Shown here piece after piece: positions 1 to 64,000 of a stretch of DNA of 64,000 nt. Under the pieces are notes generated by a model. The model did no database searches. It worked only from the letters and a program-made list of their open reading frames with translations, and was not told the origin of the DNA. Source of the DNA: Escherichia coli (GTDB lineage: Bacteria; Pseudomonadota; Gammaproteobacteria; Enterobacterales; Enterobacteriaceae). Made by a program: the position numbers and the translations under genes. Positions within the stretch are counted from its first letter, which is position 1, and every line of letters starts with the position of its first letter. The stretch lies in NCBI RefSeq assembly GCF_003018255.1, contig NZ_CP027440.1; one strand, 5' to 3'.

Positions 1-11698: not shown

Positions 11699-12028
11699 TT
11701 ATAACGGTGTTAGCCCGTATTTAGCTCTTGCACGATTGCAAGCCTCATTGACTTCTCCGTTCTCACCAGACATGGCGAATTCTCTGCATGTGGACGATCG
11801 ATTTTCATATATCGTGCAGCAGGCATTTTTGCCCGGTGTTCCTGCAAGGGCAATACATCGGGGATTTTTCTGATTAGTACCGCTCATGCATCGGTGAAAA
11901 GGGGATATTTGTTCAGTGAGCCTGGCGGGAATGGTACCGCCAGCATCGTCAGCTTCGGCCCAGTAAAAAGAGACGCGGAAAAATGCACAACAGGCACCAC
12001 ACGTCATGCATGGATTCAGATTGCTCAT
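11699..12028 (-). CDS. ykgJ: Cys-rich ferredoxin-like protein YkgJ
   Basis: 109-aa ORF with CxxC motifs (CMTCGACC). Confidence 0.8.
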
Positions 12029-12340
12029 AATTCACCAGTACAGCTATAAATCGTAAAGAGAACTGCGGTACGTCGTATGCAGGGATGTATCGCGGTTGGC
12101 TGGTGTACTTTCGATAGTGTGAGTATTGAATGATTTCCAGCCGTTACCGATTTTACGTCCTAATTAGTGAAGAAACCACTCGTTAGCAGGCCGCCTGGTA
12201 CCTTTCCGTGTCTCCTGAACACTGTGGTGTGCATATGAGAAAGCTCATCGTTACAGGTGACATTGACGATCGCTTCCACATCATTTAAACGATTTTTGAG
12301 TCTCTGAGGTGGAATTCTTCCCTCGTCCGATGGATAAGTC

Positions 12341-13051
12341 TTAGTCCGCCGAAGGGGGCTTAGCCGGACAGGAATCGCTAATCTTAATGAATTTGTCGTT
12401 ATAGACCAGATAATGATTCCCCGGCTGACGTAACTCAGGCTGATGAACCACGTCTCCCGGACGTAGATACCAGGCATCGCCTTCCTCTTCGGTCGAATCA
12501 CATCCTGGTTTAATCAGTAGCTTAAACCACGTGTTGCCGGTGTTACTTACCGTTCCGGTCACCTGATCGAAGGACCATTTAAACTGAACCTGACGTGGTC
12601 GTACTACCAGAATGGTATCCATCACCACCACCGGCTCCGTGCTGACCTCACCGCCGGTTGGGCTGCGTTTTGTCAGGTTACGAGTGGGGACCTCGCGAAA
12701 TGAGACCCGGTAGTAGCGCTCGCGGTTATCCCGTGGACCATGATAGTAAAATTTAAAATACTCGCTCTCACCAGTCTGCAACGCCAGCTGGCGGGGGGCG
12801 AAAAGTAGTTCACCATCCACCGGTCGGGTGCGCAATTCACTGCTGCCCGGGCTATCAATAGCACTGATGGCAATACGGTATATCCGCGCGCTTTTGTTGT
12901 TATTCACGACACGTTTGCTGACAAAGTCAGTCTCGGACGGCAGTGAAAAAGTCAGATTGCCGACCGAAATCGCCTGTGTCAAAGGTGCCGCCAGCATACA
13001 GACCACTGTCAGCAGGGCCTTAGTTAATGTTACGCCACGTCGCCTGAACAT
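12341..13051 (-). CDS. ecpE: E. coli common pilus chaperone EcpE
   Basis: 236 aa from [14 protein letters not shown] (signal peptide); overlaps ecpD 3' end. Confidence 0.85.
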
Positions 13052-14663
13052 GAATCTCTCCTGAAGCGCTGACTTCGCCAAACCAGCCGTTATCATCTAC
13101 CGTACGCAGAGAAATGGCGTTATCCATTGGAATCGAAAATTTGACTGTGGTCTTATCCATCTGCCCCACTTCGCCAGAGATATCAGTCCACGGTGTGGTC
13201 AACCACAGCGCATCGGTCATATCCCGCCAGCTATCATCGCACCCGGCATCGTAGGTTTTTGTAGCTCCGTTGCGGGTAATAAAGGAAAGCGTCGCCGGGA
13301 ACGGTACTTTCGCCTTACCGTCATCGGAGCTGAAGACACAATAGGAGCGCCCGCCAATCACCTGCGCGGGTCCGGTCACCTTGATCAGCACTTCGTCGGC
13401 AGCTGTTTTACCGCTGGTGGTTACGATATAGCCGAAATCGAGTGCCGACTCGCCGCTGCCAACATATCCCTCCCGCGACGGTGTCTGAGTATATTCATCG
13501 GAGATAATACTGATGCTGAAATCACGGGGTTTGATAATCAGCGTGTTGGAGGTAGAAAATTCATACCAGCCAGACTCCGGTGATGTGGTGTTCTGAAAGC
13601 GAAAGTTGAATAGATCTTTGGTGTTGATATCGCTGATCCCGAGGTTCACCATCTGTTTAAAGAAGTTGCTCGAGAAGAAAACATAGATCGAGTCTGCGCT
13701 CTTCATCTCGTTGAAGGTGTAGTAATAGGCAGTATTGCTCACCGGTTTCCATGAACTGCCATTCAGACTGAACTGCATATCGTACGCCCCGACGGCCGAG
13801 GCTAACGACGAGTTGGCGATCGCCGGGAATATATGGATTGAGGTGTTGCTGAGTCCGTTTGTTTGCAGGGTATAGTTAACCATCTTACAACTTAATCCTG
13901 AACGGCTGCCGATGGTTTGCGTCCGGCAGTCGGCGTTCCCTTCGCCCAGAGTCGGTACTCCGTCGCTGTTGATAAATACTTCCGCCAGCGAGTGGGTATT
14001 TATCAACCGCAGATTTGCTGCTTTCGTATGGGTGACGTTGCGAACATACCAGTTGCCGGAGGCCTGATCCTTACAGCGTGCGCCGCTGCTGGCGTCATAG
14101 TTCACAGAGGTCTGGCAGGCATTGATGGTCATTGTAAAGCTGCTGCCGACGGGCATTTGTTGCAGATACTGGTAAAACGCGTCTGACAACATGCCGTGCA
14201 TCCATTTCGCGCCGCCGCTGGTCACCGTCGCGCCATAAAATCCACTGGCGTCGGTGGTTTGCGGCAGGATAAGACTGGTGGTCATATTACACCCTGCGTA
14301 CCAGTTGATGCAGCGCAAGCCAGTTAAAGGAGATGAAACTGGTGAATTTTCCAGCCACATATCAAACTTCCAGTTGGTATAAAGGCCGGTGTTGTAACCG
14401 TTATCAATGTAGCCGAGGCTTTGCTGATAGATGGTTCCTGAACCATTGTATTTTAAACCGGTCCAGCGGTTGGCACCGGTCAGGCGCGGATCCAGCGCCC
14501 CGCCAGGAGTGACGAAAAAGTTGTCGTCTGAGTTGTTTTCGACAAACACAAACTCGCGTGCCGGAGCATCCGCCCAGGTTGTTTTGCTCACTGCCGCTCT
14601 GAGCGCGGTTGCAGGCCAGATTAGCGCAAAGATTATCATCGCTATCAGTAGGTTAACTCTCAT
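13020..14663 (-). CDS. ecpD: E. coli common pilus tip adhesin EcpD
   Basis: 547-aa secreted protein, position in ecp operon. Confidence 0.85.
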
Positions 14664-17178
14664 TCTCTTCTCCTGTCTGCGTCACCGCCGCCCACGATGA
14701 GAGGCCGCTGCAGACCACATCACCGACCCAGACGGCACCGCGCGCCTGGTTGAGTTCCAGTGCCACTTCGCAGGTTTTATTGCCACTGTAGCGAAAATCG
14801 ATAGTGGGGTATTTCTTATCCACGTCCATGACAAACTCGCCGTTTTCATCGGTTCGGGTTCGGCCGATATGGTTGTTAATCCGTGCGTTAGCCAGCAGTG
14901 TGCCGTCTTCCGCACGGATACGACCGGAGACGGTAACCATCTGCTTCACCTCTGGCTCAATGACAGCGACATTGCCTGGATAGAGAGTCAGATGACTTTT
15001 GCGACCGCTGACGATATCGTAACTGTCGAGTGAGTTTTTGCTGTTCTGCAACTCCACCTCATATCTTCCATAGGGAGAGAGCGGGAGATAGTTACGCTTG
15101 CCGTTAAGCGGGAAAATCCGCCCGTTGATTTTGGCGCTGATCTGACCATCGTTCTCCAGGCCAGTGTCGAATATCACCCCAGCGTTGCCATCGGTCCGCC
15201 CGCTGGCAGCGATGTTTTTACCCTGCCAGCCGACGCTGCCGTTGGCGGTCAAATTAGTATTGATGTAGCCGTCCGCCGCGCTATTGACGTTCAGCGTTCC
15301 GCTGGCGTAACGAGCGTCGAACTGTGCATACGCCCCACCGCTGAGGGTTTTGTCATCACCGGTATCGCCGGAGATGGCTCGTGACAGATTGGCACCAACA
15401 GTGCGAATGGTTCCTTCATCAAACTGTTTGCGTGCTGACAGGTTTGCCATGGTGTAGCCGTTTTGATGGGTCATCCCTGCGCTAAACCAGTTGCCCAGTG
15501 GTAGCGAGAGATCGAGAGCGATATATTTCCCTGTATTGGCGCTGCTGTCGCCGTTGTTATAGCGCTGAATACCGGCCCGCAGGCCAAGCGAACCAAAGGT
15601 ACCGCTGTAGACACTTTGATAGTAATCTGCCGTGTAATAATGGCTGTTGTAGCGGCGGTCATCATTGTAGCTGATGCTGAACGTACCCAGCTTCGACCAC
15701 AGTGAGTTCAGGTTGAGTGTGCCGCCGATTGCACGGTTGTCGGCATCGCTACGTCGCAATTGATTGCCAATGCGGGTTTTTTCCTGGTTAACCCACAGCG
15801 AACTGAAGCCTCCAGGTAGAGTGGCGCTGATGCTGGCGATGTTGCTCCATGAGCTGTCACTGGCCAGCATGTTTTGCAGGTTAACGTTGATCGCCCCCCC
15901 AAGCGGCAGCGTCAGACGGGTTTCACCCACCGCCTGATTATCGTATCCATATCCCGTTGCCGCCCAGCTAAACGTACTCAGTGAGCCGGAGGTCGAGGCA
16001 CCTGCCAGCCAACTCTCTTTGGCTGGTCGCGTCTTTTTCCCGTTTTCCGACCAGCGATCCATATGAAAGCTACCGCCCCATATCTGCCACGCCAGCGGTG
16101 CACCGACGCCACGTCCCCGGCTAAACAGCTTATTGACCCGCTGGGTGCGTTTGCTGATCACGCGACCGTTAACGATTACCTCAACTTCCACATCGTAAAT
16201 ACCGTACGGTAGACCCCGGGTATCCACTTCATGATTGCCCATGGTGAAGTTCTGAACGCTTAGTAGCCGCCCATCACGGGTGAGATGTACTTCGCCCGCC
16301 GCCGGTAAAAAGGCGATCACTGGCGTGGCCGACTGGCTGCTGTCGAAGATGGTGGAGCTGGCCTGGTTTCCCCAGGAAAGGCCGTAAATCTTCCCTGCTG
16401 AAATGGCGGTCATCGGCCCTAAGGACTGCAAGTTCCAGGTGTCGAGCATTCCACCGGCAAATCGGTGACCAGCAAAATCGCGTTCATACATCGCTTTATA
16501 TAATTCACTGTCCTGTTGACCGCTACCAATCCCGTACAGTGAGCCGTCGAGCACCACGTGATGTTCGCGCAGCGCAGTAACGTTATTCAGCGACAGATAG
16601 CTGGAGGTGTTGCTCCCGCCGTTACGCAACTGGTTGTTATAGACGCCGAAGTTATAGCTCAGATTACTGCTGAGGGTGTTAACACTGGACTGCCCGATGT
16701 CTTCGCTACGTGAGCGTAGTACGGTGCCCAGCGCTTCGCGCTTGACCACCAGCTGCAGCAGCAGTTGGCGCAAGCTGAGATCCAACTGCGCGTTGTCAGT
16801 CAGGGGGATGGTAAGGGCCTCATTGAACGGGGCGTTGGCCAGAGTCATCAGCTGCTGTCGAGTTTGTTCGCTGACACTGGCGTTATCTTCACTCTCTTCC
16901 AGCTGTATTTTTCGGATGCGTAACTGTCCATCATCCAACCAGATAAAAGCGCTGCCGATTCGCTGATCGTCCTGGCGACCCTGGCTACCGGCGAGATGAA
17001 TATAAAGCGGGACGCTCATGCCGTCCTGGAGCGCCTGACTGAAGGCCTGCGGAATAATCACCCCACCTATTTGCTGCGCACTTATGTCAGCAGCGCTGGC
17101 ATCGGGCTGAACGAACAAAAAGACCATGCCGAAGGCAAACTGGGCTTTCAGTCCTGGGGAGAACCGTCGTAAAGGCAT
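14653..17178 (-). CDS. ecpC: E. coli common pilus usher EcpC
   Basis: 841-aa outer-membrane usher-sized ORF. Confidence 0.9.
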
Positions 17179-17203
17179 TGTCGTTATCCATCTGCACAGC
17201 TAT

Positions 17204-17872
17204 CTATTTCACGGGAATGAACTTATCACCCTGCCAAAGTGCAACCCGTCCTTTGTTATCCGCCGTGTCCACGCGGGTAAAACGACGCGACTTGCCCGGC
17301 ATCAGGTAGTAATTCTCTTTACACTCCTTACCATTGGCGGCTTTCAGGCAGGGGCCGTAGGCGAGGATCCGCAGCGTCGCATTTCCTGTATTTGTCAGGG
17401 AGCCGTTGGCGTACTGAAAGTGGTAGTTTGCCTGGCGGGGTGCGACGACCAGAATGGTGCCGATGCGGGCGGAAGCAGTGGCCACAGCGCTGCGGTTGGC
17501 ATTATCGCGCTGCGCATCACTGAGGGCCTGATCAAACCAGACAATGCGGTAGTAGCGCTCTTTTTCATCTGCTGGTCCCTTATAGAAGAAGCGGATCACT
17601 TCGCTGGCTTGGGCGGGTAGCAGCAAGCTGGCGGGAGTGAGTAGCAACTCATCCGGCTTGTCCATTGCGATAACCTGCCCGTCGTCAAGCGGTGAAGAGA
17701 GCCGTTCGAGACGGATATTGATGAGGCGGCCACTGTCGGTACTGTTTTGGATCGTTTTGCTTAGCGTGCTGCTGTCACTGTTCATAAACGATGATATATC
17801 GCCGACATCCAGCGCCTGGGCCGGTGATATTCCGGAAAACAGCAGAGCGAGAGGCAGAAGGTGCTTTTTCAT
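17204..17872 (-). CDS. ecpB: E. coli common pilus chaperone EcpB
   Basis: 222 aa from [20 protein letters not shown]. Confidence 0.85.
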
Positions 17873-17928
17873 AACAATTCCGTCCAGGAATAAAGCAGGG
17901 GGGTACCCCTGCTGGTACATCAGAGAGA

Positions 17929-18516
17929 TTAACTGGTCCAGGTAGCGTCGAACTGTACGCTAACGTCGCCGCTCCAGATGCCTTCCGGTAGAGTGCTGTA
18001 ATCGGTTACTGCGGTGGTACCATTGGTGGTGCCGCTGATGATGGAGAAAGTGAAACCATCCTGTGCGGTGGTACGATTGCTGGCATTGTAACCGTTAGCC
18101 AGTGGGCTAAGGTTGCCGCCCAGTACGCCGTTGGCGGTATCGATCATCACGGTATCGCCAGTTTTTTCGACTGCCGCGCCGTTATAATCCACGCCCACAT
18201 TCAGTGTGGAACCTGAGGTATCCAACTGGGTTAAGGTGTTGGTGATAAGGCGTGAGGTCAGTTTAAAGGCGGTAGCCGTTGAGTCACCCTCGATAGCCAC
18301 GTCAAATAGACCTTTTTGTGAGTTAAAACCTTTAATGCCTTCGGCATACTGGAACGCCAGGCTACCGAGTGGCGTCACAACCAGCTTACTGGTGGTGTCT
18401 TTTTTGGCTGTTGCTGACCAGGTCGCTACAGCCTGAGCTGTTACGTCAGCAGCCTGCGCTACACCTGTACCGGTAAACACCGTTACCAGAGCTATTGCCA
18501 GAACCTTTTTTTTCAT
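17929..18516 (-). CDS. ecpA: E. coli common pilus major subunit EcpA (MatB)
   Basis: 195-aa [25 protein letters not shown]... Confidence 0.9.
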
Positions 18517-18589
18517 TGCTTTTCTTCCCGAGTTGAATTGAGGACATGAAGTCCCGGTGAGTCATTTTTAAAACTAACTTGCCTGGAGT

Positions 18590-19201
<612 letters not shown>

Positions 19202-19603
19202 TTACAGGTACATTCAGTTTCTTTAGTAAATCGGAAGTAAATAAGATACGTAGCACATATCAATATAGGTTAAACGAGATTAAGTTTTAATTATTTCGAT
19301 TAGGTTTAAATTTATGTTTTTTTCCTGATGAGTGTCAATATGTGAACAGAAAATGAATTCCATGGTTAAGTCAATATTTACAAAAAATGAAAATATTGCT
19401 TTTTTGATAAGAAGAAAAAGACATTCAGTTTCATAAGGTTATTGGCAATATAACGTTCAATTCTTACTTGCATTTTATATTAGCCAGGAACTTTGCCCTG
19501 AGGTGTTAGGAATAGTCTTAATGTGTTGTGTAATGGACTAGTAAAAAAACAAGTTTAAATGATAAGAAATGGAATATAAAACTATCATAAGTCATAATTA
19601 AAG

Positions 19604-19894
19604 ATGATTTGCCAATCAGTAAGGTGTTTTAATGGATTAACATGCCGCACAAAATGGTTGTGGGTGTTCATCCCAATAAGTGATGAAAAATTAAACAGGT
19701 GTAAGTACGTCATCTGTCCGGTAAGCCCCCCAAGAGCCAAATTAAGTGAAGTTAAACGAAGACTGCCAGTTGTCACAGGAACGATGGCCTCTTTGCCAGG
19801 GCACTGCATTCAGTCATCTGTACGCGTTACTCTAACTGGCACTCGAACGTCGGCGATGGGGTTACCGATGGATCTGGCCGTTCCTGTGGCGTAA
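19604..19894 (+). CDS. Small hypothetical protein (position corresponds to ykgL); start uncertain
   Basis: 96-aa ORF in the AT-rich ecpR-rpmJ2 intergenic region; no domain recognised. Confidence 0.25.
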   Translation: MICQSVRCFNGLTCRTKWLWVFIPISDEKLNRCKYVICPVSPPRAKLSEVKRRLPVVTGTMASLPGHCIQSSVRVTLTGTRTSAMGLPMDLAVPVA

Positions 19895-20215
19895 ACGTTT
19901 TTATGTCAGTACCAACAGATTTACCACATTTATCATCTTAACAGTTTGAGTGTAAATGCAGGCTGCGTCGCAAAGGGAGGAAACTGAGTGGCGTGTTCAG
20001 TCTAAAATAGAGTTGATGCCAGCATACAGGGCGCAGCTGGTCAACAAGTCAACATTAATATAATGGAATATTCGGAGAGAAACGTCAGGCAGTTGACCTT
20101 AAATTAACAGGAAGATACATCCCCAGGAAAATTAATGCTGGTGTAATAAATACACCAACATTAATCCGGTATGATTATTAATCAGACAAATATCGTTAAT
20201 TCGTCGAATTTTGAA

Positions 20216-20356
20216 TCAACGTTTTTTCTTACGACCCTGAACGGCCTTAAAACGTGGATTAGATTTACAAATCACATACAGCCGTCCTTTTCGCTTCACA
20301 ATCTGACAGTCTGGATGGCGTTCTTTTGCGGTACGCAGAGAGTTAAGGACTTTCAT
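20216..20356 (-). CDS. rpmJ2: 50S ribosomal protein L36 paralog (zinc-independent type)
   Basis: Manual minus-strand translation gives [46 protein letters not shown] (46 aa); too short for the ORF track; 1-nt overlap with rpmE2 stop. Confidence 0.9.
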
Positions 20357-20622
20357 CATGCCCCCTTTTTCGTGCTAACAAAACGACCAAAACGTTGGGT
20401 GAACCGTGCAACATTTCCTTCTGATGCCACTGTTCTCAGCTTCCCTGTATAGAACGGGTGCGATTTCGAAGAGACATCAATTGTTACGTACGGATACGTT
20501 ACGCCATCCAGCTCAATCTCACGGTCTGTTTTGATAGTCGAGCCGATTTTAAAGTACTCATCAACGCTGGTGTCGTGGAACACCACAGTACGATACTCAG
20601 GATGGATATTGGGTTTCATCAT
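20356..20622 (-). CDS. rpmE2: 50S ribosomal protein L31 paralog (type B)
   Basis: 88-aa [22 protein letters not shown]... Confidence 0.9.
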
Positions 20623-20630
20623 TTTTACCT

Positions 20631-20648
20631 GTTATGTTATAACATAAC
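20631..20648. promoter_or_regulatory. Zur box upstream of rpmE2-rpmJ2
   Basis: Perfect 18-bp palindrome GTTATGTTATAACATAAC 9 bp upstream of the rpmE2 start. Confidence 0.7.
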
Positions 20649-21565
20649 CGTAAAGATACATGCTCATCCGGATCATTTCAACACCCAATCACTGTGACTA
20701 TTTGTGGGATGTGGAATTTCCGCAACGGGGAAGTCTGGCATTGTTAGCAGCCATTGGCGACGCTCCCATAAACGCCTGGATGAGTGATTGATGATGGTTT
20801 CGCTGAGAGTATGGATTTTTCGAGAATGGAGGCTATCTCCACTTTACTGGCCGATGATTTATTGCAGCATGATTGATTACCTGACAATGTGTATTCCTCT
20901 CCCACGGATATAATAATTACTTACAAAAAAGGGAGAGGATGCATATTTTAAATATCACTGAAGTGAACAGTTTATTGCCGTTATTAATAGAAATGGAGAA
21001 ATAAATAGGCGTATTCTACAATTGCGACAAAAACAACGATATTAATCAGTTTATGACTGATTTGCTGTACTTTATTCTCTTTCATTGGTACTTCCTCGCT
21101 TTAAAAAAGAGTGCACTTCGTAAGTGCCCTTATATAAATAACGAGTTTGGTCAACCAATTTTTTGACATGTATCACAAATTTGAATAGATGTATTACATC
21201 GGCTATCTTTTATTGCCCCAACGTCATTGATATATGTCGCCTGAAATCAGTTACGGGAATGAGTCTGATCTCAAGACTGGCCCAGTCCTGGCGTTGATTG
21301 GCGCTGAGGAGCATATCGCATCTCATCGTAACGTCGTATCTCCTGGGGTGTTATACAAGATATCGTTGTAGGTAACCAGGGAGAGGAATTGAGTCTATTA
21401 AACCGTCAACTATGCCGGATACATACTGGATTACACTGCAGGCACGCCTTACGAGAGAACGTGCCGCAGTGACGGGTTAATTATCTGAAAGAATTTGCGA
21501 GGCTGTATCGGTTACTCATTGATTTGATAGTTTTACTCTCGGGAGAGTAATCGATATTTAATCCA

Positions 21566-21808
21566 TTAACGGAAACCAGCCAGTTCCTTTCGATGTCTGA
21601 ATTTCCTTGGCGTGACATAGGTATATCCTGTAATTACTAAACCAATATTTTGTGAGCGACGTTTATAATATTCGAGTTCTTGCTCAGAGATGGTTCCATC
21701 AGGATTAGCTGACCAGGTCGTCATAGGAGCCATAACGATACGATTACATGGCTTTATTTTTTCTGTCAGCATAAAAGGAGAAAACAGTGATAGGTGTTTA
21801 TTTGTCAT
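21566..21808 (-). pseudogene. N-terminal fragment of an Old Yellow Enzyme-type NADH:flavin oxidoreductase
   Basis: 80-aa ORF with IVMAPMTTW...GLVITGYTYV resembling the OYE/NemA N-terminus; truncated. Confidence 0.4.
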
Positions 21809-22101
21809 GACAATACCTCAAATGTTTATCTGATTTTGATGTGTATATTTAAACTGGTTAGTTGTTACCAGCTTTGGAACCAAGATTTTTGGCTTTGTTT
21901 TTATTTATAATTACTGTTAGTGCTTTTATTGATTTTATGGTGGAGAAAAGAGTAAAAATAGAAAGTTAATGATGTGTGTCAGAATATCGGTAAGAAGAAT
22001 GGCACAATCGTGAGGGTACGTTTATTCATAATAAATCTCCTGAAAGTTTAGAATTATTTTCGATACAGCCAGATTATCATTGTTACTAATAATGTGGTTA
22101 A

Positions 22102-24974
<2,873 letters not shown>

Positions 24975-25524
24975 TTATCGTTCATGAGAAGCATAACGTA
25001 AAGGGAAGAGCTCGATTAGACGGCAGGATTTGTCAGGGGTTATGAACAAAATTCATAAATCTGTTTGAGGGTTGAGATTAGTCGTGCAAGTTCGATATCC
25101 CCGGAATTTACAGTCCGATGAATAAAAATGAATGTCCATAAAAAATATATTGGTTTATCCCAGCGTATATACTTACTTCGACGTACTCCCAATAGCAGTT
25201 AATTAAAGACGGGTCATTATTATTCACTCTGAATAATGAATTATTCACTGCCCGCAGAGTAAGAAATATAACTTAAGTATCTATTTAATGACTTGCACAA
25301 AAAGCTAAATTTTTACCCATAAATAAAAATATAATCCCGCGCCCAACCACCTGATGAGTGGCTACAGACACTGGATATATTAGGTGGCGGTGTACTTTCT
25401 TACATAAAGGTATTTCCTTTTCTGTGGAAAAGGAAACCGGGAAATCCCCGGTTTTTCTGACAAGCAGACGCCATTATTTGTGTCTGCCTATGTTCGTTAA
25501 TTCGTTCATCAGGAAATTATCTCA

Positions 25525-28500
25525 ATGTCACGTTATAAAACAGACAATAAACAGCCACGATTTCGTTATTCAGTTCTGGCCCGCTGCGTGGCGTGGGCAA
25601 ATATCTCTGTTCAGGTTCTTTTTCCACTCGCAGTCACCTTTACGCCAGTAATGGCAGCACGTGCGCAGCATGCGGTTCAGCCACGGTTGAGCATGGAAAA
25701 TACTACGGTAACTGCTGATAATAACGTGGAGAAAAATGTCGCGTCGCTTGCCGCTAATGCCGGGACATTTTTAAGCAGTCAGCCAGATAGCGATGCGACA
25801 CGTAACTTTATTACCGGAATGGCCACCGCTAAAGCTAACCAGGAAATTCAGGAGTGGCTCGGGAAATACGGTACTGCGCGCGTCAAACTGAATGTCGATA
25901 AAGATTTCTCGCTGAAGGATTCTTCGCTGGAAATGCTTTATCCGATTTATGATACACCGACAAATATGTTGTTCACTCAGGGGGCAATACATCGTACCGA
26001 CGATCGTACTCAGTCAAATATTGGTTTTGGCTGGCGTCATTTTTCAGAAAATGACTGGATGGCGGGGGTGAATACTTTTATCGATCATGATTTATCCCGT
26101 AGTCATACCCGCATTGGTGTTGGTGCGGAATACTGGCGTGATTATTTGAAACTGAGCGCCAATGGTTATATCCGGGCTTCTGGCTGGAAAAAATCACCGG
26201 ATGTTGAGGATTATCAGGAACGCCCGGCGAATGGCTGGGATATTCGTGCTGAGGGCTATTTACCTGCCTGGCCGCAGCTTGGCGCAAGCCTGATGTATGA
26301 GCAGTATTATGGTGATGAAGTCGGGCTGTTTGGTAAAGATAAACGCCAGAAAGACCCGCATGCTATTTCTGCCGAGGTAACCTATACACCAGTGCCTCTT
26401 CTGACACTGAGCGCCGGGCATAAGCAGGGCAAGAGTGGTGAGAATGACACTCGCTTTGGCCTGGAAGTTAATTATCGGATTGGCGAACCTCTGGAAAAAC
26501 AACTCGATACAGACAGTATTCGCGAGCGTCGAATGCTGGCAGGCAGCCGCTATGACCTGGTTGAGCGTAATAACAATATCGTTCTTGAGTATCGCAAATC
26601 TGAAGTGATCCGTATTGCTCTGCCTGAGCGTATTGAAGGCAAGGGCGGCCAGACGGTTTCCCTGGGGCTTGTGGTCAGCAAAGCAACTCACGGTCTGAAA
26701 AATGTGCAATGGGAAGCGCCGTCTTTGCTGGCCGCAGGCGGAAAAATTACGGGGCAGGGCAATCAGTGGCAAGTGACGCTCCCGGCTTATCAGGCAGGCA
26801 AAGACAATTATTATGCGGTTTCAGCGATTGCCTACGATAACAAAGGCAATGCCTCGAAACGTGTGCAGACAGAAGTGGTTATTAGCGGAGCTGGTATGAG
26901 CGCCGATCGTACGGCGTTAACGCTTGACGGTCAGAGCCGTATTCAAATGCTTGCTAACGGTAATGAGCAAAAGCCGCTGGTGCTGTCTCTGCGCGACGCC
27001 GAGGGTCAGCCAGTCACGGGCATGAAAGATCAGATCAAGACTGAACTAACTTTCAAACCGGCTGGAAATATTGTGACTCGTTCTCTGAAGGCCACTAAAT
27101 CACAGGCAAAGCCAACACTGGGTGAGTTCACCGAAACTGAAGCAGGGGTGTATCAGTCTGTCTTTACTACCGGAACGCAGTCAGGTGAGGCAACGATTAC
27201 TGTTAGCGTTGATGGCATGAGCAAAACCGTCACTGCAGAACTGCGGGCCACGATGATGGATGTGGCAAACTCCACCCTGAGCGCTAACGAGCCGTCAGGT
27301 GACGTGGTTGCTGATGGTCAGCAAGCCTACACGCTGACGCTGACTGCGGTGGACTCCGAGGGTAATCCGGTGACGGGAGAAGCCAGCCGCCTGCGACTTG
27401 TTCCGCAAGACACTAATGGTGTTACCGTTGGTGCCATTTCGGAAATAAAACCAGGGGTTTACAGCGCCACGGTTTCTTCGACCCGTGCCGGAAACGTTGT
27501 TGTGCGTGCCTTCAGCGAGCAGTATCAGCTGGGCACATTACAACAAACGCTGAAGTTTGTTGCCGGGCCGCTTGATGCAGCACATTCGTCCATCACCCTG
27601 AATCCTGATAAACCGGTGGTCGGCGGTACAGTTACGGCAATCTGGACGGCAAAAGATGCCAATGACAACCCTGTAACAGGCCTCAATCCGGATGCACCGT
27701 CATTAGCGGGTGCCGCTGCTGTAGGTTCTACGGCATCGGGCTGGACAAATAATGGTGATGGGACGTGGACTGCGCAAATTACTCTCGGCTCTACGGCGGG
27801 TGAATTAGAAGTTATGCCGAAGCTAAATGGACAGGATGCGGCAGCAAACGCGGCAAAAGTAACCGTGGTGGCTGATGCATTATCTTCAAACCAGTCGAAA
27901 GTCTCTGTCGCAGAAGATCACGTAAAAGCCGGTGAAAGCACAACCGTAACGCTGGTGGCGAAAGATGCGCATGGCAACGCTATCAGTGGTCTTTCGTTGT
28001 CGGCAAGTTTGACGGGGACCGCCTCTGAAGGGGCGACCGTTTCCAGTTGGACCGAAAAAGGTGACGGTTCCTATGTTGCTACGTTAACTACAGGCGGAAA
28101 GACGGGCGAGCTTCGTGTCATGCCGCTCTTCAACGGCCAGCCTGCAGCCACCGAAGCCGCGCAGCTGACTGTTATTGCCGGAGAGATGTCATCAGCGAAC
28201 TCTACGCTTGTTGCGGACAATAAAACTCCAACGGTTAAAACGACGACGGAACTCACCTTCACCGTGAAGGATGCGTACGGGAATCCGGTCACCGGGCTGA
28301 AGCCAGATGCACCAGTGTTTAGTGGTGCCGCCAGCACGGGGAGTGAGCGTCCTTCAGTAGGAAACTGGACAGAGAAAGGTAATGGGGTCTACGTGTCGAC
28401 CTTAACGCTGGGATCTGCCGCGGGTCAGTTGTCTGTGATGCCGCGAGTGAACGGCCAAAATGCCGTTGCTCAGCCACTGGTGCTGAATGTTGCAGGTGAC

Positions 28501-29775
28501 GCATCTAAGGCTGAGATTCGTGATATGACAGTGAAGGTTAATAACCAACTGGCTAATGGACAGTCTGCTAACCAGATAACCCTGACCGTCGTGGACAGCT
28601 ATGGTAACCCGTTGCAGGGGCAAGAAGTTACGCTGACTTTACCGCAGGGTGTGACTAGCAAGACGGGGAATACAGTAACAACCAATGCGGCAGGTAAAGC
28701 GGATATTGAGTTGATATCAACCGTTGCAGGGGAACTTGAAATCGCGGCCGCGGTGAAAAACTCTCAGAAGACGGTCACGGTGAAATTCAACGCGGATGCC
28801 AGCACCGGTCAGGCAAACCTGCAGGTTGACACCGCCGTTCAAAAAGTGGCAAACGGCAAAGATGCCTTTACGCTGACGGCGACCGTTGAGGATAAAAACG
28901 GTAACCCTGTTCCAGGCACTCTGGTGACCTTTAATCTGCCCCGGGGTGTCAAGCCGCTTACTGGCGATAATGTCTGGGTGAAAGCCAACGATGAGGGGAA
29001 AGCGGAGTTGCAGGTGGTTTCCGTGACTGCCGGAACCTATGAGATCACGGCGTCGGCAGGAAATGACCAGCCTTCGGATGCGCAGACTATAACGTTTGTG
29101 GCCGATAAGGCGACCGCAACCGTCTCCGGTATTGAGGTGATTGGCAACTATGCACTGGCGGATGGCAAAGCCAAACAGACGTATAAAGTTACGGTGACTG
29201 ATGCCAATAACAACCTGTTGAAAGATAGCGAGGTGACGCTGACTGCCAGCCCGGCAAATTTAGCTCTGGATCCCGATGGGACGGCGAAAACTAATGAGCA
29301 AGGGCAGGCTATTTTCACCGCTACCACTACTGTTGCGGCGACATACACACTCAAGGCGCAAGTGAGTCAGACCAACGGTCAGGTATCAACGAAAACTGCC
29401 GAATCTAAATTCGTCGCGGATGATAAAAACGCGGAGCTCGCTGCATCTCCAGAGCGTGTAGATTCTCTGGTGGCGGACGGGAAGACTACTGCAACACTGA
29501 CGGTTACTCTGATGTCGGGTGTCAACCCCGTAGGAGGAACCATGTGGGTCGACATTGAGGCTCCGGAAGGGGTGACAGAGGCGGATTATCAGTTCCTGCC
29601 GTCGAAAAATGACCATTTCGCGAGCGGGAAAATCACGCGTACATTTAGTACCAACAAGCCAGGTACATACACATTCACATTCAACTCTTTGACATATGGA
29701 GGGTATGAAATGAAACCAGTGACTGTGACAATTAACGCCGTTCCTGCAGATACTGAAGGCGCTGAGGAGAAATAA
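25525..29775 (+). CDS. eaeH: Intimin/invasin-family adhesin EaeH (FdeC), intact
   Basis: 1416-aa ORF; N-terminal beta-barrel anchor region followed by many tandem bacterial Ig-like (Big) repeats. Confidence 0.9.
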   Translation: MSRYKTDNKQPRFRYSVLARCVAWANISVQVLFPLAVTFTPVMAARAQHAVQPRLSMENTTVTADNNVEKNVASLAANAGTFLSSQPDSDATRNFITGMATAKANQEIQEWLGKYGTARVKLNVDKDFSLKDSSLEMLYPIYDTPTNMLFTQGAIHRTDDRTQSNIGFGWRHFSENDWMAGVNTFIDHDLSRSHTRIGVGAEYWRDYLKLSANGYIRASGWKKSPDVEDYQERPANGWDIRAEGYLPAWPQLGASLMYEQYYGDEVGLFGKDKRQKDPHAISAEVTYTPVPLLTLSAGHKQGKSGENDTRFGLEVNYRIGEPLEKQLDTDSIRERRMLAGSRYDLVERNNNIVLEYRKSEVIRIALPERIEGKGGQTVSLGLVVSKATHGLKNVQWEAPSLLAAGGKITGQGNQWQVTLPAYQAGKDNYYAVSAIAYDNKGNASKRVQTEVVISGAGMSADRTALTLDGQSRIQMLANGNEQKPLVLSLRDAEGQPVTGMKDQIKTELTFKPAGNIVTRSLKATKSQAKPTLGEFTETEAGVYQSVFTTGTQSGEATITVSVDGMSKTVTAELRATMMDVANSTLSANEPSGDVVADGQQAYTLTLTAVDSEGNPVTGEASRLRLVPQDTNGVTVGAISEIKPGVYSATVSSTRAGNVVVRAFSEQYQLGTLQQTLKFVAGPLDAAHSSITLNPDKPVVGGTVTAIWTAKDANDNPVTGLNPDAPSLAGAAAVGSTASGWTNNGDGTWTAQITLGSTAGELEVMPKLNGQDAAANAAKVTVVADALSSNQSKVSVAEDHVKAGESTTVTLVAKDAHGNAISGLSLSASLTGTASEGATVSSWTEKGDGSYVATLTTGGKTGELRVMPLFNGQPAATEAAQLTVIAGEMSSANSTLVADNKTPTVKTTTELTFTVKDAYGNPVTGLKPDAPVFSGAASTGSERPSVGNWTEKGNGVYVSTLTLGSAAGQLSVMPRVNGQNAVAQPLVLNVAGDASKAEIRDMTVKVNNQLANGQSANQITLTVVDSYGNPLQGQEVTLTLPQGVTSKTGNTVTTNAAGKADIELISTVAGELEIAAAVKNSQKTVTVKFNADASTGQANLQVDTAVQKVANGKDAFTLTATVEDKNGNPVPGTLVTFNLPRGVKPLTGDNVWVKANDEGKAELQVVSVTAGTYEITASAGNDQPSDAQTITFVADKATATVSGIEVIGNYALADGKAKQTYKVTVTDANNNLLKDSEVTLTASPANLALDPDGTAKTNEQGQAIFTATTTVAATYTLKAQVSQTNGQVSTKTAESKFVADDKNAELAASPERVDSLVADGKTTATLTVTLMSGVNPVGGTMWVDIEAPEGVTEADYQFLPSKNDHFASGKITRTFSTNKPGTYTFTFNSLTYGGYEMKPVTVTINAVPADTEGAEEK

Positions 29776-29794
29776 AAACGACGATGTAATAAAT

Positions 29795-29870
29795 AATAAT
29801 GGCGTTGACATGCGCAGCGCCATTATTTACTGAATACCTACCCTGGTACCGATTAGACGGTGGCAGGGTA
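29795..29870. terminator. Two hairpins between the convergent eaeH and AraC-family genes
   Basis: aataatggcg...cgccattatt and taccctg...cagggta stems. Confidence 0.4.
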
Positions 29871-29899
29871 GGGTAAATCTTATGTGATGGATTTACAGG

Positions 29900-30790
29900 C
29901 TAAACCGGGCGAACGGGGATAAAAATTTCGCAAACAATGTTATTGCTATCAATTTCGACGAAGTTTTCATTGTAATAAAACCGCTCAATATCACTGCCGT
30001 TCACTCTGGCTAACCCCCTGGCGGGTAATTCCATCAGATAGAGGTTTCGCGCCCATTCAGGGTAGTGCTCCCACTCACCTTCATAGCGGAAAGAGGCATA
30101 CAGTCCTCGGTTAATTGTCCACTCTTTCGACATCTCTGAATCGGTTTGTTTGCATACCGTACCGGCAAAAGTTTCAACTGTGAGCAAATCGACCGATTTT
30201 GTTGATGGTTCGAACGTGGAGACGAAATAGATATCCGTCTTAAAACTCTTCATACATCTGGCTAAATGATGACGTCGCAGTTTGACTTCTTCATCCGGTG
30301 ATTTATTCGACACTTCAATGTCATATTTAAATGAATCGCCAAAAATAGGTGTCTCAGGAAAGTTGACTAATTTACACTCCGTCTTTTGCTGTTGACGTAT
30401 TAAAAAAGAAGGGAAGATATTTGCGAGATCCCAATAATCACGGTGGCGGTATTCACGGGGAGAGCAGCCGAATAACTTTTTAAATTCGCGGCTGAATGAC
30501 TGCTGTGAATCAAAATGCAAAGAGAGTGCAATATCAAGCATAGATTTCGCGGTGAGCCGGACAAGAATGGCGGCACGACAAAGCCTTCGTTTGCGAATGT
30601 ATTCTCCCAAAGGCACATGCATGAAATTTCGGAACAGAAGCTGGATGTTGCGTCTGCTGTAGCCAGATTTCTGTGCGATATCTTCGATTGAAATAGGGTG
30701 TTCGAGATTGCACTCAATCCACTCCAGGAGCTGCTGTAGAATCTTCTGCCTGATCATCACATTCTCCATTAATTCTTCGTCATATCGCAC
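29900..30790 (-). CDS. ykgA: AraC-family regulator with C-terminal GyrI-like effector domain (YkgA-like)
   Basis: AraC HTH in the N-terminal half; true start may be an internal Met (MENVMIRQ). Confidence 0.7.
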   Translation of the reverse strand: MRYDEELMENVMIRQKILQQLLEWIECNLEHPISIEDIAQKSGYSRRNIQLLFRNFMHVPLGEYIRKRRLCRAAILVRLTAKSMLDIALSLHFDSQQSFSREFKKLFGCSPREYRHRDYWDLANIFPSFLIRQQQKTECKLVNFPETPIFGDSFKYDIEVSNKSPDEEVKLRRHHLARCMKSFKTDIYFVSTFEPSTKSVDLLTVETFAGTVCKQTDSEMSKEWTINRGLYASFRYEGEWEHYPEWARNLYLMELPARGLARVNGSDIERFYYNENFVEIDSNNIVCEIFIPVRPV

Positions 30791-30990
30791 ATTTTCGTTA
30801 TGCCCTGGGCCCTAAGTGTATCAAAAACAGCAAGGCCGAAGGCAAAAGCACTGGTAGCGTCTGCTTCGTTGTCCCCGAAAATAGAGAGGTTTCAGTCCTA
30901 CATTATTAATGAATTTTTTGCATAAGTGATATCAAAATCCACATACTAATTTGAGGTTACGTTTTAACGTAGACTCATTGTTCATGCCTA

Positions 30991-31875
30991 ATGGAGGGAC
31001 TGACAGTGGAATTTTCCGTATTAAGTAACAATCTGAAAATGCCGATGATGGGATTTGGTGTTTTTCAGGTTACCGATAAAAACGTGTGCAAACAGTCAGT
31101 GTTGAACGCTATCCGCACGGGTTATCGACTCATCGACACTGCAGCGGTATACGGTAATGAAGATGCCGTCGGTGAAGCCGTTCGTGAAGCTATATCTGAA
31201 GGTTTATGTACCCGAGATGAGTTATTTATAACGTCTAAATTGTGGGTGCAGGATATGTTGAATCAGGATACGGCAGCAGCAGGTATTGAAGCATCATTAA
31301 AAAAATCGGGACTAGAGTACTTCGACCTCTATTTATTGCACCAGGCTATGCGCGATTATTTCAGTGCGTGGCGTGCACTCGAAGATGCCTATGAAGAGGG
31401 CAAATTAAAAGCAATTGGGGTTTCCAATTTCTATCCTCATGTTCTGGCGAACTTTTGTGAAACGGTAAGAGTTAAACCGATGGTCAACCAGGTCGAGTTG
31501 CATCCCTATTTTGCCCAACCAGAGGCGCTGGCAACCATGAAGTATTATAACGTGCAGCCTGAAGCATGGGCTCCGTTAGGTGGTGGACGACATAAACCCT
31601 TTGAAAATAATCTGCTTCAGAGTATTGCAGATGCCCATCAAAAATCGATTTCTCAAGTCATTCTGCGTTGGAATATTCAACGGGGAGTGGTCGTTATTCC
31701 GAAATCGACACATCAACAGCGTATCGAAGAAAATTTTGCTATCTGGGATTTCTCACTGACAGAGAAAGAAATGGCACAAATTAGTTCGCTTGATTTGGGT
31801 TATGTTGGGGAGTCGGTAAAACATTTTAATCCTGAATTTGTTCGTGGTTGTCTTGCTGTAAAAATACATGATTGA
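30991..31875 (+). CDS. Aldo-keto reductase
   Basis: 294-aa ORF with ...MPMMGFGVFQV... and AKR motifs. Confidence 0.8.
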   Translation: MEGLTVEFSVLSNNLKMPMMGFGVFQVTDKNVCKQSVLNAIRTGYRLIDTAAVYGNEDAVGEAVREAISEGLCTRDELFITSKLWVQDMLNQDTAAAGIEASLKKSGLEYFDLYLLHQAMRDYFSAWRALEDAYEEGKLKAIGVSNFYPHVLANFCETVRVKPMVNQVELHPYFAQPEALATMKYYNVQPEAWAPLGGGRHKPFENNLLQSIADAHQKSISQVILRWNIQRGVVVIPKSTHQQRIEENFAIWDFSLTEKEMAQISSLDLGYVGESVKHFNPEFVRGCLAVKIHD

Positions 31876-32034
31876 TATTAATCATATATTTTACCTGAGA
31901 CGACAAGAATCTTTTAACAGGGGAGTGATATTGATCTTCACTCTGTCATATCTCCGGTAATATGGCGTCAGGCTTCATCATCAGAAAGGGGGCCTGACGC
32001 CTGAAAAAGTGAACAACAGACAGTGTTCGGATTA

Positions 32035-32628
32035 TCAATATTCAGTTTTTAACGTTGAACTGGATTCATTACTGCGTTGTTTAAGAATATCCCGCGCCGA
32101 ATCTGCCATTATCATGACAGCACCTGCCAGCATCAGAGTATCTTTCAATACCAGACGACCAGCACCGGATAAATAAGGGAAACCATGATGAGCGTCACCC
32201 AATGCGGGTACCCATGCCTCCGGGGTGGTGATTAAAAATGAGAGTGTTACCAGCGGCGTGGTAAATGCCATCAGCCCTCCCAGTAAACCTAACCAGCGAT
32301 TGACAGGATTAGCCAAAACCAGCAGAGCAATAATCACCTCCACGACGCCAAGACCGTTGGAAAAACCATAGGTATTATTAGCCGTTTGCCATGCTCTTGC
32401 TTCTGGTTTGTATTCGCCTTCGTGAGTCAGATGCTGTTTATAGTCTTCCGGGTGTTCATAAAAGAACGACATTAGTGGACTGTTTGCGACGAATGGTGTA
32501 ATGCTGTCTGCCTCGTAAGGGACAAACTTTAATAACCCAATCCACATAAAAACAATCGCAATACTCAGACGAATCAATGTCAGGCCAATTTTATCTCCCC
32601 GACTTAACAGGTGCAGGTATCTTTCCAT
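32035..32628 (-). CDS. rclC: Reactive chlorine resistance membrane protein RclC (DUF417)
   Basis: 197 aa from MERYLHLL; several transmembrane segments. Confidence 0.85.
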   Translation of the reverse strand: MERYLHLLSRGDKIGLTLIRLSIAIVFMWIGLLKFVPYEADSITPFVANSPLMSFFYEHPEDYKQHLTHEGEYKPEARAWQTANNTYGFSNGLGVVEVIIALLVLANPVNRWLGLLGGLMAFTTPLVTLSFLITTPEAWVPALGDAHHGFPYLSGAGRLVLKDTLMLAGAVMIMADSARDILKQRSNESSSTLKTEY

Positions 32629-32639
32629 TGTAAACATCC

Positions 32640-32876
32640 TTATTTATACAATACTGCTGTTGCGGTTGAATTATTATCAATTCGCATCGATGTAACTTTC
32701 CAGGATGAAGCATTATATTTTCTGGCCATATCAGCAATGGCATTCTCAAGAACTGTCGGTGATGCTGATACTGATGAGACGCTGATATGTTTCAGAATTA
32801 TTTTATCATCTGCATTGGTGGAAAATGCCATAACGCCAGATAATAGTGTTGCAAATAAAACAGATTTTTTAAACAT
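32640..32876 (-). CDS. rclB: Periplasmic DUF1471 protein RclB
   Basis: 78 aa from MFKKSVLFATLLSGVMAFSTNA; signal peptide. Confidence 0.8.
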   Translation of the reverse strand: MFKKSVLFATLLSGVMAFSTNADDKIILKHISVSSVSASPTVLENAIADMARKYNASSWKVTSMRIDNNSTATAVLYK

Positions 32877-32984
32877 ATAAAATACCATCAATGAAGTGAT
32901 TAAGAAGTTATAAAGTAACAGGGAATTAATAAGATTCTTTTCTCTGAGACGCCGGAATATTTGTTCTGGCGTCTGATTTTGAGT

Positions 32985-34310
32985 TTATTTGACTAATGAA
33001 AATAGATCATTGAGTGATTCGCTCATCGACGGATGAGTAAATATCTGATCGCGTAATATGCTATAAGGCAGCCCGGCATCCATCACCATTTTCACTATAT
33101 TGATCATCTCGTGGGAGTCAACACATAGCAGTGATGCCCCTAATATACGTTGGGTTTTATTATCAACAATCGCTTTTAATACCCCACGGGTATCGTTCAT
33201 CACTCTGGCGCGCGGAATTGCAGCTACAGGCAATGTCACCACCTGAATATCAGCACCACTCTCTCTGGCTTGTTCTTCTGTCATACCAACCCTGGACAGG
33301 GGCGGTGTCATAAATACGGAATAAGGCACATTTTTCCGATCATCAGTACTACGTTTGCCTTCACCCAGTAACTCATCACGTACAATGCGGTAATCATCTA
33401 GTGATATGTAAGCAAATTGCAGCCCGCCGGTAACATCTCCCATCGCCCAAATATTGTCTGCGGTGGTATGTAATCGCTTGTCAACGACAATTGCCCCGCG
33501 CTCGTTTACTGCGATACCGGCATTTTCTGGATGTAACGAAGCGGTAGCTGGTTGACGACCGGAAGCTATTAACAGTGCATCCACCGCCAGTTGGGCGTGC
33601 TCGCTATGCACTTGCACTTGATTTTCATGGTGACTGATTCGCTCCACATGGGCATTGAGGATTATATCGACACCCTGATCGCGTAAAATCGTCGCGATAT
33701 TATCAGCAATATCCCGATCTTCCCGAGGCAAAAACAGCGAAGCTGCCTCTAAAATGGTTACTTTGCTGCCAAAATTAGCGAACATAGAGGCGAACTCAAC
33801 GCCAATATATCCGCCGCCCAAAATACCTAAATGCCCAGGCAATTCTTTTAGATTAAGTAATCCGGTGCTGTCATATACACCAGGCGTGGTGGTAATTCCA
33901 GGAATTGGCGGAACCACGGCTTGTGCACCGGTATTAATAAAAATTTTCTCGCCATGAATCTCCAGATTTCTCCCAGGCCGATGAACACGCAGGCTATGAT
34001 TATTGATAAACTCCGCCTGGCCGTCGATCACGTCGATATTGGGCATATCCGCAAGATTATGAAAATTCTTATTACGTAAAAAATTAACCACTTCATTTTT
34101 ACGCTGTATGGCACGGACAAAATCTGTGTGCTGCTGTGCGTCATGAACCAATGTTTTGGTTGGGATACAGCCGATATTAATACAGGTCCCGCCATACATT
34201 GCATTTGATTGTTCGATGAGAGCCACACGCCAACCTGCTTTTGCCAGCGTGACGGCTAATGTTTTTCCAGCCTTGCCAAAACCAATAATAACTGCCTGAT
34301 ATTTATTCAT
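32985..34310 (-). CDS. rclA: Pyridine nucleotide-disulfide oxidoreductase RclA
   Basis: 441 aa from MNKYQAVIIGFGKAGKTLAV; FAD-binding GxGxxG and CxxxxC motif. Confidence 0.9.
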   Translation of the reverse strand: MNKYQAVIIGFGKAGKTLAVTLAKAGWRVALIEQSNAMYGGTCINIGCIPTKTLVHDAQQHTDFVRAIQRKNEVVNFLRNKNFHNLADMPNIDVIDGQAEFINNHSLRVHRPGRNLEIHGEKIFINTGAQAVVPPIPGITTTPGVYDSTGLLNLKELPGHLGILGGGYIGVEFASMFANFGSKVTILEAASLFLPREDRDIADNIATILRDQGVDIILNAHVERISHHENQVQVHSEHAQLAVDALLIASGRQPATASLHPENAGIAVNERGAIVVDKRLHTTADNIWAMGDVTGGLQFAYISLDDYRIVRDELLGEGKRSTDDRKNVPYSVFMTPPLSRVGMTEEQARESGADIQVVTLPVAAIPRARVMNDTRGVLKAIVDNKTQRILGASLLCVDSHEMINIVKMVMDAGLPYSILRDQIFTHPSMSESLNDLFSLVK

Positions 34311-34536
34311 GATGATTTCCTGTCGAAACGCGTTCATTTGACATCATGACTATAGACGCAAAAGAGCAAATAACATTTCTTCACAACGCTTGATATTTTG
34401 TCTTATCGTCTGGTATTTTCTTTTTCTTAATCAGAATCACAAAACAAAAATCATGATTAACTATTTGATGGTATTAGATTAATTATTGACTAAGATTGTT
34501 GGTGTTTGTAATCAAAAAACCACTCAGGAGTCTGAT

Positions 34537-35391
34537 ATGGATGCTCTTAGCCGTTTGTTGATGCTTAACGCTCCACAAGGAACGATCGATAAGAATTGCG
34601 TGTTAGGAAGTGACTGGCAACTTCCACATGGTGCCGGGGAATTGTCGGTTATTCGTTGGCATGCGTTAACGCAAGGAGCGGCGAAGCTGGAAATGCCGAC
34701 GGGAGAGATTTTTAGATTACGCCCGGGAAATGTGGTCCTGCTACCACAAAATTCAGCTCATCGCCTGAGTCATGTCGATAATGAATCGACCTGTATTGTC
34801 TGTGGCACTCTTCGGCTGCAACATTCGGCGCGTTATTTTTTAACATCTTTGCCGGAAACGCTGTTTGTAGCACCAGTGAACCATAGCGTGGAATATAACT
34901 GGCTGAGGGAGGCGATCCCGTTTTTACAACAGGAATCCAGATCGGCAATGCCGGGAGTGGATGCTCTGTGTAGCCAGATCTGCGCTACATTCTTTACCCT
35001 CGCGGTGCGTGAGTGGATTGCACAGGTTAATACAGAGAAAAACATTCTCAGTTTGCTTCTGCATCCACGTCTTGGTGCGGTAATACAGCAAATGCTGGAA
35101 ATGCCAGGACACGCCTGGACCGTCGAATCGCTGGCCAGCATCGCCCACATGTCCCGGGCAAGTTTTGCCCAGCTTTTCCGTGATGTTTCCGGAACCACGC
35201 CGCTGGCTGTATTAACAAAGTTGCGTCTACAAATAGCGGCCCAGATGTTTTCCCGGGAAATGCTCCCTGTTGTGGTGATCGCTGAGTCAGTAGGCTATGC
35301 CAGTGAATCATCTTTTCACAAGGCGTTTGTCCGCGAGTTTGGTTGTACTCCGGGAGAATATCGGGAAAGGGTGAGACAGCTTGCACCCTGA
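34537..35391 (+). CDS. rclR: AraC-type redox-sensing regulator RclR
   Basis: 284 aa from MDALSRLL; divergent from rclA. Confidence 0.85.
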   Translation: MDALSRLLMLNAPQGTIDKNCVLGSDWQLPHGAGELSVIRWHALTQGAAKLEMPTGEIFRLRPGNVVLLPQNSAHRLSHVDNESTCIVCGTLRLQHSARYFLTSLPETLFVAPVNHSVEYNWLREAIPFLQQESRSAMPGVDALCSQICATFFTLAVREWIAQVNTEKNILSLLLHPRLGAVIQQMLEMPGHAWTVESLASIAHMSRASFAQLFRDVSGTTPLAVLTKLRLQIAAQMFSREMLPVVVIAESVGYASESSFHKAFVREFGCTPGEYRERVRQLAP

Positions 35392-35918
35392 ATAAAACCG
35401 CCAGAAATCAGGGCAAAGATAATCCGCATTCCGGGAGTTGTGAGCCTTTCAACTATTTCTATTTCCAACGGTGGTTTTGGGCTTTATATATTTTTTTTGA
35501 TGGACTCTAGCTCAGTTTTTAAATAAAAACGCAAACTAAATTGCTTTAATTAAATAAAATGCCGACTATTACTTGATACGTAATTATTGTTGGTGATTTT
35601 GTTTGTACACTATCAGTGTATATCTCAATAACCCCTGAATAAGTAGCACTGAATAGGTATAAGGGATGTAGCCTTTTTAAATGGATTTCTTATGCCAAAA
35701 ATGATCGTCGATTTCCCTATAAAATGTGAGCGATGCCGAAAGAAATAAAATTAGTTATTGCATTTGAAGTTTGGATGAAAGATTATCATTTGTCATACAA
35801 ATGAGGGGTGGTATGTTGCTAGCCAATTAAAAAAGAACGCCATATTTATTGATGATTGATCCCCCGGAAGGGGGGAACCATCGGGCATAAATGGGCATGA
35901 AGTAATGGAGTATTAGTT

Positions 35919-36638
35919 GTGAATGTCAATTTCTTTGTCACCTGTATTGGTGACGCCCTGAAATCAAGAATGGCACGAGACTCCGTGCTGCTACTGGAAA
36001 AACTCGGCTGTCGCGTAAATTTCCCGGAGAAACAGGGATGCTGCGGTCAGCCTGCGATCAATAGTGGTTATATCAAAGAAGCGATTCCAGGGATGAAAAA
36101 TCTGATCGCCGCACTGGAGGATAACGACGATCCCATTATTTCACCGGCTGGCTCTTGCACCTATGCCGTAAAAAGTTACCCGACGTATCTGGCGGATGAA
36201 CCTGAATGGGCATCACGTGCCAAAAAGGTTGCCGCGCGTATGCAGGATCTCACCTCTTTTATTGTTAATAAATTAGGGGTAGTCGATGTAGGTGCCAGTT
36301 TGCAAGGGAGAGCGGTGTATCACCCATCTTGTAGCCTGGCCCGTAAGCTGGGGGTGAAGGACGAGCCACTTACGTTACTGAAAAATGTGCGTGGACTGGA
36401 GTTGTTGACCTTTGCTGAACAGGATACCTGCTGCGGATTTGGCGGCACGTTCTCGGTCAAAATGGCCGAAATATCCGGCGAGATGGTGAAAGAAAAGGTT
36501 GCGCACCTGATGGAAGTCCGCCCTGAGTATTTAATAGGTGCTGACGTGAGTTGCCTGCTGAACATCAGTGGGCGATTACAACGGGAAGGGCAGAAAGTCA
36601 AAGTGATGCATATTGCTGAAGTGCTGATGAGCCGCTGA
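35919..36638 (+). CDS. ykgE: LutA-like Fe-S oxidoreductase YkgE (GTG start)
   Basis: 239-aa ORF MNVNFFVTCIGDAL..., cysteine-rich CCG-type domains. Confidence 0.85.
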   Translation: MNVNFFVTCIGDALKSRMARDSVLLLEKLGCRVNFPEKQGCCGQPAINSGYIKEAIPGMKNLIAALEDNDDPIISPAGSCTYAVKSYPTYLADEPEWASRAKKVAARMQDLTSFIVNKLGVVDVGASLQGRAVYHPSCSLARKLGVKDEPLTLLKNVRGLELLTFAEQDTCCGFGGTFSVKMAEISGEMVKEKVAHLMEVRPEYLIGADVSCLLNISGRLQREGQKVKVMHIAEVLMSR

Positions 36639-36648
36639 GGATATAAAG

Positions 36649-38076
36649 ATGTCGATCAAAACCAGTAATACAGATTTTAAGACACGCATCCGTCAGCAAA
36701 TTGAAGATCCGATCATGCGCAAAGCGGTGGCAAACGCGCAGCAGCGTATTGGGGCAAATCGGCAAAAAATGGTCGATGAATTGGGGCACTGGGAGGAGTG
36801 GCGCGATCGGGCCGCCCAGATACGTGATCATGTTCTGAGTAATCTCGACGCTTATCTGTACCAGCTCTCAGAAAAAGTGACGCAAAACGGCGGTCACGTC
36901 TATTTTGCAAAAACCAAAGAAGACGCTACCCGCTACATTTTACAGGTTGCCCAACGCAAAAATGCCCGGAAGGTGGTGAAATCTAAATCGATGGTGACCG
37001 AAGAGATTGGTGTCAATCATGTGTTGCAGGATGCTGGCATTCAGGTGATTGAAACCGATCTGGGTGAATACATTCTCCAGCTGGATCAAGATCCGCCCTC
37101 TCATGTTGTGGTCCCGGCAATTCATAAAGATCGCCATCAGATCCGTCGAGTGCTACACGAACGTCTGGGCTATGAGGGGCCGGAAACGCCTGAAGCGATG
37201 ACCTTATTCATTCGGCAAAAAATCCGCGAAGATTTCCTCAGTGCTGAAATAGGTATTACCGGCTGTAATTTCGCGGTGGCAGAGACCGGTTCGGTATGCC
37301 TGGTGACCAATGAAGGTAATGCGCGAATGTGTACCACGCTGCCTAAAACGCATATTGCAGTGATGGGAATGGAGCGTATTGCCCCCACGTTTGCCGAGGT
37401 AGATGTATTGATCACCATGCTGGCGCGCAGTGCCGTTGGTGCACGTTTGACGGGATACAACACCTGGTTGACAGGACCGCGCGAAGCGGGGCACGTTGAT
37501 GGTCCTGAAGAGTTTCATCTGGTTATTGTCGATAACGGGCGTTCTGAGGTGCTGGCCTCTGAATTTCGGGATGTGCTGCGCTGTATTCGTTGCGGGGCTT
37601 GTATGAATACTTGTCCGGCATATCGCCATATTGGCGGTCATGGATATGGCTCTATTTATCCAGGGCCAATTGGTGCGGTGATTTCCCCGTTACTTGGCGG
37701 CTATAAAGATTTTAAAGATTTACCCTACGCCTGCTCTTTATGCACCGCTTGTGACAGCGTGTGTCCGGTGCGTATTCCGCTGTCAAAACTGATTTTGCGT
37801 CATCGTCGGGTGATGGCTGAAAAAGGGATCACCGCAAAAGCAGAGCAACGGGCGATAAAAATGTTCGCTTATGCCAATAGTCATCCAGGATTGTGGAAAG
37901 TCGGGATGATGGCTGGTGCTCATGCGGCAAGCTGGTTTATCAATGGCGGCAAAACACCACTCAAATTTGGCGCGATTAGCGACTGGATGGAAGCACGCGA
38001 TCTTCCTGAAGCTGACGGAGAGAGTTTCCGTAGTTGGTTTAAGAAACATCAGGCGCAGGAGAATAAGAATGGATAA
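36649..38076 (+). CDS. ykgF: LutB-like iron-sulfur protein YkgF
   Basis: 475-aa ORF with 4Fe-4S motif CIRCGACMNTCP. Confidence 0.9.
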   Translation: MSIKTSNTDFKTRIRQQIEDPIMRKAVANAQQRIGANRQKMVDELGHWEEWRDRAAQIRDHVLSNLDAYLYQLSEKVTQNGGHVYFAKTKEDATRYILQVAQRKNARKVVKSKSMVTEEIGVNHVLQDAGIQVIETDLGEYILQLDQDPPSHVVVPAIHKDRHQIRRVLHERLGYEGPETPEAMTLFIRQKIREDFLSAEIGITGCNFAVAETGSVCLVTNEGNARMCTTLPKTHIAVMGMERIAPTFAEVDVLITMLARSAVGARLTGYNTWLTGPREAGHVDGPEEFHLVIVDNGRSEVLASEFRDVLRCIRCGACMNTCPAYRHIGGHGYGSIYPGPIGAVISPLLGGYKDFKDLPYACSLCTACDSVCPVRIPLSKLILRHRRVMAEKGITAKAEQRAIKMFAYANSHPGLWKVGMMAGAHAASWFINGGKTPLKFGAISDWMEARDLPEADGESFRSWFKKHQAQENKNG

Positions 38077-38764
38077 TCGGAGCGAATTTTTGAATAACGT
38101 TGCTCAGGCACTGGGTCGCCCGCTGCGACTTGAACCGCAAGCAGAAGATGCGCCGCTTAACAACTATGCTAACGAGCGGCTTACCCAACTTACCCAACAG
38201 CAGCGCTGTGACGCGTTTATCCAGTTTGCCAGCGATGTTATGTTGACGCGCTGTGAACTGACCAGCGAGGCGAAGGCGGCAGAAGCTGCAATACGTCTGT
38301 GTAAAGAGCTGGGAGATCAGTCGGTCGTGATTAGTGGTGACACGAGGCTGGAGGAATTGGGGATTAGCGAACGTTTGCAGCAGGAATGCAATGCCGTTGT
38401 TTGGGATCCGGCGAAAGGTATTGAGAACATATCACAAGCAGAGCAGGCTAAAGTGGGCGTCGTATATGCTGAATATGGTTTAACCGAATCGGGAGGCGTG
38501 GTTCTTTTTTCCGCCGCCGGGCGCGGGCGTTCATTGAGCCTGCTCCCGGAATCTTCTCTTTTTATCCTGCGTAAAAGCACAATCCTGCCGCGTGTAGCGC
38601 AACTCGCAGAAAAATTGCATCAGAAAGCGCAGGCCGGTGAACGAATGCCGTCATGTATTAACATCATCAGTGGTCCCAGTTCAACGGCGGACATTGAGCT
38701 TATCAAAGTCGTCGGGGTTCATGGTCCGGTGAAAGCGGTGTATCTGATTATTGAGGATTGCTGA
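38069..38764 (+). CDS. ykgG: LutC-like protein YkgG
   Basis: 231 aa from MDNRSEFLNNVAQALG; 8-nt overlap with ykgF. Confidence 0.85.
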   Translation: MDNRSEFLNNVAQALGRPLRLEPQAEDAPLNNYANERLTQLTQQQRCDAFIQFASDVMLTRCELTSEAKAAEAAIRLCKELGDQSVVISGDTRLEELGISERLQQECNAVVWDPAKGIENISQAEQAKVGVVYAEYGLTESGGVVLFSAAGRGRSLSLLPESSLFILRKSTILPRVAQLAEKLHQKAQAGERMPSCINIISGPSSTADIELIKVVGVHGPVKAVYLIIEDC

Positions 38765-38868
38765 GAGAGATATGAAGTCTGGACATAAACCTGAAGGCGG
38801 CACGAGGTTGTGAATTGCGTTAAGGACAACCTGACTTAACCCCGTTCCGTCATGGTTATGCTGCTCTT

Positions 38869-49127: not shown

Positions 49128-49140
49128 CACGTTTCCTCGG

Positions 49141-49728
49141 TTAATCGGTGGGTAAATGCTGAGTAATAAAGTGACGGGTCAGCGAGTGTGCGAGAGGTTT
49201 ATCCAGCGCTTTGCCGCTCAGTGCCGCGCGCAGCCATAATCCGTCAATCAGCGCGGCAAGGCCGTAGCCCGCTTCCTGTGCCTGTTGGCGCGGTAACTCG
49301 CGGCGAAATTCGCTCACCAGATTCGACAATAAGCGGCGGCTACTGACCTGCTGCAAGCGATAGAGCATCGGCTGATGCATACTGCTGGCCCAGAAGGCCA
49401 GCCAGGCTTTCATCGCCGCACTGCTCACCTGGGTTTCATCGAAGTTTCCACCAACAATCGCCTGTAATCGCAGCTCTGCACTGCCCTGCGGAAGTGCATG
49501 TAATCGATTCAAAACCGCGTCACGCAGCTGACTGGTGATATCGCGCATGGTTGCTTCCAGCAGACCATTTTTGTCCCTGAAATAGTGGCTGATGATCCCC
49601 GTAGAAACGCCTGCACGGCGGGCGATCTGCGCGATCGTTGCATCGTGCATGCCCACTTCATTTATTGCTTCCAGCGTGGCGTCGATCAGTTGTCTGCGCC
49701 GGATCGACTGCATCCCCAATTTGGGCAT
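49141..49728 (-). CDS. betI: TetR-family repressor BetI
   Basis: 195 aa from [19 protein letters not shown]. Confidence 0.9.
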
Positions 49729-49856
49729 TTTCGCCACTCCATTCATCAGCGTTGTTTATCTATTAAAGCGGTTATTGATTGGACGTTCAATATAAAATGT
49801 GTCTTAATTGTTACGAATTTGATTTTAAATGGTAACAATAACAGTGGGGATACTGG

Positions 49857-51890
49857 ATGACAGACCTTTCACACAGCAGGGAAAAGGACAAAATCAATCC
49901 GGTGGTGTTTTACACTTCCGCCGGACTGATTTTGTTGTTTTCCCTGACAACGATCCTGTTTCGCGACTTCTCGGCCCTGTGGATTGGCCGCACGCTGGAC
50001 TGGGTTTCTAAAACCTTCGGTTGGTACTATCTGCTGGCGGCAACGCTCTATATTGTCTTTGTGGTCTGTATTGCTTGTTCGCGTTTTGGTTCGGTGAAGC
50101 TCGGGCCAGAACAATCCAAACCGGAATTCAGCCTGCTGAGCTGGGCGGCGATGCTGTTTGCTGCCGGGATCGGTATCGACCTGATGTTCTTCTCCGTAGC
50201 CGAACCGGTAACGCAGTATATGCAGCCGCCGGAAGGCGCGGGTCAGACGATTGAGGCCGCGCGTCAGGCGATGGTCTGGACGCTGTTTCACTACGGCTTA
50301 ACCGGCTGGTCGATGTATGCGCTGATGGGCATGGCGCTCGGATACTTTAGCTATCGTTATAATTTGCCGCTCACCATCCGCTCGGCGCTGTACCCGATCT
50401 TCGGTAAACGGATTAACGGGCCGATTGGTCATTCAGTGGATATTGCAGCGGTAATCGGCACCATCTTCGGTATTGCCACTACGCTCGGTATCGGTGTGGT
50501 GCAGCTTAACTATGGCTTGAGCGTACTGTTTGATATTCCCGATTCAATGGCGGCGAAAGCGGCACTGATCGCCTTGTCGGTGATCATCGCCACTATCTCG
50601 GTGACATCCGGTGTTGATAAGGGCATTCGCGTGTTATCGGAACTCAACGTTGCGCTGGCGCTGGGATTGATCCTGTTCGTGTTGTTTATGGGCGACACCT
50701 CGTTCCTGCTTAATGCACTGGTGCTGAATGTTGGCGACTATGTGAATCGCTTTATGGGCATGACGCTCAACAGTTTTGCCTTCGACCGTCCGGTTGAGTG
50801 GATGAATAACTGGACGCTCTTCTTCTGGGCATGGTGGGTGGCATGGTCGCCGTTTGTCGGCTTGTTCCTGGCGCGTATCTCGCGTGGGCGTACCATTCGC
50901 CAGTTCGTGCTGGGCACGTTGATTATTCCGTTTACCTTCACGCTGTTATGGCTCTCGGTATTCGGCAATAGCGCGCTGTATGAAATCATCCACGGCGGCG
51001 CGGCATTTGCCGAGGAAGCGATGGTCCATCCGGAGCGCGGCTTCTACAGCCTGCTGGCGCAATATCCGGCGTTTACCTTTAGCGCCTCCGTCGCCACCAT
51101 TACTGGCCTGCTGTTTTATGTGACCTCGGCGGACTCCGGTGCGCTGGTGCTGGGGAATTTCACCTCGCAGCTTAAAGATATCAACAGCGACGCCCCCGGC
51201 TGGCTGCGCGTCTTCTGGTCGGTGGCGATTGGCCTGCTGACGCTCGGCATGCTGATGACCAACGGGATATCCGCGCTGCAAAACACCACGGTAATCATGG
51301 GGCTGCCGTTCAGCTTTGTGATTTTCTTCGTGATGGCGGGGTTGTATAAATCTCTGAAGGTAGAAGATTACCGCCGTGAAAGTGCGAACCGCGATACCGC
51401 GCCGCGACCGCTGGGGCTTCAGGATCGCCTGAGCTGGAAAAAACGTCTCTCGCGCCTGATGAATTATCCGGGCACGCGTTACACTAAACAGATGATGGAG
51501 ACGGTCTGTTACCCGGCAATGGAAGAAGTGGCGCAGGAGCTGCGGTTGCGCGGCGCATACGTGGAGCTAAAAAGCCTGCCGCCGGAAGAGGGACAACAGT
51601 TGGGGCATCTGGATTTGTTGGTGCATATGGGCGAAGAACAAAACTTTGTCTATCAGATTTGGCCGCAGCAATATTCGGTGCCGGGCTTTACCTACCGCGC
51701 ACGTAGCGGTAAATCGACCTACTACCGGCTGGAAACCTTCCTGTTAGAAGGCAGCCAGGGCAACGACCTGATGGACTACAGCAAAGAGCAGGTGATCACC
51801 GATATTCTTGACCAGTACGAGCGGCACCTTAACTTTATTCATCTCCATCGTGAAGCGCCGGGCCATAGCGTGATGTTCCCGGACGCGTGA
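49857..51890 (+). CDS. betT: BCCT-family choline transporter BetT
   Basis: 677-aa polytopic membrane protein, divergent from betI. Confidence 0.95.
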   Translation: MTDLSHSREKDKINPVVFYTSAGLILLFSLTTILFRDFSALWIGRTLDWVSKTFGWYYLLAATLYIVFVVCIACSRFGSVKLGPEQSKPEFSLLSWAAMLFAAGIGIDLMFFSVAEPVTQYMQPPEGAGQTIEAARQAMVWTLFHYGLTGWSMYALMGMALGYFSYRYNLPLTIRSALYPIFGKRINGPIGHSVDIAAVIGTIFGIATTLGIGVVQLNYGLSVLFDIPDSMAAKAALIALSVIIATISVTSGVDKGIRVLSELNVALALGLILFVLFMGDTSFLLNALVLNVGDYVNRFMGMTLNSFAFDRPVEWMNNWTLFFWAWWVAWSPFVGLFLARISRGRTIRQFVLGTLIIPFTFTLLWLSVFGNSALYEIIHGGAAFAEEAMVHPERGFYSLLAQYPAFTFSASVATITGLLFYVTSADSGALVLGNFTSQLKDINSDAPGWLRVFWSVAIGLLTLGMLMTNGISALQNTTVIMGLPFSFVIFFVMAGLYKSLKVEDYRRESANRDTAPRPLGLQDRLSWKKRLSRLMNYPGTRYTKQMMETVCYPAMEEVAQELRLRGAYVELKSLPPEEGQQLGHLDLLVHMGEEQNFVYQIWPQQYSVPGFTYRARSGKSTYYRLETFLLEGSQGNDLMDYSKEQVITDILDQYERHLNFIHLHREAPGHSVMFPDA

Positions 51891-51903
51891 TTGTTATTGC
51901 ATA

Positions 51904-51940
51904 AAACCGCGCCATGTATGCATATGGCGCGGTTTCTCTT
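51904..51940 (+). terminator. Rho-independent terminator of betT
   Basis: aaaccgcgccat-gtatgcat-atggcgcggttt followed by tctctt. Confidence 0.55.
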
Positions 51941-52766
51941 ACCTCTTGATACGTTATATCTGTACAGTTAAGCCCTTAGTATAGATTGATGATTGCCAGG
52001 CAACAGATAATAAAAAAGAAAAGAACTATTGAAGCCCAAAACCTACGTTTGGACTGTTGTGAATGTTCAATAAGCTTAGTCTTAATTAATGTAAATATTG
52101 GTGCTAATTTGAAATGACGCTTTATTCATGGGGAACGCGTAGCGCAAATCAACAAAAATCAATGTAACCATTTGTTGTTTAAGGTTTAATTGTCTGTGCC
52201 TGATATTTTATTGATTGTTTTAAATATTGTTTTTATTGTCATTGTTATAATGTTGGTCATCTATTGCTGAATGGATTCAGTCTTAAGAGGCAGGTTGTTA
52301 AGGGATAGGCATAGAGTAATGACGTGTATGCATAACCAACATCTTTACTCATTATGTCATTGAATGTTGACGCTATGTGTTTATGAGGTTGAGGTATTTT
52401 CAGTTGATCTGGATTGTTAAATTCATATAATGCGCCTTTACTCATGAATGGGCGTCAATACGTAGTGGGAAATTATAAATATCGAAATAGTCCAACTACT
52501 TCTTTATTACCAAAAATGAGTATCTGAATTTTAATATTGCATTCTTGCGTGATTATCTCCTGAGTTTTGACTTGTGATTACCTTTTTAAGGTATTTAGCG
52601 TAACTGTTTCTGAGCGAGCATCAGAGGTAAAGATAATCTTCTTGATAGTGATGTGGGATGTTATACGTATGGCATCGCTAATGTTTATGGTTACCCCTTA
52701 TGTGTGCTCAGGAATCCACAGGTAATCACTCATACTGAACAGCGATAAAAGATAAAAGGTGTGTTC

Positions 52767-53855
52767 ATGAATTCATGTGATTTTCGTGTTTTTCTGCAAG
52801 AGTTCGGTACAACGGTTCATTTGTCATTGCCTGGTAGCGTATCCGAGAAAGAACGACTGCTACTCAAGCTGCTGATGCAGGGAATGTCTGTAACAGAAAT
52901 ATCACAGTACAGAAATCGTAGTGCAAAGACCATTTCACATCAAAAGAAACAGCTCTTTGAGAAACTGGGGATTCAGAGCGATATTACTTTCTGGCGGGAT
53001 ATTTTCTTTCAGTACAATCCGGAGATCATATCCGCCACGGGTAATAATAGTCACAAATATATTAATGATAATCACTATCACCATATCGTCACGCCTGAAG
53101 CCATCAGTCTGGCGTTGGAAAACCATGAATTTAAACCGTGGATCCAACCGGTTTTCTGCGCGCAGACTGGGGTACTGACGGGCTGTGAGGTGCTTGTCCG
53201 CTGGGAACATCCACAAACGGGAATTATCCCACCGGATCAGTTTATTCCTCTGGCGGAGTCATCCGGTCTTATTGTCATAATGACCCGCCAGTTGATGAAA
53301 CAGACTGCGGATATTCTGATGCCGGTAAAACATTTGCTGCCGGACAATTTCCATATTGGCATCAACGTCTCGGCGGGTTGTTTTTTGGCTGCGGGATTTG
53401 AAAAAGAGTGTCTGAACCTGGTTAAGAAATTAGGTAACGATAAAATCAAACTGGTTCTCGAGCTAACGGAACGTAACCCTATTCCGGTAACGCCAGAAGC
53501 CAGAGCGATATTTGACAGCCTTCATCAGCACAACATTACCTTTGCGCTGGATGACTTTGGTACGGGTTATGCGACCTATCGTTACTTGCAGGCGTTCCCG
53601 GTCGATTTTATTAAGATCGATAAGTCATTTGTGCAAATGGCGAGCGTGGACGAAATATCCGGTCATATTGTGGACAATATTGTCGAACTGGCGCGTAAGC
53701 CTGGTCTGAGTATCGTGGCGGAAGGGGTAGAAACCCAGGAGCAGGCGGATTTAATGATCGGCAAAGGCGTTCACTTTTTGCAGGGCTATTTGTACTCTCC
53801 GCCAGTACCGGGTAATAAATTTATCTCTGAATGGGTAATGAAAGCAGGTGGTTGA
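52767..53855 (+). CDS. pdeL: c-di-GMP phosphodiesterase PdeL (LuxR HTH + EAL domain)
   Basis: 362 aa from MNSCDFRVF; N-terminal LuxR HTH and C-terminal EAL domain. Confidence 0.85.
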   Translation: MNSCDFRVFLQEFGTTVHLSLPGSVSEKERLLLKLLMQGMSVTEISQYRNRSAKTISHQKKQLFEKLGIQSDITFWRDIFFQYNPEIISATGNNSHKYINDNHYHHIVTPEAISLALENHEFKPWIQPVFCAQTGVLTGCEVLVRWEHPQTGIIPPDQFIPLAESSGLIVIMTRQLMKQTADILMPVKHLLPDNFHIGINVSAGCFLAAGFEKECLNLVKKLGNDKIKLVLELTERNPIPVTPEARAIFDSLHQHNITFALDDFGTGYATYRYLQAFPVDFIKIDKSFVQMASVDEISGHIVDNIVELARKPGLSIVAEGVETQEQADLMIGKGVHFLQGYLYSPPVPGNKFISEWVMKAGG

Positions 53856-53896
53856 TGTAAACCGCTATTCACAGCGCATCGGGAGGTTGGCAGCGA

Positions 53897-54829
53897 TTAA
53901 TTCTCCCGATGCAGTAAATCCTGATAGATCCCCGTTAATATGCCATTTGGCGAAAATTGTTTTTTAATCCACTGCGTCACCTGACCCGTAGCAGAATGCT
54001 GAGTTGCGAGTAACATGCGTGAATCCTGGCGCGGATTATGGATTTGTCGGGTAACCAGCAGGGATTGCGCCATCGCCTCACGGACCATGTAATCCGGCAA
54101 AAAACCAATTCCTTCACCTAAAATCTGGCACTGACATTTGGTGTTGAAATCTGGCACCAGAATCGACTCCTGCCCATGCAGCAACCAGCCCACTTTTTTA
54201 TTAATCGTATGCGCGGTGTCCTCCACCATGATATTGGGGTAAAGACGCAGCTGGCTTTCGGCGATCGGCTCCGGCACAAAGGCTAATGGGTGATCCGGGG
54301 CGATAGCAAAAGCCCAGCGAATTGCGCCAATCTCCGTGTAATCAATGCCGCCGCCGTCCAGCAGCGTATCGGGTGCGCCGATAGCAATATTCGCCTGATT
54401 ATTAATAATCGCATCCCAGACGCCGTTATACACTTCGGTCGTCACGGTAATCTGGCAGGTTGGAAACTGCTTTTTCAGTACCTGTAATAAGCGTGCGGTG
54501 TGTTTGGGCGTATAAAGCAGTTGGTTAATACAAATGCGCACCCGTGCTTCTATACCCTGCGAAATAGTATCGATGCTGCGTTTGATGGCGTGAAAATCAT
54601 TCAGCAGGTCGGTAGCTTTGCGGAAAAAATAACGCCCGGACTCCGTTAACTCAATGCTTCGGGTACTGCGAGTGAACAGCACCACATCCAGCCCTGTTTC
54701 CATTCGCTTGATGGTGTAGCTAATGGCGGAAGTGGTTAAACCCAACTCTTCTGCGGCTTTACTGAAACTGCCAAAACGCGCAGCGGTAGTAAATGCCAAC
54801 AGATTCTCTTCGGTAAAAATTGAGTTCAT
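53897..54829 (-). CDS. yahB: LysR-family transcriptional regulator YahB
   Basis: 310-aa ORF with N-terminal HTH. Confidence 0.85.
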   Translation of the reverse strand: MNSIFTEENLLAFTTAARFGSFSKAAEELGLTTSAISYTIKRMETGLDVVLFTRSTRSIELTESGRYFFRKATDLLNDFHAIKRSIDTISQGIEARVRICINQLLYTPKHTARLLQVLKKQFPTCQITVTTEVYNGVWDAIINNQANIAIGAPDTLLDGGGIDYTEIGAIRWAFAIAPDHPLAFVPEPIAESQLRLYPNIMVEDTAHTINKKVGWLLHGQESILVPDFNTKCQCQILGEGIGFLPDYMVREAMAQSLLVTRQIHNPRQDSRMLLATQHSATGQVTQWIKKQFSPNGILTGIYQDLLHREN

Positions 54830-54920
54830 TAAACCATTCCCGCCATTATCGAATATGAATTTCTCCAGCTATGACTGTAGAGGTATCGGTTAAAGATAGA
54901 TAATCATTTTTGAATAACTT

Positions 54921-55418
54921 TTAATACCCGTCGCGTTTAGTCGTCGCTTCGCTTAATTTTTGTCCGCCATATTCTGAAATTATCCCCACGCAGTTACCCG
55001 CCAGAAAACCCAGTAATGTCACCGTCCAGTTCATCCCGCTGGCAAAAAATAGCGTCATGCCGAGAAAGCCTCCGGGAATAAAAGACAGTAAACCGAAACG
55101 TCCTTGCCAGACCACCACCGCCGAGAAGGGTACAGTCATAATCACGCTCGCCCAGAACCCGGAAATCCCACTTACAGAGGCCAGCCAGCCGGCAGCCAGC
55201 GCGGCGAAAAAGGCCCACACCATCCCGAAATAATTAACCGCCAGACTTCTGATAAACCCCGATTTACCGCCGCCTGCGGCATAAAAACTGCAAAAGGCGA
55301 CGAAGCCAATGGTTCCTAATAATTCCCATCCCTGAGAGAGCCCGACATGTGAAGACACTAACTGCCAAAGCCCTGCACAAATACCGACGGTGACACCCGT
55401 TGCCGTGAGTCCGTTCAT
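54921..55418 (-). CDS. yahC: Inner membrane protein YahC
   Basis: 165-aa hydrophobic ORF. Confidence 0.8.
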   Translation of the reverse strand: MNGLTATGVTVGICAGLWQLVSSHVGLSQGWELLGTIGFVAFCSFYAAGGGKSGFIRSLAVNYFGMVWAFFAALAAGWLASVSGISGFWASVIMTVPFSAVVVWQGRFGLLSFIPGGFLGMTLFFASGMNWTVTLLGFLAGNCVGIISEYGGQKLSEATTKRDGY

Positions 55419-55675
55419 CTTGTTCCCCTCTGGTTAGACATGGACGAAAGCTACTCTTACATGTGCAGACTATAGAGAAATAAAACCTGATTGAGTGAAA
55501 GGGTATCGGGTCAAAGAAACAAATATTGCACTACCGCACACTGCGAAAAGATTGTTGAACATCATTCAACAAAAAGGCGAAATACGGCGAATTAAATTTA
55601 AGCGGGTTCTTTTATCAGATTATCGTTGCTATTCTCAATTCATCGAAAACAGCCACAAAAACCAGGGGAATGTGA

Positions 55676-56281
55676 ATGACTATAAAAAATCTACCTGCCG
55701 ACTATTTATTGGCTGCGCAACAGGGTGATATCGATAAAGTAAAAACCTGCCTTGCGCTGGGTGTCGATATTAATACCTGCGATCGTCAGGGGAAAACGGC
55801 AATTACGCTGGCAAGTTTATATCAGCAATATGCTTGCGTTCAGGCATTAATTGATGCCGGAGCGGATATTAATAAGCAAGATCATACCTGTTTAAATCCT
55901 TTTTTAATTAGCTGTCTGAACGATGATTTAACGCTACTACGAATTATTTTACCGGCTAAACCCGATCTTAATTGCGTCACCCGTTTTGGCGGTGTCGGCC
56001 TGACGCCTGCCTGTGAAAAAGGCCATTTAAATATTGTAAAAGAGCTTTTGGCGCATACGGAGATTAACGTTAACCAGACCAACCATGTTGGCTGGACGCC
56101 GCTACTGGAAGCGATTGTGCTTAATGATGGCGGGATTAAACAGCAGGCGATTGTCCAGTTATTGCTGGAACACGGTGCCAGCCCGCACATGACGGATAAA
56201 TATGGCAAAACGCCGCTGGAACTGGCGCGGGAACGAGGCTTTGAAGAGATTGCGCAGTTACTGATTGCCGCAGGTGCATAA
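55676..56281 (+). CDS. yahD: Ankyrin-repeat protein YahD
   Basis: 201-aa ORF with ankyrin repeats. Confidence 0.85.
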   Translation: MTIKNLPADYLLAAQQGDIDKVKTCLALGVDINTCDRQGKTAITLASLYQQYACVQALIDAGADINKQDHTCLNPFLISCLNDDLTLLRIILPAKPDLNCVTRFGGVGLTPACEKGHLNIVKELLAHTEINVNQTNHVGWTPLLEAIVLNDGGIKQQAIVQLLLEHGASPHMTDKYGKTPLELARERGFEEIAQLLIAAGA

Positions 56282-56320
56282 ACCGGGAGGCTTGCTATCA
56301 ACACACCAGAAAGACGGTGT

Positions 56321-57184
56321 GTGTGGGCGCTAACTGCGGATGCTGATTTTCTGGCGCAGCGGGGGCAAGGACAGGTTGAACAGGTCTTTGCCAGAGCGGT
56401 AAATATCGCACTTCCGGCCCGCCAGCAGTTGCTGACGCTGCTTTGTGAAGAGTACGACAATGCGCCAAACAGTTGTCGGTTGGCACTCACTCACTTTGAT
56501 GGTCTGTTCCGGCATGGTGATAAGGTTCAGTTTGACGATCAAGGCATTACGGTTGGTCAACATCTTCATATAGAGATGAGTCGTTGTCGGCGTTGGCTGT
56601 CCCCAACCTTGCAAATGGCCGCTGTGAATTTTCACCTTATCGCCTGGCAACAGTGGCATGACATTATTCATCAGCACCTGGGGGAAAATGAAACCCTGTT
56701 TAATTATTGCGGCGATAATCCGTTTTATCAGGCGTTAAATAAAGAATTACATATTAAACGACGGGCAGTTATTCAGGCCGTAAACGATAAACAAAATATC
56801 GCCTCAGCAGTCGCCAGTATGATGGGCTTAGGGATTGGCCTTACGCCATCAGCCGACGATTATTTAACAGGTCTGGCGCTTATTTTATTTATTTCCGGAC
56901 ATCCGGCGGAAAAATACAAAGAGGAATTTTATCTCGGTCTGCAATGCGGCAGAAATAATACCACGTTATTAAGTGCCATAACGCTGGAAGCCGCATTACA
57001 ACAACGCTGCCGGGAAAATATTCATCGTTTTATTCATAACATTATTTATGACATCCCTGGGAACGCAACTCAGGCAATAGAAAAAATTAAACATATTGGC
57101 TCCAGTTCCGGCTGCGACATGCTGTATGGCATGGCCGATGGTTGTGCGCTGAGCCAAACCTACGGAGGGAATTATGTCAGTTAA
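56321..57184 (+). CDS. yahE: Uncharacterised protein YahE
   Basis: 287-aa ORF; overlaps yahF start. Confidence 0.8.
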   Translation: MWALTADADFLAQRGQGQVEQVFARAVNIALPARQQLLTLLCEEYDNAPNSCRLALTHFDGLFRHGDKVQFDDQGITVGQHLHIEMSRCRRWLSPTLQMAAVNFHLIAWQQWHDIIHQHLGENETLFNYCGDNPFYQALNKELHIKRRAVIQAVNDKQNIASAVASMMGLGIGLTPSADDYLTGLALILFISGHPAEKYKEEFYLGLQCGRNNTTLLSAITLEAALQQRCRENIHRFIHNIIYDIPGNATQAIEKIKHIGSSSGCDMLYGMADGCALSQTYGGNYVS

Positions 57185-58721
57185 AATAGTCATTAAACCG
57201 AATACCTATTTTGATTCTGTCTCGCTGATGTCTATCTCCACGCGTGCAAATAAACTCGACGGCGTCGAGCAGGCATTTGTGGCGATGGCGACCGAAATGA
57301 ACAAAGGCGTGCTGAGGAATTTAGGACTGCTGACGCCGGAACTGGAGCAGGCGAAAAACGGTGACCTGATGATTGTCATCAATGGTAAATCGGGTGCGGA
57401 CAACGAGCAGTTGCTGGTGGAGATTGAAGAACTGTTCAACAGCAAAGCGCAAAGTGGCTCGCACGAGGCGCGTTACGCCACTATTGCCAGCGCCAAAAAG
57501 CATATCCCGGAAAGTAACCTGGCGGTGATTTCGGTCAACGGTCTGTTTGCCGCTCGCGAAGCGCGTCAGGCGCTGCAAAACGATCTTAACGTGATGCTGT
57601 TTTCCGATAACGTCTCAGTTGAAGATGAACTGGCGCTCAAACAGTTGGCCCACGAAAAAGGGCTGCTGATGATGGGGCCAGACTGCGGTACGGCGATTAT
57701 CAACGGCGCGGCGCTCTGCTTTGGTAACGCCGTGCGTCGCGGCAACATCGGCATTGTTGGCGCATCCGGCACCGGTAGCCAGGAACTGAGCGTCCGCATT
57801 CATGAATTTGGCGGCGGCGTTTCGCAACTGATCGGCACCGGCGGGCGGGACCTGAGCGAGAAAATCGGCGGCCTGATGATGCTCGACGCTATCGGGATGC
57901 TGGAAAACGATCCGCAAACTGAAATCATTGTGCTTATCTCCAAACCGCCAGCGCCTGCGGTGGCCCGCAAAGTGCTGGAACGCGCACGCGCCTGCCGTAA
58001 GCCAGTGGTAGTCTGCTTCCTCGGTCGTGGCGAAACGCCAGTGGATGAGCAGGGGCTACAGTTTGCTCGCGGCACCAAAGAAGCGGCACTAAAAGCGGTG
58101 ATGCTCTCCGGTATGAAACAAGAACATCTCGACTTGCATACCCTGAACCAGCCGTTGATTGCGGATGTGCGTGCGCGTATGCAACCGCAGCAGAAATACA
58201 TTCGTGGCCTGTTCTGCGGCGGCACGCTGTGTGACGAAACCATGTTTGCGGTGATGGAAAAACATGGCGATGTCTACAGCAACATTCAGCCCGATCCTGA
58301 ATTCCGCCTGCAAGATATCAACCGCAGCGTCAAACATACCTTCCTCGACTTTGGCGATGACGATTTTACCAACGGCAAGCCGCATCCAATGATTGACCCG
58401 ACCAACCGCATCAGCCGGTTGATCGAAGAAGCGCGCGATCCAGAAGTGGCGGTGATCGTGATGGATTTTGTGCTCGGGTTTGGATCGCATGAAGATCCGG
58501 TCGGTTCCACCATCGAGGCGATCAAAGAGGCGAAAGCGATCGCCGCTGCCGAAGGGCGCGAGTTGATCATTCTCGCCTATGTGCTGGGTACCGATCTCGA
58601 TACGCCATCGTTAGAACAACAAAGCCAGATGTTGCTTGATGCCGGAGTGATTCTGGCCAGCAGCAGCACCAATACCGGATTGCTGGCGCGTGAATTTATC
58701 TGCAAAGGGGAGGAAGCCTGA
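57174..58721 (+). CDS. yahF: FdrA-like protein YahF (CoA-binding, succinyl-CoA synthetase alpha-like fold)
   Basis: 515-aa ORF. Confidence 0.85.
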   Translation: MSVKIVIKPNTYFDSVSLMSISTRANKLDGVEQAFVAMATEMNKGVLRNLGLLTPELEQAKNGDLMIVINGKSGADNEQLLVEIEELFNSKAQSGSHEARYATIASAKKHIPESNLAVISVNGLFAAREARQALQNDLNVMLFSDNVSVEDELALKQLAHEKGLLMMGPDCGTAIINGAALCFGNAVRRGNIGIVGASGTGSQELSVRIHEFGGGVSQLIGTGGRDLSEKIGGLMMLDAIGMLENDPQTEIIVLISKPPAPAVARKVLERARACRKPVVVCFLGRGETPVDEQGLQFARGTKEAALKAVMLSGMKQEHLDLHTLNQPLIADVRARMQPQQKYIRGLFCGGTLCDETMFAVMEKHGDVYSNIQPDPEFRLQDINRSVKHTFLDFGDDDFTNGKPHPMIDPTNRISRLIEEARDPEVAVIVMDFVLGFGSHEDPVGSTIEAIKEAKAIAAAEGRELIILAYVLGTDLDTPSLEQQSQMLLDAGVILASSSTNTGLLAREFICKGEEA

Positions 58722-60139
58722 TGAGCCCGTCACTGTTTAGCCAACCGTTGAACGTTATTAACGTCGGTATCGCCATGTTTAGCGATGATCTGAAAAAGCA
58801 GCATGTAGAAGTGACCCAACTCGACTGGACGCCGCCGGGGCAGGGCAATATGCAGGTGGTGCAGGCGCTGGACAACATTGCCGATTCCCCGCTGGCGGAC
58901 AAAATCGCCGCCGCTAACCAGCAGGCGCTGGAGCGCATTATCCAGTCGCATCCGGTGCTGATTGGTTTTGATCAGGCGATTAACGTGGTGCCGGGTATGA
59001 CGCCGAAAACCATTCTTCACGCCGGGCCGCCGATCACCTGGGAAAAAATGTGTGGCGCGATGAAAGGCGCGGTCACCGGAGCGCTGGTGTTCGAAGGGCT
59101 GGCGAAAGATCTCGATGAGGCGGCTGAACTGGCTGCCTCCGGGGAGATCACCTTCTCGCCGTGCCACGAGCACGACTGCGTGGGTTCGATGGCGGGTGTT
59201 ACCTCGGCCTCGATGTTTATGCACATCGTAAAAAACAAAACCTACGGCAACATCGCTTACACCAATATGAGCGAGCAGATGGCGAAGATTTTGCGTATGG
59301 GCGCTAACGACCAGAGCGTGATTGACCGCCTCAACTGGATGCGCGATGTGCAGGGGCCCATACTGCGCGACGCGATGAAAATTATCGGCGAAATCGATCT
59401 GCGCTTAATGCTGGCGCAAGCGCTGCATATGGGCGATGAGTGCCATAACCGCAATAACGCCGGGACGACGCTGCTGATTCAGGCGCTGACGCCAGGGATT
59501 ATTCAGGCGGGCTATTCCGTCGAACAACAGCGGGAAGTGTTTGAGTTTGTCGCCAGCAGCGACTACTTCTCCGGCCCGACGTGGATGGCGATGTGTAAAG
59601 CGGCGATGGATGCGGCGCACGGCATTGAATACAGCACTGTGGTCACCACCATGGCGCGTAACGGCGTCGAGTTCGGCCTGCGGGTCAGCGGCCTGCCGGG
59701 GCAATGGTTTACCGGCCCGGCGCAGCAGGTGATCGGCCCGATGTTTGCCGGTTATAAGCCGGAAGATTCGGGGCTGGATATCGGCGACAGCGCCATCACT
59801 GAAACCTACGGCATTGGCGGATTTGCCATGGCGACCGCGCCTGCAATCGTTGCGCTGGTGGGCGGCACGGTGGAAGAGGCTATCGATTTCTCCCGCCAGA
59901 TGCGTGAAATCACTCTCGGTGAAAACCCCAACGTCACCATTCCGCTGCTCGGTTTTATGGGGGTGCCGACGGCAATCGACATCACCCGCGTGGGCAGTAG
60001 CGGCATTCTGCCGGTGATCAACACCGCCATCGCCCATAAAGATGCGGGCGTCGGCATGATTGGCGCGGGCATTGTGCATCCACCATTCGCCTGCTTCGAG
60101 AAAGCCATTCTTGGCTGGTGCGAACGTTACGGCGTCTGA
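58721..60139 (+). CDS. yahG: DUF1116 protein YahG
   Basis: 472-aa ORF; 1-nt overlap with yahF stop. Confidence 0.85.
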   Translation: MSPSLFSQPLNVINVGIAMFSDDLKKQHVEVTQLDWTPPGQGNMQVVQALDNIADSPLADKIAAANQQALERIIQSHPVLIGFDQAINVVPGMTPKTILHAGPPITWEKMCGAMKGAVTGALVFEGLAKDLDEAAELAASGEITFSPCHEHDCVGSMAGVTSASMFMHIVKNKTYGNIAYTNMSEQMAKILRMGANDQSVIDRLNWMRDVQGPILRDAMKIIGEIDLRLMLAQALHMGDECHNRNNAGTTLLIQALTPGIIQAGYSVEQQREVFEFVASSDYFSGPTWMAMCKAAMDAAHGIEYSTVVTTMARNGVEFGLRVSGLPGQWFTGPAQQVIGPMFAGYKPEDSGLDIGDSAITETYGIGGFAMATAPAIVALVGGTVEEAIDFSRQMREITLGENPNVTIPLLGFMGVPTAIDITRVGSSGILPVINTAIAHKDAGVGMIGAGIVHPPFACFEKAILGWCERYGV

Positions 60140-60149
60140 GTTACATGTT

Positions 60150-60422
60150 TATGCCGGATGCGACATGAATGTCTTATCCGGCCTACGAATGGCGCGGAAA
60201 TCTGTAGGCCTGATAAGCGTGGCGCTTCAGGCATTGGCCACCACAGCCGGATGCGACGTGAACGCCTTATCCGGCCTACGAATGGCACGGAAATCTGTAG
60301 GCCTGATAAGCGTAGCGCATCAGGCATTGGTCACCACAGCCGGATGCGGCGTGAACGCCTTATCCGGCCTACGAGTGGCGCAAGAATCTGTAGGCCTGAT
60401 AAGCGTAGCGCATCAGGCAGTC
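60150..60422. repeat. REP/BIME array: three tandem units of about 95 bp, each with a pair of inverted REP sequences
   Basis: gccggatgcgacgtgaacgccttatccggcctac ... tgtaggcctgataagcgtagcgcatcaggc repeated three times between yahG and yahI. Confidence 0.8.
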
Positions 60423-60468
60423 TGGCGTTGGTCATAACCCCATCACCCTCTGTAGCGGACATAAAAAT

Positions 60469-64000: not shown

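Follow-up and report, generated by a model that had tools for sequence, protein, structure and literature searches.

The exchange of a zinc-binding ribosomal protein for a zinc-free paralogue under the control of Zur has been described in several bacteria, and examples include YtiA of Bacillus subtilis, the alternative ribosomal proteins of Mycobacterium, and RpmE2 of Neisseria, as set out in two sources (PMC7297116; PMC13343924). In Escherichia coli, the corresponding genes are ykgM and ykgO. Replacement of bL31A in ribosomes by the YkgM-type protein is described in literature cited in PMC9825181, and L31p has been reported to repress rpmE via the rpmE leader (PMC9825181). Work on Zur at its L31p, znu, and zinT targets, which used EMSA and RT-PCR, described two Zur dimers on opposite faces of the DNA, bound to RNNNYxxxRNNNY elements that overlap, and a region of protection by Zur that measures ~30 bp in the operators of znuABC, L31p, and zinT (PMC4219657). 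Among the operators studied, that of L31p was first in symmetry and had the tightest apparent Kd, together with a 560-fold repression in vivo (PMC4219657). A preliminary description of the DNA analyzed here had suggested checking expression of the locus under zinc depletion and in a zur mutant, and such an experiment is already in the literature: a ykgM-lacZ fusion with negligible expression in the wild type rose almost 1000-fold with zur::kan or TPEN (PMC7297116). In E. coli Nissle 1917, calprotectin was found to induce ykgM ~2500-fold and ykgO ~1000-fold (PMC10410751), and the ykgMO promoter is in use as a calprotectin/zinc biosensor in that strain (PMC10410751, PMC12279244).

The locus under study lies in a window of 64,000 nucleotides (the whole stretch of DNA that was analyzed), which is part of an E. 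coli chromosome and extends from dinB to beyond yahJ. The genome closest to the window is that of strain JNE23-011, with 99.5–99.7% identity over positions 1..25000 and 50001..64000; this strain is absent among the best matches listed for 25001..50000, and the gene content of the window was read off its genome. With a probability of roughly 97%, the locus is the known ykgM-ykgO operon, a Zur-repressed two-gene unit for the zinc-independent (C-, type B) paralogues of bL31 and bL36. The present analysis bears on the identities of the genes, the loss of their zinc ligands, the match, uniqueness, and conservation of the operator motif, and the way in which the operator is placed with respect to a conserved promoter-like element, and nothing contradictory to this explanation was found. 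The features of the locus are as follows:

20676..20681, minus strand: predicted -35 element of the ykgMO promoter, TTGAAA, by consensus match
20653..20658, minus strand: predicted -10 element, TATCTT, by consensus match
20631..20648, strandless: Zur operator, a perfect 18-bp palindrome, GTTATGTTATAACATAAC, by motif match, conservation, and published binding
20628..20630, minus strand: AGG, a putative Shine-Dalgarno-like element of ykgM, recognized from the sequence (...AAC AGG TAAAA ATG ATG)
20356..20619, minus strand: ykgM (rpmE2), type B, zinc-independent bL31B of 87 aa (MKPNIHPEY...)
20216..20356, minus strand: ykgO (rpmJ2), type B bL36B of 46 aa (MKVLNSL...)
20127..20165, minus strand: candidate 3' end of ykgMO, a 15-bp stem with a 5-nt loop (20165..20131), then a short U run

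When open reading frames of at least 30 aa were listed over the interval 19900..21000, two adjoining minus-strand ORFs were obtained, and these correspond to ykgM and ykgO. The preliminary description had the layout of the pair and the palindrome right and left the strand, which is minus for both genes, unstated. It had also correctly observed that rpmJ2 is missing from the ORF track on account of its size of less than 60 aa, the ykgO ORF having 47 aa in the mechanical list. This last figure reflects the choice of start codon: in ykgM, the codon just before the annotated start is also an ATG (20622), from which the product would be of 88 aa, and ykgO has an in-frame ATG at 20359, from which it would be of 47 aa. 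In each gene, the second ATG is to be preferred: residue 1 of the L31 and L36 family profiles falls on it, as do the starts of RpmE and RpmJ, and RefSeq makes the same choice in the closest genomes, where ykgM and ykgO are annotated from the second ATG as they are here. With the annotated starts, the TGA of ykgM (20358..20356) and the ATG of ykgO (20356..20354) have a single base in common (...GCA TGATG AAA, in the string GCATGATGAAA), and the overlap of one nucleotide (TGATG) that had been noted earlier is indeed present, given the second ATG of ykgO. Translation of ykgO from the upstream ATG, a codon that reads GTG in K-12, would lengthen the overlap with ykgM to 4 nt (ATGA). Upstream of ykgO there is a GGGGG run, at a distance of 1 nt from the first ATG and 4 nt from the second, and the AGG upstream of ykgM (20628..20630) is 5 nt from the first ATG of that gene and 8 nt from the second.

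The assignment of the two genes as paralogues of L31 and L36 stands, with type B models, Pfam models, and the loss of zinc ligands all in agreement. YkgM passed the NCBIfam model for L31 type B (NF002462; 122.9 bits, cut-off 86) as well as Pfam Ribosomal_L31 (PF01197; 87.1 bits, cut-off 27), and it remained under the cut-off of 70 for the generic L31 equivalog models NF000612 and NF001809. YkgO passed both the NCBIfam model for L36 type B (NF002021; 91 bits, cut-off 70) and Pfam Ribosomal_L36 (PF00444; 68.6 bits, cut-off 26.1). In an alignment with K-12 RpmE, residues C16, C18, C37, and C40 of RpmE correspond to T, V, S, and S in YkgM, and there are no cysteines in the whole of the YkgM protein. 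The loss is partial in YkgO: compared with K-12 RpmJ, it has His14 at the place of the first Cys and Phe36 at that of the final His, such that two of the four zinc ligands are gone, and the two middle cysteines, C17 and C30, are kept. Both proteins also have counterparts in ribosome structure 6i7v, where the bL31B chain ('L31 type B') matches YkgM over residues 1–68 (E 2e-42) and the chain 'L36 2' matches YkgO (E 1e-26).

The perfect 18-bp palindrome that had been reported upstream of rpmE2 was found at 20631..20648. Its distance from the gene is 8 nt when measured to the first ATG (20622) and 11 nt when measured to the annotated ATG (20619), so the figure of 9 bp given in the preliminary description needs correction. 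The palindrome occurs in single copy in the 64-kb window, even when three mismatches are allowed, and it is the sole perfect 18-bp palindrome of the window. Palindromy by itself is nevertheless weak, non-significant evidence and was rejected as a stand-alone argument for a Zur box, since ~0.3 perfect 18-bp palindromes of any sequence are expected per shuffled window of this length.

Stronger evidence comes from the particular sequence of the palindrome, the centre of which is TTATAA. The Zur skeleton deduced from the structure, RxxxYRxxR*YxxYRxxxY (PMC4219657), agrees with it at 10/10 specified positions. Used as a scan of the window, the skeletal motif RNNNYRNNRYNNYRNNNY gave 223 matches against 274 expected, and was discarded as useless alone. 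Gilston et al. have given a 20-mer for the Zur site, TGWNAYRWTATAWYRTNWCA (PMC4219657), and positions 20630..20649 match it at 19/20 positions, the next best site in the window having two mismatches. Against the 23-bp gamma-proteobacterial consensus GAAATGTTATANTATAACATTTC, the palindrome matches at 16/22, a level reached at only two positions of the window. A weight matrix was also constructed, for which boxes were taken solely from orthologues outside Escherichia, and with it the ykgM site scored 28.3 bits, compared with 8.8 for the next best site in the window and 14.3 for the highest score in 30 random windows. In K-12 sequence, the same matrix recovered the operators of znuA/znuC and zinT, with 17.5 and 21.8 bits, respectively. 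A matrix scan of this kind had been proposed beforehand, and its result places the site far above both the rest of the window and the random maximum. Together with the skeleton, the 20-mer, and the conservation across genomes described below, it bears out the early suggestion that the palindrome has the architecture of a Zur operator. The second-best Zur-like site, TGATACGTTATATCTGTACA, lies in the betT-pdeL intergenic region (51945..51968) and has two mismatches to the published 20-mer; its score of 8.8 bits is within the random range, and it was set aside as probably not being a Zur site.

On the gene strand, a consensus scan detected a promoter-like arrangement of TTGAAA, a 17-nt spacer, and TATCTT, and the palindrome starts 4 nt past the -10 hexamer. 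The -35 hexamer is unchanged among the window, Nissle, and K-12. The hexamer match alone is weak evidence, since the scan gave two matches in the kilobase where 2.7 would be expected by chance. Judging from this spacing, transcription would start ~7 nt downstream of the -10 element, near 20646, which is within the palindrome. In the available text of PMC4219657, PMC7297116, and PMC12279244, neither the operator sequence nor a mapped transcription start was found.

Conservation was assessed by collecting 80 loci encoding relatives of YkgM from one-genome-per-species assemblies and aligning the 100 nt upstream of each, for a total of 81 sequences with the window. The sample included Escherichia, Citrobacter, Kluyvera, Enterobacter, Salmonella, Klebsiella, Serratia, Photorhabdus, Brenneria, Vibrio, and Pseudoalteromonas. 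The only informative blocks in the 81 upstream sequences were TTG of the -35 element, TA of the -10 element, and the box, with a weak signal for the Shine-Dalgarno sequence. In each of the 80 related genomes, the box follows closely behind a conserved -35/-10 pair. A Zur-type site (at least 17/20 of the published 20-mer, no more than 150 nt upstream) was present in all 80 related loci, where it is mostly 11–13 nt from the ATG, and the centre of the box lies 20–22 nt before the ATG in 69 of the 81 sequences. The core GTTATGTTATAAC was found in 59 and the core GTTATAAC in 72 of the 81 upstream regions. The exact 18-bp palindrome occurs in only six of them, perfect symmetry being lost in the other 75, and across genera the promoter-proximal arm of the box, TGTTATGTTAT, is clearly better conserved than the distal arm. 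Many of the Zur sites of Enterobacter and Kosakonia read TGTTATGTTATAACAAAACA, which is an asymmetric box. Lack of conservation of the palindrome, which the preliminary description had named as a finding that would speak against it, is thus confined to one property: the core is conserved generally, and perfect symmetry is limited to Escherichia and a few others.

As to the gene arrangement, a gene for L36B is located directly 3' of that for L31B in 80/80 related loci, as determined with tblastn. Most of the L36B orthologues begin with MQV rather than MKV. The two genes overlap only in Escherichia, by 1 nt in E. coli and by 4 nt (ATGA) in E. albertii; in other genera they are separated by 0–9 nt, with a gap of ~200 nt in one Brenneria. 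One member of the sample, locus L058, comes from a record titled Chryseobacterium sp. 18061 and carries an enterobacterial-type ykgM-ykgO pair with a Zur box. Both the pair and the box closely resemble those of a Citrobacter isolate (L052) of the same study, which suggests that the L058 assembly is mislabelled or contaminated.

Zur binding, the dependence of expression on zinc and zur, and the incorporation of both proteins into ribosomes are known from published work on the identical sequence of K-12 and Nissle, and these can be combined with the layout of the locus in a proposed mechanism. When zinc is sufficient, two zinc-loaded Zur dimers would occupy the 18-bp inverted repeat, covering positions -3 to about +16 relative to the predicted start. 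RNA polymerase would thereby be kept out and ykgMO would be silent; such an occlusion of the promoter is proposed because the box starts 4 nt past the -10 element and covers the presumed start. When zinc is scarce, Zur without zinc would leave the DNA, with a derepression of ykgMO by several hundred- to a thousand-fold. Translation of ykgO is probably coupled to that of ykgM through the TGATG stop/start. YkgM and YkgO would then take the place of the zinc-binding bL31 and bL36 in ribosomes, and this zinc-free replacement may serve to maintain translation and to spare zinc.

Several other readings of the palindrome were weighed. It could conceivably be an operator for another regulator of the Fur family, such as Fur itself (iron), as the boxes of this family are all A+T-rich inverted repeats that may be superficially alike, and the palindrome contains GTTAT/ATAAC units. 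The classical Fur box is matched at 10/19 positions, however, a level equalled or exceeded at 2674 positions of the window, and the central TATA of the palindrome is Zur-specific rather than Fur-specific according to PMC4219657. Since derepression in a zur mutant has also been published (PMC7297116, PMC4219657), the Fur reading is highly improbable, and it was rejected with a match no better than that of thousands of other positions. Even less credible is a scenario in which the palindrome is a chance feature of A+T-rich intergenic DNA and ykgM and ykgO are constitutive genes or relics. The ~0.3 perfect palindromes of unspecified sequence expected per window, along with an RNNNY skeleton that is uninformative alone (the 223 matches against 274 mentioned above), are what such a scenario can draw on. 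Against it, this particular sequence occurs only once in the window and scores far above random, the position and core of the site are kept in 80 other genomes in which the flanking intergenic sequence is not, and the ykgM and ykgO ORFs are both intact and conserved. Conservation and the published data rule this reading out.

It is also worth considering whether the palindrome acts chiefly as a 5'-terminal hairpin of the mRNA, with a role in translation or stability and a merely secondary likeness to a Zur box. Given the predicted start, the palindrome would be mostly transcribed, and a 7-bp stem could form just before the Shine-Dalgarno sequence. The fold is unexceptional, though (-9.4 kcal/mol, z = -1.0, equalled by 34 of 200 shuffles), and an Rfam scan of 19100..21600 at E <= 1 gave no match. 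The unequal conservation of the two arms and the loss of symmetry in 75/81 sequences are contrary to a base-paired stem, and bL31 supplied in trans had no effect on ykgM-lacZ (PMC7297116), such that this reading is very unlikely. A weaker version, in which the Zur operator, after the departure of Zur, has a second, post-transcriptional role, for example as a 5' hairpin that influences how stable the mRNA is or how ribosomes are loaded, is suggested by the operator beginning ~3 nt before the presumed start and lying mostly in the first ~16 nt of what would be a very short leader. This, too, is improbable, if not to the same degree; were it true, the near-constant distance of 20–22 nt between the centre of the box and the ATG might point to a constraint beyond promoter geometry. 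The palindrome is accordingly best regarded as the Zur operator of ykgMO.

Downstream of ykgO, the hairpin at 20131..20165 is a candidate terminator for the operon. RNA folding of 20225..20100 on the minus strand gave z = -5.8, with none of 200 shuffles equalling it. A consensus terminator scan of 20000..21000 called none, because the hairpin has an A+U-rich stem and a short U tract. The candidate terminator sits within the 3' end of ykgL (19956..20181, plus strand), which runs convergently to ykgO and, in the annotation of the closest genomes, is a pseudogene with a frameshift. In one paper, 'ykgL' is listed among the top three calprotectin-induced genes, along with ykgM and ykgO (PMC12279244); its induction could be explained by the counting of the ykgMO 3' UTR, or of read-through, on the opposite strand.

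As for distribution, the 901-bp region comprising ykgL-ykgO-ykgM (20000..20900) matches 5080 of 5426 complete E. coli genomes by megablast, and no megablast match to it was obtained in the other 346. Thirteen places that match the region are on records labelled as plasmids.

The surroundings of the operon hold several features of their own. On the other side of the promoter, 335 nt upstream of the Zur box, is ykgR (20984..21085, minus strand), an annotated gene for a small membrane protein of 33 aa, MKENKVQQISHKLINIVVFVAIVEYAYLFLHFY. Further along, at ~21572..21808 (minus strand), an NADH:flavin oxidoreductase gene is reduced to its N-terminal 80 codons, and the annotation of the closest genome has it as an incomplete pseudogene. 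At the same spot, the gene is complete in Nissle 1917 (1143 nt) and is accompanied by one for an alpha/beta hydrolase, and the ykgP remnant is present in K-12; the site is a variable spot adjoining ykgMO. A tRNA-Thr(CGT) gene at 10140..10215 (plus strand) is followed by a degraded integrase fragment at ~10229..10420, an arrangement that represents the thrW island site in an essentially empty state. Strain LF82 matches the thrW part of the window in seven pieces over 37 kb, vat included. Finally, at ~39.8–45.1 kb (approximate, as located via the closest genome), there are an autotransporter, hyxA, hyxR (LuxR family), and the tyrosine invertase ipbA (HbiF/FimX), an island that is absent from K-12 at that position.

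The finding of ykgMO is already known, as the operon is a textbook Zur target, and nothing in it is biologically new. Its utility here is that of a positive control, in which an operon of small genes and its operator could be recovered from raw sequence. A default ORF cut-off of 60 aa misses small genes of this kind, including ykgO with 46 aa and ykgR with 33 aa. The footprint that emerges across genera is a compact layout, with TTG of the -35 element, TA of the -10 element, and the box, whose distance from the ATG is fixed.

The locus may lastly be compared with the known systems in order of increasing distance. Nissle 1917 has the same sequence as the window over the promoter, the operator, and both genes, the three differences within 20000..20900 all being at or below 20213, and the two proteins are identical as well (WP_000803998.1 and WP_000866436.1). 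The ykgM-ykgO pair of K-12 (b0296-b4506), with its operator 'PL31p', has the same gene order, 1-nt overlap, 18-bp palindrome, promoter hexamers, and Shine-Dalgarno sequence as the window. Differences from K-12 amount to a few silent coding substitutions, TACGG in place of TATGG between the -10 element and the box, and ATG in place of GTG at the codon before the ykgO start. The neighbourhoods also differ, as K-12 has an IS3 element and an eaeH pseudogene, whereas the strain of the window has an intact fdeC. Within the Zur regulon of E. coli, the operators of znuA/znuC and zinT are like the ykgM box in their TGTTAT..ATAACA core and their recognition by the same matrix, and all are repressed by Zur (PMC4219657). 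Perfect 18-bp symmetry and the highest score belong to the ykgM box alone among these, in agreement with the first place that it has been reported to hold for both symmetry and affinity (PMC4219657). Among the C- switches of bacteria, the composition of the operon and the consensus of the Zur box vary from phylum to phylum.

Follow-up and report, generated by a model that had tools for sequence, protein, structure and literature searches.

An intact fdeC (eaeH) allele of Escherichia coli encodes a ten-domain inverse autotransporter that varies between strains by segment exchange, not by repeat number

A long open reading frame in the 64,000-nt stretch of E. coli DNA analyzed here (the window; Table 1) is, with a probability of about 93%, chromosomal fdeC (eaeH), which encodes the prototype FdeC-type adhesin and varies between strains through segment exchange, not repeat number. 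The frame runs uninterrupted for 1416 codons plus a stop, and position 25525 is the earliest possible start 3′ of the upstream in-frame stop. RefSeq annotation of the closest complete genome places fdeC at the same coordinates, and the best complete-genome match is 98.3% identical in nucleotide sequence over the gene. The open frame cannot be put down to a sequencing accident, since 58 independent public contigs carry an identical 1416-aa protein, listed at NCBI under FdeC names. Alignment to FdeC, proposed as a check in the initial annotation, gave 406 identities out of 414 (98%) between residues 595–1008 and the FdeC crystal fragment 4E9L. The protein is 92–95% identical to representatives of the large FdeC clusters, and it lies within the >91% amino acid identity to reference FdeC that marks orthologues (Nesta 2012, PMC3324786). 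NCBIfam has no FdeC-specific model, and the models that match best (IatC, Ilp and intimin) do not reach their cut-offs; the gene name thus rests on near-identity and synteny. No evidence contradicts the identification, and both the EaeH/FdeC assignment and the intact frame claimed initially are borne out. The gene, its structure, its pseudogene state in K-12 and its control by H-NS and temperature have all been published already.

The gene lies between an aldo/keto-reductase/LysR cluster and ykgA-rclCBA. This order, with reductase and regulator upstream and the ykgA-type regulator and rclCBA downstream, matches Figure 1 of Nesta 2012 (PMC3324786). The initial annotation described eaeH as an IS-disrupted pseudogene in K-12, and this is correct: K-12 retains the first 876 nt of fdeC, followed by IS3, and a deletion reaches into the neighbouring regulator gene. 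The same remnant is reported by Nesta 2012 (PMC3324786).

Table 1. Features of the fdeC locus (positions in the window)
Feature	Position	Strand	Basis or detail
AT-rich intergenic region, shared with divergent aldo/keto-reductase gene	24960..25336	+	presumed promoter/H-NS target
Three alternating 7-nt arms, two overlapping palindromes	25220..25247	.	TTATTCA 25220-26, TGAATAA 25230-36, TTATTCA 25241-47
fdeC-specific non-coding leader, ~190 nt	25337..25524	+	conservation and predicted fold
Predicted leader hairpins	H0 25339-25393; H1 25414-25435; H2 25436-25452; H3 25464-25487		
fdeC (eaeH) CDS, inverse autotransporter (type Ve) adhesin	25525..29775	+	1416 aa
Predicted Sec signal peptide, long (about aa 1-44/47)	25525..25665	+	inspection of translation
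Outer-membrane beta-barrel translocator domain (aa 76-350)	25750..26574	+	Pfam IAT_beta PF11924
Ig-like D1 (aa 360-457), barrel-proximal, D00-type	26602..26895	+	intimin D00 match
Ig-like D2-D6 (aa 458-576, 577-682, 683-785, 786-887, 888-992)	26896..28500	+	Invasin_D3
Ig-like D7-D10 (aa 993-1091, 1092-1195, 1196-1300, 1301-1416)	28501..29772	+	Big_1 / Invasin_D3
Strong hairpins between convergent fdeC and regulator	29795..29897	.	29795-29827, 29837-29872, 29873-29897
AraC-family/GyrI-like regulator (ykgA-type), convergent with fdeC	29900..30757	-	Pfam HTH_18, HTH_AraC, GyrI-like

The encoded protein has type Ve architecture, in which an N-terminal IAT barrel precedes a C-terminal passenger of Ig-superfamily (Big_1/Invasin_D3) domains. 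Its predicted signal peptide has a basic N-region and then a hydrophobic stretch ending VMA/ARA/Q, and aa 1–76 contain neither LysM nor any other Pfam domain. The barrel matches IAT_beta over profile positions 3–279 of 279 (E=4e-109; 364.9 bits, cut-off 22.3), as well as the solved invasin/intimin barrels 4E1T (E=4e-83) and 4E1S (E=6e-71). The passenger comprises ten Ig-like domains of 98–119 aa each, agreeing with the ten Big domains described for FdeC (Heinz 2016, PMC4943183). Nine Invasin_D3 and four Big_1 stretches were found when the whole protein was scanned against Pfam. Scanned singly, nine of the ten domains (D2–D10) match one or other of these families, with Invasin_D3 E-values between 1e-11 and 1e-14 for each of D2–D6; D1 alone has no Pfam match and aligns with the intimin D00 structure 6TQD (E=5e-12 over aa 358–466). 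Domains D4–D6 are the three domains of the FdeC crystal structure, in which residues 678–991 are resolved (Nesta 2012, PMC3324786). No C-type lectin domain was found at the C-terminus in Pfam scans, and FdeC likewise lacks one according to Nesta 2012 (PMC3324786).

The resemblance of the barrel and D1 to intimin, to which the old name eaeH alludes, would fit a gene for intimin (Eae) proper, one that relies on a translocated receptor like the intimins of attaching-and-effacing pathogens. Yet the NCBIfam model intimin_all scores only 378.9 against a cut-off of 1400, in an alignment limited to the N-terminal 400 aa. LysM is absent as well as the lectin domain, and the neighbours are reductase, regulator and rcl genes, with no LEE genes. 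With the family cut-off missed and these domains lacking, intimin is ruled out, and we assign this reading a negligible probability. What FdeC, intimin and Yersinia invasin have in common is type Ve topology, an N-terminal barrel, a D00-type first domain and a Big/Invasin_D3 rod. FdeC differs in having ten Ig domains, against three or four in intimin and Yersinia invasin, and in lacking LysM, a terminal C-type lectin and a Tir- or integrin-binding module. A barrel of the same family and tandem Ig domains also occur in YeeJ, IatA-D and FdeC-like proteins of other Enterobacterales, several of which are reported as cryptic or silenced. Outside Escherichia, the first 460 aa of the next relatives reach at most 57% identity.

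Domain number is essentially fixed. The initial annotation described repeats of roughly 100 aa with very similar sequence. The ~100-aa domains are real; their near-identity is not, as the ten domains, excised and aligned pairwise, share only 20–44% amino acid identity. Tandem Repeats Finder, a seed-extension repeat search and word-7 self-blastn detected no domain-length DNA repeat, and the best DNA self-match within the gene in the last of these was 51 nt at 74.5% identity (E=0.18). The domains are thus too diverged for slippage or unequal recombination. In a 60-entry sample spread over 5077 complete genomes, all 53 full-length genes match the query span to within 8 nt. Large protein clusters fall at 1413–1420 aa, and the biggest (17949, 3112 and 3064 members) at 1417–1418 aa.

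Length variants do occur. One 12-domain lineage (P0090; 1630 aa, 234 member sequences) has two additional domains lying between D5 and D6, ~20 singleton proteins carry in-frame deletions, and one variant, P0082 (–102 aa), resembles an in-register D3/D4 fusion. Such variants are what one would look for if the Ig array were a contingency locus, whose near-identical repeats slip or recombine so that strains gain and lose domains and vary antigenically. But the extra domains of P0090 are only 36–44% identical to their neighbours, which marks an old difference rather than a recent duplication, and the deletions are irregular (89–268 aa), nearly all single sequences, some of them cutting into the barrel. 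Together with the low identity between domains, the missing DNA repeat and the constant length, these data largely refute a contingency locus, which we consider very improbable. Members of the alpha C/Rib family, for comparison, are likewise surface rods of tandem Ig-like modules, but their DNA repeats are near-identical and often change in copy number. FdeC shows neither property. Repeat expansion and contraction, as first proposed, is hence unsupported, and both of the checks suggested for it, self-comparison of the DNA and protein and comparison of repeat number across strains, speak against it: domain count is near constant, and the exceptions are rare, old or irregular.

Strains differ instead because deeply diverged alleles swap segments, about one to three domains long, by homologous exchange, and this exchange is concentrated in D7–D10. 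Diversity among alleles climbs from the barrel, where mean pairwise amino acid identity is 0.989, toward distal D8–D10, with values of 0.86–0.92 across D7–D10. Along one allele, nucleotide identity to the window can switch between 100% and 78–92% from one domain to the next. Strain JNE23-011 is one case: its flanks are 99.6–99.7% identical to the window, and the gene shows 0 mismatches in 25801–28200 and 85 in 28501–29400. The window allele is itself a mosaic, whose D4, D7–D9 and N-terminal segments derive from allele lineages other than those represented in its closest kin. Compared with FdeC of ExPEC IHE3034 (ECOK1_0290; PDB 4E9L) and EaeH of ETEC H10407, it is the same gene (1416 aa) with the same ten domains, locus, AT-rich upstream region and conserved leader, and the differences are allelic only. 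Variation of possible antigenic relevance does exist, as the initial annotation supposed, but its source is distal mosaic exchange and not repeat number. Knowing where the protein varies is useful, as FdeC is both a vaccine candidate and a near-universal adhesin of E. coli. Conservation extends over the barrel and the proximal domains, and so over most of the protective ‘region B’; D7–D10 are exchanged patchwise between strains.

The gene is under purifying selection, with a dN/dS of 0.19 over eight alleles (dS 0.16) and per-domain values of 0.04–0.35. This bears on whether fdeC might be a silent relic, intact by chance, unused and heading toward the K-12 state. The literature describes no expression in standard culture, and the K-12 copy has been lost to IS3 and deletion. 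Of 5426 complete E. coli genomes, 5077 hold the gene, and roughly 840 have it only in part or not at all; some 10–15% lack a full-length copy, so fdeC is dispensable in some lineages. Against a relic stand the dN/dS ratio, the identical protein on 58 contigs, a non-coding leader more conserved than synonymous sites (see below), and published colonisation and vaccine phenotypes. We consider disuse very improbable.

How the adhesin would work can be sketched from published studies of the family. FdeC would be exported via Sec, its barrel would be placed in the outer membrane with BAM/TAM help, and the passenger would be threaded out to form a rod, estimated at ~40 nm by scaling from the 126 Å of three domains in 4E9L. 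BAM/TAM-dependent insertion and surface exposure have been reported for CFT073 FdeC (Heinz 2016, PMC4943183). The rod would bind collagen and epithelial cells and promote aggregation and biofilm. In the published work, fdeC stays off under standard culture conditions and is switched on when H-NS is lost, at 39–42 °C or upon host-cell contact. Papers dealing with its function and regulation are PMC3324786, PMC4943183, PMC6714894 and PMC11143625.

The initial annotation noted an AT-rich upstream region and suggested H-NS control. The former holds, with 37.7% GC over 565 bp (24960–25524), versus 48.8% in the window as a whole and 52.0% in the CDS; the region is not exceptional, since 6% of all 565-bp segments of the window are at least as AT-rich. 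The latter is already on record for EHEC fdeC, as Easton et al. 2014 (AEM 80:7337) are cited in PMC6714894 and PMC4943183; the temperature effect comes from the same study as paraphrased in PMC11143625. We infer that the region is the H-NS target. With up to 2 mismatches allowed, the H-NS nucleation motif (TCGATAAATT) was not enriched, matching 77 times where 76.5 matches were expected, and only one of these lies in the upstream region. A sigma-70 consensus scan of the + strand of the intergenic region gave no canonical –35/–10 pair. E. coli and marmotae-type alleles share a TATAAT hexamer at 25330–25335. The palindrome arms farther upstream are preserved across eight E. coli alleles and eroded in the 12-domain lineage; judging from the sequence, they form a candidate transcription-factor site.

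Between TATAAT and the start codon lies a conserved leader that may be undescribed and is the only possibly new item at this locus. Over 25395–25524 (–130 to –1), 10.9% of sites vary, versus 27.9% of fourfold sites in the adjacent CDS (p=4e-4). In marmotae-type alleles these proximal 130 nt are 91% identical, compared with 80% for the first 225 coding nt. The motif GTTCGTTAAYTCGTTCAT occurs in 19 of 19 fdeC loci and in 0 of 75 other inverse-autotransporter loci. A coding reason for the conservation was rejected: a 97-aa ORF at 25358–25651 has no Pfam match, and its frame is lost in marmotae-type alleles through a 1-nt indel. The leader is predicted to fold stably (MFE –64.2 kcal/mol, z=–3.8). 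Double changes fall at ten predicted pairs, versus 4.7 in shuffles (1/500), and this support sits in H0 and H3; the depth of the covariation test is limited by orthologues outside Escherichia, none being closer than 57% identity. A T-run (25452–25456) directly follows predicted hairpin H2. Nucleotides 25453–25460 (TTTTCTGA) are predicted to pair with the ribosome-binding region at 25509–25516 (TCAGGAAA), giving AGGA a predicted pairing probability of 0.8–0.9. This helix is conserved and nearly invariant, so covariation is uninformative there.

These features raise the possibility, which we hold only tentatively, that the leader is a dedicated cis-regulatory RNA keeping fdeC untranslated or prematurely terminated until a signal arrives. 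Terminator-like H2 and its T-run would allow premature termination, and the U-rich strand at 25453–25460, by pairing with the ribosome-binding region, would block translation. Opening might be triggered by a small RNA or a protein, or else by host contact or heat, and the leader would add a post-transcriptional layer atop H-NS silencing. Simple RNA-thermometer melting was rejected in silico, albeit by a weak test: pairing of the ribosome-binding helix stays at 0.73–0.92 from 25 to 50 °C, in both the full leader and a 96-nt core. H2 was not listed in a terminator scan, and Rfam searches of 24900–25700, at gathering thresholds and at E<=10, gave nothing credible. Literature queries on an fdeC/eaeH start site, small RNAs and Hfq/CsrA links, one of them too broad, yielded nothing usable. 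No such element is described in Rfam or in the literature searched, which did not extend to Easton 2014, the likeliest promoter-mapping paper. If the proposal is true, leader control could account for the restriction of FdeC to host contact or 39–42 °C; the element would offer a testable handle on this unexplained host-contact-only expression.

Two antisense ORFs within the locus (26260–26772 and 29386–29823) have neither a Pfam match nor RefSeq annotation. The ykgA-type regulator downstream is a 285-aa CDS in RefSeq and also lies 3′ of fdeC in marmotae-type and 12-domain loci, though their other flanks differ. The hairpins between the two convergent genes (MFE –52.2 kcal/mol, z=–8.0) probably form a bidirectional terminator region, as judged from predicted folding.

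A single unbroken open reading frame of 1416 codons plus stop (Table) begins at the earliest possible start codon past the upstream in-frame stop. The identical span in E. coli DETEC-S792, the closest complete genome (98.3% nucleotide identity across fdeC), is annotated by RefSeq as 'fdeC, inverse autotransporter adhesin FdeC', 1416 aa. Because the exact protein is already public on 58 contigs, and named FdeC in NCBI and UniRef, the open frame is not a sequencing artefact. Thus, the initial annotation of an intact EaeH/FdeC is correct, and the gene is already well known. The K-12 gene had been described as a pseudogene disrupted by an IS element, and this too was confirmed. In strain W3110, the upstream region is kept and fdeC continues for 876 nt up to IS3; the remaining gene sequence and a portion of the adjoining AraC/GyrI-type regulator are deleted. 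Nesta 2012 (PMC3324786) also describes the K-12 state.

The encoded protein has an inverse-autotransporter β-barrel followed by a passenger in which Pfam places nine Invasin_D3 stretches and, overlapping them, four of Big_1. Domain scans found no LysM or any other domain in the first 76 aa and no lectin domain beyond the end of the passenger. We divided the passenger into ten Ig-like units of 98–119 aa each (D1–D10). Scanned singly, each of D2–D10 matched Invasin_D3/Big_1; D1 had no Pfam match and resembles the solved intimin D00 domain (6TQD). Residues 595–1008 are identical to the FdeC crystal fragment 4E9L at 406 of 414 positions. This architecture agrees with published descriptions: a 1416-aa protein in IHE3034 with three Ig domains resolved and lectin absent (Nesta 2012, PMC3324786), and ten Big domains with TAM-assisted assembly (Heinz 2016, PMC4943183). 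NCBIfam has no FdeC-specific model, and the protein's score with its intimin model, 379 bits, falls short of the cut-off (1400). Likeness to intimin is therefore confined to the barrel.

Table. Coordinates of features in the window, the comparison loci and the FdeC protein
Feature	Position	Strand	Sequence	Remark
tRNA gene	10140-10212		window
Rfam family IS009	11456-11656		window	full-length match, 197 bits
Aldo/keto-reductase pair	24108-24959 and upstream		window
AT-rich intergenic region	24960-25524		window	565 bp
Palindrome arms	25220-25247		window	TTATTCA/TGAATAA/TTATTCA
fdeC leader	25337-25524		window	non-coding
fdeC	25525-29775	+	window
β-barrel	aa 76-350		FdeC protein	Pfam, E=4e-109
Three hairpins	29795-29897		window	z=-8.0
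hyxB	39855-42179	-	window	autotransporter gene
Three ORFs	42188-44847	-	window	hyxA, hyxR, ipbA by position
REP/BIME-type tandem array	60153-60419		window	2.9 copies of 93-nt unit
Rfam naRNA4 matches	60207-60276, 60300-60369	-	window	two array copies
12-domain fdeC gene	6001-10893		L004-L006
Second-locus FdeC-like gene, ten domains	1201-5451		L015	proteins P0109, P0113 (both loci)
Second-locus FdeC-like gene, ten domains	1201-5445		L016

The Ig repeats had been described as very similar and prone to expansion or contraction. In fact, the ten domains are just 20–44% identical to one another, with the closest pairs inside D4–D6 and D7/D8, and DNA self-comparison revealed no repeat of domain length (Tandem Repeats Finder, a seed-extension repeat finder and sensitive self-blastn). 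The gene thus offers no substrate for slippage or efficient unequal homologous recombination. Of 5426 complete E. coli genomes, 5077 had a match to fdeC, and in 4585 a single piece covered at least 80% of the gene. When 60 rows spread across the entire ranking of these matches were checked, every full-length row (53/53) kept the query span within 8 nt. Similarly, in a collection of 5.8 billion proteins, lengths are 1417–1418 aa for the large clusters (of 17949, 3112 and 3064 members), and 78 among the 120 representatives listed measure 1400–1420 aa. Departures from this length are rare, old or irregular. In-frame deletions of 89–268 aa occur at irregular positions in ∼20 other proteins, nearly all single sequences, and some reach into the barrel. 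Comparison of repeat number across strains, proposed at the outset as a check that absence of variation would fail, hence showed no variation for practical purposes. These data do not support the speculated repeat expansion and contraction.

One lineage does differ in domain number. Its 1630-aa protein (P0090, 234 members) has twelve Ig domains, the two additional ones being of D4–D6 type and lying between D5 and D6. Because these share only 36–44% identity with any other domain, the difference between ten and twelve domains is old. The downstream regulator gene is the same as in the window; the upstream context differs, with sulfatase and radical-SAM genes. An E. marmotae allele (L014) has this same upstream context but ten domains. 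A ten-domain FdeC-like paralogue, 80–82% identical, occupies a second locus flanked by MarR-family and mrp/apbC-like (ParA/NBP35-type) genes; of the fdeC leader, it keeps just the final ∼75 nt. Some complete genomes have two fdeC-like places.

Variation among alleles lies in sequence. Mean pairwise amino acid identity among 79 full-length sequences is 0.989 for the barrel and declines to 0.86–0.88 in D8–D10. For eight alleles with DNA, identity to the window changes abruptly from domain to domain: DETEC-S792 is 100% identical in D1, D5–D8 and D10 and 91% in D4; SCU-125 is 100% identical in the N-terminus and D5 and 85% in D8; and D10 of O157 and W is 78% identical. JNE23-011, with flanks 99.6–99.7% identical to the window, has 0 mismatches over 25801–28200, compared with 85 in 28501–29400 and 44 in 24901–25800. 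Such a pattern is the hallmark of homologous recombination in short patches between alleles that are deeply diverged. Across the eight alleles, dN/dS is <1 throughout (0.04–0.35 by domain, 0.19 overall, with a peak in D8–D9); fdeC is kept by selection, and domain-wide positive selection is absent.

The region upstream of fdeC has a GC content of 37.7%, lower than that of the window (48.8%) or the gene (52.0%); ∼6% of windows of equal length in this region are equally AT-rich. The AT-richness noted in the initial annotation therefore stands. A scan for H-NS nucleation motifs was uninformative. No consensus promoter scored in the scan. Control of fdeC by H-NS and temperature is reported in the title of Easton et al. 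2014. To this picture, sequence alone adds only AT-richness. PMC11143625 paraphrases that study as showing expression only at 39°C or above and itself describes an avian strain with induction at 42°C, and Nesta 2012 (PMC3324786) describes induction by host-cell contact. The upstream aldo/keto-reductase pair is also found in the other strains with matches covering the whole 6-kb query; REL606, W and K-12 have a short pseudogene remnant instead, with a breakpoint at about 24974, the start of the AT-rich region. Three alternating 7-nt arms form overlapping palindromes ∼85–110 bp upstream of a conserved TATAAT. Conserved across alleles of E. coli, these arms may be where a transcription factor of fdeC or of the divergent reductase operon binds.

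Conservation is unusually high in the ∼190 nt preceding the start codon. A comparison of twelve E. coli-type alleles showed variation at 10.9% of positions from –130 to –1, versus 27.9% of the fourfold-degenerate sites within codons 1–359 (p=4e-4). In the marmotae-type and 12-domain alleles, this segment is 91% identical, versus 80% for the first 225 coding nt, and distal intergenic DNA is unalignable. All 19 fdeC loci examined share an 18-nt leader motif, which is absent from each of 75 further inverse-autotransporter loci, drawn from other genera. A coding explanation is ruled out, because an indel breaks the frame and no family matches. The leader RNA is predicted to fold (–64.2 kcal/mol, z=–3.8) into four hairpins (H0–H3), one followed by a T-run. 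One predicted helix pairs TTTTCTGA (25453-60) with TCAGGAAA (25509-16), covering the Shine–Dalgarno sequence. Ten pairs showed double compensatory changes, mainly in H0 and H3, compared with 4.7 in shuffles (1 of 500). This covariation lends the predicted structure modest support, since the structure was itself derived from the window sequence and the 17 sequences represent just three or four lineages that are independent. In silico, the ribosome-binding-site pairing showed no melting between 25 and 50°C, and a simple RNA thermometer is therefore not supported. The leader matched no Rfam family, and we found no description of it in the literature. This leader, specific to fdeC loci and predicted to occlude the ribosome-binding site, is a lead deserving a small experiment.

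Other features of the window were also noted. The 124 nt that separate fdeC from the convergent AraC/GyrI-type regulator gene are filled by three very stable hairpins, probably a terminator acting in both directions. The hyxB gene has at most 774 codons, versus 862 aa in the near-isogenic JNE23-011; an indel of ∼277 nt lies near 41132-41154, and mismatches are dense over 41100-42000. The hyxB passenger is thus length-polymorphic. The three ORFs beside it correspond by position to hyxA, hyxR (LuxR-type regulator) and ipbA (FimX/HbiF tyrosine DNA invertase) as annotated in JNE23-011. These genes form the PAI-X module, and FimX flips an invertible hyxR promoter. A REP/BIME-type array includes two naRNA4 matches. 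Finally, the part of the window with a tRNA gene and an IS009 match resembles an insertion site for a tRNA-associated island, because related strains such as LF82 carry extra DNA there, including the vat toxin gene.

Follow-up and report, generated by a model that had tools for sequence, protein, structure and literature searches.

The window analysed here is a stretch of 64,000 nucleotides from Escherichia coli (contig NZ_CP027440.1, assembly GCF_003018255.1), and the feature under study occupies the spacer between yahG and yahI. These genes belong to a cluster, fdrA-yahG-yahI-yahJ, that is read from one strand throughout; fdrA and yahG overlap by 1 nt, yahI and yahJ are separated by 9 nt, and the 329-bp yahG-yahI spacer, 266 bp of which are taken up by a repeat array, is the cluster's sole long gap (Table 1). 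Family scans placed yahG in Pfam PF06545, which is now named for AllG, a subunit of oxamate carbamoyltransferase, and identified yahI as a carbamate kinase. The wider cluster at 57174-62811, with fdrA upstream of yahG and an amidohydrolase after yahI, looks paralogous to the oxamate carbamoyltransferase and carbamate kinase genes of the allantoin pathway. E. coli JNE23-011 matches the window at 100% identity across the kilobase that contains the array, and its annotation lists, on the same strand, fdrA, yahG (YlbE/DUF1116 family), a 90-aa 'hypothetical protein' in the array, yahI and yahJ; only seven records are at least 99% identical to this 1-kb region. The coding flanks in yahG and yahI also match 120 plasmid places at approximately 97% identity, e.g. 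on the 185-kb plasmid NZ_CP141845.1, and part of the cluster is thus carried on plasmids as well.

A sequence-only reading of the window had described three tandem, near-identical units of about 95 bp between 60150 and 60422. The tandem units were recovered both by Tandem Repeats Finder (60153-60419, period 93, 2.9 copies, 92% matches, no indels, score 450) and by a gap-free repeat search, which placed the copies at 60153-60245, 60246-60338 and 60339-60431, while the exact values proved to be 93 bp for the unit and 60153-60418 for the array. Copies 2 and 3 share 92% and 77% identity with copy 1, the latter value being low because the final 13 nt of copy 3 already belong to the unique flank. 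Each unit consists of a 34-nt Y REP, a 17-nt linker, an inverted 29-nt Z2 REP and a 13-nt linker, and the units follow one another head-to-tail. The REPs therefore lie in inverted pairs, as had been proposed, with Y on the plus and Z2 on the minus strand. They were called with Y and Z2 consensus strings, for which corroboration comes from the K-12 and O157 arrays, where exact matches occur, and from the Rfam model of another REP array, with whose consensus they agree. When aligned with these strings, the REPs of all units matched, where shuffled sequence is expected to give no match, and GTAG or CTAC is present in each of the six. The four mismatches of the first Y REP compensate one another: at positions 11/20 and 13/18 of the inner stem, G-C pairs are replaced by A-T pairs.

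Table 1. Features in and around the yahG-yahI spacer (positions in the window)
Feature	Position	Strand	Remarks
yahG (AllG/DUF1116 family)	58721..60139	+	Upstream gene; TGA stop 60137-60139
Open frame through array	60060..60437	+	PGAP 60165-60437 'hypothetical protein'; frame and start position as K-12 yahH b0322
BIME-2 array, whole	60153..60418	.	Three 93-bp units, six REPs; the strain's allele of K-12 REP23
Y REP no. 1	60153..60186	+	4 mismatches to consensus; CTAC at plus-strand 3' end
Second open frame through array	60158..60472	+	yahG frame; ends at the TGA of an ATGA overlapping the yahI start
17-nt linker	60187..60203	.	Lies between Y1 and Z2-1, at their GTAG ends; same linker at 60280-60296 and 60373-60389
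Z2 REP no. 1	60204..60232	-	2 mismatches; plus strand reads GTAG...
Rfam RF02564 (naRNA4) match	60207..60276	-	60.4 bits (gathering score 59.5); Z2-1, 13-nt linker and Y2
13-nt inter-unit linker	60233..60245	.	Again at 60326-60338
Y REP no. 2	60246..60279	+	1 mismatch (G to A, inner stem, uncompensated)
Z2 REP no. 2	60297..60325	-	Exact consensus
Rfam RF02564 (naRNA4) match	60300..60369	-	71.8 bits; Z2-2, 13-nt linker and Y3
Y REP no. 3	60339..60372	+	Exact consensus
Z2 REP no. 3	60390..60418	-	Exact consensus
yahI (carbamate kinase family)	60469..61419	+	Downstream gene; starts 50 nt past the last REP

Within the 64-kb window the array is the only locus of its kind that was found: the Y and Z2 consensus strings, with up to three mismatches allowed, matched nowhere outside it (none expected in shuffled sequence), the 14-nt REP tail including GTAG had no other site at up to two mismatches, and an Rfam scan of the window returned no further REP locus. 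Elsewhere in the window, a tRNA-Thr(CGT) gene (10140-10215, plus strand) lies about 1.2 kb upstream of an Rfam IS009 match (11456-11656, plus strand, 197 bits). This region may mark the border of an island that entered at the tRNA, and such an island might account for the single REP locus.

Class and allelic range of the array

BIME-2 elements have been defined as z2 and y REPs in inverse orientation, joined by short linkers and present in multiple tandem copies, while BIME-1 elements pair z1 and y REPs around a long L linker, often with an IHF site, and occur as single copies (PMC3333891, after Bachellier et al.). By this definition the yahG-yahI array is a BIME-2: it contains Y and Z2 REPs in alternating orientation, its linkers are 17 and 13 nt long, its conserved copies stand in tandem, its REPs carry the GTAG motif, its site is extragenic and its copy number varies between strains. 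What it shares with BIME-1 (RIB/RIP, IHF-binding) is a pair of inverted REPs, including Y, at an extragenic site; it differs in having Z2 and no match to Z1, short linkers in place of a long L linker with an IHF site, and tandem rather than single copies. IHF binding, which had been suggested for the array, was rejected, since the IHF consensus WATCAANNNNTTR has no match in it and the IHF site by definition belongs to the L linker of BIME-1 (PMC3333891). The units are not confined to this locus, as they match REPs elsewhere in the genome; a 1-kb query containing the array had matches in 5425 of the 5426 complete E. coli genomes, with a median of at least 35 places in each, which shows the REP family to be dispersed.

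The array is an ordinary feature, already described both for its class and for this locus. In K-12 and EHEC the yahG-yahI element has been named REP23 (PMC4765031 among other sources), and the K-12 gene yahH has been described in the literature as "filled" with REP23 sites. The K-12 spacer measures 421 bp and holds four Y/Z2 units, and that of O157 measures 514 bp and holds five. Locus and flanks, the Y and Z2 content, the 17/13-nt linkers, the right-hand flank and the distance of 13 nt from the yahG stop codon (from the end of the TGA at 60139 to the first paired base of Y1 at 60153 in the window) are common to these elements and to ours. The window differs in having three units, in its degenerate first unit, where the Y stem carries the double compensation and the Z2 is a variant, and in that its three periods all measure 93 bp, so that it is without an internal frame shift. 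The degenerate first unit is shared with the three-unit allele of CFT073, the second unit of which is different, a pattern that points to exchange between units.

Tandem copy number that differs between strains at one locus is regarded as a hallmark of BIME-2 (PMC3333891), and variation across E. coli, which we had been led to expect, was found to extend from 0 to 5 units. A search with the two coding flanks joined without the spacer located both flanks in one place in 4980 of 5426 genomes, and units were counted in a systematic sample of 57 genomes, with one example of each class read (eight alleles in all). In this sample 11 genomes had no unit (spacer 94-95 bp), 22 had one (142-153 bp), 4 had three (328-329 bp), 16 had four (421-422 bp) and 4 had five (514 bp); two units (235 bp) were absent from the sample and were seen in NCTC9064. 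No unit or a single one was thus the state of 33 of the 57, and the REP-free spacer segment occurs in 655 of the 5426 genomes (approximately 12%). The REP-free allele of E. coli Z0117EC0032 (L005:601-695) is 95 nt long; on its left side, 58 nt of unrelated sequence include a small hairpin (CCCTTCTCCCTTCTGGGGAGAGGGG). The idea that this segment is another dispersed repeat was rejected, as it is single-copy and found at one place per genome. One-unit alleles differ in their left junction, which is either 13 nt long (CTTACATGTTTAT, L006:601-742) or 23 nt long (CCTGCAAAGTACGCGTTGTCTCT, L007:601-752); the first REP accordingly stands 13 or 23 nt past the yahG stop, on either side of a reported 15-nt translational limit.

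Folding of the array and its likely action on the operon message

Read as plus-strand RNA, the three Y REPs are predicted to form hairpins of -17.9 (Y1, z -6.2), -14.1 (Y2) and -21.3 kcal/mol (Y3), and the Z2 REPs hairpins of about -12 kcal/mol (Z2-1, -12.0 kcal/mol), so that six hairpins of between -11.5 and -21.3 kcal/mol would stand between yahG and yahI. The array as a whole folds with z = -3.9 relative to shuffles; adjacent Y and Z2 REPs can pair with each other instead, and the minus strand folds equally well. Among 19 units from seven alleles, variable columns are found at 14 of 30 linker positions and at 9 of 63 REP positions. The conserved stems, together with the compensatory changes in Y1, indicate that the palindrome is maintained, which mobility or conversion would explain too.

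Neither a sigma-70-like promoter nor a terminator composed of a hairpin and a T run was found on the plus strand between 59600 and 61000, and none of the REPs of the array is followed by a T run; an intrinsic (Rho-independent) terminator and an internal yahI promoter were rejected on these grounds. We infer co-transcription, as we do every functional effect considered below: the array is probably transcribed within the operon message, since it lies inside the co-directional fdrA-yahG/yahI-yahJ cluster, and with no promoter or terminator match on that strand yahI would most simply be reached by transcription across the array.

The best experimental model for what such an array could do is REP325, in the yjdM-yjdN spacer of K-12 (L010:7743-8399). 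It is composed of six 100-bp units of Y and Z1-type REPs with 13/17-nt linkers, a make-up that under the published definitions makes it an atypical BIME and not a BIME-2, and its first REP stands 14 nt past the stop codon of yjdM. According to a 2026 preprint, REP325 stabilizes the upstream yjdM mRNA and cuts downstream yjdN about 8-10 fold, thus acting as a stabilizer and a partial Rho-dependent attenuator; the effect depends partly on Rho, and does so only with the full array, as fragments of 2-4 hairpins were not Rho-sensitive. The same preprint reports that the ratio of upstream to downstream expression is raised genome-wide in tandem gene pairs containing REPs, with a wide spread, and that REP effects are strongly context-dependent. 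The yahG-yahI array resembles REP325 in that tandem inverted REP pairs with 13- and 17-nt linkers lie between co-directional genes and begin 13-14 nt past a stop codon. Against a close analogy, the array has the opposite orientation relative to transcription, Z2 in place of Z1-type REPs, 93-bp in place of 100-bp units, and three units with six hairpins where REP325 has six units with twelve.

With these reservations, the reading that we favour, with moderate confidence, is that of a non-coding, three-unit BIME-2 allele of REP23 that is probably carried on the operon message, where its hairpins would stabilize fdrA-yahG, attenuate yahI-yahJ and perhaps damp translation of yahG. By analogy with REP325, the six REPs, folded into stable hairpins on the operon RNA, would block 3'-to-5' exonucleases and so stabilize the upstream fdrA-yahG segment, and would partly attenuate transcription into yahI-yahJ, in part via Rho, giving a higher upstream/downstream ratio. 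Since the first hairpin begins 13 nt past the yahG stop, it may also hinder terminating ribosomes and in this way damp yahG translation: REPs less than 16 nt from a stop codon have been reported to down-regulate translation, with stalling of ribosomes and cleavage of the mRNA at the stop (Liang, Rudd and Deutscher 2015, cited after PMC12306157), a distance within which the array falls at 13 nt, while in the L007-type allele it is 23 nt. At the DNA level, gyrase binding is plausible, with the Y REPs as candidate cleavage sites. Unit number would change by slippage or by unequal recombination between 93-bp units, perhaps with the aid of a REP-associated transposase, and we propose that strains consequently differ in the strength of these effects.

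Whatever effect the array has must be dispensable, and the array may be neutral, given that about 12% of genomes are without the element and most of those sampled have 0 or 1 unit. A serious rival to a selected role, possible in our view if doubtful, is therefore that the array is a neutral or selfish non-autonomous REP element in a tolerant site, the copy number of which drifts through slippage, unequal crossing-over or a REP-associated transposase; incidental effects on expression would be compatible with it. The range of 0-5 units, with the REP-free and one-unit states as frequent as the census indicates, the two different left junctions among one-unit alleles and the variable tandem copy number typical of BIME-2 (PMC3333891) are all as expected for such an element. 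It accounts less readily for REP stems that are far better conserved than the linkers, for a Y1 stem with two compensatory changes, and for the biased expression of REP-containing tandem pairs genome-wide reported in the 2026 preprint.

We consider it unlikely that the array acts mainly as DNA, as a site of gyrase binding and cleavage that buffers local topology between two segments of transcription. Topo-Seq has found gyrase cleavage sites to be over-represented in BIME-2, mostly in Y REPs, with a signal that rises when transcription is blocked, and the three Y REPs of the array, two of them at or near consensus, are potential cleavage sites. Only a subset of BIME-2 loci is cleaved, however, most intervals of table DS3 show no cleavage, and 12% of genomes have no copy of the element. 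The Topo-Seq supplements contain no entries for yahG, yahH, yahI or REP23, and table DS3 leaves the stretch from 258 kb to 374 kb, in the coordinates of the strain used, without a BIME-2 interval. The DY330 background carries the lacU169 deletion, by which the yah region is removed, so that the yahG-yahI locus was probably not assayable.

Open frames and naRNA4 matches in the repeat

Two overlapping frames, 60060..60437 and 60158..60472, had been dismissed as spurious in the sequence-only reading. Both exist exactly as given there, and that they are by-products of a stop-free repeat is the better-supported view, one contested by RefSeq annotation and by ribosome footprints (PMC4765031). As the period equals 31 codons, two plus-strand frames would stay open at any copy number, yielding the repeat peptides VNALSGLRMA and RMRRERLIRPTNG. 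In the window and in CFT073, both with 3 x 93-bp arrays, the yahG frame is open past its TGA through the array to the ATGA at the yahI start; the same open frame follows yahG in the 95-nt REP-free allele, and in K-12 and O157 it is broken by a 1-nt linker deletion.

It is very improbable, as we see it, that one of these frames encodes a real repeat protein, YahH, even beside roles of the array as DNA or RNA. The frames are open, RefSeq annotates yahH or a hypothetical protein in the array, and in EHEC the array ORF has ribosome footprints (RPKM 56, coverage 0.61), for which translation and a 'triple function' were proposed (PMC4765031); yet footprints on a multi-copy, strongly structured repeat would be ambiguous. 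The RefSeq calls are themselves inconsistent, ranging from 'hypothetical protein' through 'protein YahH' with two starts to a pseudogene fragment (60165-60437; L002:2037-2333; L004:6770-7090; L009:620-874). The frame also differs between strains: K-12 b0322 and the PGAP yahH are in the +1 frame relative to yahG, whereas EHEC yahH/X002 begins in the yahG frame and shifts at a 1-nt linker deletion (PMC4765031), single-base linker deletions being changes that shift the frame inside arrays. Scans of both array translations against Pfam and NCBIfam found no family above threshold; an NCBIfam SidA match to the array ORF (32.1 bits, cut-off 35, no significant stretch) was dropped as compositional and biased. 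Variable sites are spread 6/8/9 over the codon positions in either open frame, with no third-position excess among what are only 23 sites, and the linkers vary while the stems co-vary. Moreover, the candidate ATG codons at 60158 and 60165 both lie within the Y1 hairpin, and none of the examined alleles with 0, 1 or 2 units has the ORF, the first two of these classes making up more than half of the genomes sampled.

Still less probable is a variant in which the frames would be translated and would thereby suppress Rho-dependent attenuation, with the 3 x 93-bp allele feeding ribosomes to the yahI ATGA, and in which gain or loss of units and 1-nt linker indels would constitute a heritable switch of yahI-yahJ expression.

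The two above-threshold Rfam matches raise the question of naRNA4, an RNA that originates from REP325 and that a 2015 report on this array proposed to bind HU and condense the nucleoid. The second hairpin of the RF02564 model is Z1-type and 7 nt longer than Z2, and the array is without the Y and Z1 hairpin pair of the model; a match to RF02564 therefore means a REP pair and is not a gene call, and we retained the naRNA4 label only as a sign of REP sequence. The least probable reading of all is that the yahG-yahI array gives rise to nucleoid-associated RNAs of the naRNA4 kind, which would bind HU and aid chromosome condensation, as the matches that reach the gathering score and invite it lie on the minus strand, antisense to the operon, the operon-sense plus strand reaches 55.9 and 43.7 bits against the required 59.5, and the 2026 preprint, co-authored by the 2015 report's senior author, found REP325/naRNA4 to have no effect on nucleoid volume or REP-REP contacts.

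Annotation and use of the locus

The finding matters little beyond correct annotation. The region 60153-60418 is best labelled as a repeat region (BIME-2, REP23 allele), and calls of a 'hypothetical protein' or YahH within it are suspect. The locus is nonetheless a clean natural series, in which 0 to 5 units lie between the same two genes, and this series could be used to quantify how the upstream/downstream expression ratio of an operon responds to REP hairpin number, a question raised by the 2026 REP325 preprint.
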